Assembly (NCBI GenBank): GCA_937872095.1
Contig: CALMNW010000034.1
Span: 20,107 to 84,106, forward strand
Direction of reading: 5' to 3'
DNA from: an uncultured Verrucomicrobiota bacterium
GTDB taxonomy: Bacteria > Verrucomicrobiota > Kiritimatiellia > CAIQIC01 > Lenti-01
DNA: 64,000 bases
Part shown: positions 1-64,000 of the stretch, piece after piece
How the letters are laid out: each line of letters opens with the position of its first letter
Position numbering within the stretch: position 1 is the first letter of the stretch
Notes under the pieces: model-generated
Database searches by the model: none
What the model saw: only the letters and a program-made list of their open reading frames with translations
Told to the model about the DNA's origin: nothing
Made by a program: the position numbers and the translations under genes

Positions 1-1
1 G

Positions 2-475
2 CGGCGTCGGCCCGATCTGCTCTACTACTTTTTCGGCGATGGTTTCTTGCGGCGGCTGTTTCCGCGCAACCGCTGGCGCCGCCGCCATTTTTACGAGGGC
101 GAATACGCCTACGACGTGCCCAGGGAAGTGGACGTCCTGTCGGGGTCTTGTTTGTTGGTCAGGAGCGCGGCGCTCGCTCAAATCGGATTGCTGGACGAAA
201 ACACGTTCCTCTATCTGGAGGAATTCATCTTGCACGAGAAGATGCGGGCGGCGGGGTGGGCGCAGGCCATCGTGCCGGCAAGCGTCGTCGTCCACAAGGG
301 GGGCTGCTCCACGGGACAGGCGGTTCCGGAACGCATCCGACAGGCCAAGCAAGAAAGTCGCCGCTACTATCTGACGCGCTACCGGCATTGCGGGCCCGTG
401 CTCGTCTGGCTCGTTGAATTGGCGCGGATTCGGCCACCCGTCTTTCTGCGGCGCTGCCGGGGACCGAGCCGATGA
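2..475 (+). CDS. Glycosyltransferase family 2, C-terminal fragment; the 5' end lies outside the window
   Basis: The frame is open to the window start. The translation ...DLLYYFFGDG...DVLSGSCLLVRSAALAQIGLLDENTFLYLEEFILHEKMRAAGW matches the conserved C-terminal region of GT2 enzymes. Confidence 0.5.
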   Translation, partial: RRRPDLLYYFFGDGFLRRLFPRNRWRRRHFYEGEYAYDVPREVDVLSGSCLLVRSAALAQIGLLDENTFLYLEEFILHEKMRAAGWAQAIVPASVVVHKGGCSTGQAVPERIRQAKQESRRYYLTRYRHCGPVLVWLVELARIRPPVFLRRCRGPSR

Positions 476-1812
476 GAACCGGCCTGCGCAAAAACGATCC
501 GGCCTCTGCGGAGCGGAAATGGTCGCGGTTGGCCGCGATCTGGTCGATCTACTATTTTACCGCTTGGACGCTGGGGCAGAACGATCGCTATACGTGGAGC
601 ATCATTTGGCTCGGGGCGGCCGCCGTCGGACTGTTTACCGTGCCGCTGTTCGCCAAATACATACGATTCAGGGATCTTCCCCGGGAAGGGGTGTTGCTGG
701 GGGCGTTCGTCCTTTGGGCGCTGACGGGACTGTTCGTTGCCACGGACATGACGATGTTCAGCCGCTGCTTGAAACTGATGATCGAACTGAGCTTGATCGT
801 GCTGGCGGTTTCGGTGATCTTGAAATATTCGGGCGCGGCGAAGTGGTTATACCTCGCCTTCTGGGGCGTGGGCGTGGTGCGGGTGCTCTATGGCTCGGAG
901 CCTGTCAGCATGGAGCGGATCACGGGCACGGAAGTGGTTTCGCGCATCGATTACGCCAACACGATCGGCTTTTTGTGCACGCTGGGGGTTCTCGGCATGT
1001 TCGCATTTTGGGGGGAGACGAAGAAATGGTGGCTCCGCGCGGCGCTGGTGGCGGGCGGCGCCTTCGCCCTGTACGGCGTGGTGTTGTCGGCGTCGCGCGG
1101 CGCCTTCGTCACCTTGATCGCCATCGTGCTGCTGTGGCCGGCCATGTGTCTGGTGGGGGCGTCCAAGTCCAAGCTCAAAGCGCTCGTCGCCGCCGTCGTG
1201 CTGTTGTATCTCGCCTATGGGATTTACCAATTCATCGTCCAGGAAACCTACATGGGCGTTCGCTACACGAATGCGACGCGAATGGAAGACGGCAGCACGC
1301 AGACGCGCTTCGATCTGGTCATGATCGGATTCCACTTGTTCGTCCAAAATCCGCTTTTCGGTTGCGGTCTCGGACAGTTTGGCGTTGCGTCTGGCACGGG
1401 GCTCTACGCCCACAACGAGGTGGCCGAAATCGCGGCCACGACGGGTTTGCCCGGCCTGCTGCTCTATTATTCGGTGTATTGGATCGCCTGGAGGAGGTTG
1501 ACCCGGAGCCTGGGCTGCCTACAAGATCCTCTGTTCCGCTACCGCATCAATGTAGCGCGGATGTCGCTGTTGATCCTGCTGATTTCGGGAGCGCTGACCC
1601 GCCCGAATTTCTTTGCGCAAAACACGATGTTCTTGCTAGGCATGGCGGTGGGCATGGCGCATTGGGCCGAACGCATGGCCCGGTTGGCCTGCCGAGGCCC
1701 GTTGCCGTCGCCCCGGGCGTTTCCATGCGTTATGCCGGCGCCAGGCTGGGGGGCACCGGTCTCGCTGCCGCCGCCCATTGCGGTTTCGCCGTCAAACCCT
1801 TATCCTGCATAA
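472..1812 (+). CDS. O-antigen ligase/polymerase-like (Wzy/WaaL family) integral membrane protein; PEP-CTERM-locus O-antigen-ligase-like
   Basis: 446 aa with about 10 hydrophobic helices. The ligase-domain signature SASRGAF...YAHNEVAEIAATTGLPGLLLY is present. The start overlaps the upstream stop. Confidence 0.65.
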   Translation: MRTGLRKNDPASAERKWSRLAAIWSIYYFTAWTLGQNDRYTWSIIWLGAAAVGLFTVPLFAKYIRFRDLPREGVLLGAFVLWALTGLFVATDMTMFSRCLKLMIELSLIVLAVSVILKYSGAAKWLYLAFWGVGVVRVLYGSEPVSMERITGTEVVSRIDYANTIGFLCTLGVLGMFAFWGETKKWWLRAALVAGGAFALYGVVLSASRGAFVTLIAIVLLWPAMCLVGASKSKLKALVAAVVLLYLAYGIYQFIVQETYMGVRYTNATRMEDGSTQTRFDLVMIGFHLFVQNPLFGCGLGQFGVASGTGLYAHNEVAEIAATTGLPGLLLYYSVYWIAWRRLTRSLGCLQDPLFRYRINVARMSLLILLISGALTRPNFFAQNTMFLLGMAVGMAHWAERMARLACRGPLPSPRAFPCVMPAPGWGAPVSLPPPIAVSPSNPYPA

Positions 1813-1815
1813 ACC

Positions 1816-3879
1816 ATGGGAAGCGGAGTGAAAACGATCGCGAAGAAAGCCAGCCTGGTTCTACCGGCTTCCGCGCGCCTTGCGGCCCGGAAGTGGCTGG
1901 AGGCACGCGCCCTGCGCGCCCGGCATCGGGCCGTGGCCGACCAGCTGGTGCGCGCGGCGATGGACGTATCGGCCCGTTGCCTGGAAAATGTCCGCACGCG
2001 GGAGGATTGGGAACGGCAACGGCCCATCTTGCGCCGCCAATTGGCGTTCATGCTGGGTCTCGATCCCTTGCCGGAGCGGATGCCGCTGGCGCCTCGCCTC
2101 GTCGGGACGTTGGAACATCCCGGCTATCGCGTCGAGAAGCTGGTGTTCCAGTTCCTGCCCGGCCTGCAGATCGCCGGGAACTTCTATCTTCCCAAAGGGG
2201 TGCCGAGGCCCGTTCCGTGCATCCTCTATCTGTGCGGGCATCGCACCCATCCCCGCGGGGCCAAGACCCAATACCAGGACCGGTTCCTTTGGTATCCGGC
2301 CCATGGGTTCGCTTGCTTGGTCCTGGATTCGCTCAATTGCGGTGAAGTGCCCGGCTGGCACCACGGGACCCAGAACCAAAATCGCTGGGATTGGCTTTCG
2401 TTGGGCTATACGCCCGCGGGCGTGGAAGTCTGGAATGCCATGCGGGCCTTGGATTATCTCGAAAGCCGACCCGAAGTGGATGGCCAGCAAATCGGCGCGA
2501 CGGGCATTTCGGGCGGCGGCATCATGACGACGCTGCTGGCGGCGCTCGACGAACGCATTCGGGCGGCGGCGCCATCCTGTTCGGCCTATGCCGTCGGCGA
2601 CCAGGCGGTGCGCTCCTTGATCGATCGGCAATGCGATTGCACGTTCTATCCCAATTTTCACCAAATGGATTTTCCGGCCGTGGCCGCCTTGGTGGCGCCG
2701 CGCCCGCTATTGATCACCGCAGGTCGCAAAGATCCCATCTTTCCGCCTTCCGGATCGCGGGAAGTCTGCCGCAAGGCCAAGCGCATCTTCGACCTCTGCG
2801 GCGCGGGCGACCATGTCCGTTCGGTCGAATCCAACGAGGGGCATACCGACCCGCCGCTGTTTCTGCGGGAATCGCGCCAATGGATGTGCCGGTGGCTGCA
2901 TCCGGCTCCGGAGACAGTGCTGCCCGCCGCGGCGGACGAACCGCCGGCTCCCGAGCCCGCGGAGGCGCTGGCGTGTTTCGCTTCGCCGCCGCGCGAATCG
3001 GCCAACTACGACGTCCACGAGCGTTTCATTCGCCCGGCGATTCCGAGCCTGCCGGCTTCGCCGGCCGAATGGGAAATCCGGAAATCGCAAATCGCGGACG
3101 GGTTGAACGCCACTTCGTTCGCTTGGTTCCCGGCCGATCCGCCGCCGGTCGCGGCCCGACGGCTCCCCGGATCGAAATCGAAATTGGGCGGATGCGAAGG
3201 ATTTGCCCGGTGCGGCGAATGGCTGCTGGAAACCGAGCCGGGCGTTTCCGTGCACGTGTTCCGCTACGAACCGGCGATTCCGCCCAAGGACGATTCCTTG
3301 CTGATGGTGATCCGCCGGCCCGGCGATCTCCCCGGCGTGCTGGACGACGAATGGCTGCCGTTGCTGGAAAGCCGCCGCATCGTCGTGATGCATCCGCGCT
3401 GGGGCGAATCGACCCTTTCGTCCGCCGACCATGCCCGCCTGGAACGCACGGCGGCGTTGAGCGGCCGGACCTTGGCCGCCCTGCAGGTGTGGGACGTTCT
3501 GCGGACGCTGGAATGGGCGCTTGGCGATACTCCGGGTGCGGCGGAATCGATCGCCGTCTATGGGCGGGGCGAAGCGGGGATCATCGGACTTCATGCGGCT
3601 CGGTTGATGCCGGCGGTCGACCAGGTCGTCTTGCGCGATCCGCCCGATTCGCATCGGTCGGGACCGGCCTTGCTGGCGGTGTTGCGCACGACGGACCTTG
3701 CCGAAGTGGCGGCCGCGTTCGCGCCGCGAACGCTCACGTGGCTGACCGTCCCGTCTCCGGCATACGATTTCACCCGGCAGGTGTATCGCCTTTGCGGCGC
3801 GGAAAGCCGATTCCGCCGGGTATCGTCCTTGGCGGCCGCCTTGTCGGTCGATCCGGCAGCTTCCGGAGCGGAGCCATGA
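1816..3879 (+). CDS. Alpha/beta-hydrolase, acetyl-xylan-esterase/dienelactone-hydrolase-like; two-lobed, 687 aa
   Basis: Nucleophile-elbow motif GISGGG (GxSxG) after a beta-strand region, with AXE1-like surrounding sequence. A second hydrolase-like half follows. Exosortase-type loci commonly carry such hydrolases. Confidence 0.55.
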   Translation: MGSGVKTIAKKASLVLPASARLAARKWLEARALRARHRAVADQLVRAAMDVSARCLENVRTREDWERQRPILRRQLAFMLGLDPLPERMPLAPRLVGTLEHPGYRVEKLVFQFLPGLQIAGNFYLPKGVPRPVPCILYLCGHRTHPRGAKTQYQDRFLWYPAHGFACLVLDSLNCGEVPGWHHGTQNQNRWDWLSLGYTPAGVEVWNAMRALDYLESRPEVDGQQIGATGISGGGIMTTLLAALDERIRAAAPSCSAYAVGDQAVRSLIDRQCDCTFYPNFHQMDFPAVAALVAPRPLLITAGRKDPIFPPSGSREVCRKAKRIFDLCGAGDHVRSVESNEGHTDPPLFLRESRQWMCRWLHPAPETVLPAAADEPPAPEPAEALACFASPPRESANYDVHERFIRPAIPSLPASPAEWEIRKSQIADGLNATSFAWFPADPPPVAARRLPGSKSKLGGCEGFARCGEWLLETEPGVSVHVFRYEPAIPPKDDSLLMVIRRPGDLPGVLDDEWLPLLESRRIVVMHPRWGESTLSSADHARLERTAALSGRTLAALQVWDVLRTLEWALGDTPGAAESIAVYGRGEAGIIGLHAARLMPAVDQVVLRDPPDSHRSGPALLAVLRTTDLAEVAAAFAPRTLTWLTVPSPAYDFTRQVYRLCGAESRFRRVSSLAAALSVDPAASGAEP

Positions 3880-4772
3880 GCCGGGCGTTGTCGGAACAGG
3901 AATACGTGGAGCAGAATCCGCAGCTGTTCCGGCGCTTGCATTTCCACGACGGCGTCTGGTGGGACCAGATCTATCCCGGTTTCGCCCGTCCGGCCTTCAA
4001 GTTTCGCGCCCTGGTTCCGCGGACGGTTCGGCCCGCCCGTTCGCAGTCTTGGCTGGGCTACAGCCATTTCGTGTCGGAAACGGGCCAGGGCAACGGCGCG
4101 GTCCGCTACATGGTGTTGGCCGGCGACGATCTCCGCGATTTCGGGATGGCGCGCTTGGACTCCAAGAAACGCAATCAGGTCCGGAAGGGCTTGAAATGCT
4201 GCGAAGTGCGGGACATGTCGGATCTAGAAAGTTGCCTGGAGGATGCGCGGGAGGTGTGCGTCAGCCATGCGCAGCGCGGAGCCTCCTCCCGGAAAGCCTT
4301 TCACGCCTCGCCCGACTTCTTCCGGAATCAAGCGGACACATGGCGCATGCAGATGCGGCGCGATTTCGCCGGCGGCGGCCGAAGCTGGTACGGCGCTTGG
4401 CACGAAGGGCGGTTGATCGCCTATCTGGTCACGCTCCAGGTGGAAGACACGGTCTTGGTCGAAAAGATGAAACTGCACACGGACTTCTTGGCGTTCTGCC
4501 CTTCGGACGCGCTGTACTTCCACGTGTTGTCGCGGATTGCGCAGGATTCCGCTTGCCTGCGGGTCATCAATTCTTCGCCCCAGCGCCCGGGGTTGGATCG
4601 TTTCAAGGAACAGTTTCTCTTCAAGGCGACGCCGCTGCCCCAGTACGTGTCGAATCCCGCCGCCTATCGGCTGGCCATGCGGGCGATGGCGCTGCGGAAT
4701 AAATGGGTGGAATTCCGCCGGGCCCGCCGGGAGCAGCAGGCGGCCGCCGGCATCGCCGAGGATGTACCATGA
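3876..4772 (+). CDS. FemAB-like / GNAT-fold acyltransferase (PEP-CTERM-locus FemAB-related type)
   Basis: Internal ATG at 3876 overlaps the upstream stop (ATGA); the long ORF 2391..4772 is an out-of-frame extension over the hydrolase gene. The ~298-aa product has a FemAB/BioF2-like acyl-CoA N-acyltransferase pattern (WYGAWHEGRLIAYLVTL...FHVLSRIA). Confidence 0.5.
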   Translation: MSRALSEQEYVEQNPQLFRRLHFHDGVWWDQIYPGFARPAFKFRALVPRTVRPARSQSWLGYSHFVSETGQGNGAVRYMVLAGDDLRDFGMARLDSKKRNQVRKGLKCCEVRDMSDLESCLEDAREVCVSHAQRGASSRKAFHASPDFFRNQADTWRMQMRRDFAGGGRSWYGAWHEGRLIAYLVTLQVEDTVLVEKMKLHTDFLAFCPSDALYFHVLSRIAQDSACLRVINSSPQRPGLDRFKEQFLFKATPLPQYVSNPAAYRLAMRAMALRNKWVEFRRARREQQAAAGIAEDVP

Positions 4773-5920
4773 GCGGCAGGAACGACCGCGGCGCGACGGC
4801 GGTGGTGTGCGGCAACCACATCAACGCCCACACGCTCGTCCGCAATCTCGAGCGGATCGGCTGGCCGGGGCGGATCGTTCTGCTGCGGCACGAGTCGGAA
4901 GGGGAGGGTTTGGCCGTTTGCCTGAACCCGCAAGTGGAGCATTGGGCCCTGGCCGTGCGGTCGTTGGCCGAGGTTCCGGCCTTGATCGCGGAACGCTACG
5001 GACATGCCGGCGAAGTCGCGGTTTTGTTCACCGACGAACGCTATCATCCGGCTTTCGCCGCCTGGCGCCGGTCGCATCCGGATTCCCCTCTGCGGTTCCA
5101 TCTCGGATCCGAAGCGCACATGTCGGCGGTGCTGGATCGCTACGAGTTTTGCCGGTTCGTGCGCGAACGCGGTTTGGCGGACGCGCCTCGCACCTTGCGC
5201 GGCGACGAAGATCCGTTCGCGGCTTTCGGGGATGCGTTCATCGTGCGGCCGCGCCTGTCGTGGTTCGGAGTCGCGCAGCGCGAGCGGGTGAAACTCGTCC
5301 GGGGGCGGGCGGAGTTCCGGGCCGCGCTGGATTCCTACGCTGCGCGGGGATTGGCGCCGGCGGACTTGAGTTTCCAGGAATTGCTGAGCATCCGGAATCG
5401 GGACAACGTTTCCATCAGCGGCTGGTACGGGCCGACCGTCCGGCATTCGTATTGTTCCCGAAAAGTGCTGCAATATCCGCCGAAGACGGGCGGGGGCGAC
5501 GTCGTCGAACTGCTGGCGCCGCCGCCGGGCATCCGGGAGCAGGCGGAAGGTTTGCTGGCCGCGTTGGAATACGAAGGCCCGTTCGAGATGGAATTCGTCT
5601 ACGACGAAACGGCGGCCGGATTCAAGGTCACCGAAATCAATCCGCGCTTCTGGTTGCAGCAAGGCCTGATCGAAGCGGTTTCCGGGCGGGCCTTGCTGAG
5701 CACCTATCTGGGCCGGGCCCCGTTGCCGACGACGGCGGCGGAACGCAACCTGCGCTACTGGGTCAATCCGCTGTATGCGGCGTTCCGCGCGTTTCGGGGC
5801 GATCCGCGCGGCCTGTTCTATTGGAATTCTCCGCGCGCGTGGGCTCCGTTCGCGCTGCGCGAAGCCGTACGCTACGCCTGGCGGCACGCGCGCGGACAAA
5901 CCCGCCATGCGCAGGGATAG
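4769..5920 (+). CDS. ATP-grasp domain protein (carboxylate-amine ligase-like)
   Basis: ATGA overlap with the upstream gene. The ATP-grasp C-terminal signature EMEFVYDE...FKVTEINPRFW (E-x-N-x-R) is present. The N-terminal pre-ATP-grasp domain is Rossmann-like. Confidence 0.6.
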   Translation: MSGRNDRGATAVVCGNHINAHTLVRNLERIGWPGRIVLLRHESEGEGLAVCLNPQVEHWALAVRSLAEVPALIAERYGHAGEVAVLFTDERYHPAFAAWRRSHPDSPLRFHLGSEAHMSAVLDRYEFCRFVRERGLADAPRTLRGDEDPFAAFGDAFIVRPRLSWFGVAQRERVKLVRGRAEFRAALDSYAARGLAPADLSFQELLSIRNRDNVSISGWYGPTVRHSYCSRKVLQYPPKTGGGDVVELLAPPPGIREQAEGLLAALEYEGPFEMEFVYDETAAGFKVTEINPRFWLQQGLIEAVSGRALLSTYLGRAPLPTTAAERNLRYWVNPLYAAFRAFRGDPRGLFYWNSPRAWAPFALREAVRYAWRHARGQTRHAQG

Positions 5921-5928
5921 GGCCTCGC

Positions 5929-8147
5929 GGATGTCCACGACGACGAACAGAAGCGAAATTCTCGAGCGGTTGCGCTGGAATCGCGTGGGCCGCGGCGTCT
6001 GGGACGCGCTGCGAACGGCGGCCGGTTGCGGGCTCCCGGCCAGCTGGGCCCAAGCCGCGATCCGCCGTCAGATCGCGCAAGACGTCTATGGTTGCCGGGA
6101 GGAAGAGGTTTTCCTCTATAAAAGCGGCCGCGCGGCGCTGTGCGGCCTCATGGAAGGTCTCAAATCCGCCGATTCCGCGCGTCGAACGGCCTTCGTGCCG
6201 GACTACGTGTGCAACGTCGTTGGCGGCGCCTGCCGGGCCGCGGGATTCGAGGTGGTGGAATATCCCACCGACGCCCGCTGCCGGCCGGATTGGCCGGGGC
6301 TCGAAGAACGCGTTCGGCGCGAAACGGCGCCGGTCGTGGTGCTGTGTTCCCTGTTCGGTTCCATGCCGGCGTCGGCGCCGGAAGTCGAAACGCTGGAACG
6401 GGCGAATCCGCGGGTGTTTTTCGTGGCGGACGAATGCCAAAACCTCGTGCCCGACTCGCCGGTGAAGCCTCGAAGCAATCAGGCGGTGGTGTTCAGTTTC
6501 AACGACAAGACCTGTCCCGGCGTCATGGGCGGCGGACTGGCTTGTTTGGCGGAATCCGGAGTGGCGCCGGTCTTCGCCCGCGCGCCGTTCGTCCGTCGCG
6601 CCTTGTGCTCCGTCGCGCTGGCTTACCGCTGGTTGTCCGGAATGCTCCGTAGCGGGTTCCAAGCGATCCGGCTGGCGACGGGGAGAGGGAGGCGCCATGC
6701 GGTGCCGGCGGCCCCGGAATATTCGACCTGCTTGCGCCCGCACTACGATCTGGCCCCGGAACCCATTTATCGGCTCTCGGCGGCGCGCGCGCGGGTCAGT
6801 TTGCCCGCGCTGGACGAGTATCGCCGCATGCGCATGGAAAATGCGCTCGCGTTTCAGGCCGGATGGGGCGTCGATTCCGCCGCGGCGCAGGCGGGGGCAC
6901 CGTACTTGCCCATGCCGGGTGCGCCGGCGGCCGGGCGTTGTCCCGCACCTGTCAAGGCCGTCTACGGCCGCACGGCGCATGCGGCGATTCCCGGCCGTCC
7001 GCCGGCCATGATCGTCAATCTGCCTTATGTGCGCTACGAAGTCCGTCCCGCGGCGGTGGCCCAATTGACCAGCCGGCACGCGATCACGGACAACCGCATC
7101 TTGCATTGCATGGCCCGCACGGCCGCGGCGCACGGCTATCGCAGCCTGATCATCGGCCCCGCCGAACAAGACGGCGCGTTCGAGACGGTCGAACTGAAAG
7201 CCTGTCCCGTTCTGGCCGGCGGCCGGCGGCCGGCGCATCCACGGATTCTGGCCCGCCTGTTTGTCGGCGCGCTCCGCAGCGGCGTGCGGACGTTCCATAT
7301 CCACGATCCCGATTTTCTGCCCGTGGCGCTGCTGCTGAAACTCTGCGGCCGCCGCATCGTCTACGACGTCCACGACGACTACCAAGCCAGTTTCCAGGAT
7401 CGTTTCCGGAACCGGCCTTGGTTGCGGAGCTGGTTCCCGGCGCTCTGGTGGGCGTTCGAAAAAGGCGCGGCGCGCGCATTCGACGGCGTCGTGACCGCGG
7501 ACCAGCACCTGGCGCGAAAATTCGACGGTTGCCGGCCCGTCATCTTGCGGAATTATCCGCGGCTGGATTTCACGCCGCCGGCTGCCGCGGAAGGCGAGCC
7601 CACCTTCAATCTCGTCTACGTCGGGGGCGTCAGCCGCGAGCGCGGCATCGGCATGGCGTTGGAAGCGTTGCGGCGGTTGCCGCAACCCGAGTTGCGCTTG
7701 CACGTGGTCGGCACCGGCCGGGAACCGGACCTGTTGGCGGAACTGCAGGCGGAGCCGCGGGTCGTGGTGCATGGCCGCGTGGCGTGGACCGACCTGCACC
7801 GGATCTACGTCAAATCGCACGTCGGCCTTGCGCTCTATCAGCCCCTGGCCGGTTTCGTGACGATCGACCACTCGGTCAAGATCGTGGAATACATGGCCGC
7901 CGGCCTGCCAATCCTGTGCGCCGACTTCCCGGGCCTGAAGAAATTCATCGAGGATTCCGGCTGCGGCTGGACGGTGGCGTCCGACGATCCGGCGGCCATC
8001 GCCGCCAAGCTGGAAGCCTTGATGGCGGATGCGGACCTGCGCCGCCGCATGGGGGCGACGGGGCGACGTTTGTTCGAGACGGAATACAACTGGGATCGCC
8101 ACGAGGGGCAACTCGTGGAGTTGTATGAAAAGGTTTGCGACGCATGA
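5929..8147 (+). CDS. Bifunctional protein: N-terminal DegT/DnrJ-like PLP aminotransferase-fold domain fused to a C-terminal GT4 glycosyltransferase
   Basis: N-terminal half carries the FSFNDKTCPGVMGGG Lys motif of DegT-family enzymes. C-terminal half carries NLVYVGGVSRERG...KIVEYMAAGLPILCADFPGLKKFIEDSGCGW (GT4 E-x7-E region). ATG at 5929 lies 9 nt after the upstream stop. Confidence 0.55.
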
Positions 8148-9337
8148 GTGGCGAACGTCCAGCGTTTCCCGCGCATTTGGCGGTGGTCACCAGCGGATAT
8201 CCCGCGCCGGCGTGTCCGACTTCCGGGATGTTCGTCCGGCAATTCGCCCATGCCGTGGCCCGGCAGGGCGTCGCCTGCACCGTGATCCATCCCGTCGCGC
8301 TCCATCATGCCTGGCGCGGTTCCGGCTATCCTTCCCAAGAACGGGAAGACGCGGGGAATGGCCAAACCGTCGCGGTGCATCGCCCGCGGTTTCTGTCCTT
8401 GTCCGCTCGCGACGCCTTTTCCGGTTGGGGGCCGTTGAATCCATCTTTGTGGACGTTCAGCCGCTTCGCGGCGGCCGCCCGGCGCGTCTTGGAACGCTTG
8501 CCGTTGCCGCCCGACGCTTTGTACGGGCATTTTCTCTATTTGTCGGGCGCGGCGGCGGTCCGGGCGGGACGGGAAATGGGCATTCCGGCGTTCCCATGCA
8601 TGGGCGAAGGAGAGCTCTGGACCGTCCGGCGTTTCGGCTTGGCGCGGGCCCAGGCCGATTTGGCGCCGGCCACCGGATTCCTCGCCAATTCGTCGGCGTT
8701 GAAACGGATGTTGATTCGGGAACTGGATCTTCCGGCCGAAAAGATCGGCGTATTCCCCAACGGCACCAATTTGGCCGCTTTCCAGCCGATGGACAGGCCC
8801 GCCGCGCGGGCGCAATTGGGCTTGCCGCCGGATCGGTTCCTCGTGGGCGCCGCTGGCAATTTCCTGGAGAAAAAAGGGATCGTGCGGGTGGGGACGGCCA
8901 TCGAAGGACTCGAAGGGGTCTCCGGCGTATTCGCCGGTTCCGGCCCCGTGCCGCCGACGGCCTCCAACATGGCGCTGTGCCGCCGGGTATCCCATGAGGA
9001 AATGCCGGTTCTGCTCTCCGCCTGCGACGTGTTCGTGCTGCCGACCCTGATCGAAGGTTCGTGCAATGCTTTGGTGGAAGCCATGGCCTGCGGCCTGCCG
9101 ATCGTCAGTTCCACGGGCGAATTCAACGACGACGTGCTGGACGAAAACATGTCCATCCGCATCGATCCGCTGGACGTGGCGGCCATCCGGGCGGCCATCG
9201 TCCGCTTGCGCGACGATCCGGAATTGCGCGCGCGCATGGCGGCGGAAGCGCTGCGGCGATCCAAGCTGTTCGACGTCGACGATCGCGCGCGACGCATGCT
9301 GGCCTTCATGGCCGAACGTCGGACGGCAGTCTCATGA
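8144..9337 (+). CDS. Glycosyltransferase family 4
   Basis: ATGA overlap start. The product has the GT-B fold, and the C-terminal half (FVLPTLIEGSCNALVEAMACGLPIVSSTGEFNDDV) is typical GT4. Confidence 0.7.
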   Translation: MSGERPAFPAHLAVVTSGYPAPACPTSGMFVRQFAHAVARQGVACTVIHPVALHHAWRGSGYPSQEREDAGNGQTVAVHRPRFLSLSARDAFSGWGPLNPSLWTFSRFAAAARRVLERLPLPPDALYGHFLYLSGAAAVRAGREMGIPAFPCMGEGELWTVRRFGLARAQADLAPATGFLANSSALKRMLIRELDLPAEKIGVFPNGTNLAAFQPMDRPAARAQLGLPPDRFLVGAAGNFLEKKGIVRVGTAIEGLEGVSGVFAGSGPVPPTASNMALCRRVSHEEMPVLLSACDVFVLPTLIEGSCNALVEAMACGLPIVSSTGEFNDDVLDENMSIRIDPLDVAAIRAAIVRLRDDPELRARMAAEALRRSKLFDVDDRARRMLAFMAERRTAVS

Positions 9338-10371
9338 CGAAGGTTTCCTCCATTTCATTTCAGGATCTGCTGGATTCCAACGGTTTGGCGCGGGGGTTGG
9401 CGATGTTGACCGTGGTGGCCTGCCACTTGCCCTTCGTGCATGCCTTCTGGAAACCGTTGGCGACGTTCGCCAGCGCCGGCAAACTGGCGGTTTCGGTCTT
9501 TCTGTTTTCGTCCGGTTTCGTGCTGCAAGTCCAGTCGAACCGGACGGGCGGAGCGCTCCAGGCGTTGCCGTGGCTGAAACGGCGACTGTGGCGGATCTAT
9601 CCCGTCTACTGGGTCGGCGTGGCGCTTGCGGTCGCTAGCGCCTGGGCGTTTCGCGGCAAGACCTACGACGTCGGCACGCTGGCGGCGAACGTGCTGGGCA
9701 TTCCGCTGCTGGTGGGGAAAAAGGTGGTTTCCGCGGGCTATACGGTGCCGTTCTGGTTCATTTCGGTTTTGCTGTTGTGCTATGGGTTGTTTCTGTTCGT
9801 CCACCGGGTGCGGCGCAAGGCGATCTTGGTGCTGGGCGCCGGAATCGCGTCCGCCATCGCGTTGCGCACGGGCGCGGTCATGGAAGCGGCGGCTCTGGCG
9901 TTTCCGTCGTTTTTCATGGGCATGGCGCTGGCCGATCGCTGGCGGGACAACGAATCGGCTACGGTCGACGCGCGTTTCCACGCCGCGTTGTTCGTGCCGC
10001 TGCTGCTGGCCTTGGCGTTCGTGTTCAAGGGCACCCGTTTCTTCCATCTGGACGCCGGCTGGTCTTTTGGATTCGCGCTGGCGGGCTGCGCGGGCTTGAC
10101 CGTGATCCCTTGGCCGTTGCTGGTGCTGATCGCCAGCTTTCAAAAAGCCTTGGCGCGGCGCGCGCCGGCGGCGTTGCGCGTGCTGCTATGGTTTTCGGGA
10201 CTCGCGTTCGCCGTGTATTGCATTCATGAACCGTTGTTGCGGGTGCTGGAAAAAAGCACGGGCGCAGGGCATCCTTGGATCGGTTTGCTGGGATATGCGT
10301 TCGCGACGTTGGCCGCGGCGTGGGCGGTGGATGCCGCGGAGCGGAAATGGAAAGGCAAGGTGGTGCGATGA
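9334..10371 (+). CDS. Acyltransferase family 3 (OatA-like membrane O-acyltransferase)
   Basis: ATGA overlap start. The N-terminal R-x10-H motif (ARGLAMLTVVACHL) is present and the protein is polytopic membrane, 345 aa. Confidence 0.6.
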   Translation: MTKVSSISFQDLLDSNGLARGLAMLTVVACHLPFVHAFWKPLATFASAGKLAVSVFLFSSGFVLQVQSNRTGGALQALPWLKRRLWRIYPVYWVGVALAVASAWAFRGKTYDVGTLAANVLGIPLLVGKKVVSAGYTVPFWFISVLLLCYGLFLFVHRVRRKAILVLGAGIASAIALRTGAVMEAAALAFPSFFMGMALADRWRDNESATVDARFHAALFVPLLLALAFVFKGTRFFHLDAGWSFGFALAGCAGLTVIPWPLLVLIASFQKALARRAPAALRVLLWFSGLAFAVYCIHEPLLRVLEKSTGAGHPWIGLLGYAFATLAAAWAVDAAERKWKGKVVR

Positions 10372-10946
10372 GCTGGCTGGGTGTCCTCTATGAAAAGATC
10401 GCGCGCCGGCCGGCGCCGAAATGGCTGCGGCGAAACGGGCCGTTCGCGCTGGCGTGGAAGGCGCTGCGCAAATGGCTGTGCGTGTCCGTGATTCCCTTTA
10501 TCCCGTTCAACGGCCTGCGGGTCTGGGCGTACCGCCGCATCGGGTTCCAGATCGGCCGCCGCGTGTTCATCGGCATGCAGTGCTATCTGGACGATCTCCA
10601 TCCGCAGCGCATGGCGATCGAAGACGACGTCGTGGTCAGCTATCGCGTCACGTTCGCCTGCCACGGCCCCCGCACGCGGGACCATCGCCTGATCCTGCGG
10701 CAAGGATCCTACGTCGGAACGAACGCGACCTTGCTGGGCGGATGCCTGCACGGCGACGTCGAGATCGGTCCCTATGCCACGGTGGGGGCGTGCGCCTTGG
10801 TGACCAAGAGCGTACCGCCGCTGGCGACCGTCGTGGGCATTCCCGCGAAGGTCGTCCGGACCGGCCGTACGCCCTGGGAGGCCGACGACGGACGCGCCGA
10901 AGAACTTCGCCAGAAATATCTGCATCCGACGGAAGGCGCTTCTTGA
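10368..10946 (+). CDS. Hexapeptide-repeat (left-handed beta-helix) acetyltransferase, WcaF/maltose-O-acetyltransferase-like
   Basis: ATGA overlap start. Repeated [LIV]-G-x4 hexapeptides: IGRRVFIGMQCYL...YVGTNATLLGGCLHGDVEIGPYATVGACALVTKSVPPLATVVGIPAKV. Confidence 0.7.
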   Translation: MSWLGVLYEKIARRPAPKWLRRNGPFALAWKALRKWLCVSVIPFIPFNGLRVWAYRRIGFQIGRRVFIGMQCYLDDLHPQRMAIEDDVVVSYRVTFACHGPRTRDHRLILRQGSYVGTNATLLGGCLHGDVEIGPYATVGACALVTKSVPPLATVVGIPAKVVRTGRTPWEADDGRAEELRQKYLHPTEGAS

Positions 10947-11884
10947 CGGAAACGGTTCCAGCTCGTTCCCGCTGGCCGGACGGGCGACCGTTCGCCTTGT
11001 TCCTGTCGCACGACGTGGACCAGATCCACGACCGCGAACTGTTCCGGGTGCTGGCCGATCTCAACCATGTCCGCCGCATCTGGACGCAGGGGGAGAAAGG
11101 GGACGTCGCGCTGGCGCTGCGGCGCGTGGCCCGCGCGCTGGTCGCGCCCAAGCCGGCGGAAAAGGATTTTGGAACGATCTTGGAGATCGAGGCCCGGCAC
11201 GGTTTCCGGTCCACGTTTTTCGTCTTGCACGATCCCTATTGGAGCCGGAACGGTCCGCGCTATCGGCTGACCTGTCCCGAAATCCGGCGCATCGCGGATC
11301 TGGTCCGCGGCGCCGGTTGCGAAATCGGCCTGCACGGCGGATATTTGCGGTTCAACCAGGCGGACGGCTATCGGGAAAGCCGCGCGGCCTTGCGCGACGC
11401 GCTGGGCGTGGATGCCGTCGGCATCCGGAACCATTTCCTGCGCTTTTCGGGCGCGGAGACCTGGGCGGCGCAGGAAGCCGCCGGTTTTCGCTACGACGCC
11501 ACTTTCGGATGGGCCGACCAACTCGGGCCGCGCGATGGACAACGGCTGCCGTTCGTGCCGGCCGGGCGGTCGATCCTCGAATTGCCCCTGACGGTCATGG
11601 ACGTGACCTTGTTCCGGAATCTCGGATTGGCGGGCGAGGCCGCCTTGGACGCCGCCTGGCGGGCCATCGAACCCGTGGTCCAGGCCGGCGGCTTGGTGAC
11701 GCTGCTTTGGCACAACAACTACTTCAACGAACCCGAATATCGCGATTGGCAGTGGACCTACGAACGGCTGCTGGAACGCCTGGCGGCCCTGAAGCCATGG
11801 TGCGCGACCGGCGTGGAAATAGAAAACCACTGGCGCGCGGTTGCGGAAAATAGCGCTTTGGACGCGCCTCAAGCGTCGGTATGA
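10943..11884 (+). CDS. Polysaccharide-deacetylase-like (CE4/DUF3473-like) protein
   Basis: Probable TTG start overlapping the upstream stop (TTGA). Motifs FLSHDVDQIHD...RSTFFVL...EIGLHGGY resemble NodB-homology/CE4-like deacetylases. Start assignment is uncertain. Confidence 0.45.
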   Translation: MTETVPARSRWPDGRPFALFLSHDVDQIHDRELFRVLADLNHVRRIWTQGEKGDVALALRRVARALVAPKPAEKDFGTILEIEARHGFRSTFFVLHDPYWSRNGPRYRLTCPEIRRIADLVRGAGCEIGLHGGYLRFNQADGYRESRAALRDALGVDAVGIRNHFLRFSGAETWAAQEAAGFRYDATFGWADQLGPRDGQRLPFVPAGRSILELPLTVMDVTLFRNLGLAGEAALDAAWRAIEPVVQAGGLVTLLWHNNYFNEPEYRDWQWTYERLLERLAALKPWCATGVEIENHWRAVAENSALDAPQASV

Positions 11885-13725
11885 TGTCTCCCATGGGTAA
11901 TGCGATCATCGCCATCTTGCTGGGCGGCGCTACGGCCGTCTTCCTGTTGAGCAAGAGCCTTTTCTTGGCGCCGTACCGGGCCGGTAATGCGCTGGTCTTG
12001 GCGAATCTCGTCTATGAAGTGGCCGAGCGCAAGGTAAAGCTCGGTCGCACCGCGCTGGATGCGGTTCTCTGGTTTGCGCTGGTCGCGGGCTTTGGCCTGT
12101 GGGGCGGGGGCTGGGCCGCCGCGACGGCCGCCGTCTTGCTGGGCCTCGTCTGGATCGGCTATCTGCACGTGGATGCGGAATGGAAGGCCGGCCGATTGGC
12201 GCGGCAAAGCACGGAAACGGCCGGCCGCGTGCCGTTGCCGATTCCGCGGCTGATCGTCTGTATCCGCGGCCCGGTGCTGGAACGCGGTCGCGCGGAAGAC
12301 GATCTCGGGGACTGGCCCGAGCGGTGGGCGGAGCGCTTCGAGGTGGTCGTGTTGAATCCCAGTCCGGTGCCCGCCCAATTGCCGGTGGAAGTCCATGTCG
12401 TTTCCTCCAGCGTGCAACTCGAAGTGTCGGGCACGGGCGGCGGCGAACTGCCGCCGCCGGCCTCCGGCGAAATCGTCGCCATGAAGTTCGGCTTGCGCGC
12501 AGCCGGCAGCGGGCCGGGCGGCGAGGTTCGCGTGCACGTGCAGCACGGCGATTTCCACTACCGCCGGACCTTGCGCGTGCGGTCGATCGTGCCGCGCAGC
12601 CAGATCGCCGTCCGCAAGGCGGCGATCCGCCGCTGGAAAGGCGGCGCGCACGGGGCGTTCGTCTGGCGCGGCGACCAGGACCTTTACGATCCGGCCACGT
12701 TCCAGTCGGCGGACGGCTTGCGCCACGTGCTCGGCTTGGCCCGACGTTTCCGCATGCCGAACAGCCTGATGCTGTCGGCGCGCCTGAGCCTGGTGCCGGA
12801 AGAGCACCGGGCGTTCTGCGAGCGCTTCGGCTGGGACCGCAAGACAGGCGAAATTCCGGCGTTCATCCGGTTCCTGCGCGAGGAGGTGGACAAATCCCTG
12901 GAGCAGGAATGGCCGGTTTCGACGGACAAGCCGTACGCCGCGGAAATCGGCAACCATTTCTACCTGCACTACGGCACGCATGCCGCGGCCGCCGAAGGCA
13001 ACGGCTGGAAGAGCCATGCCGGCATCGGGGCCGGTCATTATTCCTGGTTCAGCCGCAATCCGATGGACTCCTTCCTCGAGCAGCGCGACAACGCCCTGAA
13101 GGGCAGCCAGGTCTTGAAAGACGCACTGGGCTCCGCGCCTGCCAGCTTCACGATCCCGAGCGACGTGTTCGACGGCGAGACCGCCCGGGCCATGGAAGCG
13201 GCCGGGTTGGAAGTCGGTTCCGAAACCGACACGCCGAAATGGGAAAAGCTGGTGCATTTGCCGCCGCCGCACCATCCCGCCGGTTGCGAACGGTTCGTGG
13301 AATTGCCGCGCATGCATCCGCGCGATCCCGAAAACGCCGGACAGGTCGCGATGCTGAAGTATTGGGTCGGCGCCGCGCGTCGCACGGGACGGGCGCTGGT
13401 CTTTCTGGCCCACCACCACCTGATGCGCTACCGCGGCAACGAAAGCGCGGCGCTGGTCGAAACCTTCCTGCATCATGTGCTGGCCGACCAGCAGGGCGAT
13501 CTGTATGTCGGCACGCTGACGGCCGTGGGCCGCTACTGGCGCGACGTGCTCAGCCCGCGCACGCGCTGCGTGCAGACGTCGTCGTCGGGCAATCGCGTTT
13601 CCGTCGCGAACGGCGGGTCCCGGCCGTTCGCGGCCTTGCCGCTGGAGATCGATCTCGGCGGCGGCAAGCGCCATCTGCGGCTGGTGGACGTGTCGGCGAA
13701 TTCAACCTTGGATCTGGAGGTCTGA
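11881..13725 (+). CDS. Membrane-anchored polysaccharide-deacetylase-like protein (paralogue A; paralogue B at 16193..17974)
   Basis: Two N-terminal TM helices, a beta-rich middle and a C-terminal region AFVWRGDQDLYD...EIGNHFYLHYGTHAAAAEGNGWKSHAGIGAGHYSW...LPPPHHP. The C-terminal region aligns residue-by-residue with the 16193 protein. Confidence 0.55.
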   Translation: MMSPMGNAIIAILLGGATAVFLLSKSLFLAPYRAGNALVLANLVYEVAERKVKLGRTALDAVLWFALVAGFGLWGGGWAAATAAVLLGLVWIGYLHVDAEWKAGRLARQSTETAGRVPLPIPRLIVCIRGPVLERGRAEDDLGDWPERWAERFEVVVLNPSPVPAQLPVEVHVVSSSVQLEVSGTGGGELPPPASGEIVAMKFGLRAAGSGPGGEVRVHVQHGDFHYRRTLRVRSIVPRSQIAVRKAAIRRWKGGAHGAFVWRGDQDLYDPATFQSADGLRHVLGLARRFRMPNSLMLSARLSLVPEEHRAFCERFGWDRKTGEIPAFIRFLREEVDKSLEQEWPVSTDKPYAAEIGNHFYLHYGTHAAAAEGNGWKSHAGIGAGHYSWFSRNPMDSFLEQRDNALKGSQVLKDALGSAPASFTIPSDVFDGETARAMEAAGLEVGSETDTPKWEKLVHLPPPHHPAGCERFVELPRMHPRDPENAGQVAMLKYWVGAARRTGRALVFLAHHHLMRYRGNESAALVETFLHHVLADQQGDLYVGTLTAVGRYWRDVLSPRTRCVQTSSSGNRVSVANGGSRPFAALPLEIDLGGGKRHLRLVDVSANSTLDLEV

Positions 13726-13726
13726 C

Positions 13727-14920
13727 ATGGACAAGGACCCGAAACATCCGCCGGTTTTGTTGCTGGGTGCCGACGAAAACGAAAGCCTGCCGATCTTGGC
13801 GAACCTGCATCGGCACGGCGTGCCGATCGCGGCGGCCGCGCCGCGGCGGCTCAGCATGGGCCTGTTTTCGCGCTATCCGTTCCGGAAACTCCTTTCGCCC
13901 GATCCCAACGCGGAACCGGAGAAATTCGTCGATTGGGTGGAACAGACGGTGAAGGGCGGGGAGTATCCCGTCACGCTGGTTTGCGGCGAAACCGCGACCT
14001 GGCTGATGGCGCAGGCGCGGGAACGGCTGGCGCCCTACACGCGGCTGCCGCTGGTGGACATGGACAAGTTCTACCTGTGCCGCGACAAATCGAAGACGAT
14101 GAAGGAAGCCGCGCGGCTGGGAATTCCCACCCCGAAAACCTGGTATCCGGACGACGTGGGCATCGACGCCGTCGCCGCGGAAATCCCGGCCTATCCCGTG
14201 GTGCTGAAGCCCTGCATCAGCAATGGCGCGCGGGGCATCCGCTATCCGCAAGACGCGGAGGAACTGAAAGCGGCCTATGTCGCGACGCGTGCGGAATACC
14301 AAGCGTGCATCGTGCAGGAATTCGTTCCGCATTCGGGCATGCAGTACAAGGCGGAGGTCATTCTCGACGCGGCCCGGGCGTCGGTTTGCGGGGGCGTCTA
14401 CGACAAGCCGCGGTTCTATCCGCCCACCGGCGGCTCCAGCACGCTCAATTCGACGGTGGACCGGCCCGACATCCTCGATTACGCCACCCGTTTCCTGCAG
14501 GGCATCGGCTGGTATGGAATGGGGGATTGCGATTTCATCTTGGATCCGCGCGACAACGTGCCGAAGCTGATGGAAGTGAATCCGCGCTTCACGCGCAGCA
14601 TCAAGATCCTGGTCGAAGCGGGGCTGGAATATCCGTATCTGCTGTACCGCTTGGCGCTGGGGCTGCCCATCGAACCGCAGTTCGACTACCAGAAGGGCCT
14701 GTATCTGCGCTATTTCCTGAGCGATTGCGTTTGGTTCCTGCGCTCCAAGAATCGCTTCAAGGCCAAACCGAGCTTCTTCTGGTTCTTCGGCCGGAACCTG
14801 CGCGACGAAATCTTTTCGTGGGCGGATCCGCTGCCGACGGTCGCGTTCGTCGTGGTGTTTTTCTCGCGCCTGCTGAACGCCAAGTCCCGCCAGGCCATGC
14901 TGCGGACCAAGACGAAATAG
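13727..14920 (+). CDS. ATP-grasp domain protein
   Basis: YPVVLKPCISNGARGI...LMEVNPRFTRS is the ATP-grasp signature. Second ATP-grasp enzyme of the locus. Confidence 0.7.
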   Translation: MDKDPKHPPVLLLGADENESLPILANLHRHGVPIAAAAPRRLSMGLFSRYPFRKLLSPDPNAEPEKFVDWVEQTVKGGEYPVTLVCGETATWLMAQARERLAPYTRLPLVDMDKFYLCRDKSKTMKEAARLGIPTPKTWYPDDVGIDAVAAEIPAYPVVLKPCISNGARGIRYPQDAEELKAAYVATRAEYQACIVQEFVPHSGMQYKAEVILDAARASVCGGVYDKPRFYPPTGGSSTLNSTVDRPDILDYATRFLQGIGWYGMGDCDFILDPRDNVPKLMEVNPRFTRSIKILVEAGLEYPYLLYRLALGLPIEPQFDYQKGLYLRYFLSDCVWFLRSKNRFKAKPSFFWFFGRNLRDEIFSWADPLPTVAFVVVFFSRLLNAKSRQAMLRTKTK

Positions 14921-14945
14921 CGAACGGAACCGGCGCCGGCCCGAC

Positions 14946-16196
14946 ATGCGCATCCTCTACGTCCATCAATTTTTCGCCGGACCCGACGCGCCGGGGCCGG
15001 CCCAGCCGCGGGCGCTGGTCCGGCGGTTGGCCGAACGCGGCCACGCGGTGGACGTGGTCGCGTGCGATCTCAATGCCTACAACGAGCAGATCGAACCCGA
15101 GGAGGCCTTCGACGTGCCGGGCGGCGGGTCGGTGCGCGTGTACCGCTTGCCGACGTCGCGCAACCTGCGCGCCAGCCTGGTGAATCGCCTGAAGACCTAC
15201 GGACGCTTCGCCTGGGCAGCGTACCGGTTCGGACGCCGGTTGCCGAAGCCCGACGTCGTCATGGCCAGCATTCAGCCGTTGTTCGGCGGATTCGCCGCCT
15301 ATCGGCTCGCGCGGCGCTGGCGCCGGCCGTTCCTGCTGGAAATCCGCGATCTCTGGCCGGACGCGCTCGTGGTCAAGAAGGCGATTTCCAGATGGCAGGC
15401 GGCGCCGCTCGAGGCGCTGGCGCGCGCGATGTATTTCGGCGCGGATCGCGTGGCCTGCCTGACGCCCGGTCTCAAGCGGGAAATCCTCGGCAAGGGCGTG
15501 CCGGTCGAACGCGTGGACGTGTTTCCGAACGGATTCGAGGAATCGTTCTTCCGGCTGGAGCCGGACACCCGCGATAAAATGCGCGCGGAGCTCGGGTGGG
15601 GCGATTCCTTCGTGGCGGTCTACACGGGCACGCACACGGAAGTGACCGCCGTCGAAACGATCGTGCGCGCGGCGCAAGCCCTGCGGTCGCGACGCGATAT
15701 CCGCATCGATCTGTTCGGCACGGGCCAAACCAAACCCAAGGCGATCGCGCTCGCCAAGGAACTCGGCCTGGACAACGTCCATTTCCACGATCCGGTGCCG
15801 AAGACGAAAGTGCCGGCCATTTTGGCGGCGGCCGACGCCGGCTTGATGACGCTTTTCCGCAGCCCGCTGATCCACATCTATTTCGAAAACAAGTTCATCG
15901 ACTACATGGGCTCGCGCCTGCCGATCCTGGCGGCGATGGAGGGCCTTCAGGCCGATTTGATCCGGCGCAGCGGCGCGGGCGAAGTCGTGCCCGCCTTCGA
16001 CCACGAAGGCCTCGCGCGAGCCATCGCGGCTGCCGCGGACCACCCGGAGAAGCGCCGCGAGATGGGCGCCGCCGGCCACCGGTTCATTTCCGAACAGCTC
16101 GCGCAGCGCTCGATCCTGGATCGTTACGCGGAGACGCTCGAAGCGTTGGCGCGCGGCGAAATCGGCGACCGGCCGACATGGGATCCGTTTCCATGA
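14946..16196 (+). CDS. Glycosyltransferase family 4
   Basis: MRILYVHQFF N-terminus and GT-B fold; C-terminal region FIDYMGSRLPILAAMEGLQADLIRRSGAGEVV. Confidence 0.7.
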   Translation: MRILYVHQFFAGPDAPGPAQPRALVRRLAERGHAVDVVACDLNAYNEQIEPEEAFDVPGGGSVRVYRLPTSRNLRASLVNRLKTYGRFAWAAYRFGRRLPKPDVVMASIQPLFGGFAAYRLARRWRRPFLLEIRDLWPDALVVKKAISRWQAAPLEALARAMYFGADRVACLTPGLKREILGKGVPVERVDVFPNGFEESFFRLEPDTRDKMRAELGWGDSFVAVYTGTHTEVTAVETIVRAAQALRSRRDIRIDLFGTGQTKPKAIALAKELGLDNVHFHDPVPKTKVPAILAAADAGLMTLFRSPLIHIYFENKFIDYMGSRLPILAAMEGLQADLIRRSGAGEVVPAFDHEGLARAIAAAADHPEKRREMGAAGHRFISEQLAQRSILDRYAETLEALARGEIGDRPTWDPFP

Positions 16197-17974
16197 ATCC
16201 GGGACTGACAGCGGTCGGCGGGATGTTGGCGGCGGCGGTGGCGTTGCCGCGCTTGCTGTTCTTGGCTCCGTTCCGCGTCGGCTGGGCGATGTACCTGGCC
16301 AACGTGGGCTGGGAAATCTTGCCCAAGAAACTGGGCGTAGGGCGCTTCCGGCTGGAAGCCGTCGCGGCGGCAGCGGGGCTGGCCTTGTTGGCTTTCGGCG
16401 GCGCATCGTGGGGCGTGGTTGCGGTAGTCGGCGGCCTGCTGCTGATTCTGGAAATGGCCAACCACCGGTGGGAAAAACGCCTGGTGTTCGGTCCTGTTCC
16501 CGCGGACGCGATCTTGACGCTGGAAGCCCCGTTCGTGGCGCGCTGGCCACAGTATTCTCTGGGCGTGCGCTGGATCGGCATGCCGTTCGATCTGGAACTG
16601 ATTGCGGTCAATCCGGGGCCGGAAGCCGCCACCTTGCGCGTGCGCTTGGAAGCGCCGGCGGAATGGCTGGACGGCGCCGTACCGGAACAAGCGATTTCAC
16701 TCGATCCGATGGGCGGCGTGGGGCGCGCGAAATGGAGCTTGTGTCCGCGAACGCGCCAAGGCGGCGGGGGCCTGGAACTCGTCGTGGAAGTAAGCGGTTG
16801 GTCCCGGCGCATCCGCATCGCGCACGACGGCTGCCTGCCGCCGGCGGAAGCCCGGCCGGTGCGGGCGTCGATTTCCCGCTATCCGGGCGGTCGGCGCAGC
16901 GCCTTCGTCTGGCGCGGGGACATGGATCTGTACGACGTGCGGACATTCCAGTCGATCGCCGGGCTGGAAACGGCGCTGGGGCTGTCGGCGCGGTATGCTT
17001 TTCCGCAGACGATGTGCCTGTCCACGCGGCTGTCGTTCGACGAGGCTGCGGCGCGCGAATGGGCGGAGCACGAAGGCGCGGAAACCGGCGCGGCCGAGAT
17101 TCCGCGGTTCATCCAATGGCTGCGCGATAAGGTGGACTTGCGCCATGCCGCCGCCTTCCCGGCGCGCGGGGACGGCAAGCCGTATCTGCTGGAATTGGGC
17201 AACCACGGCCATCTGCACTACGACACGGCGGCGGCCGCGGCGCCCGAAAACGAATGGAAATCCCGCGCAAAAATGGGCGCGGGGCGCTATCCGTGGATGG
17301 GCGCGGACGCTTCGTCCTTCGGCGAGCAGCGCGACAACGTCTTGGAAGCGGCGCGCTGGTTCCAAAAGCTGCTGGGATACACTCCTCGGTCGTGGGCCAA
17401 GCCGGGGCGCTGCAACGACGCCGACACGGCGCGGGCGGCGGCGGTCGCCGGTTGCGAGGTGCTCAGCGGTTCGGATATCCGCGCGCGCGACAACGTGCTG
17501 TTCCAGCCGCCGCCGCACCATCCGGGCGGCACGGACGCCGTGGAATTGACTTCGCGCTATCCGCCCGATCCGCAGCATGTCCACCATTTCGCGATGCTGC
17601 GGTTCTGGCTGCATCGGTCCCGGCGCCTGGCGCGGCCGATGGTTTTCATGTGCCACCAGCACATGCGGCAATGGGAGGGCCGGGCCTGCGCGCGCTTCGC
17701 AGAGCACCTTCTGCGGACCGTTTTGGCGGATTTCCACGGCGACTTTTGCGTCGACACGCTGTTCGGCGTCGGCAAGTATTGGCGCGAGATCTTGAGCCCG
17801 CAGACGCGCCGGGCGAAGGTCGCGCTGGACGGTCGGCGTCTGTGGATCGAGAACCGCGGCGACGCGGATTTCGAGCGGGTGCCGGTGGATCTGGAACTGG
17901 CGAACGGCGGCCGGAGCACGGTGCTGGTTTCGGCGCGGAGCGGGCAGACGGTCGAATTGGATTGGCAGGAGTAG
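16193..17974 (+). CDS. Membrane-anchored polysaccharide-deacetylase-like protein (paralogue B)
   Basis: ATGA overlap start (MNPGLTAVGG...). Collinear similarity to 11881..13725: SAFVWRGDMDLYD / ELGNHGHLHYDTAAAAAPENEWKSRAKMGAGRYPW / QPPPHHPGG. Confidence 0.55.
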   Translation: MNPGLTAVGGMLAAAVALPRLLFLAPFRVGWAMYLANVGWEILPKKLGVGRFRLEAVAAAAGLALLAFGGASWGVVAVVGGLLLILEMANHRWEKRLVFGPVPADAILTLEAPFVARWPQYSLGVRWIGMPFDLELIAVNPGPEAATLRVRLEAPAEWLDGAVPEQAISLDPMGGVGRAKWSLCPRTRQGGGGLELVVEVSGWSRRIRIAHDGCLPPAEARPVRASISRYPGGRRSAFVWRGDMDLYDVRTFQSIAGLETALGLSARYAFPQTMCLSTRLSFDEAAAREWAEHEGAETGAAEIPRFIQWLRDKVDLRHAAAFPARGDGKPYLLELGNHGHLHYDTAAAAAPENEWKSRAKMGAGRYPWMGADASSFGEQRDNVLEAARWFQKLLGYTPRSWAKPGRCNDADTARAAAVAGCEVLSGSDIRARDNVLFQPPPHHPGGTDAVELTSRYPPDPQHVHHFAMLRFWLHRSRRLARPMVFMCHQHMRQWEGRACARFAEHLLRTVLADFHGDFCVDTLFGVGKYWREILSPQTRRAKVALDGRRLWIENRGDADFERVPVDLELANGGRSTVLVSARSGQTVELDWQE

Positions 17975-17979
17975 GCGAG

Positions 17980-18825
17980 ATGCCGTTGGTTTGCACAGTG
18001 GACGTCGAGGACTGGGCGCAGTCCACCCTCGACACGGAGTTGCCGATTTCGGACCGGGCCGGGCCCAACATGGAGCGCGTGCTCGATGTGCTGGCTGCGG
18101 AGAACGTCAAGGCCACCTGTTTCGTGCTGGGCAAGTTCGCCGAGAAATTTCCGGCATGCGTCAAGCGGATCGCGGCGGAAGGCCACGAGGTGGCTTCGCA
18201 CGGCTACGGGCACGTGGACGTGTTTCGGCTGTCGCCGACGCAGTTCCGGGAGGACGTGCGGCGTTCCAAGGGGCAGTTGGAAGCTCTGACGGGTGCGGCG
18301 GTGAAAGGCTATCGCGCGCCGGACTTTTCGATCGTGAAGGAATCGCTGTGGGCGTTCGACGTACTGGCGGAAGAGGGGTTTGCCTACGACGCCAGCATCA
18401 ATCCGGCGGTGCTGGCGCGATTCGGCGTGCCCGATTTCCCGGCCCAGCCGGTGCGCTTGGCGCTGGCAGGCGGCCGGAACCTGGTAGAACTGCCGGTGGC
18501 GACGTTGCCGGTGCTGGGGCGGAAGTTTCCCGTGGCGGGCGGGGGCTATCACCGTTTGCTGCCGTTTCCGGCCATTCGCTGGGTGGTGGAACGGTCGGTG
18601 CTGCTGGGCGAGGTGTTCATGGCCTACTGCCATCCGTACGAATTCGATCCGGACGAGTTCGCCCATTTGGGCTATCCGTTGCCGCTGAAAACCCGCCTGC
18701 ACCAAGGCTTGGGCCGGCGGGGCTTCGAAGGCAAGTTCCGGCGGATGCTGCGGGAATTCGAAACCACGTTGGCCATTCAGGTCGCGGAGCGGCCGGATTG
18801 GCCCGATCACCGGCTGGCGTTCTGA
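17980..18825 (+). CDS. Polysaccharide deacetylase of the XrtA/PEP-CTERM-locus subtype (CE4-like)
   Basis: ATG at 17980 lies 5 nt after the upstream stop; the long ORF 17254..18825 is an extension. The N-terminus MPLVCTVDVEDW matches the hallmark ...VDVEDYF start of exosortase-locus deacetylases. HGYGHVD and RAPDFS motifs are present. Confidence 0.65.
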   Translation: MPLVCTVDVEDWAQSTLDTELPISDRAGPNMERVLDVLAAENVKATCFVLGKFAEKFPACVKRIAAEGHEVASHGYGHVDVFRLSPTQFREDVRRSKGQLEALTGAAVKGYRAPDFSIVKESLWAFDVLAEEGFAYDASINPAVLARFGVPDFPAQPVRLALAGGRNLVELPVATLPVLGRKFPVAGGGYHRLLPFPAIRWVVERSVLLGEVFMAYCHPYEFDPDEFAHLGYPLPLKTRLHQGLGRRGFEGKFRRMLREFETTLAIQVAERPDWPDHRLAF

Positions 18826-19523
18826 TGGAAACCGCTTTGCGCAAGAGCTGGTCGATCCCCAAGCGCCTCTTCGATTTCGCGGTCGCGTTGGCGGGGCTGA
18901 TCGTATTGTCGCCGGTCATGCTCGTTTTGGCGGTTCTGGTGCGGGCGACGTCGCCCGGACCGGCGTTGTTCATCCAAGAGCGGGTCGGACGGCACGGCCG
19001 GGGGTTCCGTTGCGCGAAATTCCGGACCATGGGCGCGGGAGCGCAGGCGCAGGGCACCGTCACGACGGCGACCGATGCGCGGGTGACGCCGCTGGGACGC
19101 TGGCTGCGACGGTGGAAACTGGACGAGCTGCCGCAGCTGGGAAACGTGCTGGCGGGCCGGATGTCGTTCGTGGGGCCGCGGCCCGACGTGCCGGGCTACG
19201 CCGATCGGCTGCAGGGCGACGATCGCCGGATCCTCGAATTGCGCCCGGGCATCACAGGTCCGGCCACCTTGCTGTTTCGCGAGGAGGAACGCCTGTTGAC
19301 CTTGGCCCAAAACCCGCAGGCGTTCAACGACGCGGTGGTCTATCCCGAAAAAGTGCGCCTCAACCGCGAGTATCTGGAAACCGGCAATTTTGGACGCGAC
19401 CTGGGCTACGTCTTCGCGACGGTCTGGCCGGGATTGACGCGGCGGCTGGGGTGGGACGTGCGCCTGGGGCTGCGCTACGGCGAATTTTCCGCTCGCCTGG
19501 AGCGGGAAGCCGTGCGCTACTAG
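18825..19523 (+). CDS. Bacterial sugar transferase (polyprenyl-phosphate glycosyl-1-phosphate transferase, WbaP/EpsB C-terminal-domain type); priming enzyme
   Basis: ATGA overlap. One N-terminal TM helix followed by RVGRHGRGFRCAKFRTM...LDELPQLGNVLAGRMSFVGPRP, the canonical sugar-transferase signature. Confidence 0.75.
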   Translation: METALRKSWSIPKRLFDFAVALAGLIVLSPVMLVLAVLVRATSPGPALFIQERVGRHGRGFRCAKFRTMGAGAQAQGTVTTATDARVTPLGRWLRRWKLDELPQLGNVLAGRMSFVGPRPDVPGYADRLQGDDRRILELRPGITGPATLLFREEERLLTLAQNPQAFNDAVVYPEKVRLNREYLETGNFGRDLGYVFATVWPGLTRRLGWDVRLGLRYGEFSARLEREAVRY

Positions 19524-19529
19524 AGAGCG

Positions 19530-20693
19530 TTGGAAAAAGGATCTTCCATGAGCCAGAACCCGAGATTGTTCCTGTCGCCGCCGCACATGGGCGGGCGCGA
19601 AATCGAATTCGTGCAGCAGGCGTTCGCGTCGAACTACATCGCGCCGCTGGGCCCGATGGTGGATGCGTTCGAGCGCGACTTCGCCGCCTTCGTCGGCATT
19701 CCGCATTGCTTGGCGCTGGCCAGCGGCACGGCGGCGACGCATCTGGCGCTGCGGCATCTCGGCATCCGGCCCGGCGACGAAATCCTGGCCTCGACGCTGA
19801 CGTTCATCGGCAGCGTGACGCCGGCGACGTTCGAACGCGCGACGCTGGCGTTCGTCGATTGCGACGAGGCGAGCTGGAACCTGGATCCGGACCTGCTGGA
19901 AGAGGCGTTGGCCGACGGCGCCAAGCGCGGCAAACTGCCCAAGGCGGTGATTCCGACCGACCTGTATGGGCTGCCGTGCGATCTGCCGCGGATTTGCGCG
20001 ATCTGCGACCGCTACGCCGTGCCGGTGATCTGCGACTCGGCGGAATCCGTCGGCGCGCGCTACGGCGGACGCCATGCCGGCGCCGACGCCTGGGCGGCGA
20101 CGTATTCCTTCAACGGCAACAAGATCATCACGACGTCGGGCGGGGGCATGCTGGCGTCGGCGGACAAGGACCTGATCGACCACGCGCGCAAGCTGTCGCA
20201 GCAGGCGCGCGAGGCGACGCCGTGGTACGAGCACGTGGAGATCGGATGCAACTACCGGATGAGCAACGTGCTGGCGGGCATCGGGCGCGGCCAACTCGAA
20301 GTGCTGGAAGATCGCGTGCGCCGGCGCCGGGAGATTTTCGAGGGCTATCGGGCGCGATTGGGCGACCTGCCAGGGATCTCGTTCATGCCCGAGCCGGAGG
20401 GCTGGCGCAGCAATCGCTGGCTGACCGTGCTCCAGATCGATCCGGCGGCGTTCGGGGTCGATACCCATGCGGTGCGGGAAGCGCTGGAGGCGGAGAACAT
20501 CGAAGCGCGCCCGGTCTGGAAGCCGATGCATCTGCAACCGGTGTTCCAAGGGGCGAAGCTGTGGAAAGCGGAGGGCGAAGCGGTCAGCGAGCGATTGTTC
20601 GCGCGCGGGCTGTGCCTGCCTTCGGGAACGGCCCTGACGGACGGCGATCTGGACCGCGTGTGCGGGATCGTCCGCCGGGCGTCGGGACGCTGA
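19530..20693 (+). CDS. DegT/DnrJ/EryC1/StrS-family PLP-dependent sugar aminotransferase
   Basis: Full-length family pattern: GDEILASTLTF...CDSAESVGARY...YSFNGNKIITTSGGGML (PLP Lys)...RPVWKPMHLQPVF. An alternative ATG start lies at 19548. Confidence 0.8.
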   Translation: MEKGSSMSQNPRLFLSPPHMGGREIEFVQQAFASNYIAPLGPMVDAFERDFAAFVGIPHCLALASGTAATHLALRHLGIRPGDEILASTLTFIGSVTPATFERATLAFVDCDEASWNLDPDLLEEALADGAKRGKLPKAVIPTDLYGLPCDLPRICAICDRYAVPVICDSAESVGARYGGRHAGADAWAATYSFNGNKIITTSGGGMLASADKDLIDHARKLSQQAREATPWYEHVEIGCNYRMSNVLAGIGRGQLEVLEDRVRRRREIFEGYRARLGDLPGISFMPEPEGWRSNRWLTVLQIDPAAFGVDTHAVREALEAENIEARPVWKPMHLQPVFQGAKLWKAEGEAVSERLFARGLCLPSGTALTDGDLDRVCGIVRRASGR

Positions 20694-20715
20694 GAGGGGC
20701 ACGGGGGAATTCGGC

Positions 20716-21153
20716 GTGAGAACGGCCCCGGCCATGTTCGCGAACCGCCTGAAAACGCGGTTATTGGCCTGTCCGTTGAGGATTCGCCGGTGGGCCTGCG
20801 CCGTCCACATGGCGGCGATCGCCGTTCTTTCGCTGTTGCCGGCCTGGGTGTTTCCGCCGTCGCCGCCTGGGATTCCGGGCCTCGACAAGGTCGTGCACGT
20901 GGCGATGTACGGGGTTCTGGGGGCCTTGCTGCGCTGGGCGTCCGAGCCTTGGGCGGCGACGCGCGCCGCCCGTTGGCTGCCGGTCGCTGGCGCTTTATAC
21001 GGACTGCTGTTGGAATGGCTGCAGCCGTGGATCGGCGGGACGGGACGTTCGTTCGGTTGGGGGGATGCGGCGGCGAACCTGGCCGGAGTCATGCTGGCCT
21101 GGTGGGCGGCCGGGCGCTTTTGGGGCCGCGGCGAATTAATTCCATCCAAATGA
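20716..21153 (+). CDS. VanZ-like family membrane protein
   Basis: 145 aa with 4 TM segments. LDKVVHVAMYGVLGALL and a C-terminal GD-x3-N motif (GDAAANLAGV) are typical of VanZ-like proteins. Confidence 0.55.
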   Translation: MRTAPAMFANRLKTRLLACPLRIRRWACAVHMAAIAVLSLLPAWVFPPSPPGIPGLDKVVHVAMYGVLGALLRWASEPWAATRAARWLPVAGALYGLLLEWLQPWIGGTGRSFGWGDAAANLAGVMLAWWAAGRFWGRGELIPSK

Positions 21154-21230
21154 TTTTCTGCGTTTCTTTTGGCGGTGTGTGCTATACACTCCATTGAAAT
21201 GGGCCTATAAAACGTCGAAGGCCGGAAGCC

Positions 21231-23132
21231 ATGATCCAGCAACTCAAGAACCGGAATTTCTACATCATCTTGGTCGGGGACCTGGGGCTGTTCGCCGCCT
21301 CGTTGATTTTGGCCTACGGCCTGCGCTTCTCCTTGGAGATTCCGGAAAGGGAATGGGTCAAAATCGCCCTCCTCCTGCCTTTCCTTTTGCCGACGAAGGC
21401 GATCGTCTTCTTCCTCATGGGCGTGTACCGCGGGATGTGGCGCTACACGAGCGTTCCGGACGCCCTCCGGCTGGTCAAAGCGTCGATATTGGCCACCTTG
21501 ACCGTGATGACGGCGCTGACGCTGACCCAGCAGTTCTGGGGCTATTCCCGATCCGTATTCGTGGCGGACTGCATTTTCACGGTCTTTTTCTGCGGAGGAT
21601 TCCGCTTGGCCATCCGGATTCTGGGCACGAACAAGCGCGCGATGCTCAAGTTCTGGGACCGGGAACCGGAAGACAGCCTGCCGGTTCGGCACGTGCGGTT
21701 GCTGATCATCGGCGCGGGCGACGCGGCGGCCAGCATCATCCGGGAAATCCAGGGCAATTCGCGTTCGCCGTACGACGTCGTGGCCTGCATCGACGACGAC
21801 TATCGCAAACATGGCCACACGCTGCTCGAAGTGCCGGTGCGCGGGCCGGTCGACAAGTTGCTGTATTTCGTGAACCGCTTCCAGGCCGACGAAATCCTGA
21901 TCGCGATGCCCTCGGTGGGGGGCGAGGAAATGCGCCGGATCGTCGATGCCTGCAAGGCGTCCAACCTGCCGTTCAAGACCTTGCCGTCGCTGGGGGGGCT
22001 GGTGGACGGCAAAGTGACGGTGAACGACGTCCGCGAAGTGAAGTACGAAGACATTTTGGGCCGGCCGCCGGTCCAGATGGACTACGCCGGGATCGGAAAA
22101 TACCTCACGGGCAAGACCGTGGCCGTGACCGGGGCCGGTGGTTCCATCGGGTCGGAACTGTGCCGGCAGATCCTGCGCTTCAAGCCGGCGGCGCTGGTGC
22201 TGATCGAGGCCAACGAATTCAATCTGTACCGGATCGAGCGGGAACTGCAGGCGGACAACCGCGGAGAGGTGCTGCGGACGGTGATGGGCCGGGTGCAGGA
22301 TCGCGCGCTGATGGCGAACGTTTTCGACAAGTTCAGGCCCCACGCCGTTTTCCACGCCGCGGCCTGCAAGCACGTGCCGATGGTGGAGATCAATCCCCGG
22401 GAGGGCATCCTCAACAACACCCTCGGCAGCCAGACGATGATGGACGTGGCCGAAGAGTACGGCGTCGAGCGGTTCGTGCTGGTTTCGACGGACAAGGCGG
22501 TGCGGCCGACGAACGTGATGGGCGCGAGCAAGCGCGTGGCCGAAATCGCGCTGCAGGCCCGCGTGCCGGGCAAGACCCGCTTCATGGCGGTGCGGTTCGG
22601 CAACGTGCTGGGTTCCTCGGGGTCGGTGATCCCGCTCTTCCGCAAGCAGATCCAGGCCGGCGGGCCGGTGACGGTGACGCATCCGGAAATGACGCGCTAT
22701 TTCATGATGATCCCCGAGGCCTGCCAACTGATCCTGCAGGCGGGCGCGATGGGAGACGGCGGCGAAATCTTCATTCTGGAGATGGGCACGCCGGTCAAGA
22801 TCGCCGACATGGCGCGCGACATGATCCGGCTGTCCGGCAAGGTCCCCGACCAGGACGTCCAAATCGTCTATACGGGCCTGCGCCCGGGCGAAAAGCTCTA
22901 CGAGGAACTCATCACGCAAGGCGAAGGCATCGTGGCGACGGCCCATGAAAAGATCATGGTGCTCAAGCGCGACGGCCACGGGGTGGATTCCGCGGATACG
23001 GACCGGAAAGTCCGGGAACAGATCGACCGCCTGGCGGCGGCGGCGGGCACCTTCGAGCCGGAGCAAATCAAGGCCGCGCTCAAAGCGATCGTGCCGGAAT
23101 ACGCTCCGGCGCCGCCGGTCGCGTCGGCATGA
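21231..23132 (+). CDS. CapD/WbpM/PglF-like membrane-bound NDP-sugar 4,6-dehydratase (polysaccharide biosynthesis protein)
   Basis: Four N-terminal TM helices, a Rossmann linker domain and a C-terminal SDR domain: TVAVTGAGGSIGSEL...HAAACKHVPMVE...VLVSTDKAVRPTNVMGASKR...MTRYFMMIPEA. Confidence 0.8.
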   Translation: MIQQLKNRNFYIILVGDLGLFAASLILAYGLRFSLEIPEREWVKIALLLPFLLPTKAIVFFLMGVYRGMWRYTSVPDALRLVKASILATLTVMTALTLTQQFWGYSRSVFVADCIFTVFFCGGFRLAIRILGTNKRAMLKFWDREPEDSLPVRHVRLLIIGAGDAAASIIREIQGNSRSPYDVVACIDDDYRKHGHTLLEVPVRGPVDKLLYFVNRFQADEILIAMPSVGGEEMRRIVDACKASNLPFKTLPSLGGLVDGKVTVNDVREVKYEDILGRPPVQMDYAGIGKYLTGKTVAVTGAGGSIGSELCRQILRFKPAALVLIEANEFNLYRIERELQADNRGEVLRTVMGRVQDRALMANVFDKFRPHAVFHAAACKHVPMVEINPREGILNNTLGSQTMMDVAEEYGVERFVLVSTDKAVRPTNVMGASKRVAEIALQARVPGKTRFMAVRFGNVLGSSGSVIPLFRKQIQAGGPVTVTHPEMTRYFMMIPEACQLILQAGAMGDGGEIFILEMGTPVKIADMARDMIRLSGKVPDQDVQIVYTGLRPGEKLYEELITQGEGIVATAHEKIMVLKRDGHGVDSADTDRKVREQIDRLAAAAGTFEPEQIKAALKAIVPEYAPAPPVASA

Positions 23133-24553
23133 CGTCCGGCGACTCCACCGCGGCTTACTGGTGCCGGAAGCCGCAGATTTCCGCCTGTCGCGAAGGCGAC
23201 AATCTCATTTTGTTCGATCCCGACCGCGCGCGCGAAAAAGTCGTCAACGGCGCCGGTTCTGCCGTTTGGCAGGCCATGGACGGCGCGGCGCGGACGGAGA
23301 ATCTCGCCGCGGCGCTGGGCCGGCGATACGACGTTTCGCCGACGGACGACGTCCGGGCCGACGCCCGCGCGTTCGCTGAAGAACTGCTTCGCGATGGATT
23401 CGCCGAAGCGGCGCCGACGCCGCGTCCGGCGCCGTTGCCGGCGGAGGACTATTCCTGGATCCGCGAAGCGCCGCGCGCGCTGGACGTCTCGCTCACCGGC
23501 CGTTGCAATCTGCGGTGCGCCTATTGCTTCTATGCCGACGAGATGGTCGGGCGCCGCGACCTGCCCGCGGACCGCTGGCTGGCCTTTTTCCGCGAACTGG
23601 ACGGCTTGGCCGTGCGCACGCTGACGCTGAGCGGCGGGGAAATCTTCCTGCGGCGCGATCTGTGGGAGCTGATCGACGGCATCGTGGCGGCCCGCATGCG
23701 CTACTCGGTGCTGACGAACGGAACGCTGCTGACGGACGACGTCTTGACCCAACTGGGCCAGACGCATCGCCGCCGGCGCCTGGATTCGATCCAGGTTTCG
23801 ATCGACGGGTCCTGCGCGGAAATCCACGACGCGTCGCGCGGGAAGGGGAGTTTCGAGCAGGCCCTCCGCGGCCTGCGGCTCCTGAAAGCCGCTGGATTTC
23901 CCGCGACGGCCCGCGTGACGGTCAACCGGCACAACGCGGGCGATTTGGAAAACGTGTTCCGGTTGCTGCTGGACGACGTCGGTTTGGCGCGGGTCGGCAC
24001 GAACGACGCCATTCCGCTGGGGACGGGTTGCGCGCGGCAGGAGGACATCGTGCTGCGGCCGGAGCAGCGGCCCGAAGCGATGCGGGCGTTGGTCCGGCTG
24101 GAACGGACCTATCCGGGCCGCATCCAGGCCACGGCCGGTTCGCTGGCCCTCTGGCACATGTTCCGGGAGATGGAAGAGGCGCGGGCAAGCGGGCAGAAAA
24201 CCCGGCGCTGGAAGATGGGTTGCCTGTCGTCTTGCGGGTGCATGTTCGCGAAGCTGGCCGTGCACCACGACGGCATGATCGTGCCGTGCAACATGCTCGC
24301 GGCGGCTTCGCTGGGCATCATCGGCGAGACGCCGATCCGGTCCATCTGGCAGGACCATCCGCTGCTGAAGGAGATGCGGGAGCGGGGGCAGATCCCGATG
24401 GACCAGGTGCCGGGCTGCGCGGGCTGCGAGTGGGCGTCTTTTTGCAGCGGCGGTTGCCCGGCGGCGGAATACACGCGGACGGGCGAGATGAACGTGGCCA
24501 ATCCGGACTGCTGCTACCGGAAGTTCCTCGACGAGTGCGGCGGGTTGCCATGA
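23129..24553 (+). CDS. PqqD-like (RRE) domain fused to a radical SAM / SPASM-domain enzyme (RiPP-maturase-like)
   Basis: ATGA overlap with the CapD gene. Residues 20-95 resemble PqqD (NLILFDPDRAREKVVNGAGSAVWQAM...ARAFAEELLRDGF). CNLRCAYC is the Cx3Cx2C radical-SAM cluster. The C-terminus has 8+ Cys in SPASM spacing (CGCMF...PCN...CAGCEWASFCSGGCPA...CC). Confidence 0.75.
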   Translation: MTSGDSTAAYWCRKPQISACREGDNLILFDPDRAREKVVNGAGSAVWQAMDGAARTENLAAALGRRYDVSPTDDVRADARAFAEELLRDGFAEAAPTPRPAPLPAEDYSWIREAPRALDVSLTGRCNLRCAYCFYADEMVGRRDLPADRWLAFFRELDGLAVRTLTLSGGEIFLRRDLWELIDGIVAARMRYSVLTNGTLLTDDVLTQLGQTHRRRRLDSIQVSIDGSCAEIHDASRGKGSFEQALRGLRLLKAAGFPATARVTVNRHNAGDLENVFRLLLDDVGLARVGTNDAIPLGTGCARQEDIVLRPEQRPEAMRALVRLERTYPGRIQATAGSLALWHMFREMEEARASGQKTRRWKMGCLSSCGCMFAKLAVHHDGMIVPCNMLAAASLGIIGETPIRSIWQDHPLLKEMRERGQIPMDQVPGCAGCEWASFCSGGCPAAEYTRTGEMNVANPDCCYRKFLDECGGLP

Positions 24554-25125
24554 CGGAGCGCCCGGAAGATCGCCTGCGGTTTCTTGCCCGGAACGACCTG
24601 GCCGTCGAAGATTTCGGGGAGCGGGCGCTGGTTTTGCTGTGCGGGGCGTTGCGGCTGCGGGAGATCAACGCGGTTTCGCGGCGGATGCTGGCGTTGCTTG
24701 ACGGGAAGCGGACCGTGCAGGATATTGCCGGCGAAACGGGAATGGCGGCGGCGATCGTCCGCCAGGCGCTTCTGGAGATGGAACGCCAAGGCATGGTCCG
24801 GCGCGTGGCCGAGTTGGAGCAGGAAAGGTCCGAAACGATGAACGAGGCAACCTATCTGGCGGATCCCGACGTTTCCTTCCGGCGCGAAGGCGACGAAGGC
24901 GGAATCCTCTACGACGTGGAATCGGATGCGCTGGAGGTCGTCAATCCGGTGGCGGCGGAGATCTGGGAATTTCTTGCGGCGCCGCATACGCAGGCCGAAA
25001 TCGTCGCGCACCTGTGCGAGGTCTGCGATGGGGCCGCCCGCGGCGCGGTCGAGAAGGACGTCGCCGAATTTCTCGGGTCGCTCCTGAAAAAAGGATTCGT
25101 CGGCATCGTGAAGGAGCCGGCGTGA
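24550..25125 (+). CDS. Tandem PqqD-family protein (two RiPP-recognition-element-like domains)
   Basis: ATGA overlap; the long ORF 23503..25125 is an extension. Two consecutive PqqD-like units: ALVLLCGALRLREINAVSRRMLALLDGKRTVQDIAGETG... and GGILYDVESDALEVVNPVAAEIWEFLAAPHTQAEIVAHLCEVCDGAARGAVEKDVAEFLGSLLKKGFV. Confidence 0.7.
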   Translation: MTERPEDRLRFLARNDLAVEDFGERALVLLCGALRLREINAVSRRMLALLDGKRTVQDIAGETGMAAAIVRQALLEMERQGMVRRVAELEQERSETMNEATYLADPDVSFRREGDEGGILYDVESDALEVVNPVAAEIWEFLAAPHTQAEIVAHLCEVCDGAARGAVEKDVAEFLGSLLKKGFVGIVKEPA

Positions 25126-26297
25126 CGGAAGCGGCCGATAGCTGCGACGGACTGGACGAGCAAGCCGCATCCGCGTCGCCGACGGGCATGCCGCCGGACG
25201 TGCCGGCGCTGAAGGTGTTCTACCTCTATCTCTCGGCCGGTTGCAATCTCTGCTGCCGCCATTGCTGGATCACGCCCACGTTCGTGCACGGCCAGCCGGT
25301 GCCGGCGGAGTGCCTGGATTTTGGCTTGCTTCAGAGCGCGGTGGCGGCAGCCAAGCCCATGGGACTGTCTTCGGCCAAGTTGACCGGCGGCGAGCCGACG
25401 CTGCATCCGGAATTCCGGAAGATCGTCGATTACCTGACGGGCGAGGGGCTGGATCTTTCCATGGAAACCAACGCCACGCTGATCGATCGGGATCTGGCGG
25501 TTCATCTGCGGAAAAAAACGTCGTTGAAGCGCGTTGCCGTCAGCTTGGACAGCCCATTGGCGGAGGAACACGATCGTTTCCGGGGCCGGGACGGCGCGTT
25601 TGCCGCCGCCGTGCGCGGCATCGGACATCTGGTGGCCGCCGGACTCCGGCCGCAGATCATCATGTCGGTTTATCGAGGCAATCTGGACCGAATCGAGGGA
25701 TTGATCGAACTGGCGATGAAACTGGGCGCCCTTTCGGTGAAGTTCAATCCGGTCACCCGCTCGGGCCGGGGCGAGGAAATGCATCGGCAAGGGCAAGGGC
25801 TGGATTTCGATGAATGGGTGGCGCTGATTCGGCGCGTTCGCGGGCCGTTGCGGGAACGGTATCCCATCCACCTCAACGCGATGGTGCCGCCGGCGATGTC
25901 GACGGTGGGGGAATTGTTGCGCTACGGCGGCGAAGGCGCGGGGTGCCACGTGCGGCACATTTTGGGGATTCTCGGCACCGGCGAGATGGCGCTGTGCGGG
26001 ATCGGCCGGAACGTGCCGGAGTTGTGTTTCGGAAAACTGGGACAAGACTCCCTGCGGGAGGTTTGGATGCACCATCCGACCTTGGTCCAGATGCGGAAGG
26101 ATCTGCAGGGCCCGTTTCCGGGCATCTGCGGCGATTGCCTGCATGCGGGCCGTTGCCTGACCCACTGCCTGGCGCAGAACTTCGAGGCGAACGGCCAGCT
26201 GGTGTCGCCGTCGCCTCTGTGCGCGGAAGCCGTGCGCCGCGGCGTTTTTCCCGAGACCCGGCGGATTTCATGGGGACAGAGGCGGACGACCGCATGA
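25122..26297 (+). CDS. Radical SAM / SPASM-domain protein (second maturase-like enzyme)
   Basis: CNLCCRHC gives C-x3-C-x2-C at Cys1/5/8. The C-terminal SPASM region is CHVRH...CGIG...CGDCLHAGRCLTHC. A GTG start at 25122 overlaps the upstream stop (GTGA); an alternative ATG is at 25188. Confidence 0.65.
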   Translation: MTEAADSCDGLDEQAASASPTGMPPDVPALKVFYLYLSAGCNLCCRHCWITPTFVHGQPVPAECLDFGLLQSAVAAAKPMGLSSAKLTGGEPTLHPEFRKIVDYLTGEGLDLSMETNATLIDRDLAVHLRKKTSLKRVAVSLDSPLAEEHDRFRGRDGAFAAAVRGIGHLVAAGLRPQIIMSVYRGNLDRIEGLIELAMKLGALSVKFNPVTRSGRGEEMHRQGQGLDFDEWVALIRRVRGPLRERYPIHLNAMVPPAMSTVGELLRYGGEGAGCHVRHILGILGTGEMALCGIGRNVPELCFGKLGQDSLREVWMHHPTLVQMRKDLQGPFPGICGDCLHAGRCLTHCLAQNFEANGQLVSPSPLCAEAVRRGVFPETRRISWGQRRTTA

Positions 26298-26872
26298 CTT
26301 TTTCCGGCGGGGAAGGTCTTTTTCTGCATGCGTCCGCGGTGACCATGGACGGTGAAGCGTTTCTTTTCCTGGGGCATTCGACGGCGGGGAAGAGCACGAT
26401 CGCCCGGTTGCTGGGGGAGGCATATCCGGTCGTCGCCGACGATTCGGTCTTTGCCGCGCGCGGGCCGGATGGCCGCTGGAGCGTGGTCGACGGCGGATTC
26501 CGATTCAAAGAAACGGATCTCGCGGGCTGGCAAGAGCGGATTCGCCGCCAGATCGCCGAACGACCCATTCCCTTGCGGGCTTGTCTGCGCATCCACAAGG
26601 CGCCCGAGCTTCGCATCGAGCCGATGGATTCGCTGGAGTTGGCGCGATATTTGATGGATGCCGCGATGGAAATCGACTTGCAGCGGAAATTCGGGCGGCT
26701 GGCGGGCAAATCCAAGATCGAATCCGCAGTCTGGAACGAAGGCCTGCGAATGAGGGGGCATTGGTTTGGCCAAGCGGCAGAGATCGCCCGAACGATCCCG
26801 GGAAGGCATCTCTGGTTTTCGCGCGAGACGCCAGTCCGGGAAATTTGCGAAACGCTGCACCCGTCGGTCTGA
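26294..26872 (+). CDS. HPr-kinase-related P-loop kinase (HprK C-terminal-domain-like)
   Basis: ATGA overlap. GHSTAGKST P-loop in an HprK-like context (LFLHASAV...GEAFLFLGHSTAGKSTIA), 192 aa. Confidence 0.55.
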   Translation: MTFSGGEGLFLHASAVTMDGEAFLFLGHSTAGKSTIARLLGEAYPVVADDSVFAARGPDGRWSVVDGGFRFKETDLAGWQERIRRQIAERPIPLRACLRIHKAPELRIEPMDSLELARYLMDAAMEIDLQRKFGRLAGKSKIESAVWNEGLRMRGHWFGQAAEIARTIPGRHLWFSRETPVREICETLHPSV

Positions 26873-27253
26873 TCGCAAAATGGGGGAAGTTCGGTCGCCG
26901 GCAGCTACATCTGCGATGGATGTGACCGGCCAGCCGCCGGCGATATTAAAAATTGCGCTCTAACCTCTCAGTAACATGGCCTATTCGCTTTGCGTGAAGA
27001 ATATCGCGGCCTTTGAAATTCGTATTGCTCTGTTGGCAATGAAGATAAGATGAAACATCTTGTCGTGTCCGAGCAATCGGCAGGGGGTGGACATTCGGGC
27101 AAGGGACCGGCATTAACACAATCATAACTATATTGTAACCATATATTAATCGTACACAGTTTGCGTATAAATATCTAAACGGCTACTTTCTTTTCATCTA
27201 ATAAGCAGGCGGCTGATTTTATCCGTCGCCTTTGGTGTTTTGTGGCAAAAACG
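26873..27253 (+). promoter_or_regulatory. AT-rich intergenic region upstream of the giant gene; the only break in coupling in the first 40 kb
   Basis: About 380 bp, with the stretch 27100-27200 below 35% GC inside a ~67% GC context (tataaatatctaaacggctactttcttttcatctaataagc). No convincing ORF. Promoter elements are not individually assignable. Confidence 0.3.
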
Positions 27254-30200
27254 ATGAACATACGATCGTCATGGTGCTCGCGGCAGTTTCTGCTGGTCGC
27301 GGCTCTGGCCGTTGCGGGAATATCCGGTCCGGCGCGGGCGGGGAATCCGGATGGGGATCTGCGCGTCGAGATCGTCACGGCTTACAACCTGGTGGTGGAC
27401 TCCAACGCGGAGTCGCCGTCGACCTACGCGCCGAAATCGGCCTACATCGGGGCGAAGTTCTGCAACGACGGCACCGCGCCGCTGACGAACGTCTGGGCGT
27501 ACATCGGCGATCTGGCCGCCGGCACGCCGGGGACCTATCCGAGCCGGGCGCATCCGGGTTTGGTCGGGCCGCTGCCGGGCGGGGAATTCGCGCTGACCCA
27601 CGAGGGCGGGACGATGGGGGCGACCGACGCCACGCGGTACGTCGGCACGATCGATCCGGGCGAGTGCGTGACGGTGTACTGGCTGGTCAGCTATCCGCAG
27701 CTGGACGAAAACGGCGATGCGGTCTGGGGGCCCAGCGTCAAGCCCGACGACGACCTGTGGATGGAATACGACGTCTGGGCTACGGCCCAGCAGGGCGCGG
27801 CGTATTACCAGGCCGACGACTCGCAAACGCTGACCTGCCGCAACGAGATTTCGGCGATGGCCAACAAGATCTGGCCCAACGGCGCCAACAAGGTGCCGCA
27901 GGAATACCAGGATCTGCTGCAGCAGTACGTGCCGTTGTGGACGAACACGTCCGCCGTCGCCGAACCCGGTGCGGTCTTGCGGACGGAAGGCATCTGGTAC
28001 GATCTGGGCAACGTCGGCGACGGATTCGACAACGACGGCGATTTGGTGCCGGACCGCAACGCGTGGCTCCAGCCCGTCGGCGACCCGGACATCTTCGATC
28101 CGTCTTGCTTCCGCATGGTCCGCACCTACGTGATGATCATCGTGAAACTCAACGACGGGACCGAACAGGTCATCGTCACGGAAGACCAGCTCTACTTCAC
28201 GCAGATTCCCGCGAACAACCGCGGGGCGGTGGGCTACGTGATGTACGAGTTCGTCGCGATCGGCTCGGGCTGCGTCAGCACGCTGACGCCGTACCAGGAA
28301 GTGGCGTCGGGCTTCGACAACGAGAAGTTCAACGGCGACTACGGGGCGCCGGGGCAGACCTTGACCGGCGGCACGTCGCTGCTGGCCATCGCGAAATCGG
28401 CGGATCCGATCGTGACGCGGCCCGGGAGCAACATCGCCTATACGGTGACCTACACGAATTCGGGCCCGGATCCTTCGGGCCGGCCGGACATCGGGTTGCC
28501 GGTGGTGGTCCAGGATTCCATCCCGACGGGCACCGTCTACGTGGCGGGCAGCGCGACGGCCGCCAATGTCCTGCCGGGGGGCGTGAGCAGCTACGAAGTC
28601 CATTACTCGACGAACCACGGGCTGACCTGGTCCCTGTCGGAACCGGCGGTGGCCACGAACGTGACGGACGTGCAGTGGTGGCTGAGCGATCCGCTGCCGG
28701 CGGGCGGCGCGGGCACCGTGCGGTTCACCGTCAAGATCGCGAATCCCTGGCCCTTCCCGAGTCCGATCGTGCCCAATACGGCGGGGCTGAGTTTCGGGAA
28801 CACGACGCCGTTCATGTGGGCGCATGCGCAAACCCTGCTGCTGGGCAACAACGCGCTGGGCGACACCGTCTGGCGCGACGACGGAGCGGGTGGCGGCCTG
28901 CTCGGCAACCAATTGCAGGAAGGCGGGGAAACGGGCATCACCGGCGTGACGGTGCGGTTGTACTACGATCTGGACGGCGACGGCACAGGCGATTTCCTGT
29001 TCGCCACGACGAACACGGGCGCGAACGGCTACTACACGTTCACCAACCTGCCGGACGGCCACTTTACCGTGGTGGTGGAAACCACGAATTCGCACATTCC
29101 CTTCGGCTACACGCCGACCACGCCCACTTCCTTCTCGATTCCGCTCGATCCCGCGCGCACCAACGTCAATCCCGTCGTGAATTGGACGGCCGATTTCGGT
29201 TTCGCGCCGGCCTTGACGCTGATCAAGACGCATACGAGCACCAACGCCGTCCGCGAAGGCCAGTTGATCAGCTACAATTTGACGGTCTCCAACAATCTGC
29301 CGGGCAACGGCACCGGTTCGGGCTCGCCGGCGACCTATTACGCCTGGGCCTCCAGCGGCGGCGCCGACTACAAGAACACCGAGTGGGTGAATTACTCGAA
29401 TGCCTTCTATCCGCCGGGGCCGGATGGCCTGTACACGTCCAACCAGTTCGCGGGACCGACGACGGTGCTGTCCCTGACCAACTTCACCGTGGGCGCGCAG
29501 CTGGGCACCGTCACGAACGTGTCGCTGGTGATGCCCATCCAAATGGTGCCGCCCATCGGCGGCGACGACACGGTCACCATTGAAGTCCGCACGCTGTCGC
29601 CCTCCACGATACGCTTTTCGCAGACCTATTTGGCCACGAGCCTGGTCAGCGGCGTGTGGACGGTGCCGCGAACGGGCAACTACGCCTGGACCTGGGCGGA
29701 TTTCGACTCGAACGCCGTCGTGACGTTGTCCGCCAAGAAAAACTCGGGCGGCACGGCCGGCGGCTGGATCCTGCTGGATGCCGTAGGGTTCAAGATCGAA
29801 AGCGACCAGACCGTGGGCGTGGCCGGGGACACGACGACGCTGGATCCGGTGCCGCTCGTGGATCGCTACGATCCCGCCAAGTTGCAATTCGTGAGCGCCC
29901 AGCCGCCCGAATCGAGCGTGGAAACCGATCCCACGGGCACGATCTATTGGGACAACGTGGGGCCGATCTATCCCGGCGGCACCTCGACGGTGGCGGTTAC
30001 GTTCAAGTTGCTGGAGCCGCCCGGCAACACCAACACCGTGGTGACGAACACCACCTGGGTCACGAACGCGTACTTCACGGGCGGCGCCCACGCCAACAAC
30101 GCCACGAGCAGCGTGGTCGTCACGCAGTTCCCCGCCGCAACGGTCGGCGACTACGTCTGGCGCGACCTGAACGGCGACGGGATCCAGAATGAAACCAACA

Positions 30201-33200
30201 TGGGCATCGCCAACGTGGCCGTATCCATCACGCCGCCGGCGGGCATCGATCTCGGCCGCGGCGCGGGCCTGGCGATCACCAACTGGACGGACGCCAGCGG
30301 CTACTACCTGTTCGAATCCATCCCGGCGACGGGCGTCTACACCGTGCGGGTGGTCACGGCGACTCTGCCGGGCGGCATCGGCACCCAGACCTACGACGAA
30401 GATGCCGTCAAGGACAGCACGCACGCGGTTTATCTGGACATCTACGCGGCGCCTGCCAGCACGAACAACCTGCATCTGACCACCGACTTTGGGTACACGC
30501 TGGCCAGCGCGATCGAGGGCACGATTTGGCACGATTACGACCGGGGCCAAGAGTCTTACCGCGAAGCCGGCGAGGATTGGATGACCAACGTGACGGTCTA
30601 TCTCTGCGCCAGTCCTTCGCCGTGCGGGCCGGGCGCGTCTATCGCCACGAACGTCACGACCACCAACGGCTACTTCCGCTTCACCGGCAACTTCGACGGC
30701 ACCTACACCGTCTTCGTCGCGACGAATTCCGGCATGCTCAGCAACGGTTCCTGGCACGTGTCGTTCGACACGGACGGAACCAACACGGCGAACTATGCCG
30801 CGGTGACGGTTCCGCTCGGCGGGGTGGGGCGGGCGGACTTCAGCTATTTCCGCACCGGGCCGTATCGAATCGGCGACACGCTGTTCTACGACTGGAACGG
30901 CGACGGCGCGCAGGATGTGGCGTCCGAGGAAGGCATCCCGGACGTCACGGTCTGGCTCTATGAAGACGCCAACAGCAACGGCGTCGTGGATGCGGCCACC
31001 GACGCCCTCGTCGCGACGACGGTTACGACGACGAACGGCTATTACGTCTTCACCAACCTGTTCGCGACGAACACCTATCTGGTGATGGTGGACCGCGCCG
31101 ATCCGGACCTGCCGGCGAGCTGCCACGTGACGGCGGATCCGTGGGGGGCGCTGGATGCCCGCAGCGTCGTGACGATCGTCAACGCCGACAACTTCGACCA
31201 GGACTTCGGGTTCCAGCCCTATGGCAGCGGCGCGATCGGCGACACCGTGTGGCTTGACCGCAACGCCGACGGCATCCAGCTCGGCACCCAGGAACCCGGA
31301 CTCCCCGACGTCGAGGTCCGTCTGTACGTCGATTTCGACGGCAACGGCGACTACGTGCTTTTGCGGACCACGAATACCGATGCCAACGGACTCTATCTCT
31401 TCGACGAATTGCCGGACGGCGACTACCGCGTCGTAGTGGACGACGCGGACGCCGATTTGCCGGTCGACGCATATGGCAACGTCTATTACCCGAGCACGGC
31501 CGTCTCGTTCGACGTGGAGATCAGCGGCGGCAACACGTACTTGGACGCGGACTTCGGCTTTGCGCCCTACGGCGCGATCGGCGATACGGTTTTCTGGGAC
31601 CTCAACCGCAACGGCGACCAGGACTTCAACGACCCCGGCGTGCCGGGCGTGGACGTTTATCTGTACGCCGACGCCAACGGCAACGGCATCTACGATACGG
31701 GCGAAACGCTGCTGGCCACCGAAACCACCGATGCCACCGGCTTCTACGTCTTTTCCGGCCTCTTGCCCGACGATTACGTCGTCGTAGTCGAAACGGCCAG
31801 CGGCCCGCTGGCCGGCACGGACCAGACCGCCGATCCCCAGTCGGACGGCTTGGCCTGCGACGATCCGCTCAACGTCGTGCCTTGCGACGACCAGTGCGGC
31901 TGGTCGCTCGCGCCCGCGCAGATTTTCATGGGCGCGGACTTCGGCTACGCCCCGCGGGGCGTCATCGGGGACACCGTCTGGGTCGACGCGAACGACAACG
32001 GCTTGCGCGACGCCGGCGAACTGGGGATCCCGTACGTCGACGTGATTCTTTATTCCAACGGCGTGGCCATCGCGACCAATACGACGGATGCCGACGGCAT
32101 CTACGGATTCAGCGGCCTGGTGGATTTCTCCAACTACGGCGTGCGGGTGGCGACCAACGACGTCGACTTCCCGGCGGGCCTGACCAACACGTGGACGGCG
32201 GACGGAACGTTCGACAACTACACGACCAACATCGTGATGTCCGGCGGCGCCGTGACGTCCATCGGCGGCTATCCCTGCACGGATTGCGACCTGAACGTCG
32301 ATTTCGGCTACCGCTATGCCGGCAACAACAGCCTGAGCGGCACGATCGGGCTCGATGCGCCGACGTACGACGGCCTGATGAACGACTTGAATCCGTCCGG
32401 TCCGGGTCCCGGCGAATCGCCTTATGCCGGCGTGCCGGTCACGCTGTACCTGTGGAACGACGACGGCGACGGCATCATCGAGGCCGGCGAGACCACGCAG
32501 CTTGGCTCGACCGTCACCGATGCCAACGGCGACTACGCGTTTACGGGCTTGCCGAACGGCGACGGCGACGACAAGTACGTGGTGGCCAGTGCCGCGCCGG
32601 AAAGCTATCTGACTCTCACGACCACCAACGGCTCCATCGCCGGCGTGACGGTGTTTTCCACGACCAATCTCCAAGGCTATGCGGTGTCTGCCCGGCTGGC
32701 AGTGAGCGTCGCGCCCAGCATCACGAACATGGATTTCGCCTATGCCTCCCAGAAATCCTACGACTACGGCGACCTGCCGGACAGCTACGGAACGTTGCTG
32801 GCCGACGGCGCGCGGCACGTCGTGGCGACCGTGCCGGACCTCTATCTGGGTGCCGGCGTCGATACGGAAAGCAACGGCCAACCCTCGGCCGGAGCCGACG
32901 GGGACGATCTGGCCGGAACGGACGACGAAGACGGGGTGGTCCAATTGACCAACGCCATCTGGACCGTCGGCGCCGCTGGCGGTTCCGTCGAGGTGACGGT
33001 GGGCGCCGGCAGCGGCTGGCTGCTGGGCTATATCGATTTCAACGGCGACGGCGACTTCGTGGACGCCGGCGAAATGATCGCCAGCCAGGCGGTTTCCGCC
33101 ACCGGCGGCAACGGCGCAGGCGTCTACACGAATTCGTTCACGATTCCGGCCGGCACGTTCTCGGCGACCAGTTCCACGCCGCTGTATGCCCGCTTCCGGT

Positions 33201-36200
33201 TGTTCCCCGAAGAGCCGTTGTTCCCCGAACTGGCGTATGCCGGCACCGCCGCCGACGGCGAGGTGGAAGACTACCTCTGGCATTTGGCTGGCCTCGGCGA
33301 CTACGTTTGGTACGACGTGAACGGCGATGGCATCCAAGACGTCGGCGAACCGCCGATCGTCGGCGTGCGCGTGTTCCTCGATCTGAACGACGATGGCGTC
33401 TGGCAGGCCGCCGAACCGGCCGCGACCACCGACGCCGACGGGCTCTACGGCATCGGTGGGCTGATTGCCGGCACCTATGTCGTCCGGGTGGATACCAACA
33501 CCTTGCCGGTCGGCGTGTTGCCCACCTACGACTACGACGGCATCGGCACGCTGCATGTCGCTTCCGTGGACGTCGCCCAGTTGGATCAATTCTTCGACGA
33601 GGCCGATTTCGGCTATCTGCCGCCGGTGGACATCGGCGATCGGGTGTGGTTCGACGCCAATCGCGACGGCATCCAGAACGCCGGCGAGACCGACAACTTC
33701 ATCGGCATTCCGGTCGCCCTGCTGGACAGCAACGGGACCATCGTCGCCCAGACCGTAACCGACGACAACGGCTTGTACCTGTTCGAAGACATGCCTGCGC
33801 AAACCTATTTCCTGCGGTTCGATCTGGCCAGCATCAGCACGAACGAGAACGTCAGCACCTACAAGGTCGGCAGCGACGACGAAGTCGACAGCGACGCGAT
33901 CATCGGCAACGTGGGCGATTACGCCTGGACCGCCGCCGTCGTTCCCGTCGCGGGCGAATCCCTGCTGACGGTCGATCTGGGCATCACCACGCGCGGTTCG
34001 ACGCGCGCCGACCTCGCGGAAGTCTGGGGCGAATGGGTCGATGGGCAGGGCCGCGTCGCTTGGCGCACGGCGGCGGAATTCGGCACGGCGGGATTTTTTG
34101 TCTGGCGCATCGACCCGGCCTCGGGCGAGGAAACGCGGCTGAACCATCTGCTGGTGCCCTCGGCCTTCCAGGAAGGGGGCGCCACGTATGGGCTGGTGGA
34201 TCCCGCCGCCCGCGAAGACGAAGAAGGCGCCTATCGGATCGAAGAGGTGGAATTGTCGGGAGAAATCGTCGGTCTCGGTTCGCGTTCGGTGCGATTCGAC
34301 GCGCCGGCGCCGGCAGCCAAGTCCACGCGCGATGCCCGGGTCGCCAAGCCGATCGTGCAAGCGGTCCTTCCCAAGGCGTCGCAAGGCCCTTCGTCCGTGT
34401 TGAAAGTGCAAGCGGAGACGGAAGGGCTGTATGGCGTGGAATTGCAGGCGATCGCCGACGGCATGGGTCTTGCGCTTGAAAGCGTGCAGGCGCTGGCCGA
34501 GGCCGGATCGCTGAAGATCACGGAGCAAGCCCGTACGGTGCCGGTCAGCTACGATGCGGCCCGCGGGCGTCTGTTGTTCCATGCCAAGGCGCCCGATCGC
34601 AATTGGTATTCGCATGCCGATGCCTATCTGATTTCGGCGGGCGAGGGGCTGGCCATGCCGCAGCGGGAGCCGGATGCGGCGGCCGGTGCTTCGGTCTTTC
34701 CCGTGACGCTCCATTTCGAGGAGAACCTCTTCCTGTTCAACATGAACCGGATGCCGGACGATTTCTACTTCTGGGTCGGCGTGGTCAGCGGAACGAACGA
34801 CCTGCTGGATCCGATCTTCCCATTGGATCTGAACGGATACGCCGGCGGCGACATGCGCCTGAAAGTGCGCCTGATGGGGTGGTCCAGCACGACCAACGCC
34901 CCGGACCACCATGCCGAATTCTATTTCAACGGAACCTTGGCGGGCGACGTCGCCTTCGACGGGCAGGACGTCGCCGAAACCGAAATGACGATCCCGGCCG
35001 GCACGATATCGGACGGAATCAATGAGCTGCGGGTGCATGGCCGGATGCCGGAAGACCAAAGCCACAGCTTCTTCGTGGTAGACTGGGTGGAGGCTTCGTT
35101 CGACCGCCAGTTGGCGCCGGGAACGATTCCCGCGCCGTTCGCCGCTGCCGGCGCGTCTTCGATATCCGCGCAGGCTTTCGCCGAACCGATCGCGTTGGCC
35201 TTGGATGCAGCCGGAAATCCGACGCGGATCGCCGACGAATCCGGCGGCTTGCCATCCAGGGCCTGGACGGTGGCGCCGGCCGAAGACCGCTACGAAGTGC
35301 TCGAGGCGAACGACGTGCCGCTGTTGGTTCCGAAACCGGCGGCGGCCGATGCCTGGTTCCTGTCGGAGACGAACGCCGTCGACTATCTGGTGATCGCTCC
35401 GCGCGAACTGGCTCCGGCCGCGCAGGAATTGGCGGATTATCGGGCGGGACAGGGACTGCGTTCCGGCGTGGCGGTTTTCGAAGACGTGTGCGACCTGCTG
35501 GCCGGCGGCGTGCGCACCCCGGAAGCGATTTCCGGCTTGTTGCGGTATGCGGCGTCGACGTGGGCGGCTTCGCCCCGGATGGTGCTGCTGGCGGGCAGCG
35601 GGCACTACGATTATCTGGGGGTGAACACCAGCGAGGCCAACCATTTGCCGCCTTTGCTGGTCCAGATGCCGGTCGGCGTATGCGCATCGGACGCTTTGTT
35701 GGCGGATACGGGCGGGGACGAACTGCCGGATGTCGCGATCGGTCGATTGCCGGCCCGCACCGAAGCGGAGTTGGCCGCCATGATCGCGAAAATCAAGGCC
35801 TACGAGGCCGAATTCGGCGCGGAGTGGCAGAACCAATTGGTGCTGGTGGCCGACAACGCCGATCCGGCGGGTTATTTCGCCGCCGCGAACGAGCGGTTGG
35901 CGGAGCTGGTGTCCGCGCCCTATTCCGTGGCCGAGCGCATCGAATTGGATACGATGGATCTGGACCTTGCCCGTGCGGATCTGCTGGGCTGGTTCAATTC
36001 CGGCGCGGGATTCATCAACTACGTCGGGCACGGAAGCATCAAGACCCTCGCCGCCGAAAACCTTCTGGCGGCAACCAACGTCGATGAAATGGTCGCGACG
36101 GACCGTCCGTCCGTTGCGGTGACCTTGACCTGCTTGGCGGCGCGTTACGAAGTGCCGGCGGTGGAGAGCTTGGGCGAGCGGCTCATGCAGCGGGAACAGG

Positions 36201-39200
36201 GCGGAGCGGTCGCCGTGCTGGGGCCCTCGGGCCTTTCCCAGAACGCGCCGGCGACGGAATTGGGCGAGGCGTTCTATCGGACCATCCTGCAAGACGGGAT
36301 GGGCGAACTGGGCATGGCTTTTCTGCGCGCCCGCCGTTCGCTGCCCGCGAGCCTGTTCTCCAAAGACACGATCGCGGTCTACAATTTGCTTGGGGATCCG
36401 GCCCTGCGCATCGCGGGGAACGATCCGGCCGCCGCGGCGAAGCTTCCGGCCCAGATCTTCCTGCAAGACCTTGCGCAGACCTGCGACGGCACTCCGCGCG
36501 CCGTTTCGGCCGCGACGGAACCGGCTGGCCTGGCGGTGCGCATCACCTACGACGGCCATGCCGTGGCGCCGACGGCGGTCGGCTCCTATGCGGTGGTCGC
36601 GACGATCGCGACGGCCGATTACGAGGGAACCGCCGCGGGGACGCTGGTGGTCTCGAAGGCGGCAGCGGCGGTGTCGTTGACCGATCTCGAGCAGATCTAC
36701 GATGGTACGCCGAAGACGCCCGCCGCGACGACGGAACCGGCTGGTTTGGCCGTGGAATTCACGTACGACGGAGAGGCGACGCCGCCGACGGCGGCCGGCA
36801 CGTACGCCGTCGTCGCCACCGTGGCCGATGCCCAATGGGCGGGCGTGGCCACGGGCCTGCTGACGGTGGCCAAGGCGCCGGCGACGGTGCTGCTGGCCGG
36901 TCTGGCCCAAGTTTTCGACGAAACTCCGAGAATTGCGACAGCCACCACCGTGCCGGAAGGATTGTCCGTCGAAGTCCGCTACGACGGCTCGGAAACGCCT
37001 CCGGTCGGCGCCGGCAGCTACGTGGTCACGGCCGTGGTGGACGATCCCAACTTCGAAGGCATGGCCTCCGACGTGTTGACGGTATCCAAGGCCTCGGCGA
37101 CGGTCGTCTTGGGCAGTTTGGCCCAGACCTACGATGGCCGGCCCAAATACGCGACGGCGACCACCGCGCCCGGCGAACTGGCCGTCGATTTCACGTACGC
37201 CGGCTCGGCGCGAGCGCCCGTTGCCGCCGGCAGCTATGCCGTGGTTGGAACCGTGAGCGATCCCAACTGGCAGGGATCGGCTGCCGGGACGCTGGCCATC
37301 GGCAAGGCGGACCAGACGATCCAATTTGCCTCGATCGCCGACCAGATCACGACCGCCGCGGTCGAATTGTCCGCCACGGCGTCCAGCGGGCTGCCCGTGT
37401 CGTTCGCCGTCGTTTCCGGTCCGGCCGTTCTGCTGGGCGGAACAAGTCTTTCCTTCTCGGGTCCGGGGACGGTCGTCGTGGCCGCCCGGCAGGGCGGAAA
37501 CGAAAACTGGAATGCGGCTCCGGAAGCAACGCAAGTGTTCAACGTCGTGCCGGTCGTGCTGAGCAGCACCCGCGTTCTCGTGCGCGAAAACGGGGAGGGG
37601 CGTTTCTTCGTGAAGCTCTCGCAAGCCCCCGCCGCCAATACGACCGTCACGGTGGCCCGTTGCGCGGGCAGCGAAAGCCTTTCCGTGGCGAGCGGCGCCG
37701 AGTTGGTCTTCAAGGCGTCGAATTGGGATGCGTGGCAACCCGTGACGCTGGCCGCGGATCAAGATGCGAACGGCAGCGACGAGACGGCCACCTTCCGCGT
37801 GTCGACGGCCGGAGCGGCGGATCGGCAGTTGGAGGCCGTCGCGTTGGATGGCGACGCCGGAGAGAATCTGGCCTCGCCGGCGCGGGGAACCGCCATTTCC
37901 GGGACCCGCGGCTATTTCCTGCCGCTGGCGATCGACGGCATCCACGCGTCCCGCACCAATTACGCCTATACGATCTGGAGCAATCCGTCGCCCGGCACGA
38001 TGATTCTGGATTTGCAGGGAATCACGACGGTGTCGCGCCTGCGGTTGTTGAATTGGGATTGGAGTTTCCGTTCCCACCAATACATGCTGGAGTCGTCGGA
38101 GGACGGCGAAGATTGGTCTCTCCTGGTCGATGCCCGGTCGGGCGAGCATCGCGGCTGGGAAGACTGGGTGGTGGATGACACGCCGGCCCGGTATTTGCGC
38201 TTCACGGGGACGTCCAATTCCGCGAATACCGCCGTGTGCATTGCCGAATGGGAAGTGTATGGTCCCACCGGTTCGACCCCGCGGCCGGTTTGTTCGGCCG
38301 TCGACGTATCCGTCCGCGAAGCGGGCGAAGGCCGGTTCTTCGTGCGCCTGAACCAGGCGCCCGAGTCGAACGTCGTGGTCGGAGTGGCATGCGCCGCGGA
38401 ATCCGCCGGTCTGTCCGTGAAGAGCGGGCAAGCCTTGACCTTCAAGCCTTCGAACTGGAACGTTTGGCAGCCGGTCGTGCTCGCGGCGGAAGAAGACGCC
38501 AACGCCGAAGACGAGACGGCGTCGTTCCGCGTTTCGCTTTCGGGCGCGGCGGATCGCTACGTGAAGGCAACCGCGCTGGACGACGACATCGGGGAGAACG
38601 TGGCTCTGGCCTCGAGCGGGACTTCGATCTCGGGCTCGCGGGGCTATCTCTTGGGGGCGGCCATCGACGGAACGCACCTGTCGAGCACCAACTATGCCTT
38701 CGTGGTTTGGCCGGGCTCGATGACCCTGGATCTGCAAGGCGAGGTGGTCGTTTCGCGGGTACGGCTGTTGAACTGGGACTGGACCCTCCGGTCCCACCGC
38801 TATCGGATCGAGGCTTCGCTGGACGGCGCGAACTGGTCGGTGTTGGCGGATGCGAGCGAAGGCGAACACCGCGGTTGGGAAGATTGGCCGGTCGCCGACC
38901 AGCGGATTCGGTTCCTGCGGTTTACCGGCCTATACAATTCCGCGAATTCCGCCGTGTGCATCGCCGAATGGGAGGTCTACGGCACGCGCACGCAGCGGTC
39001 CGAACTGGAGGTGTCGGCAACGAACGTCAACGTGCGCGAGGCGGGTGAAGGTCGCTTCTTCGTGCGGCTGGATCGCGCTCCGGCGGGAGACGTCGCGGTC
39101 GCGGTGGCGCGCGTTTCGGGCGATTCGGCCATTTCGGCGGAAGACGGGGCGACGCTGACCTTCAAGCCGTCGAATTGGAACGTCTGGCAGGCCGTGACGC

Positions 39201-40120
39201 TGGTGGCGCAAGAGGATGAAAACGCCGCTGGCGAAACCGCGCTCTTCCGGATTTCGGCGCCGGACGCGCAGGATCGATTCGTGGAGGCCGCCACGCTGGA
39301 CGACGATATCGGCGAGAATCTGGCCTTGGCTTCTAACGGCGCCCGGATTTCCGGGACGCGGGCTTATTTGACGGCGCTGGCGATCGATGGGCAGCATCTG
39401 TCCCGCGCGAATTACGGCTACGCGGTCTGGACGAACGAACCGCCCGGGGCGATGACGCTGGATCTGGGCGCGGCGCGGTCCGTTGCGCGGGTGCGCCTGC
39501 TGAACTGGGACTGGAATTTGCGTTCTCACCGCTATCGGATCGAAACCTCGGAGGACGGGCTGGTTTGGTCGGTGCTGGCGGATGCGAGCACAGGCGAGCA
39601 CCACGGCTGGGAAGATTGGGCGGCAGACGGCCGCGCGATCCGCTATCTGCGCCTGACGGGCCTGTACAATTCCGCGAATTCCGCCGTCTGCATCGCCGAA
39701 TGGGAAGTGTACGGCGCGGCCCCGGCGGCAGCGGCCAGCGCGGCGGCGGTTAACGTCGTCGAGGATCCGTTCCCGCTGACGATCGTGACGAGCGACGACG
39801 GGCCGGACTACACCAACGGCTGGGCGGCCGTGGACGGCGATACGAATACCTGCTGGATTGGCCGGGCGGGCGCCGGCGGCTGGTACATCGCCGTCGGCTA
39901 CGACGCCGTCTGGCACATGACCAATCTCGTGGTGGATTTGGCCGAAGGTTCGGCGACGCAATTCCAATGCCTGCATAGCCTGGATGCCGTGAACTGGCAG
40001 GAGTGGCCGACGGAAAAGGATGAAGATTCCGTCGACATGAGCTATCTGTGGATTCTGTTCCCCGCCGATGGTCCGGCGGCCCCGGAACCCCGCGTGATTG
40101 AAATCCGGCCCCAGCAATGA
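27254..40120 (+). CDS. Giant secreted multidomain protein (about 4290 aa): signal peptide, ~16 SdrD-B/CnaB-like repeats, C25 (gingipain-like) cysteine peptidase domain, 4 MBG repeats, 3 near-identical discoidin-containing repeats plus a terminal discoidin domain
   Basis: Signal peptide MNIRSSWCSRQFLLVAALAVAGISGPARA|GNP; GTG at 27242 is an alternative start. Repeated GDxVWxDxNxDGxQ...GYYxFxNL units run to about 34 kb. C25 catalytic motifs NYVGHGS (His) and TLTCLAA (Cys) lie near 36.0-36.2 kb. MBG-like YDGTPK...AGTYAVVATV units lie at 36.45-37.3 kb. Three F5/8-type-C-like repeats end in CIAEWEVYG. A single 12.9-kb ORF. No PEP-CTERM tail. Confidence 0.85.
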   Translation: MNIRSSWCSRQFLLVAALAVAGISGPARAGNPDGDLRVEIVTAYNLVVDSNAESPSTYAPKSAYIGAKFCNDGTAPLTNVWAYIGDLAAGTPGTYPSRAHPGLVGPLPGGEFALTHEGGTMGATDATRYVGTIDPGECVTVYWLVSYPQLDENGDAVWGPSVKPDDDLWMEYDVWATAQQGAAYYQADDSQTLTCRNEISAMANKIWPNGANKVPQEYQDLLQQYVPLWTNTSAVAEPGAVLRTEGIWYDLGNVGDGFDNDGDLVPDRNAWLQPVGDPDIFDPSCFRMVRTYVMIIVKLNDGTEQVIVTEDQLYFTQIPANNRGAVGYVMYEFVAIGSGCVSTLTPYQEVASGFDNEKFNGDYGAPGQTLTGGTSLLAIAKSADPIVTRPGSNIAYTVTYTNSGPDPSGRPDIGLPVVVQDSIPTGTVYVAGSATAANVLPGGVSSYEVHYSTNHGLTWSLSEPAVATNVTDVQWWLSDPLPAGGAGTVRFTVKIANPWPFPSPIVPNTAGLSFGNTTPFMWAHAQTLLLGNNALGDTVWRDDGAGGGLLGNQLQEGGETGITGVTVRLYYDLDGDGTGDFLFATTNTGANGYYTFTNLPDGHFTVVVETTNSHIPFGYTPTTPTSFSIPLDPARTNVNPVVNWTADFGFAPALTLIKTHTSTNAVREGQLISYNLTVSNNLPGNGTGSGSPATYYAWASSGGADYKNTEWVNYSNAFYPPGPDGLYTSNQFAGPTTVLSLTNFTVGAQLGTVTNVSLVMPIQMVPPIGGDDTVTIEVRTLSPSTIRFSQTYLATSLVSGVWTVPRTGNYAWTWADFDSNAVVTLSAKKNSGGTAGGWILLDAVGFKIESDQTVGVAGDTTTLDPVPLVDRYDPAKLQFVSAQPPESSVETDPTGTIYWDNVGPIYPGGTSTVAVTFKLLEPPGNTNTVVTNTTWVTNAYFTGGAHANNATSSVVVTQFPAATVGDYVWRDLNGDGIQNETNMGIANVAVSITPPAGIDLGRGAGLAITNWTDASGYYLFESIPATGVYTVRVVTATLPGGIGTQTYDEDAVKDSTHAVYLDIYAAPASTNNLHLTTDFGYTLASAIEGTIWHDYDRGQESYREAGEDWMTNVTVYLCASPSPCGPGASIATNVTTTNGYFRFTGNFDGTYTVFVATNSGMLSNGSWHVSFDTDGTNTANYAAVTVPLGGVGRADFSYFRTGPYRIGDTLFYDWNGDGAQDVASEEGIPDVTVWLYEDANSNGVVDAATDALVATTVTTTNGYYVFTNLFATNTYLVMVDRADPDLPASCHVTADPWGALDARSVVTIVNADNFDQDFGFQPYGSGAIGDTVWLDRNADGIQLGTQEPGLPDVEVRLYVDFDGNGDYVLLRTTNTDANGLYLFDELPDGDYRVVVDDADADLPVDAYGNVYYPSTAVSFDVEISGGNTYLDADFGFAPYGAIGDTVFWDLNRNGDQDFNDPGVPGVDVYLYADANGNGIYDTGETLLATETTDATGFYVFSGLLPDDYVVVVETASGPLAGTDQTADPQSDGLACDDPLNVVPCDDQCGWSLAPAQIFMGADFGYAPRGVIGDTVWVDANDNGLRDAGELGIPYVDVILYSNGVAIATNTTDADGIYGFSGLVDFSNYGVRVATNDVDFPAGLTNTWTADGTFDNYTTNIVMSGGAVTSIGGYPCTDCDLNVDFGYRYAGNNSLSGTIGLDAPTYDGLMNDLNPSGPGPGESPYAGVPVTLYLWNDDGDGIIEAGETTQLGSTVTDANGDYAFTGLPNGDGDDKYVVASAAPESYLTLTTTNGSIAGVTVFSTTNLQGYAVSARLAVSVAPSITNMDFAYASQKSYDYGDLPDSYGTLLADGARHVVATVPDLYLGAGVDTESNGQPSAGADGDDLAGTDDEDGVVQLTNAIWTVGAAGGSVEVTVGAGSGWLLGYIDFNGDGDFVDAGEMIASQAVSATGGNGAGVYTNSFTIPAGTFSATSSTPLYARFRLFPEEPLFPELAYAGTAADGEVEDYLWHLAGLGDYVWYDVNGDGIQDVGEPPIVGVRVFLDLNDDGVWQAAEPAATTDADGLYGIGGLIAGTYVVRVDTNTLPVGVLPTYDYDGIGTLHVASVDVAQLDQFFDEADFGYLPPVDIGDRVWFDANRDGIQNAGETDNFIGIPVALLDSNGTIVAQTVTDDNGLYLFEDMPAQTYFLRFDLASISTNENVSTYKVGSDDEVDSDAIIGNVGDYAWTAAVVPVAGESLLTVDLGITTRGSTRADLAEVWGEWVDGQGRVAWRTAAEFGTAGFFVWRIDPASGEETRLNHLLVPSAFQEGGATYGLVDPAAREDEEGAYRIEEVELSGEIVGLGSRSVRFDAPAPAAKSTRDARVAKPIVQAVLPKASQGPSSVLKVQAETEGLYGVELQAIADGMGLALESVQALAEAGSLKITEQARTVPVSYDAARGRLLFHAKAPDRNWYSHADAYLISAGEGLAMPQREPDAAAGASVFPVTLHFEENLFLFNMNRMPDDFYFWVGVVSGTNDLLDPIFPLDLNGYAGGDMRLKVRLMGWSSTTNAPDHHAEFYFNGTLAGDVAFDGQDVAETEMTIPAGTISDGINELRVHGRMPEDQSHSFFVVDWVEASFDRQLAPGTIPAPFAAAGASSISAQAFAEPIALALDAAGNPTRIADESGGLPSRAWTVAPAEDRYEVLEANDVPLLVPKPAAADAWFLSETNAVDYLVIAPRELAPAAQELADYRAGQGLRSGVAVFEDVCDLLAGGVRTPEAISGLLRYAASTWAASPRMVLLAGSGHYDYLGVNTSEANHLPPLLVQMPVGVCASDALLADTGGDELPDVAIGRLPARTEAELAAMIAKIKAYEAEFGAEWQNQLVLVADNADPAGYFAAANERLAELVSAPYSVAERIELDTMDLDLARADLLGWFNSGAGFINYVGHGSIKTLAAENLLAATNVDEMVATDRPSVAVTLTCLAARYEVPAVESLGERLMQREQGGAVAVLGPSGLSQNAPATELGEAFYRTILQDGMGELGMAFLRARRSLPASLFSKDTIAVYNLLGDPALRIAGNDPAAAAKLPAQIFLQDLAQTCDGTPRAVSAATEPAGLAVRITYDGHAVAPTAVGSYAVVATIATADYEGTAAGTLVVSKAAAAVSLTDLEQIYDGTPKTPAATTEPAGLAVEFTYDGEATPPTAAGTYAVVATVADAQWAGVATGLLTVAKAPATVLLAGLAQVFDETPRIATATTVPEGLSVEVRYDGSETPPVGAGSYVVTAVVDDPNFEGMASDVLTVSKASATVVLGSLAQTYDGRPKYATATTAPGELAVDFTYAGSARAPVAAGSYAVVGTVSDPNWQGSAAGTLAIGKADQTIQFASIADQITTAAVELSATASSGLPVSFAVVSGPAVLLGGTSLSFSGPGTVVVAARQGGNENWNAAPEATQVFNVVPVVLSSTRVLVRENGEGRFFVKLSQAPAANTTVTVARCAGSESLSVASGAELVFKASNWDAWQPVTLAADQDANGSDETATFRVSTAGAADRQLEAVALDGDAGENLASPARGTAISGTRGYFLPLAIDGIHASRTNYAYTIWSNPSPGTMILDLQGITTVSRLRLLNWDWSFRSHQYMLESSEDGEDWSLLVDARSGEHRGWEDWVVDDTPARYLRFTGTSNSANTAVCIAEWEVYGPTGSTPRPVCSAVDVSVREAGEGRFFVRLNQAPESNVVVGVACAAESAGLSVKSGQALTFKPSNWNVWQPVVLAAEEDANAEDETASFRVSLSGAADRYVKATALDDDIGENVALASSGTSISGSRGYLLGAAIDGTHLSSTNYAFVVWPGSMTLDLQGEVVVSRVRLLNWDWTLRSHRYRIEASLDGANWSVLADASEGEHRGWEDWPVADQRIRFLRFTGLYNSANSAVCIAEWEVYGTRTQRSELEVSATNVNVREAGEGRFFVRLDRAPAGDVAVAVARVSGDSAISAEDGATLTFKPSNWNVWQAVTLVAQEDENAAGETALFRISAPDAQDRFVEAATLDDDIGENLALASNGARISGTRAYLTALAIDGQHLSRANYGYAVWTNEPPGAMTLDLGAARSVARVRLLNWDWNLRSHRYRIETSEDGLVWSVLADASTGEHHGWEDWAADGRAIRYLRLTGLYNSANSAVCIAEWEVYGAAPAAAASAAAVNVVEDPFPLTIVTSDDGPDYTNGWAAVDGDTNTCWIGRAGAGGWYIAVGYDAVWHMTNLVVDLAEGSATQFQCLHSLDAVNWQEWPTEKDEDSVDMSYLWILFPADGPAAPEPRVIEIRPQQ
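28858..33990 (+). repeat. Tandem array of ~16 diverged SdrD-B/CnaB-type (Ca-binding, carboxypeptidase-regulatory-like) domain repeats inside the giant gene
   Basis: Recurring protein motif G-D-[TY]-V-[WF]-x-D-x-N-x-[DN]-G-x-[QR]-[DN]...G-[YI]-Y-x-F-x-[NG]-L every ~100 aa. Diverged at nucleotide level. Confidence 0.6.
37552..39715 (+). repeat. Three tandem, highly similar ~725-nt repeats (each a beta-sandwich 'RFFV[KR]L' module plus a discoidin domain) inside the giant gene
   Basis: Repeat starts at about 37552, 38286 and 39006. Long identical nucleotide runs occur, for example tacaattccgcgaattccgccgt[cg]tgcatcgccgaatgggaagtgtacggc in copies 2 and 3. Protein copies are roughly 65-75% identical. 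Confidence 0.7.
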
Positions 40121-40184
40121 CGAGGATGAAAAACTTGTCGCTGGCCGCAGGAAGGACTAGGATCGATCGCAATAGGAGATTGCC

Positions 40185-40601
40185 ATGACGGACAAGAAAC
40201 AGATGAAATACGAAAAACCCGTCAGCATCGACATGGGGCGCGTGGCGCCCATCCTCGGCGATACGTGCAGCATCGGAGACGGCGCGGCGGATTGTCCCGC
40301 CGGTATGAACAACGCCATCGTGGCGGTTTGTTCGCCTGCAGGCACCGGTGCGGACAACGATTGCCGCACGGGGTCCGGCGCCGGCACCTTTTGCTGGCCG
40401 ACCGGTTCCAATGCCCAGGTGTATTGCCTGGCGGGATCGGGCTTCGGCAGCAGTCCCGAGCCTTCCGGACTTACGATCCAGAGCGACTCCATCGACGCCG
40501 CGCCGGCCGCGACAAGTCTTTTCAGTCCCGAGCCGGATACCGGCACCGTGGAACCGACCGACGACAAGCCCGATGCTGGCGGCGGGACGGCATTCCCGTA
40601 A
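40185..40601 (+). CDS. Small Cys-rich protein (138 aa) with no Sec signal peptide; six regularly spaced Cys then a Pro/Ser/Ala/Gly/Asp-rich tail; candidate modified peptide/protein
   Basis: RBS aggaga 8 nt upstream of the ATG. Charged N-terminus MTDKKQMKYEKPVSIDMGRVAPILGD with no hydrophobic h-region. Cys at 28/37/49/60/70/81, spacing 9-12, each in a small-residue context (DTC, ADC, AVC, NDC, TFC, VYC). Low-complexity acidic tail. Confidence 0.5.
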   Translation: MTDKKQMKYEKPVSIDMGRVAPILGDTCSIGDGAADCPAGMNNAIVAVCSPAGTGADNDCRTGSGAGTFCWPTGSNAQVYCLAGSGFGSSPEPSGLTIQSDSIDAAPAATSLFSPEPDTGTVEPTDDKPDAGGGTAFP

Positions 40602-40616
40602 TCCGGCCGGCAGCCG

Positions 40617-41306
40617 GTGCGGAGATGCGCGGGGGATTCCGCGACCTGCGGTCCGAAGGATGCCGGGCCTATGTTGAATTCCGATATGTCAGCGGAGTCG
40701 TCCAGCCTATCCGGTACAAAACCCATTTGGTTGTCCCGTGTTTCCGCTCCTTGCCGCGGGGAGAGCATGTGGGGGACCTTGGAGGAAGGGGATTGCCTTT
40801 GGGTGATTCCCGTTTTGTTCGATGCCCTGCAACCCGGCGACGTCGTGGCGTTCGAATTCGGGGGTAAAGTCGTCGCCCACCGGATCGTAGGCCGGGAAGG
40901 CAATGGGTTCGCGACGCAGGGAGATGGCAATGACAATCGGGATTCCACGCCGCTGACCGCCGAGCGACTGATCGGCAAAGTGGTGGCACGGGAACGCAAG
41001 GGCGTTCGCAAAGCCGTGATCGGTGGGAATCGCGGCCGGCAGCGGGCGCGGATCTTGCGGTCCATCTGCTGGATTCGCCACTCCTCCGCGTTCTGGACGG
41101 TGCGCTTGCTTCGCACGCTGCCCGTCCGCCACGTTGTTTCCTGGTTATGGCGGCCGGTCATCCTTTCCGTTGGCTTTATGTCGCCGCAGGGGGGAATCAC
41201 CAAGTTCATCCATCAGGGACGGACCGTGGCCATCTGGAATCCGCAATCGCGGCGCTGGAACTGCCGAATGCCCTACGATTTGATTATATCCCCGCCGGTC
41301 CAATGA
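40617..41306 (+). CDS. S26-family signal-peptidase-I-like protein (SipW/ER-type, S26B-like) lacking the usual N-terminal membrane anchor
   Basis: GESMWGTL (Ser box), VVAHRIVG (His box) and QGDGNDNRDSTPL (GDNN-type box) occur in the canonical S26B order and spacing. No hydrophobic segment precedes the Ser box. The start is uncertain (possible internal Met). Confidence 0.5.
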   Translation: MRRCAGDSATCGPKDAGPMLNSDMSAESSSLSGTKPIWLSRVSAPCRGESMWGTLEEGDCLWVIPVLFDALQPGDVVAFEFGGKVVAHRIVGREGNGFATQGDGNDNRDSTPLTAERLIGKVVARERKGVRKAVIGGNRGRQRARILRSICWIRHSSAFWTVRLLRTLPVRHVVSWLWRPVILSVGFMSPQGGITKFIHQGRTVAIWNPQSRRWNCRMPYDLIISPPVQ

Positions 41307-42544
41307 ATAGCGAACGCGCCACGGATTCCGGTTGCGAGATGGATTTGCTGTGCGATTGCATCGCGCCGAATCGATCCGCGTCGCTCAAGGGGGACCTGCT
41401 CCGCACGCGGTCGGTGGATTGGCCGCGGTTTTTCGCGCTGGCCACCAACCACCACGTGATCCCGTTGGTCTACCAAGCCTTGAAATCCATGGCGGACGGC
41501 GGAGCGGCCATTCCTCCCGAATGGCTGGCCCAGTTTCGAACGCGATATCTGTCCATTGCCGCGTACAACGTCCGGGCCATGGCCCTGCTGCACCGGCTCC
41601 AGCAACTCATGGAAGCGCAGGGCATCCGGCTCGTTCCCGTCAAAGGTCCTGCTTTGGCGATGTTGGCTTTTGGAGACGTCGCATCGCGGCAGTTCGAGGA
41701 TTTGGATCTCATCGTGCGTCGGGAAGACATGTTGCGCGCCGTTGCGGCACTGGAGCGGGACGGCTACGCGTTGCGAGAGCTCTCGATCACGGCCGACCGA
41801 AAACGCTATCTGGCCACGCTGCAGAACTGGTCGTTGGAAAAACCGGGAAAACCACCGCTGGATCTCAAGCCGGTTCTGATTTCCCATGCGCTGATCGGTC
41901 CGGAATCGGCGGACTACATGGCTTCCGCTTGCCGCCGGCTGCCGATCGACGACAAGCGCGTTCTTTGGGCGCCCGGTCCCGAAGCCATGTTGCTGGCGAC
42001 GTGCATGGATGGGGCGAACGAAATGTGGTTCAAGCTGTCGGCGGTGGCCGACGTGGCCGCATTGTTGGCGGCGCATGCGGATCGGGATTGGCACGGATTT
42101 CTCGCCGAAGCGGCGCGCTGGGGACAACGGAGAAGCCTGCTGGTCGGCGCTGGCGTGGCGGAAGAACTGCTCGGGTGCGACTTGCCCTCGGCGTTCCGGG
42201 AAGGGGATCGTCGCGATCCGGCGGCGCGGCGTCTGGCGCGGCAAGCGGCGGAACGCCTGCGGGCGCTGGCTCCCCGCCATGCGATCGTCGGCCGGCAAAC
42301 CTGGTTCGCGCTCCAAACCCGGGAACGGGCGCGCGACCGCTTGCGTTTTGGACAGCGCCTGCTGTTTGTTCCAGGCGCGTTTGAACTCGCGGCCTTGCCG
42401 TTGCCGGGCGTGCTCTATCCCGTGCATTCGCTGTTGCGTCCCTTCCGCTTGGCCTGGGACGTGCTTGTGCGGAAAGGCCGGCAGCGCCGGTTGACGATTC
42501 AGCCGACAGGTGGGAAATTGATGGGTAACGCGAAAGACGCATGA
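41303..42544 (+). CDS. Nucleotidyltransferase-family protein (resembles the 'uncharacterised nucleotidyltransferase' PF14907 family seen in RiPP/lasso-peptide clusters)
   Basis: ATGA overlap with the peptidase-like gene. Core IRLVPVKGPALAMLAFGDVASRQFEDLDLIVRREDMLRAVAALERDGY shows the K-G...R-x-x-x-D-L-D-L-[LI]-V...G-Y pattern of the family. Confidence 0.45.
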   Translation: MNSERATDSGCEMDLLCDCIAPNRSASLKGDLLRTRSVDWPRFFALATNHHVIPLVYQALKSMADGGAAIPPEWLAQFRTRYLSIAAYNVRAMALLHRLQQLMEAQGIRLVPVKGPALAMLAFGDVASRQFEDLDLIVRREDMLRAVAALERDGYALRELSITADRKRYLATLQNWSLEKPGKPPLDLKPVLISHALIGPESADYMASACRRLPIDDKRVLWAPGPEAMLLATCMDGANEMWFKLSAVADVAALLAAHADRDWHGFLAEAARWGQRRSLLVGAGVAEELLGCDLPSAFREGDRRDPAARRLARQAAERLRALAPRHAIVGRQTWFALQTRERARDRLRFGQRLLFVPGAFELAALPLPGVLYPVHSLLRPFRLAWDVLVRKGRQRRLTIQPTGGKLMGNAKDA

Positions 42545-44331
42545 AACCCGAGAACAAGCGATTGTTGCATCTGTGCCAGGCCGTCGGATTGGTCTGGGAG
42601 AGCGCGCGGGGCTGGACGTTGCTCCAAGGCGCGGCGGTCATGGCGCAAGGCTTGTTGCCCATCGCCACGCTCTATTTGACGCGGCGCGTGGTCGATGCCG
42701 TCGGCCAGTTTCTGGCGCAACCTGCGGGCCAGAAAGATCCCTTGCCGCTTTTTACGCTGTTGCCCTGGGTGGCGGGCGTGGCGGTGGCGGGCTGGATTTT
42801 CCGCGCGTGGTCGAACGTGGTGGCCGAGGCGCAGGCCGATGCGGTTTCGGACCACGTGCAGGGCGCGCTGCAGAAAAAATCCACCGAGATCGATATCGCC
42901 TATTACGAGACGTCGACCTACCACAACCAGATGCGCATGGCGCAATCGGAGGCCATGTCGCGGCCCGTGAGTATCGTTCGGAACCTGGCGCAATTGGGAA
43001 GCGGCGCGCTGGTGTTGGGATCGGTAACCGGCGTGTTGTGGCTGTCGCAGGGGTTTTTGCTGCCCGTATTGCTGGCGGCGGCGTTGCCTGGCGCCTTGGC
43101 GCGGGTCCGGAATTCCCGCCAATGGCATGGCTGGCGGGTTCGGCACAGCGAACCGGAGCGACAAGCCGGCTATTTGCACCTGTTGCTGACGTCGTTTCCG
43201 TTCGCGAAAGAAATCCGTCTGCTGGGAACCGGCGGTGAATTGCGCCGGCGGTTCGCGGCCTTGCGCGGCAGTCTTCGCCGGAGCCGATTGGGATTCGTGC
43301 GGCGGCGCGCCGGCACGGAGATCGTGGCCGACGTCGTTTCCGCCTGCGTCGTTCTCGTCGGCCTGGGGCTCATTTATCTGCGGATGGCGGGCAACCGGAT
43401 GACGCTGGGGGACTTGGCCTTGCTCTACGGTGGATTTCAAAAGGGCAAGACGGCCTTCTCGTCGGTCTTGGGCAGTTTGGCCGCGCTCTATGAAGATTCG
43501 CTGTTCATTTCCCATTTCTACGACTTTCTGGGGCTGCCGCAGCGGGTCCATTCGCCGGCCGTGCCCCGGCCGCTTCCGCAACGGATCGAGCAGGGAATTC
43601 GGTTGGAGCACGTCACCTTCCGGTATCCGGGCTGCGCGACGGATGCGCTGAAAGACGTCACGGCGGAAATCCGGGTGGGGGAACATGTGGCGCTGGTCGG
43701 AGAAAACGGATCCGGCAAGACGACGCTCGTGAAATTGCTGTGCCGCCTGTACGACCCCACCGAAGGCCGGGTTCTGCTGGATGGCATCGACATCCGCGAA
43801 TATGCGCTGGAGGATCTGCGCGGCCTGTTCAGCGTCCTGTTCCAGGATTTCGTCCGATATCAGATGACGGCCGAGGAAAACGTCCGCATGGGCCATCTGG
43901 CGGTCCCGCCGGGCGATCCGAGGATTGCCGAAGCCGTTCGCCGGGCCGGAGCCGTTCCCGTGATCGAGCGCTTGCCCCAGGGAAGCCAGACGCCGTTGGG
44001 GAGGCTTTTCAAGGACGGGATGGAACTGAGCGAAGGGCAGTGGCAACGGATGGCGTTGGCCCGGGCTTTCTTGCGGCCGGGACCCATTCTGATGCTGGAC
44101 GAGCCAACCAGTTCCCTGGATGCCAAGGCGGAGCGGGATCTGCTGGAGTCGGTCGCCGCCGGGTTCCAGGGGAAAACCGTCGTGGTGGTCAGCCATCGGC
44201 TTTCGACCGTCCGGATGGCCGATCGCATCTGGGTGTTGTCCGACGGGCGCTTGGTGGAGTCGGGCGGCCACGATGCGTTGGTGCGGGCCGGGGGCGACTA
44301 TGCCCGACTGTTCGCTTTGCGCGCAACATGA
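42541..44331 (+). CDS. ABC exporter, fused permease and ATP-binding protein (type I exporter; no N-terminal C39 peptidase domain)
   Basis: ATGA overlap. Six-helix TMD followed by Walker A GENGSGKTT, signature LSEGQWQRMALARA and Walker B ILMLDEPTSSLD. Confidence 0.85.
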   Translation: MKPENKRLLHLCQAVGLVWESARGWTLLQGAAVMAQGLLPIATLYLTRRVVDAVGQFLAQPAGQKDPLPLFTLLPWVAGVAVAGWIFRAWSNVVAEAQADAVSDHVQGALQKKSTEIDIAYYETSTYHNQMRMAQSEAMSRPVSIVRNLAQLGSGALVLGSVTGVLWLSQGFLLPVLLAAALPGALARVRNSRQWHGWRVRHSEPERQAGYLHLLLTSFPFAKEIRLLGTGGELRRRFAALRGSLRRSRLGFVRRRAGTEIVADVVSACVVLVGLGLIYLRMAGNRMTLGDLALLYGGFQKGKTAFSSVLGSLAALYEDSLFISHFYDFLGLPQRVHSPAVPRPLPQRIEQGIRLEHVTFRYPGCATDALKDVTAEIRVGEHVALVGENGSGKTTLVKLLCRLYDPTEGRVLLDGIDIREYALEDLRGLFSVLFQDFVRYQMTAEENVRMGHLAVPPGDPRIAEAVRRAGAVPVIERLPQGSQTPLGRLFKDGMELSEGQWQRMALARAFLRPGPILMLDEPTSSLDAKAERDLLESVAAGFQGKTVVVVSHRLSTVRMADRIWVLSDGRLVESGGHDALVRAGGDYARLFALRAT

Positions 44332-44347
44332 AGAGGTCCATTTGATT

Positions 44348-45748
44348 ATGGCCTCCAAACGCCATTTTAATGTGCCGCGGATTGACAGGCAACGGGGAAG
44401 GGTATCAAATGCCGTAATGCGCCCGGTTATACAAAAAGTGCGTAGAGCGGGGATTTATGCCCTTCTATGCTTTGCGGTTCCCGCTTTTGGGGGGCCGGGC
44501 AACGGCATCAACGTTGCCTCGTGGGTGCTGAGTCCCTATCTGGAGTTGAATCTGACCCATGATTCGAACGTCTACAAGGACGGCACGAACGTGATTTCCG
44601 ACGCCTTTTTCGAGCCGGAACTGGGGGTGAGGTTCAGTTCTTCGGCAGAAACCAACACCTTCCTGATCAAGGGCAATCTGTACGTGTCGGATCGGACCTA
44701 CGACACGGAAAGCAACCGCGATTTCATGACGTATGGGGATCACCTGACCTTGCAATTGGGGAACGGGCGCAAATCCCTGTTCGAATTGATCCAGAGCTAT
44801 CGCTTTTTGGACGACAACGACCGGCATGCGTCGGACGTCGAAACGTCCCGCCTTTCCGGCGAAATGGTGGAAGACAGCAACGCGCTGGATCTGGAGCGCG
44901 AACTGCACCAGTTGGGGGCTTCGCTTTCGCGCCGCATGTCGGACAAATTGCATCTGGCGCTGTCCTATCGTTATTCCGGCGTCCATTACCCGAACAAGAC
45001 CCACGAGCGTTTGGCCCGCAAGCAGGAAGAATACGTGCCGGAAGGATTGGATCTGGACGGGCACATCTGGCAATTGGAAGGCGCGCTGGGATTGACGGAT
45101 AAAACCGACGTCATGCTGACGCTGCGCCAGGGCTTGCAGTACCAGGAAAAAACGGATGAGCCCGCCGAACTGACGACGCTACGGCTGGGGTTGCAGACGC
45201 AAGGCGCCCAAAAACTGGTGTACCACGTCGGGGTCGGCTTGGAATACTATGCGCGCCCGTCCCAGACGCAGTTCGACGAGGCGGACGTCGACGAAAGCGA
45301 CGTCCAGGTCGATGAAGAGGGCGTCCGCAGCGACAACGACCAGATTACGTTCAACTACAATGCGGCGGCGGACTGGTTCATCACGGAAAAATTGACCTTC
45401 CGCATCGGCGGCTACAACGGCACGGAATTCTCCTCGTTCTACGAGCAAAACGGCATGGAATTCATCAGCGCTTGGGCCGGGGTGGGATACCGCTGGAAGC
45501 CCAGCTGGATCTTTTCCCTGCGCGGGATTTATCGCTACGACGACTATCTGGACCCGGTCACGCACGAAGGCATTACCTTGGATCGCAAGGACACGCGCGT
45601 CGAAGGCCATGGGCGCATCGACTACATCGCGTCGGGCAATTTCCTCCGGATCTATTTGGAGGCGGTCTACGACGAAGTGGATTCCAATTTCGACTTCGTG
45701 GATTATGTCGATGAGCGCCTCATCCTCGGCGCCCTCATCCAGTACTAG
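44348..45748 (+). CDS. Probable outer-membrane beta-barrel protein
   Basis: Alternating amphipathic beta-strand pattern throughout. C-terminal aromatic residue (...LILGALIQY). A signal-peptide-like segment MRPVIQKVRRAGIYALLCFAVPAFG begins at 44417 and may be the true start. A TTGACA-containing promoter-like stretch lies at ~44387. Confidence 0.5.
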   Translation: MASKRHFNVPRIDRQRGRVSNAVMRPVIQKVRRAGIYALLCFAVPAFGGPGNGINVASWVLSPYLELNLTHDSNVYKDGTNVISDAFFEPELGVRFSSSAETNTFLIKGNLYVSDRTYDTESNRDFMTYGDHLTLQLGNGRKSLFELIQSYRFLDDNDRHASDVETSRLSGEMVEDSNALDLERELHQLGASLSRRMSDKLHLALSYRYSGVHYPNKTHERLARKQEEYVPEGLDLDGHIWQLEGALGLTDKTDVMLTLRQGLQYQEKTDEPAELTTLRLGLQTQGAQKLVYHVGVGLEYYARPSQTQFDEADVDESDVQVDEEGVRSDNDQITFNYNAAADWFITEKLTFRIGGYNGTEFSSFYEQNGMEFISAWAGVGYRWKPSWIFSLRGIYRYDDYLDPVTHEGITLDRKDTRVEGHGRIDYIASGNFLRIYLEAVYDEVDSNFDFVDYVDERLILGALIQY

Positions 45749-45759
45749 GAGGCGAAAAC

Positions 45760-46320
45760 ATGAATGCAAATTGGATCAAATGGACGGCGCTGGCGGTTTG
45801 CCTGTCCGGCCTGAACGCACAGGCGGCATTCGATCGGCCGACGCGGGCGGAACTCAAGGCCGCGGCGGAGGATCTTTCGAAGGTGGTCGAATTGCTGCAG
45901 GATGCCTCGATCGACCAGGCGGCGGAAACCGCCAAGGACGTGGTGATCGAAATCGTCAAACTGGATCTGGACCGCGTCGAGCGCGACAGTCGGTCTTCGT
46001 CTCTGGTCGGATACCTGTTCATGACCGTGCAGCGAGACGACTGGAAAGCGTTGGCGATCTCGTTCGGCCGCATGGTGGCGGCCAGTCCGACGGCCAGCAT
46101 GGATCCCTCGTTGCTGTCGGCGCTTCAGCGCGCGATCATCGAGGTGTGCGGGGTGGAGGTCGCGAGCGAATTCGGGAATGCCTACAATCTAGCCATGTTG
46201 ACGATCGCCGGAGCGCCCGGCGGCGGCAAGAACGTGCCGCCCCAGCCGCCGCCGCCGCCCGTGGCGTTGCCGTTGCGTCCGCCCGTGGCGACGCTCTACG
46301 AAGGGCAGCAACTGCCGTAG
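45760..46320 (+). CDS. Secreted hypothetical protein with a Pro-rich C-terminus
   Basis: Signal peptide MNANWIKWTALAVCLSGLNAQA|AF. RBS aggagg 7 nt upstream. 186 aa. No recognisable domain. Confidence 0.45.
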   Translation: MNANWIKWTALAVCLSGLNAQAAFDRPTRAELKAAAEDLSKVVELLQDASIDQAAETAKDVVIEIVKLDLDRVERDSRSSSLVGYLFMTVQRDDWKALAISFGRMVAASPTASMDPSLLSALQRAIIEVCGVEVASEFGNAYNLAMLTIAGAPGGGKNVPPQPPPPPVALPLRPPVATLYEGQQLP

Positions 46321-46348
46321 CCGACGCAAGACCTTTCGCGGAACACTG

Positions 46349-46386
46349 AGCCCTTCGATCCAAACGGGACCGAAGGGCTTTTCGTT
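46349..46386 (+). terminator. Rho-independent terminator candidate closing the + strand operon
   Basis: Inverted repeat agcccttcg-(13 nt loop)-cgaagggct followed by tttcgtt, located 30 nt after the stop of the last operon gene. Confidence 0.4.
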
Positions 46387-46447
46387 GGAGCCCTCGGCCG
46401 GGCCGGAGGGCAGGTATGGGGGCGTCCCTGGTCGCAGGGAGGAAAAG

Positions 46448-46495
46448 TGGTGGCGGGAACCGGGGTCGAACCGGTGACCTAAGGCTTATGAGAAA
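46448..46495 (-). tRNA. 3' fragment of a tRNA (or tmRNA) gene: T-arm, acceptor 3' strand and CCA only; probable att-site remnant at a mobile-element boundary
   Basis: Reverse complement reads ...AGGTC ACCGG TTCGACC CCGGT TCCCGCC A CCA: variable loop, perfect 5-bp T-stem with a TTCGACC loop, a 7-nt acceptor strand, the discriminator and CCA. The complementary 5' acceptor strand GGCGGGA and a paired anticodon stem are absent. The upstream sequence switches abruptly to AT-rich DNA. Confidence 0.5.
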
Positions 46496-46622
46496 TCATT
46501 CCGAATACATATATCTAATTGCATTATATGATATAATGACATAATACTTATTCATACTTGACACCTACTTGACACTCCCAGCCCACTCTGTCAGAGTGCC
46601 ATAAGAAGCCAACGGGAGTCAG

Positions 46623-48065
46623 ATGATGGTCACAAAGCGCCGTATCACTAGCAAGATCAAACAGCTGCGGGCGGAGCGATACATGGGCTGGTCTATCCGC
46701 AAGATGAAGATACTGGATAGTGGCATCGTTTTTTGGCAGTCGGACAACAACCTTCGCCCACCGCATCGGGAGCGAATGAGCTGGGAAGACATTGGCCAAG
46801 CCAAGGCCCATATCCAAGCGATGTCCACAGCGGTTAAAAACGAAGGGCGGGGTGCCTATGCCCTGACGCATGCTCAGAAAATCGAAGCTAAAGCGGCCAT
46901 AGATAAGCTCGGGGACAAGGTGAAGTTCGCGGACCTCCTGGCTTTCTGGGAACAGCATCATTCAGATGGCAAGTCTATAACCTTGGCCGAGATGCTAAGG
47001 GGATGGTTGGCCGAGGCGCAAGAAGATGGGCTAAAGCCTACGAGCATACGGCAGAACAAGCAGCGGCTTAACGCATTCATTGGGGAGGTCGGCGAAGAAA
47101 CGCCCTGCGCACTAGTAACCGGCGAAGTGGTAGAAGGATTTCTCGGCCAGCGCCCGTGCGGTAAGCCTACAAAAATTAGCTGGCGGAAAACGCTACATGC
47201 TTTCTTTGAATACTGCATCGAAAAGCAGGCCGTGTCCAGCAACCCCATCATCAAGTCACGCCGGGGGCGCCGGAGGCGCAAGAGAATCGAAGCCGCCACA
47301 AAGATTCCCGAGTTCATGCCGGTCAAGACGGTTAACAATTTCATGGCGAAGGCTGAAGAGCTTCATCCTGAGAGCGTACCTGCATTGGCGATCATGTTTT
47401 TTGCCGGCCTCAGGCCCTTCGAGGTGTCAGCGCAGTATGGTCTAGAAACTTCCGAACTGACCAGTGCTAGAGACACAACGGCGGCGGCGAACAAACGGCT
47501 GAAGAATGCAAAACCCGGAAGTCAGGCTGAGCGCGCAGCCAGGATCGCAGTAGATGATGCACGGCAAAAACTCAAAGCGTTGATGGAATCTAGTAGAAAG
47601 AAGAGAGGAAAAGCTCCGGCGACAATGGGTGGACTGGACTGGACTAATGTCAACCTTGCAAAGAAGTTCATACGTGTCCTACCGGAGACATCAAAAACAG
47701 GTGCGGGGCGTCTGGTTGACATCAGCAATAACCTCCTCCTGTGGCTTACGAAGTACTACAGGGCTTGCGGACCAGTCGCTCCATCACCGGTAACACTTAT
47801 TCGTCATAGACGGGACATCATGAAGAAAGCTGGCATCAAGAAGTGGCTCCCAGATGTGGCGCGGCACTCCTATGCAACCTATCATTTCGCCATGTACGAA
47901 AACCAGGACAAGCTGCAAGCGCAGATGGGGCACTCCGGAAAGGCCTACATCTTGACTGAGCACTACAAAGGTTTGACGACGAAGGAAGAGGCCGAGGAGT
48001 ATTGGAACATCAACCCGGCAAATCCGTCGGGCGGGGTCATACAACTTGCCACGAAGGGGGCATAG
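46623..48065 (+). CDS. int: Tyrosine-type site-specific recombinase/integrase
   Basis: The C-terminal catalytic region has the family order ...LRPFE (Arg box)...ARHSYATYHFAMYEN (His/Arg box)...HSGKAYILTEHYKG (Tyr nucleophile region). The N-terminal SAM-like core-binding domain is ~150 aa. Confidence 0.8.
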   Translation: MMVTKRRITSKIKQLRAERYMGWSIRKMKILDSGIVFWQSDNNLRPPHRERMSWEDIGQAKAHIQAMSTAVKNEGRGAYALTHAQKIEAKAAIDKLGDKVKFADLLAFWEQHHSDGKSITLAEMLRGWLAEAQEDGLKPTSIRQNKQRLNAFIGEVGEETPCALVTGEVVEGFLGQRPCGKPTKISWRKTLHAFFEYCIEKQAVSSNPIIKSRRGRRRRKRIEAATKIPEFMPVKTVNNFMAKAEELHPESVPALAIMFFAGLRPFEVSAQYGLETSELTSARDTTAAANKRLKNAKPGSQAERAARIAVDDARQKLKALMESSRKKRGKAPATMGGLDWTNVNLAKKFIRVLPETSKTGAGRLVDISNNLLLWLTKYYRACGPVAPSPVTLIRHRRDIMKKAGIKKWLPDVARHSYATYHFAMYENQDKLQAQMGHSGKAYILTEHYKGLTTKEEAEEYWNINPANPSGGVIQLATKGA

Positions 48066-48068
48066 GAC

Positions 48069-49001
48069 ATGCCCCCTCAAACGAGCAAACCGAAGCGGGC
48101 CGAGATTTTCATCGGCGGCACAGGGATGCTGCCCGTCATGCATTTCGCGCATGGAGCGCCAGTGTCTGTTGGTGCCGATAATGAGATTGGTATAACGATA
48201 GAAACTCCCACACACAGATACACACTGCACCGGATGCTTACGTATGAGGATCAGAGATTGTTTCCCATATGGACAGAAACAAGCTGTTTCGAGAAGTTTC
48301 AGGTCAGGGTGTTATGCGGGGCTGAATTTGACCCTGAATTGGGTCTATGTCATTGGGACACTCAATATCCACCCTCGACCGAAAACATGTGTGCAGTCAA
48401 ATGGGGGGATGATTCATGGCTAGCCCTGCCTGTAAACACAGAGGAATTGCCATTGGATGCACGCCTTGCGCATTTCAAGACGCTTGCCAATGAAAACTGC
48501 TGTGGCCCCCAGGTAGAGGCGATCCGTACGAGAACATATAGTCTGTATTTCGACAAACAAAAAGAAGCATGGAATGATTTTCGGGCGAGGTCTGGTTCTG
48601 AACACGAATCGCTGAAGGCCGAACTTGCATGCCTAGCACGCGATGCAAAGCTCATGGCGACACCTCCCGAAAGGCAGAAATGGTGGGAAAACCTTATTAG
48701 GGCATACAGGCGAACGAATACAAATACTGCGAAAACGCAAAGGTGGCAGGAAGTCGCACGAATCGTTCTAAAAGGCGTTCAAGTAAACATGGATAACCCG
48801 AAGGTAAAAAAGACGGACTACCTAAGCCCACCCATGTACAAGCATATCGTTCGTGATTTCCGAAAGGAAAAAAATCTCTTGAGCTCGAACAGTGGCGATC
48901 CATCAGAATACGAAAAACAACTGGCGAACAATTTGCGGATATATGCGAACCGAGAAGCCCGAAAACAGGGAATGACGGTAGAAGGTACCCTTAAAGAATA
49001 G
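48069..49001 (+). CDS. Hypothetical protein (element cargo; no recognisable domain)
   Basis: 310-aa ORF starting 4 nt after the int stop, ~50% GC, lysine-rich C-terminus. Confidence 0.45.
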   Translation: MPPQTSKPKRAEIFIGGTGMLPVMHFAHGAPVSVGADNEIGITIETPTHRYTLHRMLTYEDQRLFPIWTETSCFEKFQVRVLCGAEFDPELGLCHWDTQYPPSTENMCAVKWGDDSWLALPVNTEELPLDARLAHFKTLANENCCGPQVEAIRTRTYSLYFDKQKEAWNDFRARSGSEHESLKAELACLARDAKLMATPPERQKWWENLIRAYRRTNTNTAKTQRWQEVARIVLKGVQVNMDNPKVKKTDYLSPPMYKHIVRDFRKEKNLLSSNSGDPSEYEKQLANNLRIYANREARKQGMTVEGTLKE

Positions 49002-49027
49002 AAGACTGAACAAATTCCAGAACATTT

Positions 49028-49060
49028 AGGCGGCTTTTTACAAGCCGCCATTTTTGTTGT
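49028..49060 (+). terminator. Rho-independent terminator
   Basis: ggcggcttt-ttac-aagccgcc stem-loop followed by atttttgttg, directly after the 48069..49001 stop. Confidence 0.55.
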
Positions 49061-49260
49061 CCGGCGCGGTATGGGCAATAATCACGCGTAGTACTGACAC
49101 CTTTCCCGGATAATTAGCGGTCAGGATCGCTGAACATTTTGAGGCATTCGAATTTTTGCGCTTGTCGGCATCGTGTTTCCTGTTCATCGCGCGGCACGAA
49201 AGGTCAGCAGTTGAGCTGACTGGGCAGGTCGCTACACCGAAAGGTGGGAAGGCGGAATAG

Positions 49261-49470
49261 ATGACTACGAAGGAAACGGCGACGACGAGACTGAATGGAT
49301 GGACGCGGATCGGCGGGGTGCTGGAGCAGGTTCCGGTGAGCAAGCGGACACTTCTGCGTTGGCAGGCGCAAGGTCGAATCCCGGTTACAAAAGTAGGGCG
49401 CGTGACCCTGTACCGGCTGTCCGACATCGAGAAGATGTTGAGCAAGTTGACCGTCCGGGCCATTGGATAA
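49261..49470 (+). CDS. AlpA/excisionase-family helix-turn-helix DNA-binding protein
   Basis: 69 aa. LEQVPVSKRTLLRWQAQGRIPVTKVGRVTLYRLSDIEKML matches the HTH_17/excisionase pattern (...RTLyRwi..G.lP..k.G.r..yr..dl...l). A GGA-rich RBS lies 8 nt upstream. Confidence 0.6.
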   Translation: MTTKETATTRLNGWTRIGGVLEQVPVSKRTLLRWQAQGRIPVTKVGRVTLYRLSDIEKMLSKLTVRAIG

Positions 49471-49629
49471 GGAGGCGACCATGCGCAAGCTCAACAAAAC
49501 GGCCACCACCGTGTCACCGATGGCGGCCAGCAAGATCAACAAATCGGTGTATAGCACGGCGCCGGCGAGTTGCTCAAGCAAATCCGCCACAATGACGATA
49601 TCCGCGGCGGCGGAAGAGGGGAGGCAGAT

Positions 49630-52149
49630 GTGAGCCTAAACCGTTCCCTGCTCGAGAACGTGAAGACCGCCAACGGCAAAACCACTGCGCGCTGCCCGGC
49701 TTGCAAGGAGAGCGGTTGCGACGAGGGCGGCGATCACCTGGTGATATATCCGGACGGCCGGTACGGATGCGCCGTGAATCCTGGCGACAAAGTACACACT
49801 AAGCGGATCTTCGAACTGGTGGGCGCTAACAACGAGCCGTCAGCGCAGCACCCCGGTCGAAAGAGCGGCATGGTGTATTCAACCATCGAAGCAGCTACAT
49901 CTGCGGCGCGACGGTTCGTGGAAAAGAAAACCGAAGAATCATGGAAGTGGATCCGGACCGATGTATACAGGAGCGCGACAGGCGAACCTGTGGCCGCCGT
50001 CCTGCGCTTCGATCGTGCAGACGGGGCAACCGAGGATAACGGAAAACCCATCAAGACATATAGGCCGGTTCACGTGGTTGACGGTGGCTGGCAGTTGGGA
50101 GATCCCCCGGGCTTGCTGCCGCTGTTCAACCTGCCGGCGATCGTCAATTCCGACGGCATCATTCATATCAACGAGGGCGAGAAGGCTGCCATGGCGGGCA
50201 CGGCGCTTGGCCTGACTTCCACCACCTCCATGCACGGCGCCAAGTCGGCGGCCAAGACCGACTACGCTCCGCTGAAAGATCGAGACGTGGTGATTCACCC
50301 GGACAACGACCGAAAAGGCCGCGAGTACGCTGAAGATGTGGCGGCCCGCGCATATGCCGCCGGGGCCGCATCCGTCAAGATCGTCGTCTTGCCCGGTCTA
50401 CCGCCCAAGGGCGACATGGCCGACTACGTAGCCGCAAGGACGGGAATGGGGATGGAATCCGTACGGGCGGAAGTTGTGGCAGTGGCCGATGCGACGGAAG
50501 TGTGGTCTCCGGCCAAGGCGGCCGCCGCTGGTGTAAAACCGACGATCGTTCTTCCCGGCGGCCCACGAACCATCACGGCTGCCGGAGAGGACTTGGGCCG
50601 ACTGTTGGCATCTACTCAAAAGGTCTTCATCCGGGGCGGTGCTCTTGTCACATTAGATGCGGACGGGGATGGGCATCCAATCCTGCGCCAGCTCAAGCCG
50701 GTGGCGTTGGCATCGGTCTTTGAGTCGGTGGCCACCTTGGCGAAAATGACTCAAGGTAGCTTACAACCAGCCATCTGCACCGAGTCAGCGGCCAACTTGA
50801 TCGGGTCATCGGCCGCATTTCGTGATCAAATGCCGTCAATCCGTATTATAACGCGGTGTCCGGTGTTGATTGAGCGCAATGGCAAGTTGCTCCAAATCAC
50901 GGGCTACGACTTGGCGTCTGGCATCATGGCTGGTGGCTGTCCCGTTCCGGATATGACGCTGACCGAGGCCAAGGAGCGGCTCTACGAGCTGCTGCGCGAC
51001 TTCCGGTTCGCCACTCCCGCAGACCGGGCACGCGCTCTAGCGGCACTGATAACGCCGGCAATGGTTTTCGGAGGATTGTTGAAAGGACGGCCACCCATCG
51101 ATCTTGGTGAGGCTGACGATTCGCAGGCAGGGAAGGGGTTTCGGAATAAGATCAAATCCCGCGTATACGGCGAGACAATGCGCTGCATCGCCCAGAAACG
51201 CGACGGAGGGGTGGGCAGCTTGGAGGAGTCGTTCAACGCGGCATTGATTCAAGGGGCGGTGTTCATATGCCTTGAGAATGTTCGCGGCAAGATAGACTCG
51301 CCCGCGATAGAATCGTTCATCACCGAGGATCACTATACGGCCAGATGCGCCTATCACGAGAACGTCGACATCGATCCGCGCCGGGTTTGCTTGTCCATGA
51401 CGTCCAACAAAGCGGACCTGACCACCGATCTGGCGAACCGTTGTGCGTGCGTGAGGATACTCAAACAACCGCAGGGCTACGCGTACGCCCGATATCCAGA
51501 GGGTGACATCCTAGACCACGTGGCGGCGTACCAGGGCCGGTACCTTGGCGCCGTGTTTGCCGTGATCCGGGCTTGGCATGCTGCAGGTTGTTCGCGCACG
51601 GACGAATGTCGCCACGACTTTCGGGCGTGGGCACAGACCATGGATTGGATCGTTCAAAACCTTATGGATGCCGGGCCGTTATTGGACGGCCACCGGGAGA
51701 CTCAGCGGCGGATGACCAATCCGTCCATGAATTGGCTGCGCGACGTAGCGCTTGCTGTCGTCCGTGCTCAGCGGACCGACGAGGGGCTGCGGGCGGGACA
51801 TCTCGTCGACCTACTGGCCGAGGCGGGCGTCGATGTGCCGGGCCTTCCAGAAGGTGGGGATCCGTCAGAACCCAACAACCGGAAGTCGGCACAGCAGGCC
51901 GTTGGCCGCAAGCTGTGGCAATGTTTCCGGAACGAAGATGTGGTGGCGATCGACAGCTTTACCATACGCCGCCAGACCACATACAACCAACAGCACCGAT
52001 CTGAGACCAACGAGTATTGGTTTTCTGCAGCAGGCAATGGGGACGGCGATGGTCCTATAGTCGCAGGGCCCCCAGATTTAACCAAAGAAACCGCCCCGGT
52101 ACTGCTGGTATCGCTTGGGCTTCGGCCCCCAGACGCCAACTGCGGCTAA
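49630..52149 (+). CDS. Bifunctional DNA primase/helicase-like replication protein (Zn-finger, TOPRIM-like, then phage/plasmid P4/D5-type helicase region)
   Basis: GTG at 49630 with a strong RBS gaggggagg 5 nt upstream; the track's alternative start is at 49570. Zn-binding CPACKESGCDEGGDHLVIYPDGRYGC. TOPRIM-like acidic motifs IHINEGEKAAMAGT...VVIHPDNDRKGREYA. A C-terminal ~450-aa region resembles primase-associated D5_N/helicase domains. Confidence 0.6.
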   Translation: MSLNRSLLENVKTANGKTTARCPACKESGCDEGGDHLVIYPDGRYGCAVNPGDKVHTKRIFELVGANNEPSAQHPGRKSGMVYSTIEAATSAARRFVEKKTEESWKWIRTDVYRSATGEPVAAVLRFDRADGATEDNGKPIKTYRPVHVVDGGWQLGDPPGLLPLFNLPAIVNSDGIIHINEGEKAAMAGTALGLTSTTSMHGAKSAAKTDYAPLKDRDVVIHPDNDRKGREYAEDVAARAYAAGAASVKIVVLPGLPPKGDMADYVAARTGMGMESVRAEVVAVADATEVWSPAKAAAAGVKPTIVLPGGPRTITAAGEDLGRLLASTQKVFIRGGALVTLDADGDGHPILRQLKPVALASVFESVATLAKMTQGSLQPAICTESAANLIGSSAAFRDQMPSIRIITRCPVLIERNGKLLQITGYDLASGIMAGGCPVPDMTLTEAKERLYELLRDFRFATPADRARALAALITPAMVFGGLLKGRPPIDLGEADDSQAGKGFRNKIKSRVYGETMRCIAQKRDGGVGSLEESFNAALIQGAVFICLENVRGKIDSPAIESFITEDHYTARCAYHENVDIDPRRVCLSMTSNKADLTTDLANRCACVRILKQPQGYAYARYPEGDILDHVAAYQGRYLGAVFAVIRAWHAAGCSRTDECRHDFRAWAQTMDWIVQNLMDAGPLLDGHRETQRRMTNPSMNWLRDVALAVVRAQRTDEGLRAGHLVDLLAEAGVDVPGLPEGGDPSEPNNRKSAQQAVGRKLWQCFRNEDVVAIDSFTIRRQTTYNQQHRSETNEYWFSAAGNGDGDGPIVAGPPDLTKETAPVLLVSLGLRPPDANCG

Positions 52150-52225
52150 GAAAACGCTTAACTGCCGCTGATCTGCGGCTAATCCTGCGGCTAAGAAAAC
52201 CCCCTTTGCGGCTAATGCGGCTGAA
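52141..52225 (+). repeat. Iteron-like direct repeats (at least 4 copies of TGCGGCTAA) overlapping the stop of the primase/helicase gene; candidate replication-origin repeats
   Basis: ctgcggctaag (52140), ctgcggctaatc (52173), ctgcggctaag (52185) and ttgcggctaatgcggctgaag (52206), plus the degenerate ctgccgctga (52161). Spacing is 12-33 nt. Confidence 0.5.
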
Positions 52226-53066
52226 GGTCCCCTATAGCGGATAATACAGGTTGAAAACATGAATGCTCACGCATTGAATTACTCAATGCTATGTCTACTA
52301 TTATCTTCTATGGGGGGTATTAGCCGCATAGCCGCAGAAGGCCGGAGCTCAAGCCGGCAGAACGCCTGCTGTGCCGGTACCGCAGATTGCCCATGTGGGC
52401 GAACAGCCCGCGGACGAAAATGGGGTGACGAAGTAGATCGGCAGCTATTGGGTTCGTTCCATAGTGGTGTTGGTGCCTCGCCGACGAAAAAACGCATGTG
52501 ATGTTGGTGCCCCGTCGGCTCGGATTTTGCCGGGTCGGCCGGCCTTTATATCGGGGCGAAAACAGGTGGATCGGCGGGTGTTTTCGGGGGCACCCCCAGA
52601 AGGTGTGTCCCCGGTGGGGAACGGTCGCAATGTATTCGAGCGCTTTGGCGTTGCCGAACTTCGAGGGGAGGACGTTTCTACGGCGATGACCGTCGTATCG
52701 TCTTTTCGCCGAGGTGGATGCACGGCCATGTTGCCGAATGTATTCCAAAAAATTCCTAGAGGCGCCCCGGGGCATAGAGATAGATAACAAGCGATTAACG
52801 CGGAAAAAATAAGCACGATTTCGGCGTCGGGCCCCTAACTAAAGCATGGAACGCGTTCCACAACTGAATATCGCCGCCCGGGAGCGGCATATTAATAGGG
52901 TGCGGTAACTGTCCGCTCGACGCCGACTTTCCCGCCGTACCCTGCCGCCTTCCCGGCGGTCAAATCCCACCCCCAAAACCCCGGAGCCACAATGTACTTT
53001 TTCATCCTGATAGCGTTTCTGTTTTTACTTCTGCGCTTTGGCAGTTGGTAGCCAGGAGGAAAACTG

Positions 53067-53639
53067 ATGAAATCCTTCAACATCTTCCTGACCATCGTTG
53101 TACTCACCGTCGGAGCCGCTCTAGCCGTCTATCTCGCCGGCTGCCACAAGCAGGTAGTCCGTGCCGTCACTATTTCCGTTATGAAGCAAATTCCTCAAGC
53201 ATGGTTGATCCTGCAGACCGACGAAGAACTGACTGTCGCGACCATCGACGGCGGAAATCTCCTTTTCGGTCCCCGGTCCGGAATGGCATCGGCCGTTCGA
53301 AGATCGCATTGGGGACTCAACCTGGAACTGATCGTCGACGAGGACATCGTGGTCTCAGGACGCGAGGTACGCATCAAGCTGCCGGATCCAGCAGTCTTCG
53401 ACACGGTGGTCGACATGTCCACATTCCGCTATTTGACGCGTCGCAGTGGTTTCCACGCTTTGGGTGACGTTTTATGGGGTCGGTCGTTGTTCAGTGAATT
53501 GGCCGAGATCGCCTGCCAGACGCCGCCCAAGTACAGCCGGGAGCAGATCCAGGCACGGCGGTCGGACTTCATCCTACGACTGAACGAGCAGGCGGCATCG
53601 CTGTTCGCGGCGAAAGATCTGGTTGTTCGATTCGAGTAG
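53067..53639 (+). CDS. Hypothetical protein with an N-terminal signal/anchor helix
   Basis: RBS aggagg 9 nt upstream. MKSFNIFLTIVVLTVGAALAVYLAGC resembles a signal peptide or lipobox (LAGC). 190 aa. Confidence 0.45.
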   Translation: MKSFNIFLTIVVLTVGAALAVYLAGCHKQVVRAVTISVMKQIPQAWLILQTDEELTVATIDGGNLLFGPRSGMASAVRRSHWGLNLELIVDEDIVVSGREVRIKLPDPAVFDTVVDMSTFRYLTRRSGFHALGDVLWGRSLFSELAEIACQTPPKYSREQIQARRSDFILRLNEQAASLFAAKDLVVRFE

Positions 53640-53835
53640 GCGGTAACCATGCCTCAATCGTTTCGATACCCGTGGCCAAGTTCCGCGATCGATCCCGGCT
53701 TGATGCGACGGTTGTACCTGGCGCGCGAAAGCTCGCCTACGCCCACGACCATCACCCGACTCATTGCCGAAGCCGTGCGCGCCGCCTATGGCCAGTCCAA
53801 TCCCCAACCTGAAACCCAACCACCCAAGGAGTCCA

Positions 53836-55248
53836 ATGAAACTGTTGCTACCCCGTTCCGAACTGAAGGAAGCGCTGACCGGCCTGTCCAAGGTCATCAA
53901 CCAGCGCGCCAGCATCCCGATCCTGGCCTGCGTGCGGCTTGACGCCGAAGGCCAGACCGTCCTCCTGACGGGCACGTCCATCGATCAGACCGCCAGCTAT
54001 GCGATCACCGTCGCCGAGCCCGTGCCTGCGCCTATCGCGGTCCTGATTTCCATTGCCGAGCTGCAGGCTGTCCTGAAGACGGCGCAGGGGCCCGACATCG
54101 AGATCGAGCCCGGCAAGGACGCCGTGACGATCACCGCCACCGTTGCCGGGCAGGGGATCGGGCGTCGCATCGAGACCCCGGACATCCAAGACTGGCCGGA
54201 GCTGGCCACGCCCGCCGACACCAAATCCGTCGAGCTCGGCTTCTTGGCCAGCTTGCGACGGGTGCTGGCGTTCGCTTCTCCGGACGATTCCCGACCGCTC
54301 TTGAAAGCCGCGTATTTGGATGTGTCCGCCAAGGCCGGCCACCGGATCGTGGCGACCGACAGCCGGAGGCTGACCGTCCTGCCCTGCGGGATCCTGCCGC
54401 TGGCCGAGTCGGTGATCGTCCCGTCCACCAAGTTTTTGAATTGGTCCAAGCTGGAAGGGGAGACCCGGATCGGCGCGGGCAAGGGCGTCTTTACGCTCCG
54501 GTGTGGGCCCTGGACCTATACCGCCAAGACGGTGGAAGGCCAGTATCCGCGCTGGAGCCAGGTCGTGCCCGCCTACGGGGGTGACCGGACGCTGGAGCTC
54601 TCCGAGGCCGATGCAGCGATGCTCATCAAGGCCATGCCGGGCCTGCCGACCTACGACAGCAGCCACGAGGCCGTCGTGCTGTGCATGGAGGGCAACGCCG
54701 TCCGGGTGTTCTCCCGGCAGGACGCCAAGAGCCCCGAGAGCGCCGTCCGGCTTGAATCCAGCCAGTACGAGGGGAAGGGTGCCTTCTCCGTCGGCCTGAA
54801 CCGGGAGTTCTTCCGGGATGCGCTGCAGGCCGGGTTCCGCTACTGGGAGTTTCAGGATGCCGTGAGCCCGCTTCTCGGCCGCCTGTCCAAGGACGACAAG
54901 GCCAGCATCCACGTCCTGATGCCCATCCGCACGATCGACGCCGAGGTACAAAAGGCCGAAGCCAAAGCCCCGGAGGCCAAGCCCACCCCCGTTCCCGTTC
55001 AACCCCAACCCAAGGAGATCCCCATGCCAAAGAAACACGAAGAAGTCCAACCCGCGGTCGAACCCGGGGCTCTGGACAAGATCCTGGTCGCCTACGAGTC
55101 CGCGAAGAACGCGGTGCGCCAGGCGCAGTCCGCGCTGGCCGACGTGGCGCTCTGCGTCCGCGACGCCATCCGCGAACAGAAGGCGCAGAGCCGCGAAATC
55201 GCGGAAGTCCGCGCCGGCCTGGCCAAGCTCCAGACCATCCGGGTGTAG
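53836..55248 (+). CDS. DNA polymerase III beta-subunit (sliding clamp, DnaN) homologue with a C-terminal Pro-rich linker and coiled-coil extension
   Basis: RBS aaggag 6 nt upstream. N-terminus MKLLLPRSELKEALTGLSKVINQRASIPILACVRLDAEGQTVLLTGTSIDQ follows the DnaN domain-I pattern (MKF...R..L...L..v...v.....lPiL..vll.a..g.l.l.atDle). Three ~110-aa repeats of the clamp fold, then AKAPEAKPTPVPVQPQPKEIPMPKK and a helical tail. Confidence 0.55.
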   Translation: MKLLLPRSELKEALTGLSKVINQRASIPILACVRLDAEGQTVLLTGTSIDQTASYAITVAEPVPAPIAVLISIAELQAVLKTAQGPDIEIEPGKDAVTITATVAGQGIGRRIETPDIQDWPELATPADTKSVELGFLASLRRVLAFASPDDSRPLLKAAYLDVSAKAGHRIVATDSRRLTVLPCGILPLAESVIVPSTKFLNWSKLEGETRIGAGKGVFTLRCGPWTYTAKTVEGQYPRWSQVVPAYGGDRTLELSEADAAMLIKAMPGLPTYDSSHEAVVLCMEGNAVRVFSRQDAKSPESAVRLESSQYEGKGAFSVGLNREFFRDALQAGFRYWEFQDAVSPLLGRLSKDDKASIHVLMPIRTIDAEVQKAEAKAPEAKPTPVPVQPQPKEIPMPKKHEEVQPAVEPGALDKILVAYESAKNAVRQAQSALADVALCVRDAIREQKAQSREIAEVRAGLAKLQTIRV

Positions 55249-55287
55249 ACCCGGTAAATCGCAAAAAGTAATTCGCTGTCACCAAAG

Positions 55288-55325
55288 GCCGTCGGGGTCA
55301 ACACCCGGCGGCCTTTTCCATTTTC
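55288..55325 (+). terminator. Rho-independent terminator candidate
   Basis: ggccgtcgggg-tcaacac-cccggcggcc hairpin followed by ttttccattttcg, 40 nt after the clamp stop. Confidence 0.35.
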
Positions 55326-55367
55326 GATTTAACTAAACAAACAACAAACCAACCCCAAGGAGATCAT

Positions 55368-55601
55368 ATGCATCCATTCGTCGTACTGCTCGCCATTGGA
55401 ACCGCGCTCGCTCATGACACTGGCAGGCGCCTGGAGATGCCCGTCGTGGCGCCCAACCGGCTCGAAGCCGTCTGCATCGCCGAACGTAACGGCAACGTCA
55501 TCGTTGCGGACGACGAGTACGTCTATGCCAAGTCGGTGCGGCCGGTCCATACCAGCCACTTCACCTTCACGCCGCCCTCGGGGCTGGCCGTGGCCGTCTA
55601 G
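55368..55601 (+). CDS. Hypothetical small protein (77 aa)
   Basis: Strong RBS aaggagatcat before the ATG. The product has a hydrophobic N-terminus and no domain match. Confidence 0.4.
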   Translation: MHPFVVLLAIGTALAHDTGRRLEMPVVAPNRLEAVCIAERNGNVIVADDEYVYAKSVRPVHTSHFTFTPPSGLAVAV

Positions 55602-55659
55602 GCTGGCGTAGGCCGCGAAAACCACTAAGCCCCGGAGGCGAAAGCGCCGGGGCATCCCT

Positions 55660-56163
55660 TTGAAACAAAACGAACAGGAGAATGAATCCATGAGCGTGAA
55701 TCTTGAAATGTCCTACGCGAAAAAAGTTGGGTTGCCCGAATACTCGAGCCACAATTTCAGCGTCTCGCTGAAGACCGAGGTGGCCCGCCTCGAAGACGTG
55801 TCCGGCGAAGTCGAACGGGTCTACCGGCTTCTTCAGACGGCGGTGGACGAGCAAATCGTCAACCCCGGCTTTGTCCCCGGCCACGAGCAGTCGGCACCCG
55901 CACCCAAGAACGGTGTCGACGACAGCAAGCCCTGGAAGTGCTCGGACAAGCAGAAGGCGCTGATCCTCAAGGTCGTCGCCGAGAACAAGCTCGACCGCGT
56001 CGAAGTGGAGCAACTGGCCGTCACCCGGTTCGGGCACGGCGTCGCCCTGCTTAACAAGCTGGAGGCTTCGGGGCTCATCGACGAGTTGCTGGGCAAAACC
56101 GGTCGCTCGTCGGCGAAGAAGGCCGGCGCCTTCCGCCCCTTCGAGCAGCGGAGGGCGGCGTGA
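55660..56163 (+). CDS. Hypothetical protein (167 aa)
   Basis: ORF with an acidic N-terminus. An alternative ATG at 55690 has a better RBS (caggagaatgaatcc). Confidence 0.4.
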   Translation: MKQNEQENESMSVNLEMSYAKKVGLPEYSSHNFSVSLKTEVARLEDVSGEVERVYRLLQTAVDEQIVNPGFVPGHEQSAPAPKNGVDDSKPWKCSDKQKALILKVVAENKLDRVEVEQLAVTRFGHGVALLNKLEASGLIDELLGKTGRSSAKKAGAFRPFEQRRAA

Positions 56164-57011
56164 GCGCCCAGGCGGCCGTTTTCCACAGCGGGTCGCTCGA
56201 CGAATCCAAGCCCGGCGATCCGTTGGCGTACATCAGCGCTTCGAGATTGAAGTCGTTCCTGACCTGCCGACTTCGGTTCTTTTACGAAAAAGTTTTGGGA
56301 CTGAAAGCGCCGGCGTCCCCGGCGCTCCAGATCGGCAAGGCGGTCCACGCGGGCTTGCAGCATTTCAACCTGGCTCGCTGGCGGGGTGGGGACACTTCGC
56401 CGGCCGCCACGCTGCAGGCGTACGACAAAGCCTACGGAGAATTGGAAGTCCAGGGTCCGGTGGATTACGAGGGCAAGGATCGCACGGAGTGCATCGACAC
56501 GGGACAGCGCGTGCTGGATGCCTATCTGGGCTCCGATCTGGCCAGCGATCCGCGGCGGATCTTGGGCGTGGAAGCCTATCTTCGCCGAGAAGAGGGGTTG
56601 CCGCTGCCGCTGGTCGGCGTCCTGGACTTGGTGCTCGAAGGCAACGTGCCGGTGGATTTCAAGACGGTGGCCTCCACGCCCGTCCTTGAAGACGAAGCCT
56701 GGCAAAACGAACTCCAGCTCACCGCCTATCACCTGCTGATGCAAGACGCGACGGGCGAGGAGCCGGGTCAGGGGGAGTTGGTTTACCTGACGAAAACGAA
56801 GGCCCCGAAGATCGTCAAACAGGTGTTGCCGCCCGTGACCCAGGTGCAGATCGACCGCCTAAAGGCGCTGATCGACGTTTACGCCGATGGTGTTAGCCGG
56901 GAGGACTACCACCCCTCACCGGGAATGTCGTGCCGCTGGTGTTCGTATAGGACGCAGTGTGCGGCATGGGCCGGGTCCAAGGTCCGGAAGGCTGTCGGCA
57001 TGGCCGCATGA
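56160..57011 (+). CDS. PD-(D/E)XK nuclease, Cas4/RecB-exonuclease-like, with a C-terminal Cys cluster
   Basis: GTG start overlapping the upstream stop. Motifs VGVLDLVLEGNVPVDFKT (D...D/E-x-K core) and a terminal CRWCSYRTQC, plus an earlier Cys (FLTCRL), resemble the Cas4/AddB-type Fe-S nuclease arrangement. Confidence 0.5.
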   Translation: MSAQAAVFHSGSLDESKPGDPLAYISASRLKSFLTCRLRFFYEKVLGLKAPASPALQIGKAVHAGLQHFNLARWRGGDTSPAATLQAYDKAYGELEVQGPVDYEGKDRTECIDTGQRVLDAYLGSDLASDPRRILGVEAYLRREEGLPLPLVGVLDLVLEGNVPVDFKTVASTPVLEDEAWQNELQLTAYHLLMQDATGEEPGQGELVYLTKTKAPKIVKQVLPPVTQVQIDRLKALIDVYADGVSREDYHPSPGMSCRWCSYRTQCAAWAGSKVRKAVGMAA

Positions 57012-57271
57012 GCCGGTTCATCCGCATCAAAACGCCCGGCGAGCTGTTGGACATGATCAAAAGGAAGCCCTTGCGTTTCCTGATCCTGCTCAACTACGGC
57101 GGCGAGAGCTCGAAGCAGATCGGCTACGACCGGCGCCGCCGGGTGTTCAAGGTCCGCAACCTGATCGACGGCAGCCGGCAGGAGCTGACCTGCGCCCAGC
57201 TTATGGGCCCGAAGCATAGCAACATCGGCCCGGCAATGCGCGGCGGCGCGTTCTTTGCCGAAGTGGCCTGA
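57008..57271 (+). CDS. Hypothetical small protein
   Basis: ATGA overlap with the nuclease gene. 87 aa; no domain match. Confidence 0.35.
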   Translation: MSRFIRIKTPGELLDMIKRKPLRFLILLNYGGESSKQIGYDRRRRVFKVRNLIDGSRQELTCAQLMGPKHSNIGPAMRGGAFFAEVA

Positions 57272-57309
57272 CCCCGATCCCGACAACCATCAAACGAAAG
57301 GAGGGCAAT

Positions 57310-58044
57310 ATGCCCGTATGTAACTTGTGTCTTCATTGCGGGGCGGCTCAAGTCCCGCGCGCGGCCTTGGCGGCCGTGCCAACGCCCGCGGCCACCGAAA
57401 CCTGGAGGCCGATTCCTCACGAGGAGTATGTTCGCCAGGTCGAATGGGAGCTGCCACGCTACGGCCTCGACATTGTCGCCGAAGCGCACGCGCTGACGCA
57501 CGACTCGTCGAGGTACTTCGGCTTGATCCAGGTCCAGAACGGGTGCAATAGCCCTGACTATTCCTGGGTCTTGGGCTTGCGTAACTCCCATGACAAAACG
57601 CTGACGGCCGGTCTGGTCGCCGGCAGCCAGGTGTTCGTGTGCGACAACCTGGCTTTTTCGGGTGAGGTGAGCGTCAGCCGGAAGCACACGGTCAACATCC
57701 TGGAAGACCTGCCCGGCCTGGTCGGCGGCGCTCTCGGGCGACTTCTGCTGATGTTCAAGTCGCAGGACCAGCGCGTCGAACGCTACCGGGCAACCCGCCT
57801 GAGCGAGCCCGATGTGCACGACCTGACGATCCGGGCATTGGATTCGGGCGTCGTCTGTGCTTCCAAGATCCCCGAAGTGCTGAAGGAATGGCGAGAGCCT
57901 CGCTACCGTGAGTTCGAGCCCCGCACGGTCTGGAGCTGGTTCAACGGCGTGACGGAGACGGCCAAGGGTGCGCTGCATTTGTTGCCGCGCCGGACCCAGG
58001 CCCTTTACCGGCTGTGCGACGACTTCGTCGGCGTCGCTGCCTGA
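57310..58044 (+). CDS. Hypothetical phage/plasmid-like protein (244 aa)
   Basis: RBS aaggaggg 6 nt upstream. No confident family assignment. Confidence 0.4.
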   Translation: MPVCNLCLHCGAAQVPRAALAAVPTPAATETWRPIPHEEYVRQVEWELPRYGLDIVAEAHALTHDSSRYFGLIQVQNGCNSPDYSWVLGLRNSHDKTLTAGLVAGSQVFVCDNLAFSGEVSVSRKHTVNILEDLPGLVGGALGRLLLMFKSQDQRVERYRATRLSEPDVHDLTIRALDSGVVCASKIPEVLKEWREPRYREFEPRTVWSWFNGVTETAKGALHLLPRRTQALYRLCDDFVGVAA

Positions 58045-58141
58045 ATGTCAACCGTAGCCGTGGAGGACCGCCAACTCCACGGCATTCTTGTCGGATGAAA
58101 GGTAAGGAGACCGTGATGGCCGGCAAATATCGAGGTGAAAA

Positions 58142-58369
58142 GTGACAAGGAAACGAATCAAGGACAGCGAGCTGCCGCGCTCGCCCCAGTTCCACTTGAA
58201 GCGCTACGACAAGCTGGTGGGCAAAACGCTGACCGGCGTCTGCGTGGACCGGTCAGACGGCAGTGGCGACCCGGTGATCGGCCTGGTGTTTGGCGGGACG
58301 GTCGCCTGGATCCTGTGCGACGAAGAAGGCAACGGGCCCGGCGTCCTCGACATCGAAGGGCCGAAATGA
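58142..58369 (+). CDS. Hypothetical small protein (75 aa)
   Basis: ORF in the small-gene series 58.1-59.3 kb, several of which overlap their neighbour's stop. This gene lies 95 nt after the 57310..58044 stop. Confidence 0.3.
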   Translation: MTRKRIKDSELPRSPQFHLKRYDKLVGKTLTGVCVDRSDGSGDPVIGLVFGGTVAWILCDEEGNGPGVLDIEGPK

Positions 58370-58632
58370 GCAGGAAACGCCTCATCGCCGAACAGCGACT
58401 GGAAGTGATCCGGCGCGTCGCCGATTGGTGCTACGCCAATACGCAAAGCTGGGCGCCGGACCGGATTGGGCTGGGGCTGGCCTACCTGTTCTGGGCGATA
58501 GCGTCCGACGACGGCCAGCCATTCGACACAACCATCGGGCCGAAGGATGAGTACGCCGAACTGGTGAAGCTTCTGAAGTCCAATCCGAACGGGCTGTGGG
58601 ACGAACTGCGAGCTTGCGGAGCGATTGTGTAA
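58366..58632 (+). CDS. Hypothetical small protein (88 aa)
   Basis: ATGA overlap with the upstream gene. The long ORF 58135..58632 is an extension. Confidence 0.3.
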   Translation: MSRKRLIAEQRLEVIRRVADWCYANTQSWAPDRIGLGLAYLFWAIASDDGQPFDTTIGPKDEYAELVKLLKSNPNGLWDELRACGAIV

Positions 58633-58654
58633 ACCAACCACCGAAAGGAAGACC

Positions 58655-59023
58655 ATGCGCTACACGGAGACGACGACGATACGCTGCAGCCGGACGATGC
58701 CGATAGCCGAGTTCATTCAGACGAACGAGCTGGTGAGTGAACAGGCAGGGTCCGAGGGGGCTCTGGACTGGCTGGCCAGACAATTCCTGCCGGATGCGGC
58801 GATGAACGAGCCGTATGACGCATGGATTGCCCGGCAGGCGATCTCCATCCTGCCCACGACCTTGCTACGGGATACGGTGAATGGCTCGTCCCACATTGCC
58901 CGGAAGATCGCCGGCGTGCAGATCTCGCCCGCGGACAAGACGTGGCTGTTCCAGATCCTGGGCCATCACCCGGCGATGCTCGCCGTGTGGCGGTCCATGG
59001 TACAGGAAGCCATCGCGGCCTGA
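58655..59023 (+). CDS. Hypothetical protein (122 aa)
   Basis: RBS aaggaag 7 nt upstream of the internal ATG of ORF 58625..59023. Confidence 0.35.
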   Translation: MRYTETTTIRCSRTMPIAEFIQTNELVSEQAGSEGALDWLARQFLPDAAMNEPYDAWIARQAISILPTTLLRDTVNGSSHIARKIAGVQISPADKTWLFQILGHHPAMLAVWRSMVQEAIAA

Positions 59024-59091
59024 ACCAAACAATAAGCCGCCGGCGGAGTTCCAATCTCCCCGGCGGCAATTCTTTTACATGGAGGACCATA

Positions 59092-59316
59092 ATGCTGATA
59101 ACGCGAACGAGCATGATTTCCGGCAAGACCCATACAATGGAAGTCGATTGCACGGAAGAACAGCTTGCACGGTGGCATGCGGGTGAGAGAATCCAAGACT
59201 GCATGCCGGGCGTGCCGGCGCCGTTACGGGAATTTATGATGACGGGCACGACGCCGAAAGAATGGCGTCAGATGTTTGGCCGTCCGCCACGGATGCCTCG
59301 GCGCAGGCGGTCGTAG
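59092..59316 (+). CDS. Hypothetical small protein (74 aa)
   Basis: RBS ggagga 7 nt upstream. The product MLITRTSMISGKTHTMEVDCTEEQLARWHAGERIQDC contains Cys pairs. Confidence 0.35.
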   Translation: MLITRTSMISGKTHTMEVDCTEEQLARWHAGERIQDCMPGVPAPLREFMMTGTTPKEWRQMFGRPPRMPRRRRS

Positions 59317-59415
59317 GGGCAGGGCCGCCTTGTCGGGGGAGGGCTGCGGGATGACCGCGGCCCTTTTGTTAGCTATCGGCGGTTGGTATAGCAACGGCAG
59401 GCCAAGCCGAGTAGG

Positions 59416-59724
59416 ATGAGCCTAGTTGCCGTGCCCGACAAAGAAACCAGTCTAGCTCCTGAACCAGCCGAGTGGCCGATAGACGGCACGCTCGACCTGC
59501 ACCTGTTTCAGGCTAAAGATGTAGGCGATCTGATGCCGGGGTATCTGGCCGAGTGCCGCAAGCGGGGCATTCTGCAGGTCCGGATCGTGCACGGCAAGGG
59601 GACGGGACAGCTGCGGGAACGGGTGCACGCCGTCCTGCGGAAGCTGCCGGAGGTGGCTGGGTTTGGCATGGCGACGGAAGCGATGAGAGGGTGGGGGGCG
59701 ACGGTGGTGGAGATGAAACCTTGA
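59416..59724 (+). CDS. Smr (small MutS-related) domain protein
   Basis: LDLHLFQAKDVGDLMPGYLAECRKRGILQVRIVHGKGTGQLRERVHAVLRKLPEV matches the Smr pattern (LDLHG...eA...l..fl.....g...vriIhGkGtG.Lr..v...L). Confidence 0.6.
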   Translation: MSLVAVPDKETSLAPEPAEWPIDGTLDLHLFQAKDVGDLMPGYLAECRKRGILQVRIVHGKGTGQLRERVHAVLRKLPEVAGFGMATEAMRGWGATVVEMKP

Positions 59725-59998
59725 TAATCATGTGCCAAATGGTGCGTCAGAGGTGCGGGTAGACCGATTCACTAATATCCTAATAATCTCAATTATATAT
59801 CTATCGACTTGCTCGGTACAGGTGCATAAAATCCAGATTCGTCAAAGTGAATCGTCCAACTGGCATCGTTGGTTTGCGTCCGGAGAAGCCTTTATGTCTA
59901 GCAGTTGGCCTAGGAGGGTTCCGTGGAATCAGCTTTTATTCATATTGGGCGGGGCATTGTGTCAATCTGCATCAACGGGAGTGGGAAAGAGTGAAGCC
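59725..59998 (+). promoter_or_regulatory. AT-rich non-coding region upstream of the giant C1-peptidase gene
   Basis: The stretch 59760-59880 is below 40% GC (ctaatatcctaataatctcaattatatatctatcgacttgc). No ORF. RBS gggaaagag precedes the ATG at 59999. Confidence 0.3.
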
Positions 59999-62900
59999 AT
60001 GAAAAATGACACAACCCGATCATGTTCCGAGTCGATTACAAATCGGCGAGCCTTCGGTTGTAGCGGGCGAATTCATCGTGGCAGCCCAAATATACCGAGT
60101 GGAGGAAGAACGGTAGCGGCTATTTTTGTGGCGCTTGTGGAGTTTATCCTAACCGGTGCGGCCGGAACATGCTTCGCAGGATCAGCTCAGTTTGCGCCGC
60201 TCAACCCGGAATTCATCGACTACCAGCGGAGAGCGCAGGCTGATCAGCCGTCCGTGCGCGCTGAAGAGGGCGAGGAACTCCTGGGATATGTTCCGGCCTC
60301 TGTTAGCATCACGGCCATGGCCGGCACTAATCGCTTCAAGAAGGCAATGCCTCGCTCATTTCCTGCAACCTACGATCTAAGACAATCGGGGCGTCTTACT
60401 CCTGTCAAGGACCAGATAATTTCTGGCCCATGCTGGGCTTTCGCTGCCGTTGCGTCCCTCGAATCCTGTCTCACGCTTGAAGGGTCCAGCGACTTTTCAG
60501 AGAAGAACCTGGCCAATCTTCACGGGTGGGACTGGAGCCCAACCAATGGGGGGAATGGAATATTGGCGACCGCATACCTGTGCCGATGGGACGGCCCCGT
60601 CAATGAATCCGATGATCCTTACCCTGCCGGTGCGTGGCAAAGCAGTCTGCCCGGGCTGCCTGTCCAGAAGCACGTTCAGCAAGTCCGTATGATTTTCGGC
60701 AAGTCCAGTCCCACCGACAACGACGCCATCAAACAAGCGCTGACCGACTATGGCGCTGTCTTTGCCTCCTATTACCATGCGAACAGCTACTACAGCTCGG
60801 TCAACTCCGCCTATTACTATTCTGGGGCCAACAATGGCAACCATGGTGTTGCCATTGTCGGGTGGAATGACAATTTTGACCGCACGCGCTTTCCGGTGGC
60901 TGCCCCGTCCAACGGAGCCTACATCGTCAAGAACAGTTGGGGTACTGGGTGGGGCGATGCCGGATATTTCTATGTGTCATATTATGACACCAAATTTGCC
61001 CATGAAGACATGTTTGTATTTATGAACGCTGAACCCGTTGGCAACTACATGAAATGCTACCAATACGATCCGCTGGGATGGATCAGCTCTTTCAGGCAAC
61101 CATGGGCGGCGGCGATTTATACGGCCAGCGCATCGGAACCTCTTCAGGCGGTGGGCTTTTATTCTGCACAAGCGGCTAGCTACGAACTATACGTCTACAC
61201 TAATGTCGAAGCCGGAGCCCCTCGAAGCGGCACGCTTGCAAGCAGCATATCTGGCACTTTGCCGTCCGCAGGTTTCCACACGGTTTCACTGGCCGCGCCC
61301 GCCGCATTGGTGGCGGGACAGCGGTTTTCGATTGTTTTACGGCTGATAAACGGTGGCGATTATCCCCAGGCAATTGAATATGCATATAGCGGCCTAACCA
61401 GCGCGGCCACCGCCGCCCCCGGGCAGACCTTCTATAGCTCCGATGGCTCCCAATTCACCGATCTGACGGCACTTGAGTCGACAGCCAATTTTTGCATCAA
61501 AGGCTATACTGGTACAGATACGACTCCCCCGGGGGAGCCCACAATTTCGTCGACGACCCACCCGGACGAGAACGCCTGGTATGCCAATGGCAACCCGTCG
61601 TTTACCTGGACCACGCCATCCGACGCGGGCGGGATAGGCGGGTATAGTTATGTTCTGGACGGTTTGGCCACGACGATTCCGGACACCACGGCGGACGCGG
61701 CGGGGAATACAAAAACCTATTCAAGCATTCCCGACGGAACATGGTATTTCCATGTGCGGGCCAAGGACAATGCCGGCAACTGGGGCACGGTGGATCACTA
61801 TCGAGTGCAGATCGACAAAACAGCACCGACTTTCGGCAGCGTCGCGGTCAGTCCGACTCCGGCCAAACAGGGTGCGGCGGTTTCGATCACGTTCACGGCG
61901 TCCGAGACCCTGGCGGCCAATCCGACCGTAACGGTCAACAGCCACGCGGCGAGTTACAGCAGCAAGTCTGGGAATAACTACACGTACAGCTACACGGTCC
62001 TGTCGTCGGATTCCGACGGCGCCGCGGCAATCGCGATCTCCGGCGCGGACCGAGCGGGAAACGCCGGTTCGGGCAGCAGCACCTCGGCCCTGACCGTGGA
62101 CAAGACGCCGCCGACATGCGCCATCGTTCGCAACGACCCAAATCCGACGTCGGCTTCGACCGTGCATTTCAATGTGAACTTTAGCGAGAACGTGACAGGT
62201 TTTGTTCAGGCCGACGTCGATCTGACCGGCACAGCGCCCGGGAAGAGCATCACGGGCTTCAGCGGGGGGCCGCAAAACTTCGTCGTGACCGTCTCGGACA
62301 TCGGCGGAAGCGGGACCGTGGCGGTCGATGTGGACGCCGGCAAGTGCACAGACGCGGCGGGCAATCCCAACACGGTGGGCGCGGCAGCGAGCTACACAAT
62401 CGATCAGGGCGAAGTCGGCGTGACGATTACCCAGTCCGACGAAAGCACGGCGGTGACCGAGGGGGGAAGTTCCGACACCTATACGGTGGTTCTCAAGACG
62501 CAGCCGTCTGCAAATGTTGCCGTGACGGTCAGCCCGGGAAGCCAGTTGTCGGCATCGCCGACGACGCTGCCCTTCATTCCCGGCCAGTGGAACGTCGCCC
62601 AGACGGTCACGGTGAGCGCCGTGAACGACGCGCTATACGAAGGCCCGCACTCTGCAACGATTACGCATAGCGCCGCCAGCAGCGACGGCAACTATAACGG
62701 CATTCCTGTGACCAGCGTGGCGGTGACGATCACCGACAACGATGCTCCTCCGACGGTCCGCTTCGCTGCGGCGACCCAGTCCAAAGCCGAAAATAGCGGG
62801 ACGGCCTTGGTCACGGCGGAGCTTTCGGCTGTTTCCGGTCTGGCAGCCACAGTGCCGTTCACGCTATCGGGGTCGGCGTCGAACGGAGCAGACTTCACGG

Positions 62901-64000
62901 TAACGGCCAGCCCGATCATCATTGCCGCGGGCAGCACGAATGGAACCGCGACGATCACAATCGCCAACGATGCGCTGGACGAAGACGACGAGACGGTCGT
63001 CGTGACCATGGGCGTGCCGGCAAACGCAACCCAAGGGGCTACGATCGTCCACACGCTGACGATCACGGACGACGATGCGGCGCCCACGGTGGCTTTCACT
63101 TCCGGCAGCCAGACTAAGGGCGAGGGCGGCGGAACCGTGGCGGTTACGGCGCAACTCTCGACGGTGTCCTGCAAGAACATAAGCGTGCCGTTCACGGTAT
63201 CGGGGTCGGCAACAAACGGAGCTGACTATTCGATCACGGCCAGTCCGATCAACATCCCTGCAGGAAACGCCACCGGGAGCGCAACAATCACCATTGTTGA
63301 CGATGCTTTGACCGAGAGCAACGAGGCGGTCATCGTGACGATCGGAACGCCGGAGAACGCAACCAAAGGAACTCCGTCCGTCCACACGTTGACCATCACC
63401 GACAACGACACGCAGAGTCTGGTGGTGTCGCCGGCAGTTCTCAGCGTGCCAGAAGGTGGCACAGCGAGTTTTTCGTTGTGCCTAGCTAAGCAGCCTCAGT
63501 CAAGCGTGGCGGTAACGACCACTCGGATTAGCGGCGATACGGACCTCAGCGTCAGCGCTGGTGGGACGATCACCTTCAATTCCGAGGATTGGAATACGCC
63601 CAAAAACATAACGATTGTCGCGGCCCTAGACGAGGACGATATAAGCGGTAGCGCGGTCTTTGCTGTCTCATCGCCCGGGTTGACCACGGTCAATGTAACT
63701 GCAATCGAAGCCGACAAGGATGCAGAGCATCTCTGGATGATATATGTCGATGCAAGCCGCCCCGACGACAATGGAGATGGCTATTCGTGGGCAACGGCCA
63801 AGAAGACAATTCAGGCGGGCATCGACTTGGCAGCCGACGGAATGACGGTGCTGGTGACCAATGGCCTTAACAACATCGGCGGCCGGGTCACGCCAGGATA
63901 TACGCTCTCTAACCGGGTTGTCATTACCAAGGCCATCACCGTGCGCAGCGTCAACGGGCCTGAAGCAACAATAATTGAAGGCTCCGGGACGAATGCATAT
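59999..64000 (+). CDS. Giant secreted surface protein, 3' end beyond the window: C1 (papain-like) cysteine peptidase domain, Ig-like domains, at least 3 Calx-beta repeats, pectate-lyase-like beta-helix start
   Basis: Absent from the ORF track because it has no in-window stop. My translation of the frame containing 59999 is stop-free for more than 1330 codons. Signal/anchor VAAIFVALVEFILTGAAGTCFA. Papain active-site motifs DQIISGPCWAFAAVASLES (Cys), NHGVAIVGWNDN (His) and YIVKNSWGTGWGDAGYFYVSY (Asn/Trp). Calx-beta units VRFAAATQSKAENSGTALVTAELSAVS...VVVTMG, three copies. Terminal LWMIYVDASRPDDNGDGYSWATAKKTIQAGIDLAADGMTVLV is beta-helix-like. An alternative ATG is at 59894. Confidence 0.7.
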   Translation, partial: MKNDTTRSCSESITNRRAFGCSGRIHRGSPNIPSGGRTVAAIFVALVEFILTGAAGTCFAGSAQFAPLNPEFIDYQRRAQADQPSVRAEEGEELLGYVPASVSITAMAGTNRFKKAMPRSFPATYDLRQSGRLTPVKDQIISGPCWAFAAVASLESCLTLEGSSDFSEKNLANLHGWDWSPTNGGNGILATAYLCRWDGPVNESDDPYPAGAWQSSLPGLPVQKHVQQVRMIFGKSSPTDNDAIKQALTDYGAVFASYYHANSYYSSVNSAYYYSGANNGNHGVAIVGWNDNFDRTRFPVAAPSNGAYIVKNSWGTGWGDAGYFYVSYYDTKFAHEDMFVFMNAEPVGNYMKCYQYDPLGWISSFRQPWAAAIYTASASEPLQAVGFYSAQAASYELYVYTNVEAGAPRSGTLASSISGTLPSAGFHTVSLAAPAALVAGQRFSIVLRLINGGDYPQAIEYAYSGLTSAATAAPGQTFYSSDGSQFTDLTALESTANFCIKGYTGTDTTPPGEPTISSTTHPDENAWYANGNPSFTWTTPSDAGGIGGYSYVLDGLATTIPDTTADAAGNTKTYSSIPDGTWYFHVRAKDNAGNWGTVDHYRVQIDKTAPTFGSVAVSPTPAKQGAAVSITFTASETLAANPTVTVNSHAASYSSKSGNNYTYSYTVLSSDSDGAAAIAISGADRAGNAGSGSSTSALTVDKTPPTCAIVRNDPNPTSASTVHFNVNFSENVTGFVQADVDLTGTAPGKSITGFSGGPQNFVVTVSDIGGSGTVAVDVDAGKCTDAAGNPNTVGAAASYTIDQGEVGVTITQSDESTAVTEGGSSDTYTVVLKTQPSANVAVTVSPGSQLSASPTTLPFIPGQWNVAQTVTVSAVNDALYEGPHSATITHSAASSDGNYNGIPVTSVAVTITDNDAPPTVRFAAATQSKAENSGTALVTAELSAVSGLAATVPFTLSGSASNGADFTVTASPIIIAAGSTNGTATITIANDALDEDDETVVVTMGVPANATQGATIVHTLTITDDDAAPTVAFTSGSQTKGEGGGTVAVTAQLSTVSCKNISVPFTVSGSATNGADYSITASPINIPAGNATGSATITIVDDALTESNEAVIVTIGTPENATKGTPSVHTLTITDNDTQSLVVSPAVLSVPEGGTASFSLCLAKQPQSSVAVTTTRISGDTDLSVSAGGTITFNSEDWNTPKNITIVAALDEDDISGSAVFAVSSPGLTTVNVTAIEADKDAEHLWMIYVDASRPDDNGDGYSWATAKKTIQAGIDLAADGMTVLVTNGLNNIGGRVTPGYTLSNRVVITKAITVRSVNGPEATIIEGSGTNAY

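Follow-up and report, generated by a model that had tools for sequence, protein, structure and literature searches.

A probable integrase-side junction of an integrative element in a tRNA-Met(CAU) gene of a Kiritimatiellia-like bacterium

Introduction

In the 64-kb stretch of DNA analyzed here (hereafter the window), the 3′ part of a tRNA on the minus strand abuts AT-rich DNA, which is followed by a duplicated sequence containing TTGACA and by a tyrosine integrase gene. This raises the question of whether the locus is the edge of a mobile element that entered a tRNA gene, as an earlier note on this DNA had suggested, and what part the duplicated sequence plays in it. Comparison with related loci indicates that positions 46448–46622 are very probably the integrase-side junction of an element in tRNA-Met(CAU) of a Kiritimatiellia-like bacterium of the PVC superphylum, a judgment that extends to the whole account given below, including the conditional steps of arm-site binding, bending, and autoregulation. 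The features of the locus are summarized in Table 1.

Table 1. Features of the element junction and the adjoining DNA (window coordinates).
Feature	Position	Strand	Basis and remarks
Chromosomal flank downstream of the tRNA: 186-aa gene, terminator-like hairpin, and spacer	45760–46447	+	Collinearity with L012 and L022; 65% GC
Displaced 3′ fragment of tRNA-Met(CAU), core repeat of the fragment-side att junction	46448–46492	−	45/45 identity; unique in the window
Anticodon loop CTCATAA (tRNA positions 32–38), putative strand-exchange (overlap) region	46486–46492	−	Identity breakpoints
Spacer between core and arm pair, possible bending region	46493–46554		21% GC; palindrome ATTATAT-G-ATATAAT at 46523–46537
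Tandem pair TACTTGACAC-C-TACTTGACAC, period 11, candidate arm-type integrase sites of the int-proximal arm	46555–46575	+	Shuffles; relatives
Putative integrase promoter: −35 TTGACA (46569–46574), 17-nt spacer, weak −10 CAGAGT (46592–46597)	46569–46597	+	Hexamer spacing in relatives
Tyrosine integrase, 480 aa	46623–48065	+	Pfam PF00589, PHROG, and fold; Shine-Dalgarno GGGAG at 46614–46618
310-aa gene	48069–49001	+	3 nt after int; no Pfam or PHROG match
Excisionase-like HTH_17 protein, 69 aa, candidate recombination directionality factor	49261–49470	+	Pfam; PHROG
Primase/helicase (Toprim and VapE-like domain), replication module	49570–52149	+	PHROG DNA primase/helicase (1.6e-19); weak Pfam Toprim_2 and VapE-like
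Element DNA common to L172, minimum proven extent	52944–54536	+	78% nucleotide identity to L172:19782–21372, in a different chromosomal context

Results

A displaced tRNA-Met fragment

Read on the minus strand, the sequence at 46448–46492 is CTCATAAGCCTTAGGTCACCGGTTCGACCCCGGTTCCCGCCACCA, which is identical at 45 of 45 positions to positions 32–76 of the 76-nt tRNA-Met(CAT/CAU). Using ARAGORN, we found this tRNA intact in 21 of 26 related Kiritimatiellia/Verrucomicrobiota genome loci. The 45-mer occurs once in the window and in none of 100 shuffles. It runs from the anticodon loop CTCATAA through the 3′ anticodon-stem strand, the variable loop, the T arm, and the 3′ acceptor strand to CCA; nothing is present of the 5′ acceptor strand, the D arm, or the 5′ anticodon-stem strand. 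The earlier description of a 3′ part without a detectable intact gene therefore stands, except that the part is slightly larger than was described and also takes in the anticodon loop, the 3′ anticodon-stem strand, and the variable loop. No tRNA or tmRNA gene was called by ARAGORN in the 64-kb window, and Rfam gave no tRNA match in 45500–47500 even at E ≤ 10, which favors a displaced att half-site over an intact gene at this position. A second copy of the 45-mer (with up to three mismatches) or a tRNA 5′ half was likewise not found within the window. The tRNA(CAU) appears to be either elongator Met or Ile2(CAU); an initiator identity was considered and rejected, because G1 pairs with C72.

The identity with the tRNA begins exactly at C32 in the window as well as in L007, L025, L027, L033, L035, L036, and L172, and at A28 in L022. 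In L038, the sole uninterrupted identity between its two junctions is CGGTTTCCTAAACCG, corresponding to positions 28–42. From these breakpoints we infer strand exchange within the anticodon stem-loop, with CTCATAA or adjoining sequence as the overlap, and likewise the exact cleavage points. The proposal of integration into the 3′ end of a tRNA gene is borne out by the displaced fragment, although the crossover would lie in the anticodon stem-loop and not at the extreme 3′ end. The symmetry of core-type inverted repeats around the anticodon loop is weak (A-A-G-x-C in some elements), and none was found in the window.

Chromosomal flank and empty site

The GC content is 65% in 46300–46447 and in everything to the left of it, and only 21% in 46493–46554. 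The drop described in the earlier note is real, and the value of ~35% GC given there understated the contrast. The left flank comprises the 186-aa gene (45760–46320) and, as read from the sequence, a terminator-like hairpin formed by GCCCTTCG (46350–46357) and CGAAGGGC (46371–46378), followed by TTTTCGTT. A strict consensus promoter and terminator scan of 46250–46750 made no calls; it passed over the hairpin because the loop is 13 nt.

Two related loci are collinear with this flank, L012 with window positions 41189–46315 at 76% and L022 with 40741–46321 at 72%, and both matches extend to the same tRNA. In L012 the syntenic site has an intact tRNA-Met directly followed by a 5′-flank gene that is conserved in the class. 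Since the same left-flank genes here adjoin an intact tRNA-Met with the element absent, L012 is an empty site, and the junction of the window is not found as uninterrupted chromosomal DNA in this relative. The 5′-flank gene is conserved beside tRNA-Met in at least 14 loci, and no homologue of it was found within the window. The same site has been occupied independently in L022, where a fragment, AT-rich DNA, and an integrase of 31% identity are present; the regenerated tRNA of that genome is on L010 and adjoins the conserved 5′-flank gene. A displaced fragment was seen in at least 3 of the 26 species-representative loci. Judged by these sequences, the tRNA-Met gene shows itself as a recurrent integration hot spot.

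Complete and partial relatives of the element

Five relatives of the element are complete (L033, 6.2 kb; L035, 5.6 kb; L036, 6.8 kb; L038, ~6.3 kb; L042, ~7.6 kb), and all five have the same layout, in which ~130 nt separate a displaced fragment from a divergent integrase gene, after which come element DNA and, at the far end, a regenerated tRNA. The same 45-mer is present at both ends of L033, L035, and L036, while the target is a tRNA-Arg in L038 and a tRNA-Val in L042. The distance from the core to the start codon is 130–137 nt in nine of 11 elements and 147 and 162 nt in the other two. An intact gene at the far end, which had been predicted from the junction, is thus present in all five complete relatives; within the window, whose far end is not reached, there is none. 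Together with the 45/45 match and the empty site, this common layout supports the reading of the fragment as an att half-site displaced by integration into a tRNA gene.

The closest relative is L172, in which the module of fragment, int, ORF2, and xis is 96.5% identical to that of the window and lies beside a different chromosomal flank, a sign of mobility. The end of the element is not reached within >11 kb of L172, and element DNA is shared with the window up to position 54536. In addition, a 95%-identical integrase was found on 22 contigs, and all six of the six contigs listed break inside the tRNA repeat. Contigs L028 and L031 give a hint of reads that span attP.

These comparisons show that the ancestral site consisted of the left-flank genes, tRNA-Met on the minus strand, and the conserved 5′-flank gene. 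The element brings its own copy of tRNA positions 32–76 together with a terminator hairpin, and recombination joined the chromosomal 5′ part to this 3′ copy, giving a working tRNA at the far end and leaving the original 3′ part behind as the 45-nt fragment at 46448–46492.

The integrase

The integrase gene, for which the public gene call starts at ATG 46626 and gives 479 aa, matches Pfam Phage_integrase PF00589 with 27.8 bits (cut-off 27.1) and PHROG integrase families at 1.4e-19. These matches, the fold, and the catalytic residues corroborate the earlier assignment to the tyrosine integrases. Four residues, R264, K358, R414, and Y448, do not vary among 32 homologues, and H437 hardly does; the HxxR box is a variant in which D411, invariant in the 32 sequences, takes the place of the first His. 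A helical insertion of ~65 aa separates Arg-I from the β-hairpin Lys. The AlphaFold model (pLDDT 84) has a two-domain fold of core-binding and catalytic domains, and Foldseek matched it to XerA (2e-06), lambda Int (2.5e-05), IntI, and Tn1549 Int; full-length lambda Int (1z1b_A) aligned over 445 columns with ~12% identity.

The model also contains an N-terminal domain of four strands plus a helix (residues 12–79), which is predicted with confidence and conserved, G22, R26, D41, and R49 being invariant or nearly so in the 32 homologues. Searched alone against solved structures, this domain gave no significant match (best PUR-alpha, E = 0.46), and no match to the Pfam Arm-DNA-bind or DUF4102/P4-type arm-binding domains was found in 32 family members. 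Its proposed role in arm binding therefore rests on position and analogy. In total, 62 integrase homologues were found, two of them labelled only "integrase" and one "hypothetical protein", and the family is an unannotated one whose host lineage is Kiritimatiellia. Searches of IMG/VR and GenBank phages returned only distant integrases, at most 36% identical, with uninformative upstream regions.

Other element genes and extent of the element

The 310-aa gene is probably co-transcribed with int, as judged from their spacing. It is 99.7% identical in L172 and 90% identical in L027, and a gene of 200–320 aa is located directly after int also in L036, L038, L040, and L042. The 69-aa protein encoded at 49261–49470, which would direct excision, matches Pfam HTH_17 with 29.2 bits (cut-off 27) and a PHROG excisionase. 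Homologues are found in L027, L172, L033, L038, L040, L035, and L042, with identities of 67–72% in L033 and L038 and 36–45% in L035, L040, and L042. The replication gene varies between elements, being Toprim/VapE-like in the window, DUF5906 in L027, DUF3987 in L035, DnaB/AAA_25 in L038, and PriCT_2 in L040.

The stretch common to L172 includes a DUF4230-like gene (53067–53639) and the first part of a gene for a DnaN-like clamp (53764–55248), and the window copy also has genes for a PD-(D/E)XK nuclease and DUF932. The element has a minimum length of 8 kb; if intact, it would exceed 17.5 kb, given that no far end is reached before position 64000. From ~59999 onward, a large Peptidase_C1/lectin/Calx-beta protein is encoded that resembles host cargo.

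Tandem pairs on both arms

The two copies of TACTTGACAC are located at 46555–46564 and 46566–46575, and the pair ends 47 nt before ATG 46623. A perfect tandem 10-mer pair appeared in only 3 of 5000 dinucleotide shuffles of the 133-nt arm. The direct repeat that had been noticed about 50 nt before int is accordingly real, but its unit is a 10-mer and the coordinates given for it (46553–46574) were off by 2–3 nt. In 10 of 11 related elements the pair begins at +60 to +67 from the core, after a spacer of similar length, with a period of 11 (12 in L040); the pair of L025 was read by eye after the automated search gave none. The AT-rich spacer itself might be a bending region, either intrinsically or through an IHF/HU-like factor.

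A matching pair on the far arm was identified in the seven elements with both arms visible (L033, L035, L036, L038, L042, L022/L010, and L025/L024). Its distance from the tRNA 3′ end is 106–109 nt in four complete elements and a little more in L042; neither a gene nor a −10 follows these pairs. The positions flanking the hexamer agree at 8.9 of 10 between the arms of the same element versus 3.1 of 10 between elements, a co-variation of near and far pairs that was equaled in 1 of 5040 permutations. No second arm pair was found within the window, where the int-proximal pair at 46555–46575 is the one visible. The motif of the window, ACTTGACAC, recurs on a far arm from a metagenome (L083), with an intact tRNA-Met at a distance of 108 nt. 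Scanning metagenomes for ACTTGACACNNACTTGACAC gave at least 119 loci, of which only ~7, L083 being one, show a connection to an integrase homologue or a tRNA and the remainder are unrelated or simple 11-mer arrays. The motif alone is thus not diagnostic, because it is frequent in metagenomes away from any nearby integrase or tRNA. Found as TACTTGACAC pairs on both arms, it has the pattern of arm-type integrase sites, for which the pairs are candidates.

The −35 TTGACA at 46569–46574 lies inside the int-proximal copy, and the relatives have −10-like hexamers at the same 17-nt spacing (TATACT, TATGCT, TATGGT, TAGGGT, TATTCT, TACATT, and TAAGGT). TTGACA is also the −35 consensus of the host and occurs upstream of tRNA-Met genes, so part of its conservation may be promoter-driven. 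The earlier note had offered an arm-type or regulatory site and overlapping −35 boxes as alternatives; the far-arm pairs and the 17-nt spacing to the −10 favor both at once, and the duplicated TTGACA is probably an integrase docking site as well as part of the integrase promoter.

The integrase would then be heterobivalent. [quoted passage not shown] Bending of the 21%-GC spacer would let arm and core be bridged. With the −35 hexamer of the integrase gene falling inside the proximal arm site, integrase bound there would shut off its own gene.

Discussion

Alternative explanations

The function of the tandem pairs can be explained in other ways. They may bind the HTH_17 excisionase-like protein or another regulator of the element, with the integrase acting at the core only or at other arm sites, an explanation that we regard as unlikely. 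The excisionases known to us act on one arm only; here there are pairs on either arm, each at a set distance from the core, as would suit bridging by the integrase. The conserved N-terminal β-sheet/helix domain of the integrase (G22, R26, D41, and R49) speaks against an excisionase site as well, as does a TTGACA core that is constant even where the xis homologues are only 36–45% identical (67–72% in L033 and L038). Against this must be set the conservation of the HTH_17 gene in the family, an integrase N-domain with no significant match to solved arm-binding domains, and the precedent of directionality factors, whose usual targets are tandem direct repeats within att arms and near −35 boxes, such as the TorI sites of KplE1 (PMC2951348). 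That the 9-mers are merely two overlapping −35 boxes of the integrase gene, not bound by integrase, is improbable in our view. This would agree with the −10-like hexamer that is spaced 17 nt from the proximal copy throughout the relatives, with TTGACA being the host −35 consensus present upstream of tRNA-Met genes, and with conservation of the hexamer even between integrases that are only 30% identical. It agrees poorly with the matching far-arm pairs and their distance from the tRNA 3′ end, with the co-variation of the hexamer flanks between the arms of the same element, and with a distal copy that is kept at the 11-bp phase without a −10 partner. We therefore prefer a pair bound by integrase and used by its promoter.

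Other alternatives concern the junction as a whole. The window copy could be a decayed remnant, its far end lost or separated by rearrangement and the junction a fossil, and there is rather little probability in this either. The 17.5 kb to the right hold no partner repeat, arm pair, or tRNA, complete relatives measure only 5.6–7.6 kb, and a protein resembling host cargo is encoded from ~59999 onward; yet the integrase reading frame is intact with its catalytic residues kept, the fragment is a perfect 45-mer, L172 also runs >11 kb without an end while sharing element DNA up to 54536, and up to 21.8 kb of further sequence remain on the 85,788-nt source contig. That the tRNA-like stretch is a coincidental match or a pseudo-tRNA with no link to integration has nothing in its favor beyond the lack of a tRNA call, and we reject it as having next to no likelihood, given a 45/45 match with none expected by chance, the syntenic intact tRNA in L012, and the same C32 breakpoint in several independent elements. 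The preferred explanation remains an element junction in tRNA-Met(CAU).

Implications

The element is an unannotated representative of a well-known class of tRNA-gene insertions, and its junction is of the textbook type. The tRNA-integration paradigm being already established, there would be a conceptual addition only if the coincidence of −35 and arm site proves functional. What is gained is one precisely mapped mobile-element boundary in the poorly studied Kiritimatiellia, a defined, unannotated integrase family with 62 homologues, and a full attP anatomy inferred from the complete relatives. The int-attP module is ~1.7 kb, with core, spacer, and arm sites delimited, and could serve as a starting point for integrative vectors in Kiritimatiellia and Verrucomicrobiota.

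The attP scaffold has the order pair, ~106 nt, 45-nt core, 62 nt, pair, promoter, and int. A bolder idea, advanced here tentatively and with more doubt than belief, is that the host sigma-70 −35 sequence TTGACA itself serves this integrase family as its arm-type site, in 11-bp-phased pairs on both arms that are read by the N-terminal 4-strand/helix domain. Integrase and RNA polymerase would then compete for one stretch of DNA, directly coupling int expression to intasome assembly, and the fixed scaffold would be retargeted among tRNA-Met, -Arg, and -Val. If true, this would be a compact, reprogrammable integration module for bacteria currently without genetic tools.

Comparison with known systems

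The element resembles the anticodon-centred tDNA islands and prophages (Reiter 1989; Williams 2002; Islander, PMC4383910), in which a tyrosine integrase splits a tRNA gene by crossover in the anticodon stem-loop, the 3′ copy of the element regenerates the gene, and the displaced 3′ fragment marks the other end. In Islander, island ends are marked by the regenerated tDNA and the displaced fragment, and the anticodon-centred class numbers 2083 islands (PMC4383910). Here, the displaced fragment, an integrase gene inside, and an empty site in a relative were found, along with a regenerated far-end tRNA in the five complete relatives. A difference is that int here adjoins the displaced fragment and points away from it, with the intact tRNA at the opposite end; in the count of integrase genes beside intact tRNA genes by Panis et al., divergent and same-direction-upstream arrangements together make up <8%.

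The order of int, a small gene, an HTH_17/AlpA-like excisionase, and a primase/helicase recalls P4-like satellites and integrative plasmids, a likeness by module order only. Such satellites and plasmids are small primase-carrying integrative elements with this module order. Unlike P4, the integrase has no match to the DUF4102/P4-type arm-binding domain, and the window copy is larger, with additional clamp, PD-(D/E)XK nuclease, and DUF932 genes. The closest integrase matches among 50,697 phage records came from the Akkermansia temperate phages Chantilly, Chambord, and Moulinsart, whose hosts belong to the same superphylum. Their C-terminal catalytic regions are 30–35% identical, with 29% of the query covered in the phage records, and residues 1–87 of the window integrase were unmatched in the Akkermansia phage and IMG/VR matches.

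As in lambda Int (PDB 1z1b, 1z1g, 5j0n), the predicted model has an N-terminal β-sheet/helix domain followed by helical core-binding and catalytic domains. The attachment site is also lambda-like, to go by the sequence, with an attP of ~260 bp, direct-repeat sites on both arms, an AT-rich spacer, and an Xis-like gene. The integrase differs from lambda Int in its ~12% identity, in a four-stranded N-domain with no significant match to solved arm-binding domains, in the ~65-aa helical insertion between Arg-I and the β-hairpin Lys, and in having Asp for the first His of HxxR. The arm motif, unlike that of lambda, is based on TTGACA, with two pairs of candidate sites at an 11-bp phase.

The closest parallel to the proposed arrangement of promoter and arm site is IntS/TorI of KplE1 (CPS-53), where the integrase promoter is embedded in an att arm and binding sites coincide with the −35 and −10 (Panis et al. 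2010, PMC2951348). The KplE1 overlap is located at attL beside the intact tRNA, with P′ sites that have a TAAA motif and P′1 overlapping the −10 (PMC2951348), whereas here the candidate site is the −35 hexamer itself and is located at the fragment-side junction. Integrase promoters overlapping att arm sites are negatively autoregulated, as found for KplE1 IntS (PMC2951348), and the putative integrase promoter inside the att arm would, as in KplE1, predict self-repression of the integrase also in this element.

Insertion into a tRNA-Met gene

The region had earlier been read as a mobile-element boundary, with a 3' tRNA fragment, AT-rich DNA, a duplicated TTGACA 9-mer and a tyrosine integrase, and as a whole this finding is correct and well explained. 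The features are summarized in the table.

Features of the element and its surroundings in the window
Feature	Position	Strand	Remarks
4292-aa ORF	27242-40120	+	single ORF
Genes for NTP_transf_5, ABC transporter and beta-barrel porin	41147-45748		downstream of the 4292-aa ORF
tRNA fragment (45-mer)	46448-46492	-	CTCATAAGCCTTAGGTCACCGGTTCGACCCCGGTTCCCGCCACCA, read from the window sequence
AT-rich spacer	46493-46554		21% GC
Palindrome	46523-46537		ATTATAT-G-ATATAAT, perfect
Tandem repeat	46555-46564, 46566-46575		unit TACTTGACAC, period 11
int	46623-48065	+	480 aa
Predicted helical insertion in the integrase	47450-47605		residues ~277-327
Gene after int (ORF2)	48069-49001	+	310 aa, 3 nt after int, without family match
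HTH_17 excisionase-like gene (xis)	49261-49470		
Primase/helicase	49570-52149		
DnaN-like sliding clamp	53764-55248		494 aa
PD-(D/E)XK nuclease (exonuclease)	56160-57011		
DUF932 gene	57310-58044		
Smr-domain protein	59416-59724		
Large ORF	~59999 to beyond 64000	+	runs past the window end

The 45-mer is present in a single copy in the window and absent from shuffles. ARAGORN predicted no tRNA or tmRNA gene in the whole 64 kb and an Rfam search of 45500-47500 returned no tRNA, even at E<=10; no intact tRNA is thus detectable at this position. Scanning one genome per species with the first 42 nt of the 45-mer returned 26 loci, the titles of which nearly all name Kiritimatiellia, Verrucomicrobiota or Lentisphaerae (one is an uncultured bacterium). 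The match corresponds to positions 32-73 of a 76-nt tRNA-Met(CAT) in 21 of them, the complete gene being GGCGGGATAGCTCAGTTGGCAGAGCGGAGGA followed by the 45-mer. The fragment comprises not only the T arm, 3' acceptor strand and CCA to which the earlier note had confined it, but also the anticodon loop, the 3' anticodon-stem strand and the variable loop; positions 1-31 are missing. An initiator tRNA was ruled out because G1 pairs with C72. Judged by sequence, the tRNA is an elongator Met or Ile2(CAU), which are indistinguishable from these data. AT-rich DNA does adjoin the fragment, at 21% GC rather than the ~35% first given, compared with 65% for the flank and all DNA leftward. The palindrome in this spacer carries TATAAT on both strands; the spacers of relatives are AT-rich and lack it.

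A related genome lacking the insertion was found in L012, a Verrucomicrobia MAG (UBA2281). We interpret L012 as the unoccupied site because it is collinear with window 41189-46315 (76% nucleotide identity), carries an intact tRNA-Met at the place corresponding to the fragment, and continues past the tRNA 5' end into a 326-aa gene that has no homologue in the window. At least 14 further loci have this gene beside the same tRNA. L022, from a different MAG, is collinear with window 40741-46321 (72%), and its junction consists of the fragment only, then AT-rich DNA, then an integrase 31% identical to that of the window, while contig L010 of the same MAG carries the regenerated tRNA and the conserved 5'-flank gene. 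As displaced fragments were also found in L007 and L025, the tRNA-Met gene is a recurrent integration target.

Five complete elements were recovered on contigs carrying integrase homologues: L033 (integrase identity 62%, 6.2 kb), L035 (53%, 5.6 kb) and L036 (50%, 6.8 kb), all targeting tRNA-Met, L038 (40%, ~6.3 kb) targeting tRNA-Arg(CCT), and L042 (30%, ~7.6 kb) targeting tRNA-Val(CAC). All five share one order: chromosomal flank, displaced 3' fragment (-), ~130 nt, int (+), a small gene, an HTH_17 gene, a replication gene, intact tRNA (-) and chromosome. This bears out the model in which the half-site is displaced and the intact gene stands at the opposite end. Directly after the CCA of the regenerated tRNA lies an element-supplied hairpin, AAACCCCTG...CAGGGGTTT.

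In the Met-targeting elements, identity between both junctions begins exactly at C32 and extends to CCA plus 0-2 nt. In L038, uninterrupted identity is limited to CGGTTTCCTAAACCG, tRNA positions 28-42; a comparison of L038:9780-9850 with L038:16033-16109 shows six differences between the displaced host fragment and the regenerated tRNA-Arg(CCT), all 3' of position 42. The regenerated tRNA is a chimera whose 3' half is element-derived, with compensatory T-stem changes and a G-U in place of G-C at pair 27-43. Together these limits place strand exchange in the anticodon stem-loop, at exact cleavage points that we infer.

Integrase

The presence of a tyrosine integrase beside the junction was supported by matches of int to Pfam (27.8 bits, cut-off 27.1) and to PHROG integrase (1.4e-19). 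Its 62 database homologues bear no informative names (two are labelled 'integrase', one 'hypothetical protein'). Across 32 aligned homologues, residues R264, K358, R414 and Y448 do not vary and H437 hardly does; the first His of HxxR is replaced by an invariant Asp411. The AlphaFold model (pLDDT 84) predicts an N-terminal four-strand-plus-helix domain (residues 12-79), a helical core-binding domain and a catalytic domain, with a two-helix insertion of ~65 residues between Arg-I and the beta-hairpin Lys. This insertion accounts for the weak Pfam score; the homologues P0043-P0045 lack it, and P0028 and P0030 have a short form. Foldseek matched the model to XerA, full-length lambda Int (445 aligned columns), IntI and Tn1549 Int. 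Modelled by itself, the N-domain is predicted confidently (residues 11-70 at pLDDT ~90). Since it has no significant solved-structure relative (best PUR-alpha, E=0.46) and no integrase family member matches the Pfam arm-binding families, we infer its candidate arm-binding role from position, conservation and the arm repeats. Among phages, the nearest integrases belong to Akkermansia phages, with 30-35% identity in the C-terminal third; IMG/VR relatives reach 36% identity at most.

Tandem TTGACA pairs

The tandem duplication, previously described as a 9-mer at 46553-46574, is real, although its true unit is TACTTGACAC. The pair ends 47 nt upstream of the int ATG, and when the near arm, the int side of the core, was shuffled 5000 times, a comparable pair arose just 3 times. 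Arms were compared in 11 related elements (integrases 30-96% identical, three tRNA targets). The core-to-ATG distance is 130-137 nt in nine of these and 147 and 162 nt in the other two, and a tandem pair on (T)TGACA begins at +60 to +67 in 10 of 11, with a period of 11 (12 in one); the pair of L025 was overlooked by the automated search and found by eye. Most informative is the far arm, beyond the regenerated tRNA 3' end: all seven elements with both arms visible carry a matching pair there in the same orientation. Its distance from that 3' end is 106-109 nt in four of the complete elements and somewhat larger in L042. In the metagenomic far arm L083, ACTTGACAC-tt-ACTTGACAC and an intact tRNA-Met are 108 nt apart. 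Outside the hexamers, near and far arm are the same at 8.9 of 10 positions within an element, compared with 3.1 between elements, a level equalled in only 1 of 5040 permutations. This pattern is as expected for predicted arm-type sites of a heterobivalent integrase. ACTTGACACNNACTTGACAC also occurs in at least 119 metagenome loci and nine viral contigs from many environments (L044-L171, metagenome and IMG/VR), often as 3-6 copies or long 11-mer arrays (L073, L074, L091); only ~7 of these loci have an integrase homologue or tRNA nearby.

A -10-like hexamer follows the int-proximal TTGACA at a distance of 17 nt; in relatives it is TATACT, TATGCT, TATGGT, TAGGGT, TATTCT, TACATT or TAAGGT. In the window it is only CAGAGT, which a strict promoter scan rejected. 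Far-arm pairs have no -10 and no gene downstream. The far-arm pairs and the spacing to -10-like hexamers in relatives suggest that the alternatives of the earlier note, an arm-type or regulatory site and overlapping -35 elements, are probably both true, the TTGACA pair serving as both together.

Element content and mobility

A gene of 200-320 aa fills the post-int position in most relatives, its sequence being kept only in the closest (L172 99.7%, L027 90%). In L172, the fragment-int-ORF2-xis block is 96.5% identical and stands beside a different chromosomal flank, which indicates that this module was recently mobile. Window 52944-54536 is also common to L172 (78%), and the element thus extends to at least 54536. 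No virion genes were seen in the 17.5 kb of it that are visible. The window holds no second 45-mer, tRNA 5' half or second arm pair; if intact, the element is >17.5 kb. The large ORF at the window end matches database protein P0063 (1662 aa) with 100% identity; this protein lies on an NCBI/ENA contig of 85,788 nt, evidently the source of the window. The ORF encodes Peptidase_C1, Lectin_like and Big_12 domains together with two Calx-beta domains and is either element cargo or chromosome.

An integrase 95% identical to that of the window is carried by 22 contigs, and all six listed begin within the tRNA repeat; two of the six start with GGGTTTGAAG, a match to the far-arm hairpin end of relatives. 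In the two metagenome contigs concerned, L028 (1-35) and L031 (1-33), the tRNA 3' end is immediately preceded by (GG)GTTTGAAG, which matches the far-arm hairpin end (L036: GGGGTTTGAAG) and not a chromosomal flank. These starts may stem from reads of an excised attP circle or from a tandem copy.

Comparison with known systems

On sequence grounds, the element is a standard tRNA-integrated element of a family whose attP architecture is lambda-like. Four features are unusual, not unprecedented: int adjoins the displaced fragment and not the intact tRNA (compare the shape statistics for integrase genes next to intact tRNA genes); the predicted arm site and the -35 consensus coincide; a long helical insertion is modelled within the catalytic domain; and the modelled N-domain is without a recognisable solved relative. 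With its crossover in the anticodon stem-loop, the element falls into the anticodon-centred class that the Islander scheme defines, which comprises 2083 islands (PMC4383910). An arm site overlapping the -35 element predicts that int would repress itself, for which IntS of KplE1 provides a precedent shown by test (PMC2951348).

Follow-up and report, generated by a model that had tools for sequence, protein, structure and literature searches.

Sliding clamps are hubs of DNA replication and repair, and mobile elements either borrow the clamp of their host or carry a plain copy of their own. The locus described here raises the question of what a mobile element does with a clamp that is not plain, i.e., one that ends in an additional module. 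In the window, by which we mean the whole stretch of 64,000 nucleotides that was analysed (all coordinates below refer to it, and all features to its + strand), this clamp is encoded by a gene at 53836-55248, whose 470-aa product begins with MKLLLPRSELKEAL... and is made up of a clamp, a linker and a tail. The reading that we favour, and to which we give a probability of roughly 0.55, is that it is the element's own beta clamp, fitted with a conserved tail and made as two products, and that it would play an element-specific role in replication or recombination.

A preliminary description had read this ORF as a DnaN-type clamp with an atypical tail, and both sequence comparison and structure prediction agree with it. 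The gene is preceded by a Shine-Dalgarno (SD) sequence, AAGGAG (53826-53831), and residues 1-365 (53836-54930) form the three-domain beta-clamp module, which ends with the cleft-forming LMPIR. The N-terminal and central DNA_pol3_beta domains of Pfam match above threshold (34.6 bits for a cut-off of 24.4, and 30.6 bits for a cut-off of 27, respectively); the model of the C-terminal domain gives no match at E<=1, but the fold of domain III is still predicted by AlphaFold2 and Foldseek. The TIGR00663 dnaN model is aligned over positions 1-367 of 367 to residues 1-366, with a score of 89 bits that lies under the equivalog cut-off of 137.65. In addition, residues 5-365 match beta clamps of the PDB at 1e-13 with phmmer, and PHROG 947 ("DNA polymerase processivity factor") matches at 2.3e-25. 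The AlphaFold2 model, a single-chain prediction made from a 63-sequence alignment, reaches a pLDDT of 82.3 and a pTM of 0.70, and across the three clamp domains most blocks of 10 residues have a mean pLDDT >90. When this model was compared with the PDB by Foldseek, 50/50 among the matches listed were bacterial beta clamps (best E 4e-26). The preliminary description had made its case depend on a ring-forming three-domain clamp fold, and the three-domain fold is what the predicted single chain adopts, with target-normalised TM-scores to beta clamps of 0.79-0.86; the prediction confirms that the product has a divergent but complete DnaN fold.

Judging from an alignment of 40 diverse members, the hydrophobic partner-binding cleft between domains II and III is conserved in tailed clamps: L155, T172, G174, R176, L177, P242, V247, N320/D, Y323/F, V360, M362, P363, and R365 (E. 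coli numbering) are each kept in at least 30 of the 40. The equivalent of the R24 residue is retained as R/K in the same alignment, and the Q149 position is an invariant Asp in the family. The residues I272/L273 of the E. coli beta dimer interface are not conserved in these 40 sequences. Given the conserved cleft, the earlier proposal that such a clamp could recruit the host replisome appears plausible.

The surroundings of the gene are not those of a housekeeping dnaN, with no dnaA, recF or gyrB beside it, and an integrase, a primase-helicase, a nuclease and a DUF932 protein instead. As had been supposed from the outset, the clamp gene lies on a mobile element, here an integrase-bearing island of lower GC (53-60% versus about 65%). 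The left end of this island is marked by a tyrosine integrase (46623-48065; Pfam Phage_integrase, 27.8 bits for a cut-off of 27.1; PHROG 1, 1.4e-19), at which GC falls from about 65% to 53-56%. The stretches at 46-54 kb and 58-64 kb have a GC content of 53-61%, and the one between them (54-58 kb) has about 64%; in the host part (1-44 kb), most 2-kb blocks are at 65-68% (range 61-68%). The right end may be near 59.8-61 kb or beyond. No tRNA that could serve as a target was found in the window; no convincing att direct repeat flanking the element was found there either, and no capsid or conjugation gene was recognised in the island. The DUF932 protein (57310-58044; Pfam, 28.6 bits for a cut-off of 23) has homologues in L004, L006, and L007, three of the loci collected for comparison. 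The clamp module as such is found in unrelated genomes with different flanks, and in two copies within one bin.

Downstream of the clamp domains, residues 366-411 (54931-55068) form a 46-residue linker rich in Pro, Ala, Gln, and Lys, which includes the Pro/Lys-rich segment PEAKPTPVPVQPQPKEIPMPKK quoted in the preliminary description and is predicted to be disordered (pLDDT <50 over residues 373-410). Among family representatives, the linker is variable in sequence and ranges from 31 to 79 aa in length; its sole conserved feature is an SD sequence followed by an in-frame ATG. It is followed by the tail (residues 412-470, 55069-55245), which had been described as helical and for which AlphaFold2 predicts one single long helix over residues 412-469, i.e., 58 residues. 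This helix displays a heptad pattern with a hydrophobic a/d core, a charged break at 446-454 and an invariant Arg459; among 40 members, the a/d positions are hydrophobic in 88-100% of cases over 413-445 and in 100% over 455-465. With a mean pairwise identity of 42%, the tail is the best-conserved part of the protein, ahead of the clamp (35%) and the linker (18%), and by this measure it evolves more slowly than the clamp domains that carry it.

Comparison of the tail with Pfam at E<=5 returned a meaningless DUF3391 match only, and neither a profile search of the PDB nor PADLOC gave any match. The name "exonuclease VII small subunit", given by JGI to one truncated tail member, was not reproduced and is treated as a coiled-coil artefact. 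Similarly, the end of the tail was considered as a clamp-binding motif, but on inspection its LQx[IV][KR][VLI]-COOH pattern misfits the QL[SD]LF and QLxLxL consensus sequences. It is the position of the tail and its conservation that point to a function.

How widespread this architecture is was addressed by searching 1.84 billion representatives with a profile of the tail. This search returned 114 proteins, all with the tail at the extreme C-terminus, and the clamp-tail family comprises 114 clusters at 50% identity. The full-length tail-bearing proteins are clamps of 447-525 aa, and no tail was found on any non-clamp protein in this search; five short proteins in which the tail follows a foreign-looking N-terminus (P0126, P0137, P0141, P0144, and P0152) look like assembly chimeras. 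The survey for the same gene elsewhere that had been suggested thus turned up clamp and tail together in Acidobacteriota (Bryobacteraceae), Verrucomicrobiota, and Victivallales MAGs. The tail is complete in all close homologues of the window clamp, and the Verrucomicrobiota and Victivallales MAG homologues retain it at 36-55% overall identity. The phages of INPHARED, the plasmids of PLSDB and the viral contigs of IMG/VR yielded no clamp with the tail, and no description of the family was found in the literature, where a paper of seeming relevance (PMC11795197) had no bearing on it. It has probably gone unnoticed because it is restricted to poorly studied environmental phyla.

What does the tail bind? 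The answer first put forward was the primase/helicase of the element, and an ORF of this kind is indeed present at 49570-52149, with a possible GTG start at 49630. It combines Toprim and VapE/D5-like parts, with Pfam Toprim_2 and VapE-like matches that are under cut-off, a PHROG 239 (DNA primase/helicase) match at 1.6e-19 and a DnaG-like match in PADLOC. The tail would then be a docking arm for this enzyme, coupling priming to clamp use, in line with the distance of 1.7 kb between the two genes in the window and with the finding that close relatives keep this gene order with a homologous primase part. This fits poorly with the distribution of the enzyme. In a BLAST clustering confined to the window and L001-L011, the first 12 sequences clustered, whose flanks of 6-10 kb limit the argument, a homologue is found, besides the window, only in L002, L003, L004, and L006, and the replication proteins vary between elements, with a DUF5906 helicase in L002 and L004 and an AAA_25 helicase in L007. 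The tail is nonetheless conserved across all elements, still at about 42% identity family-wide, which makes docking to the primase-helicase quite unlikely.

A further feature, which the preliminary description does not mention, lies in the "KEIPM" part of the linker: a potential ribosome-binding site with its ATG. The SD sequence, AAGGAG (55012-55017), coincides with codons Lys393-Glu394, and Met397 opens a predicted nested in-frame ORF (55024-55248) that would produce the tail as a 74-aa free peptide. AAGGAG and ATG are present inside the linker in 10/10 loci of the first set. In a larger sample of clamp-tail genes, an in-frame ATG is found 4-10 nt after the SD site in 38/38; the SD is strong in 29 of these, for 22/394 control windows (5.6%), and weak or absent in the other 9/38. 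A codon-shuffle control gives 1.9 expected SD sites, for 28/37 observed. Moreover, the register in which the SD is read differs between genes, being Lys-Glu (AAG-GAG) in some and Glu-Arg (GAA-AGG) in others. The mRNA around the internal ATG is predicted to be little structured (-3.6 kcal/mol in a 50-nt window, versus -13.1 kcal/mol in the gene body, p=1.6e-20, a value that overstates independence, as do all p-values here, because of the kinship of the sequences compared), and the A/C-richness behind this could be a by-product of a disordered linker rich in Pro, Thr, and Gln. In the window, the internal site belongs to a 21-nt repeat (55000-55020 and 55345-55365, repeat family D4), over which it shares 86% identity with the region where the next gene starts; it also resembles the clamp gene's own start region. 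Because SD and ATG are kept in two registers, in unstructured mRNA and in a form resembling the start of the next gene, the clamp gene probably also yields, as far as can be told from these sequence signals, the tail as a free 74-aa peptide started at Met397. We found no report of such an internal start in a sliding clamp in the literature.

Gene callers choose the internal ATG as a start on truncated contigs. Six short "tail-only" proteins were considered as candidate stand-alone tail genes, and when traced to their contigs, 6/6 were fusions on truncated contigs, with the frame open upstream; no natural case of clamp and tail as separate genes was found among them.

Intragenic SD-like sequences may also act as ribosome pause sites, a role that has been proposed and is disputed. 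Under this alternative, the 470-aa protein would be the only product, and the linker SD would either be a programmed pause, giving the clamp domains time to fold or dimerise before the tail emerges, or the neutral relic of a former gene boundary. The universal fusion of clamp and tail, with no split gene seen, would fit with it. A pause, however, needs no ATG, yet one follows in frame in every gene of the sample; the linker site also reproduces, over 21 nt, the whole start region of genes nearby, and it lies where the mRNA is unstructured. A pause site or relic is unlikely for these reasons, and translation from the internal start is retained in the favoured reading.

A predicted free peptide together with a conserved cleft also brings to mind an action against the host. 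Many phage-encoded inhibitors of host factors are small peptides, and a separate tail peptide would have this format. The protein or its free tail could then redirect or halt replication of the host to the benefit of the element, whether by forming mixed rings with host DnaN, by sequestering the clamp loader or Pol III via the cleft, which could bind clamp-binding motifs of host proteins, or by binding of the tail to a host protein. That mobile elements exploit the host clamp is documented (PMC6698660, PMC11417375, PMC12867686). Several points nonetheless make such a take-over very unlikely here: the tail matches no known inhibitor in Pfam, PADLOC or the PDB, its LQx[IV][KR][VLI] end departs from the clamp-binding consensus, and an integrated element that is maintained for long has little reason to poison its host.

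Other clues to the role of the tailed clamp come from the genes that accompany it. Upstream, a 190-aa DUF4230-like protein with a lipoprotein-type signal (53067-53639) is conserved in close relatives, and a small conserved ORF (53649-53942) directly precedes the clamp gene, which it overlaps by 107 nt in the window. This small ORF, defined by BLAST clusters and by an HMM, occurs in each of the 10 complete loci first collected, and the HMM finds it in 14 loci; it carries the motif YRYPWPASAL..DM..L..RE....PIT.LIA.AVR..Y, has no match in Pfam or PADLOC, and its product is possibly DNA-binding. By analogy, it could hint at a coupling to transcription, in which the tail of a DNA-tracking clamp would contact RNA polymerase or an element regulator and switch on late genes. 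There is precedent for clamp-activated transcription in the phage Mu C protein, which uses the host clamp (PMC12867686), and in T4 gp45, which the same paper discusses. The argument is one of analogy, no sigma factor or activator that could be a partner was recognised in the module, and such a role for the tail is hardly probable at all.

Downstream of the clamp lie a conserved 77-aa ORF (55368-55601), present in 18 loci, and then the gene of a 157-aa SSAP-like protein (55690-56163), found in 25 loci, whose stop overlaps the start of a gene for a Cas4-like, four-Cys PD-(D/E)XK nuclease (56160-57011). The latter is present in 19 loci and is assigned on the basis of Pfam PDDEXK_1 (7.2e-30), PHROG 69 (exonuclease) and an alignment showing the Cys and D..D/ExK motifs; PADLOC returned generic Cas4/DruK nuclease-domain matches only. 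Neither the clamp nor any of its three small neighbours (upstream ORF, 77-aa ORF, SSAP-like protein) matched a defence-system model of PADLOC. The SSAP-like protein belongs to a family of 751 proteins without Pfam matches, and its AlphaFold2 model (pLDDT 69.5, pTM 0.33) associates a beta-beta-alpha N-domain with a three-helix C-domain that resembles the C-terminal domain of lambda Red-beta. Foldseek aligns this C-domain to 6m9k and 8tfu with probabilities of 0.90-0.98 and TM-scores of 0.67-0.77, at an E-value of about 0.45; for 6m9k, the values are 0.96-0.98 and 0.69-0.77, with an rmsd of 1.7-2.2 A. Weak GemA matches, below threshold, were also seen in 6/17 members (best E 0.0037).

The SSAP-like protein and the nuclease are the family-wide companions of the clamp, including in the distant subgroup, unlike the primase-helicase, judging from the window and L001-L011. 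This raises the possibility that the clamp is a recombination toolbelt, i.e., a platform for an exonuclease and annealing-protein module, sometimes with a ligase, rather than a factor for origin-dependent replication of the element. In such a scheme, the nuclease would resect, the Red-beta-like protein would anneal, and the clamp would be loaded at the annealed 3' end for synthesis and ligation, leading to recombination-dependent replication or repair, with the tail tethering one of the module proteins. The C-terminal domain of lambda Red-beta binds lambda Exo, and the likeness of the SSAP-like C-domain to it fits this scheme, as do weak ERF/RecT matches among BFVD viral models and the ATP-dependent ligase that lies shortly downstream of the nuclease in L004 and immediately after it in L009. 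Short motifs like clamp-binding motifs at the nuclease N-termini (SAQAAVF in the window, TQVAIF in L006) point in the same direction, but the resemblance is loose and varies by subgroup. The structural match, for its part, concerns a small three-helix domain in a model of low confidence scores with a poor E-value of about 0.45, the SSAP-like protein has no sequence-level link to any SSAP family, and gene proximity within a mobile element is no proof of physical interaction. We consider a purely recombinational platform possible but doubtful as a separate explanation; it overlaps with the favoured reading, from which it differs mainly in emphasis.

Starting from the fold, the conserved cleft, the conserved and clamp-exclusive tail, the internal start signals and the gene neighbourhood, we infer for the favoured reading the following course of loading, partner binding, tail association and use of the internal start. 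The divergent beta clamp would work for the integrative element and not for the host replisome, and would be joined via its variable disordered linker to the conserved coiled-coil helix of about 58 residues. The 470-aa clamp-tail protein must be made, because the reading frame is always open; the second product would be the free tail peptide of about 74 aa, started at the internal SD and ATG (Met397). The host clamp loader would place the clamp on primer-template junctions, made either by the element primase or by the exonuclease and annealing-protein pair, and the cleft would engage motif-bearing partners such as host Pol III and, possibly, the nuclease and ligase of the element. The tail, emerging beside the cleft, may self-associate or bind an element partner, and would thereby mark or tether the clamp for replication and recombination specific to the element. 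The same coiled-coil surface would be used by the free tail, which would either complete the assembly or compete with it, and so set its stoichiometry.

A more specific form of this proposal, which we put forward tentatively, is that the clamp tails and the free 74-aa peptide form one coiled-coil bundle that covers the face of the ring where partners bind, and that access or tethering depends on how much long product is made relative to short. If true, this ratio would set the access of polymerase and nuclease to the clamp, or its tethering to the recombination machinery of the element, and would represent a principle of clamp regulation in mobile elements of Acidobacteriota, Verrucomicrobiota, and related phyla. 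We know of no bacterial, phage or eukaryotic clamp that is controlled by the ratio of a long and a short product.

Comparison with known systems helps to place these proteins. Bacterial DnaN (P. aeruginosa 6AMS, E. coli 1MMI/7AZC) shares with the window clamp the three-domain fold (TM 0.79-0.86), at about 20-23% identity, as well as the N-terminal and central Pfam domains, the cleft with its C-terminal MP(I/M)R, and the DNA-contact residue equivalent to R24. In contrast to it, the window clamp scores below the dnaN equivalog cut-off and sits in an island instead of a dnaA-dnaN-recF setting; the tailed clamps have replaced Q149 with an invariant Asp and have not kept I272/L273. The window clamp also has about 105 extra C-terminal residues, which are absent from the PDB clamps among the matches listed, artificial fusions aside. 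The DnaN proteins of phages (Paracoccus phage vB_PsuS_Psul1, Microcystis phage Mae-JY04, Sinorhizobium phage AP-16-3) and plasmids (Sphingosinicella, Thermoanaerobacterium), grouped in PHROG 947, are likewise clamps on mobile elements that presumably use the loader and polymerase of the host, but they are only 22-26% identical to the window clamp and none has the tail. The matches to the window clamp end at residues 365-366 in INPHARED and 331-367 in PLSDB, and at or before 365 in IMG/VR, save for one match of 27% identity that reaches 384.

The exonuclease and annealing-protein part of the locus recalls the lambda Red/SynExo systems (Exo and Red-beta; 6M9K, 8TFU), in which a PD-(D/E)XK-superfamily nuclease is likewise translationally coupled to a small protein. 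The C-terminal domain of Red-beta, which binds Exo and SSB, superposes on the three-helix domain of the SSAP-like protein, a likeness of fold only and of weak E-value. Here, in contrast, the partner is only about 150 aa long, with a minimal beta-beta-alpha N-domain, and the nuclease is Cas4-like with four Cys rather than lambda-Exo-like; to our knowledge, no SynExo system includes its own clamp. A looser analogy can be drawn with the eukaryotic 9-1-1 clamp, whose Rad9 subunit also has a long, flexible, partner-recruiting C-terminal extension. The Rad9 tail is disordered and phosphorylated and 9-1-1 is a heterotrimer of unrelated lineage, whereas the tail described here is a conserved, predicted coiled coil.

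Finally, an in-frame ATG with an SD sequence inside a longer ORF is also found in the genes of T7 gene 4A/4B, the Tn5 transposase and its inhibitor, ClpB, IF2, and CheA, where the long and the short product have their C-terminal interaction module in common; the predicted short product differs in consisting only of the coiled-coil tail of a sliding clamp. Set beside these systems, the tailed clamps form a large, cross-phylum family of element-borne clamps with an added, slow-evolving module, and with a second translation start apparently built in, from which this module would be made as a separate peptide. If confirmed, they would offer a fresh way into the question of how the host replisome is regulated or privatised by mobile elements, a compact natural case of isoform control in bacteria, and a clamp linked to an exonuclease and annealing-protein module of the recombineering type.

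The plus-strand gene at 53836-55248 encodes a 470-aa protein (beginning MKLLLPRSELKEAL) that belongs to the beta-clamp superfamily but is distinct from the housekeeping dnaN equivalog. In Pfam, it matches the N-terminal (34.6 bits, cut-off 24.4) and central (30.6 bits, cut-off 27) domains of DNA polymerase III beta, with no match to the C-terminal domain model, and its residues 1-366 align with all 367 positions of the NCBIfam model TIGR00663 (dnaN) at 89 bits, below the equivalog cut-off of 137.65. Bacterial clamps were matched over residues 5-365 at 1e-13 in a phmmer search of PDB sequences, and PHROG 947, 'DNA polymerase processivity factor', at 2.3e-25. The three-domain DnaN clamp that the preliminary description had read from the sequence was indeed obtained in an AlphaFold2 model built on a 63-sequence family alignment (mean pLDDT 82.3, pTM 0.70): within the three clamp domains, mean pLDDT exceeds 90 in most 10-residue blocks, and the 50 matches listed in a Foldseek search of the model against the PDB are all beta clamps (best E 4e-26; target-normalised TM 0.79-0.86, identity 17-23%). 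Further along the model, residues 373-410 are disordered (pLDDT below 50) and the tail forms a single unbroken helix (412-469, pLDDT about 67-77).

Judged by its residues, the element clamp looks functional, with its partner-binding cleft kept. Forty diverse family members were aligned with an E. coli beta sequence, which reproduced 26 of 26 checked landmark residues. In E. coli numbering, the cleft positions L155, T172, G174, R176, L177, P242, V247, N320 (N/D), Y323 (Y/F), V360, M362, P363, and R365 are each kept in at least 30 of the 40 members, and the DNA-contact residue R24 is R or K in 31. H175 has become Arg and Q149 an invariant Asp in the family, and the 40 aligned members do not keep the E. 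coli interface pair I272/L273. Since the C-terminal extension begins right after the cleft-forming C-terminal MPIR, it is predicted to exit on the polymerase-binding face.

In the same 40 members, mean pairwise identity is 42.3% for the tail, versus 34.6% for the clamp and 17.9% for the linker, whose length ranges from 31 to 79 residues across the family. Heptad positions a and d are 88-100% hydrophobic over residues 413-445 and 100% over 455-465, with an always-charged break in the pattern at 446-454; Ala is frequent at positions d, e, and g, Arg459 is invariant, and the terminus LQx[IV][KR][VLI]-COOH is conserved. Searching 1.84 billion representatives with a profile of the tail helix only retrieved 114 proteins, of which the long members (447-525 aa) are clamps and the short ones fragments; the match ends at the last residue in most of the 114, and at most a few residues short of it in the rest. 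No family of Pfam, PDB, or PADLOC matched the tail, which is also absent from the clamps of sequenced phages, plasmids, and IMG/VR viral contigs searched; these align to the clamp domains alone, ending at or before residue 367, with one exception, an IMG/VR match at 27% identity that extends to residue 384. By these comparisons, the tail is a clamp-specific, slowly evolving, predicted coiled coil on a flexible tether adjoining the cleft. The sole interrupted tail seen, in the related locus L017 (2150-2300), carries an in-frame TAG within the helix (ALDKM*AAYD) and is either a pseudogene or a sequencing error.

All family sequences come from metagenomes or MAGs. There are at least 120 close homologues (60-100% identity), and 118 of the 120 listed are 465-479 aa long, with end-to-end query coverage save in two 5'-truncated fragments; Bryobacteraceae, for HPT26866.1, is the sole organism name among those listed. 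When one genome per species was scanned, the clamp-plus-tail architecture was recovered at 36-55% identity, the carriers being MAGs of Verrucomicrobiota, one of Victivallales, and an unclassified bin in which it occurs twice. The metagenomic bin AM-2014 bin-1020 holds two diverged clamp-tail modules on separate contigs (L008 and L009), at 37-38% identity to that of the window.

The clamp gene lies in an island, GC dropping from about 65% to 53-60% past 44-46 kb of the window; no tRNA or att repeat was found. Gene order runs from a tyrosine integrase (46623-48065) and a primase-helicase (49570-52149), through a DUF4230-like lipoprotein, to a small conserved ORF (53649-53942) directly 5' of the clamp gene, and continues 3' with a 77-aa ORF (55368-55601), a 157-aa SSAP-like protein (55690-56163), a PD-(D/E)XK nuclease (56160-57011) whose start overlaps the stop of the preceding gene, and finally a DUF932 gene (57310-58044). 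This order is repeated in related loci at differing chromosomal settings. Of about 43 tail-bearing loci searched with HMMs, 14 have the upstream small ORF, 18 the 77-aa ORF, 25 a member of the 157-aa protein family, and 19 the nuclease; the latter two families also reach the distant subgroup. Primase docking, one rival to the mechanism proposed below, finds little support in the distribution of primases: by BLAST clustering, only L002-L004 and L006 among the first set of loci (L001-L011) have a homologue of the window primase-helicase, and other elements of the family carry DUF5906 or AAA_25 helicases. An ATP-dependent ligase lies on the 3' side of the nuclease, near it in L004 and immediately after it in L009.

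The small upstream ORF (YRYPWPASAL..PIT.LIA.AVR..Y), which has no Pfam match and whose product is possibly a small DNA-binding regulator, stays open until 107 nt into the clamp gene, and its final ~35 codons are simply the conserved clamp N-terminus read in the -1 frame; in L008 and L009, its stop codon and the clamp ATG overlap as ATGA. In L001, the clamp and 77-aa genes are separated by an insertion of about 4 kb of minus-strand cargo (11463-15524), which includes a gene for a GYF_2-domain protein, and the module thus tolerates a break there; an RHS/Ntox28 toxin gene lies upstream on this contig.

Other features of the window include, in its host part, a 4292-aa ORF (27242-40120), presumably for a protease or adhesin of the cell surface, with Peptidase_C25 (gingipain-like), eight SdrD_B repeats, MBG_3, F5/8 type C, and SpaA-like domains, and a radical SAM/SPASM protein with a PqqD-like N-terminal domain (23129-24553, peptide-maturase type), whose gene adjoins polysaccharide-biosynthesis genes (21231-23132). 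Close to where the island presumably ends on the right, a 102-aa Smr-domain protein is encoded at 59416-59724 (Pfam 2e-19), and 59.8-61.6 kb lacks a convincing ORF. Right of the island, a 224-nt direct repeat is present in two copies (62852-63408, 74% identical) within minus-strand ORFs rich in V/T/A repeats.

The clamp is linked with a nuclease/SSAP-like pair within an integrative element. The nuclease has a four-Cys, Cas4-like character, and the 157-aa protein falls in a family whose 751 members, one of them from Kiritimatiellaeota bacterium B1221, are unnamed proteins. The model of the 157-aa protein (pLDDT 69.5) has a beta-beta-alpha N-domain and, after a disordered middle, a three-helix C-domain that can be superposed on the C-terminal domain of lambda Red-beta (6m9k and 8tfu; prob 0.90-0.98, TM 0.67-0.77, yet E about 0.45; rmsd 1.7-2.2 A for 6m9k), a domain that binds lambda Exo and SSB; weak ERF/RecT matches were obtained among viral models. 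The modelled fold suggests that an exonuclease/annealing-protein pair adjoins the clamp, and the 157-aa protein and the four-Cys nuclease are translationally coupled and possibly form a miniature SynExo recombination pair. The nuclease N-terminus bears a clamp-binding-like motif, SAQAAVF in the window (56160-56190) and TQVAIF in L006 (3357-4436), and other nuclease subgroups have MNLSDYR or MIALA at this position. In most loci (the window and L001-L038), an Ala-Ala-COOH terminus (for example ..RAA, ..RRAA, or ..GMAA) is found on three products of the module, namely those of the small upstream ORF, the SSAP-like gene, and the Cas4-like nuclease gene, and most 77-aa ORF homologues terminate in ..LALAA (..LAVAV in the window). 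Such C-termini resemble ssrA/CtrA-type ClpXP degrons and, by this analogy, the clamp module may be controlled by proteolysis.

Within the linker, conservation is confined to K-E-x(1-3)-M, which lies 6-29 codons ahead of the helix and whose DNA is a Shine-Dalgarno followed by an in-frame ATG; the window reads ...CAACCCAAGGAGATCCCC ATG on the plus strand, with the Shine-Dalgarno at 55012-55017 and the ATG (Met397), in frame with the clamp gene, at 55024-55026. All 38 non-redundant tail-bearing genes have an in-frame ATG within 31 codons before the helix. Counting related sequences as independent, AAGGA/AGGAG ends 4-10 nt 5' of this ATG in 29 of the 38, versus 22 of 394 (5.6%) equal-sized control windows taken elsewhere within the same genes, and codon shuffling of each linker predicts 1.9 sites against the 28 observed in 37 genes, with none of 200,000 simulations coming close. 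The Shine-Dalgarno is read as AAG-GAG (Lys-Glu) in 20 genes and as GAA-AGG-A (Glu-Arg) in most of the other nine, mainly from the distant subgroup, so that it is the nucleotides rather than the peptide that are conserved. The 50 nt around the internal ATG average -3.6 kcal/mol, versus -13.1 in gene-body windows (p=1.6e-20, related sequences being treated as independent), and the leader is 71% A+C; the composition of the linker may explain in part why the mRNA here is unstructured and A/C-rich.

The clamp gene (CCAAGGAGTCCA ATG) and the downstream 77-aa gene (CCAAGGAGATCAT ATG) have true starts closely similar to the internal site, and 55000-55020 and 55345-55365 were picked up independently by a repeat finder as two copies of a 21-nt repeat (86% identity). 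This repeat, CAACC(C)CAACCCAAGGAGATC, precedes the internal ATG and the 77-aa gene, and a related CCACCCAAGGAG is found at the clamp's own start; the element thus seems to use a stereotyped leader made of an A/C-rich stretch and AAGGAG. When contigs are cut within the gene, gene callers pick exactly the internal ATG, the upstream frame being open in 6 of 6 such cases checked. Because this frame is open in every complete gene but that of L017, the 470-aa fusion must be made. One rival takes the internal signal as a pause site only; the start signals lead us to predict, rather, that the gene also yields a free 74-aa tail (55024-55248).

In the mechanism we infer, the host loader would put the element clamp on element-made primers or annealed 3' ends, and the clamp cleft would recruit host Pol III, perhaps together with the element nuclease and ligase. 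The tail would self-associate or bind an element partner, dedicating the clamp to the element, and the free tail would either complete this tail assembly or compete with it. Host interference and transcription coupling are further alternatives to such a dedicated clamp.

The literature and domain libraries searched hold no description of a conserved coiled-coil tail on a clamp, of its probable release as a separate product, or of a cross-phylum family sharing both. Annotated DnaN homologues are known from database matches in phages and plasmids, and the exploitation of the host clamp by mobile elements is well documented (PMC6698660, PMC11417375, PMC12867686).

Follow-up and report, generated by a model that had tools for sequence, protein, structure and literature searches.

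Results

The window, the whole 64,000-nucleotide stretch of DNA that was analysed, ends inside a very large gene. Translation from an ATG at position 59999 meets no stop before the window end (59999..64000, + strand; 1334 codons), which agrees with the initial annotation of a stop-free frame of more than 4 kb. The same frame has in fact been open since 59717, directly after a TGA at 59714-59716, for a total of 1428 codons. At the per-codon stop probability of 0.036 given by local base composition, an open run of 1428 codons has a chance probability of about 10^-22.6, and among 200 shuffles the longest open run was 126 codons on average and at most 263. The ORF listing for this region contains only small out-of-frame ORFs, as had been pointed out; the large ORF is missing because the lister omits ORFs running off either end, so that genes continuing past the window edge escape it.

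The gene is represented in public data by protein P0001 (1662 aa), which is 100% identical to residues 231-1334 and continues for 558 aa past the window end. This puts the complete protein at 1892 aa or more, and the window holds the 5' two-thirds or less of the gene. The continuation in P0001 adds a Beta_helix module (PF13229, 31.3 bits versus a cutoff of 25.9), a choice-of-anchor Q domain (NF041518, 29.4 bits versus a cutoff of 25), a Flg_new repeat and, after this repeat, a second beta-helix module that is 53% identical to the first. Because the public gene call begins at the internal Met231, it lacks the catalytic cysteine described below. High-GC DNA in the window does yield very long spurious ORFs, one of them a 3866-aa ORF antisense to a gene for a C25-type protease. 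Taken with the truncated call, this could suggest that the long frame is artefactual, whether as a high-GC shadow ORF, a chimera of the assembly or a pseudogene. However, local GC is just 55-63%, stops are abundant in the remaining five frames of the same stretch (24-78 apiece), and all segments of the frame match protein families in the right order and on the right strand. Moreover, residues 1-230 are 50-57% identical to homologues and include the invariant Gln and Cys, and the identity to P0001 leaves no sign of a frameshift or missed stop. We give an artefactual origin of the frame almost no chance, and consider it effectively refuted.

The upstream neighbour of the protease gene encodes a small Smr-domain protein (59416..59724, + strand; PF01713, E 2e-19), in line with the earlier placement of an Smr gene beside the ORF. 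It is the last gene of an integrase/replication block and is separate from the protease gene. An AT-rich spacer of 274 nt, a possible promoter or 5' UTR, separates the Smr stop from the ATG at 59999 (59725..59998, + strand). Its GC content of 0.46, versus 0.63 for the window, upholds the description of an AT-rich island at this position, whereas the designation of that island as a promoter draws on just two sigma-70-like matches (59760-59787 and 59804-59832, versus 0.5 expected), both weak. An Rfam search of the spacer returned no match. The spacer also contains an alternative ATG at 59894 with GGAG 8 nt upstream.

Residues 1-61 (59999..60181, + strand) resemble a signal peptide in hydrophobicity and in position before an APLNPEF motif. 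The hydrophobic core comprises residues 38-60 (TVAAIFVALVEFILTGAAGTCFA) and follows a long, Arg-rich n-region; cleavage is likely near CFA/GS. A strongly hydrophobic 19-mer occurs in this N-terminal segment alone (Kyte-Doolittle mean up to 2.0), and the segment directly precedes the family-conserved APLNPEF motif, the position where homologues carry short classical signal peptides. The signal or anchor segment foreseen for the product thus corresponds to these residues. The true start is uncertain because the n-region is unusually long (37 residues). A propeptide is assigned to residues ~62-121 (60182..60361, + strand) by alignment to the propeptide of Cwp84 from Clostridioides difficile and by two motifs kept family-wide, APLNPEF and G-x-x-P-x-x-V. 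Within it, P67, P70, G96 and P99 (ORF numbering; P8, P11, G37 and P40 in A1) are invariant in a 34-sequence alignment. Query residues 98-504, which reach into the propeptide region, align with residues 40-467 of Cwp84 (4ci7), an enzyme whose propeptide has a described role (Bradshaw et al. 2014, PMC4089489). In the AF2 model, pLDDT is low in parts of residues 25-57 (propeptide region).

A papain-family (C1A) Peptidase_C1 catalytic domain spans residues 122-328 (60362..60982, + strand; PF00112, 91.3 bits versus a cutoff of 20.7, E 1.2e-25). The motifs listed in the initial annotation were found at residues 145 (CWAF), 281 (NHGVAIVGW) and 311 (KNSWG). Gln139 (60413-60415), Cys145 (60431-60433), His282 (60842-60844), Asn312 (60932-60934) and Trp314 (60938-60940), all encoded on the + strand, are invariant in 34 aligned relatives, and the first three align with Gln110, Cys116(Ala) and His262 of Cwp84, which are active-site residues of that enzyme (PMC4089489). 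The papain motifs consequently fall on catalytic residues in the relatives and in Cwp84 alike, and the proposal of a C1 papain-like peptidase with intact catalytic context stands. An AF2 model of the catalytic head has a pTM of 0.84; part of the protease L-domain is of low confidence (pLDDT <50 at model residues 101-162). Foldseek retrieved cathepsins V/S/L/H, Der p 1 and others at E ~1e-10 and TM (target) 0.68-0.74. Papain and cathepsin L-like peptidases (PF00112) share the catalytic fold and the Gln-Cys-His-Asn-Trp constellation with the window protein. They differ in having an ERFNIN-type helical prodomain in cathepsins, rather than the short Cwp84-type propeptide, and the window protein adds a fused lectin-like domain and a giant C-terminal extension.

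The region after the protease domain had been called dimerisation-like and is instead a Lectin_like domain (PF18560, 132.5 bits versus a cutoff of 27, E 1.9e-38) at residues 354-504 (61058..61510, + strand), modelled mostly at pLDDT >90. Its position behind the protease domain makes the catalytic head a Cwp84-type module. Cwp84 (MEROPS C1A) has the same order of signal peptide, propeptide, cathepsin-L-like C1A domain and PF18560 lectin-like domain, and its entries 4ci7/4d59 are the best PDB sequence matches (E 1e-34, query residues 98-504; identity about 26-28%). They are also the best fold match to the AF2 model, with TM 0.77-0.80 through propeptide, protease and lectin-like domain; the other fold matches span the protease half alone, leaving Cwp84 as the sole solved structure that matches all three parts together. 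Differences are nevertheless substantial. The window protein retains the papain Asn (KNSWG) where the Cwp84 alignment has Ser (KSSWG), is over twice its length, and belongs to what is probably a diderm bacterium of the PVC group. Cwp84, which serves the S-layer of a Gram-positive organism, has three C-terminal CWB2 wall-binding repeats, whereas the window protein has Ig-like, Calx-beta, beta-helix, choice-of-anchor Q and Flg_new modules instead. No CWB2 match was obtained in the 1334 window residues or in the 1662 aa of P0001, both of which end short of the true C-terminus. Given this absence of CWB2 repeats, the S-layer-maturation role of Cwp84 is not simply transferable.

Ig-like domains had been reported beyond the head; there are three of them (61526..62431, + strand), each of which exceeds its cutoff of 27 when scanned alone: residues ~510-612 (Big_13/Y_Y_Y-like; Big_13 33.7 bits), 613-705 (Big_3_3-like; 28.4 bits) and 706-811 (Big_12; 38.4 bits). 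Akin modules are present in homologues P0005, P0006 and P0007. Four Calx-beta-type modules of ~110 residues follow (62432..63733, + strand), delimited by PF03160 (77.8 bits versus a cutoff of 27, in two stretches) and by module alignments. Modules B (residues 923-1032) and C (1033-1142) are canonical tandem duplicates with 57% identity, which are mirrored in the DNA by a 74% identical repeat (62852-63075 and 63185-63408) at 333-nt spacing. Modules A (812-922) and D (1143-1245) are divergent; A is 27-30% identical to B, C and D (E about 1e-7). Calx-beta repeats are therefore present as described, but as two canonical and two divergent modules rather than three. The window closes with residues 1246-1334 (63734..64000, + strand), assigned from the P0001 continuation to the first right-handed beta-helix module as its N-terminal cap; the helix proper would follow past the window end. 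A beta-helix had been predicted to start here, which the Beta_helix match in the P0001 continuation supports; the cap within the window (about 89 residues) has no family match on its own.

Searches returned more than 2400 family proteins at E<=1e-10, named 'C1A family cysteine protease' or 'lectin like domain-containing protein' in their sources, and reference genomes spanning many bacterial and archaeal phyla hold at least 569 loci. Among genomic relatives, the nearest come from Verrucomicrobiota (54%) and Kiritimatiellia (50%), and the closest relative of all is 57% identical over the head alone. Heads of these uncharacterised proteins, including P0002, P0007, P0012 of Methanocella and a protein of Methanosarcina vacuolata plasmid NZ_CP009519, are 40-57% identical to that of the window protein and share its invariant catalytic and propeptide motifs. 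C-terminal to the head, the homologues have highly variable surface-type repeats, among which Calx-beta, Big_12 and Flg_new recur, and their gene neighbours are not conserved. Among the listed matches, the exact module order of the window protein is found only in P0001, the same gene. The protease gene is thus an ordinary addition to a widespread, already-annotated family.

The position next to the Smr gene had raised the possibility that the protease gene is cargo of an integrase-borne, phage-like replicative element ending with Smr and was acquired by horizontal transfer. Directly upstream are genes for a tyrosine integrase, a primase/helicase, a DnaN-like clamp, a PD-(D/E)XK exonuclease, DUF932 and Smr. 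Composition lends this idea some credence: GC3 of the catalytic half (residues 1-520) is 0.59, near the 0.62 of the integrase and below the 0.73-0.84 of host genes (about 0.8), while residues 521-1245 have a GC3 of 0.74. The head module is sometimes extrachromosomal, as on the Methanosarcina vacuolata plasmid (43% identity), is carried by five metagenomic 'Bacteriophage sp.' contigs, and belongs to a group, the prokaryotic C1A peptidases, in which a survey found horizontal transfer to be common (PMC10380794). Against this, a search of 44-64 kb found no att-like direct repeat joining the integrase end to the protease region, and the right-hand boundary of the element falls outside the window. 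The nearest element genes (DnaN-like, PDDEXK and DUF932) have a host-like GC3 of 0.79-0.86, so that composition defines no single continuous island. Homologues of element genes were near 0/80 related loci, the closest homologues P0002 and P0007 reside in unrelated chromosomal neighbourhoods, and the head module was detected in just 5/50,697 phage records and 5/72,556 plasmid records. Of the cargo proposal, then, the atypical composition stands; the repeat, locus and neighbourhood evidence goes the other way, and we judge it unlikely. Slightly less likely still is the specific alternative that the protease is genuine cargo of the integrase-primase-clamp element, or that a resident high-GC3 repeat scaffold recently gained its low-GC3 catalytic head by horizontal transfer. 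If true, self-replicating integrative elements would carry giant surface proteases between PVC-group bacteria.

A related explanation would assign the gene product to the structural proteins of a phage: a beta-helix of the tail-fibre or depolymerase type, with a protease head, from a prophage to which the upstream replication module belongs. Phage depolymerases typically contain beta-helix modules, genes for phage-type replication adjoin, and a few phage-labelled metagenomic contigs encode the head module. These phage matches, however, are short unannotated contigs with <=36% identity, and the great majority of homologues lie on chromosomes of cellular organisms, archaea among them, next to genes that are not of phage type. 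The N-terminus has a putative signal peptide and a propeptide, as in cellular homologues, and no phage structural, packaging or lysis gene was present among the scanned integrase-to-Smr genes. A phage protein is accordingly highly improbable.

Discussion

The gene at 59999 very probably encodes a giant exported papain-family (MEROPS C1A) cysteine endopeptidase with a Cwp84-type head, in which the lectin-like domain is tightly packed. By this prediction, hydrophobic residues 38-60 would direct Sec export and then be cleaved off. [quoted passage not shown] The Cys145/His282 dyad, present and conserved, is predicted to hydrolyse peptide bonds, with Gln139 as the putative oxyanion hole and Asn312 and Trp314 supporting the His. 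The lectin-like domain would form one wall of the cleft and probably aids in substrate or glycan recognition. The following ~1400 or more residues, with three Ig-like, four Calx-beta-type and two beta-helix modules and a Flg_new repeat, may constitute a spacer or binding stalk that binds polymers or keeps the protease at a distance from the cell surface; an anchor would be expected at the C-terminus, though none was seen. The enzyme likely cleaves proteins outside the cell or at the surface of a diderm member of the Verrucomicrobiota/Kiritimatiellia (PVC) lineage, a setting with which the O-antigen ligase and beta-barrel porin-like protein also encoded in the window are in keeping. The cell would in this way either forage on protein or glycoprotein or process surface proteins of its own.

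A narrower version of the latter is that the enzyme is a Cwp84-like maturation protease whose targets are precursors of its own cell's surface or S-layer proteins, not external protein; the C25 protein 20 kb upstream is one of the other giant surface proteins that could be a substrate. Among relatives that share the propeptide, protease and lectin head, Cwp84 alone has been characterised; its substrate is the S-layer precursor SlpA. Envelope and surface genes are also numerous in the window. Nonetheless, the wall-binding repeats of Cwp84 are absent, no SlpA-like S-layer gene was identified nearby, and occurrence of the family in hundreds of unrelated bacteria and archaea, with variable C-termini and no conserved neighbours, better fits a general extracellular protease or adhesin. 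A dedicated maturation role is hence a minority possibility, albeit the least unlikely of the alternatives considered here, and we favor general extracellular or surface proteolysis. The importance of the giant C1A protease gene is modest, and it leaves current understanding unchallenged. Its value lies in a correct gene model, restored for a protease whose public call is truncated, and in the family itself: Cwp84-type heads occur very widely among environmental bacteria and archaea, Cwp84 alone has been studied, and a tractable family member could help define the function of the lectin-like domain.

The protease is the second giant cysteine protease in the window, and the initial annotation was correct in assigning it to a different family from the first: the giant gene at 27242-40120 carries Peptidase_C25 (E 3e-68). 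That gingipain-type protein is also very large, multi-domain and presumably surface-exposed in the same organism, but the catalytic families are unrelated, C25 belonging to clan CD with a caspase-like fold and C1A to clan CA with the papain fold. The repeats differ as well, with SdrD_B, MBG and F5/8 type C in the C25 giant and Ig-like, Calx-beta and beta-helix modules in the C1A protein. The occurrence of two unrelated giant surface cysteine proteases within 35 kb suggests a strongly proteolytic or surface-remodelling lifestyle, which is typical of polymer-degrading PVC bacteria.

Reading frame and gene start

The protease gene at 59999-64000 (+), which runs off the window end, is real and largely as described in the initial annotation. 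Translation from the ATG at 59999 gave 1334 codons and zero stops, in line with the reported frame of more than 4 kb. The open frame begins at 59717, right after a TGA at 59714-59716, and totals 1428 uninterrupted codons. At the local base composition, stop probability is 0.036 per codon and the chance of a 1428-codon run is ~10^-22.6; in 200 shuffled sequences the longest open stretch was 126 codons on average and 263 at most. Six-frame translation placed 24-78 stops in each of the remaining five frames of this stretch. Collinear domain matches and these stop-rich frames dispose of a shadow-ORF or artefactual reading. Independent support for the reading frame is provided by P0001, a public protein from the same gene that is 100% identical over residues 231-1334 (counted from ATG 59999) and then extends 558 residues further. 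The ORF track displays only short out-of-frame ORFs at this locus, as was noted initially, because by design it leaves out ORFs running off the source end, and it is consequently blind at window edges. Elsewhere, a 3866-aa open frame at 27269-38869 (-), antisense to the gene of a giant C25 protein, is a high-GC shadow ORF and not a gene, a warning that ORF length by itself proves nothing in this window.

A by-product of the analysis is a corrected gene start. The public call begins P0001 at an internal ATG (60689, Met231) and so excludes the signal peptide, propeptide and catalytic Cys145. Met231 was rejected as the true start on the grounds that it would remove the catalytic Cys, and most probably reflects a start called wrongly because the 5' region is atypical in composition (GC3 0.59, far under the genome norm). 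The sole strongly hydrophobic segment of the protein, residues 38-60 (TVAAIFVALVEFILTGAAGTCFA), is followed by GSAQF-APLNPEF, and homologues carry a short classical signal peptide directly ahead of a conserved APLNPxF motif. Because the hydrophobic core precedes APLNPEF as signal peptides do in homologues, residues 1-61 are read as a probable signal peptide whose n-region is unusually long and rich in Arg, and residues ~62-121 as a putative propeptide; the segment originally called a signal or anchor is thereby retained, and the protease is predicted to be exported. Within the ORF, no ATG, GTG or TTG follows 59999 before the hydrophobic core is reached, and GTG 60128 and GTG 60137 both lie within the core. 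Upstream, an in-frame ATG at 59894 is preceded at 8 nt by GGAG, a better Shine-Dalgarno sequence than that of 59999, and would add 35 residues (MSSSWPRRVPWNQLLFILGGALCQSAS...); the true start could be this codon instead of 59999. The long n-region also contains a twin-arginine-like motif, TNRRAFG (60038-60058, residues 14-20), 17 residues before the hydrophobic core, a spacing that is non-canonical for Tat signals.

The 274-nt spacer between the Smr gene and the protease gene has 46% GC, versus 63% for the window, and is thus as AT-rich as originally described. As for the promoter in the proposed "AT-rich promoter island", the spacer holds two weak matches of sigma-70-like type where 0.5 would be expected. 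An Rfam search of the region upstream of the protease gave no match at E<=1.

Catalytic head

[quoted passage not shown] Pfam assigned Peptidase_C1 to residues 122-328 (+; 91.3 bits, cutoff 20.7) and Lectin_like (PF18560) to residues 354-504 (+; 132.5 bits, cutoff 27). The best solved relatives are two constructs of Clostridioides difficile Cwp84, 4ci7 and 4d59 (E 1e-34), with alignments spanning the propeptide through the end of the lectin-like domain; ordinary cathepsins align to residues ~120-327 only. The C1A active-site constellation is intact and conserved: Gln139, Cys145, Trp146, His282, Asn312, Ser313 and Trp314 are invariant across an alignment with 33 homologues, and the conserved active-site residues align with Gln110/Cys116/His262 of the Cwp84 active site (PMC4089489). 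The papain-like peptidase and catalytic residues of the initial annotation are therefore upheld. Modelled with AlphaFold2 (mean pLDDT 78.9, pTM 0.84), residues 60-520 retrieved Cwp84 as its top three Foldseek matches in the PDB (E 1.7e-26 to 6.9e-24, TM 0.71-0.80), all lower matches being papain-fold enzymes that cover half of the model only. PF18560 and the Cwp84 sequence and fold matches identify as the lectin-like domain a region first described as dimerisation-like.

Repeat stalk

The head is followed by a lengthy series of repeat domains of extracellular type, all encoded on the forward strand. Ig-like domains, already proposed initially, number three and occupy residues ~510-811 (Big_13, Big_3_3 and Big_12, each above cutoff when the segment was scanned alone). 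Residues 812-1245 comprise four modules of ~110 residues each, delineated with the Calx-beta profile and segment-against-segment BLAST, the latter also defining module relationships. The canonical Calx-beta repeats are modules B (923-1032) and C (1033-1142), with 57% mutual identity, a duplication visible in DNA as a repeat spaced 333 nt; A and D are divergent relatives (27-30% identity). Calx-beta repeats are thus present as annotated, but as two canonical and two divergent copies instead of three. Residues 1246-1334 form a beta-helix cap. The annotated start of a beta-helix corresponds to this cap, whereas the helix proper lies past the window end, and its sequence in P0001 scores above cutoff for both Beta_helix (31.3 bits, cutoff 25.9) and choice-of-anchor Q (29.4 bits, cutoff 25). 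Further on, P0001 contains a Flg_new repeat, succeeded by another beta-helix module that shares 53% identity with the first; P0001 stops inside this second module, probably because its contig ends there. The full protein therefore has at least 1892 aa, and any C-terminal anchor lies beyond the known sequence. Exact DNA searches of genome and metagenome contigs for the 3' end of the gene found nothing, and exact matching of P0001, Smr and the DUF932 protein turned up no protein record.

Genomic context

Kilobases 1-27 of the window hold envelope-polysaccharide genes (Wzy-type ligase, glycosyltransferases, acyltransferase). These are followed by the C25 giant (27242-40120; 4292 aa), with a Peptidase_C25 domain (E 3e-68), 10 SdrD_B repeats, and MBG and F5/8-type-C domains, so that the C1 protease is, as first stated, the second giant cysteine protease here and of another family. 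At 46623-59724 lies a phage-like integrative/replicative block encoding a tyrosine integrase, a 310-aa unknown, a primase/helicase (Toprim), a DnaN-like sliding clamp, a PD-(D/E)XK exonuclease, DUF932, two unknowns and Smr, the last gene, which adjoins the protease gene as described. The block contains no recognisable capsid, tail or lysis gene, and a search of viral contigs with the primase/helicase protein returned zero relatives. Its patchy GC3 (0.50-0.86) suggests a mosaic or old insertion. At the primase gene 3' end, the 16-nt sequence CTGCGGCTAAGAAAAC is present as two identical direct copies (52140-52155 and 52185-52200; 45 nt apart), the first overlapping the final 10 nt of the gene; this repeat could be iteron-like.

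The initial annotation raised the possibility that the protease gene is cargo of this element. Composition is the one observation that speaks for it: GC3 of the catalytic half (0.59) resembles that of the integrase (0.62) and not that of host genes (0.73-0.84), with the repeat stalk at 0.74. More observations weigh against it or are neutral. At 0.79-0.86, GC3 of the element genes nearest the protease is host-like, and composition therefore delimits no single island. No att-type repeat was found in 44-64 kb, where direct repeats are short chance-level matches only; an exact 14-nt repeat, GAAAACATGAATGC, flanks the low-GC integrase-primase segment (45754-45767 and 52253-52266), with ~0.7 such matches expected by chance. 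The window has zero tRNA genes that might serve as an integration target. Homologues of element genes occur at 0 of 80 related loci in reference genomes, and the nearest protease homologues, P0002 and P0007, reside in unrelated chromosomal neighbourhoods, the former beside toxin-deaminase, TonB/ExbBD and HisG genes and the latter beside fatty-acid and glycosyltransferase genes. The head module is rare on sequenced phages, with 5 of 50,697 records, each a short unannotated metagenomic contig, and on plasmids, with 5 of 72,556 records, the best being a Methanosarcina vacuolata plasmid (43%). Membership in the element is unproven and, on balance, we consider it unlikely. Horizontal acquisition of the protease gene is nonetheless plausible, transfer being common among prokaryotic C1A peptidases according to one survey (PMC10380794). 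A phage tail-spike reading of the protein was rejected as unlikely, judging by homologue distribution and neighbourhoods, block gene content and the phage-record search.

Family and predicted role

The head module retrieved >2400 proteins at E<=1e-10, named "C1A family cysteine protease" or "lectin like domain-containing protein" in naming sources, and at least 569 loci in species-representative genomes. Taxa include Verrucomicrobiota, Kiritimatiellia, Thermodesulfobacteriota, Nitrospirota, Acidobacteriota, Aminicenantes, Armatimonadota, Bacillota, Methanosarcina, Methanolinea and Methanoregula. Among the loci listed, identity is highest for an uncultured Verrucomicrobiota bacterium (54%), followed by a Kiritimatiellia bacterium (50%); these relatives, together with porin-like and O-antigen-ligase genes, suggest a diderm PVC-group host. 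C-terminal architectures differ widely across the family. Calx-beta, Big_12 and Flg_new each recur in other members, making the window protein a new permutation of known parts and an ordinary, uncharacterised member of a known, widespread family.

The protease would be exported by Sec as a zymogen, activated by propeptide removal and dependent on Cys145/His282 for catalysis. The lectin-like domain may shape the cleft and bind substrate or glycan, and the long stalk would display the protease from an anchor beyond the known sequence. Its proteolysis may serve either foraging or the processing of the bacterium's own surface proteins. A general protease of the cell surface or extracellular space seems likelier to us than a dedicated S-layer maturase like Cwp84, because the CWB2 repeats of Cwp84 are absent from both the window protein and P0001, and because neighbours are unconserved across the family.

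On the P0002 contig, the protease gene is immediately preceded by two Toxin-deaminase (PF14424) genes (L081 849-2127), which have no equivalent in the window. A common pool of surface-protein modules seems to supply this lineage. The C-terminal discoidin-type module of the C25 giant ("...VIEIRPQQ*") is closely like the P0002 C-terminus.
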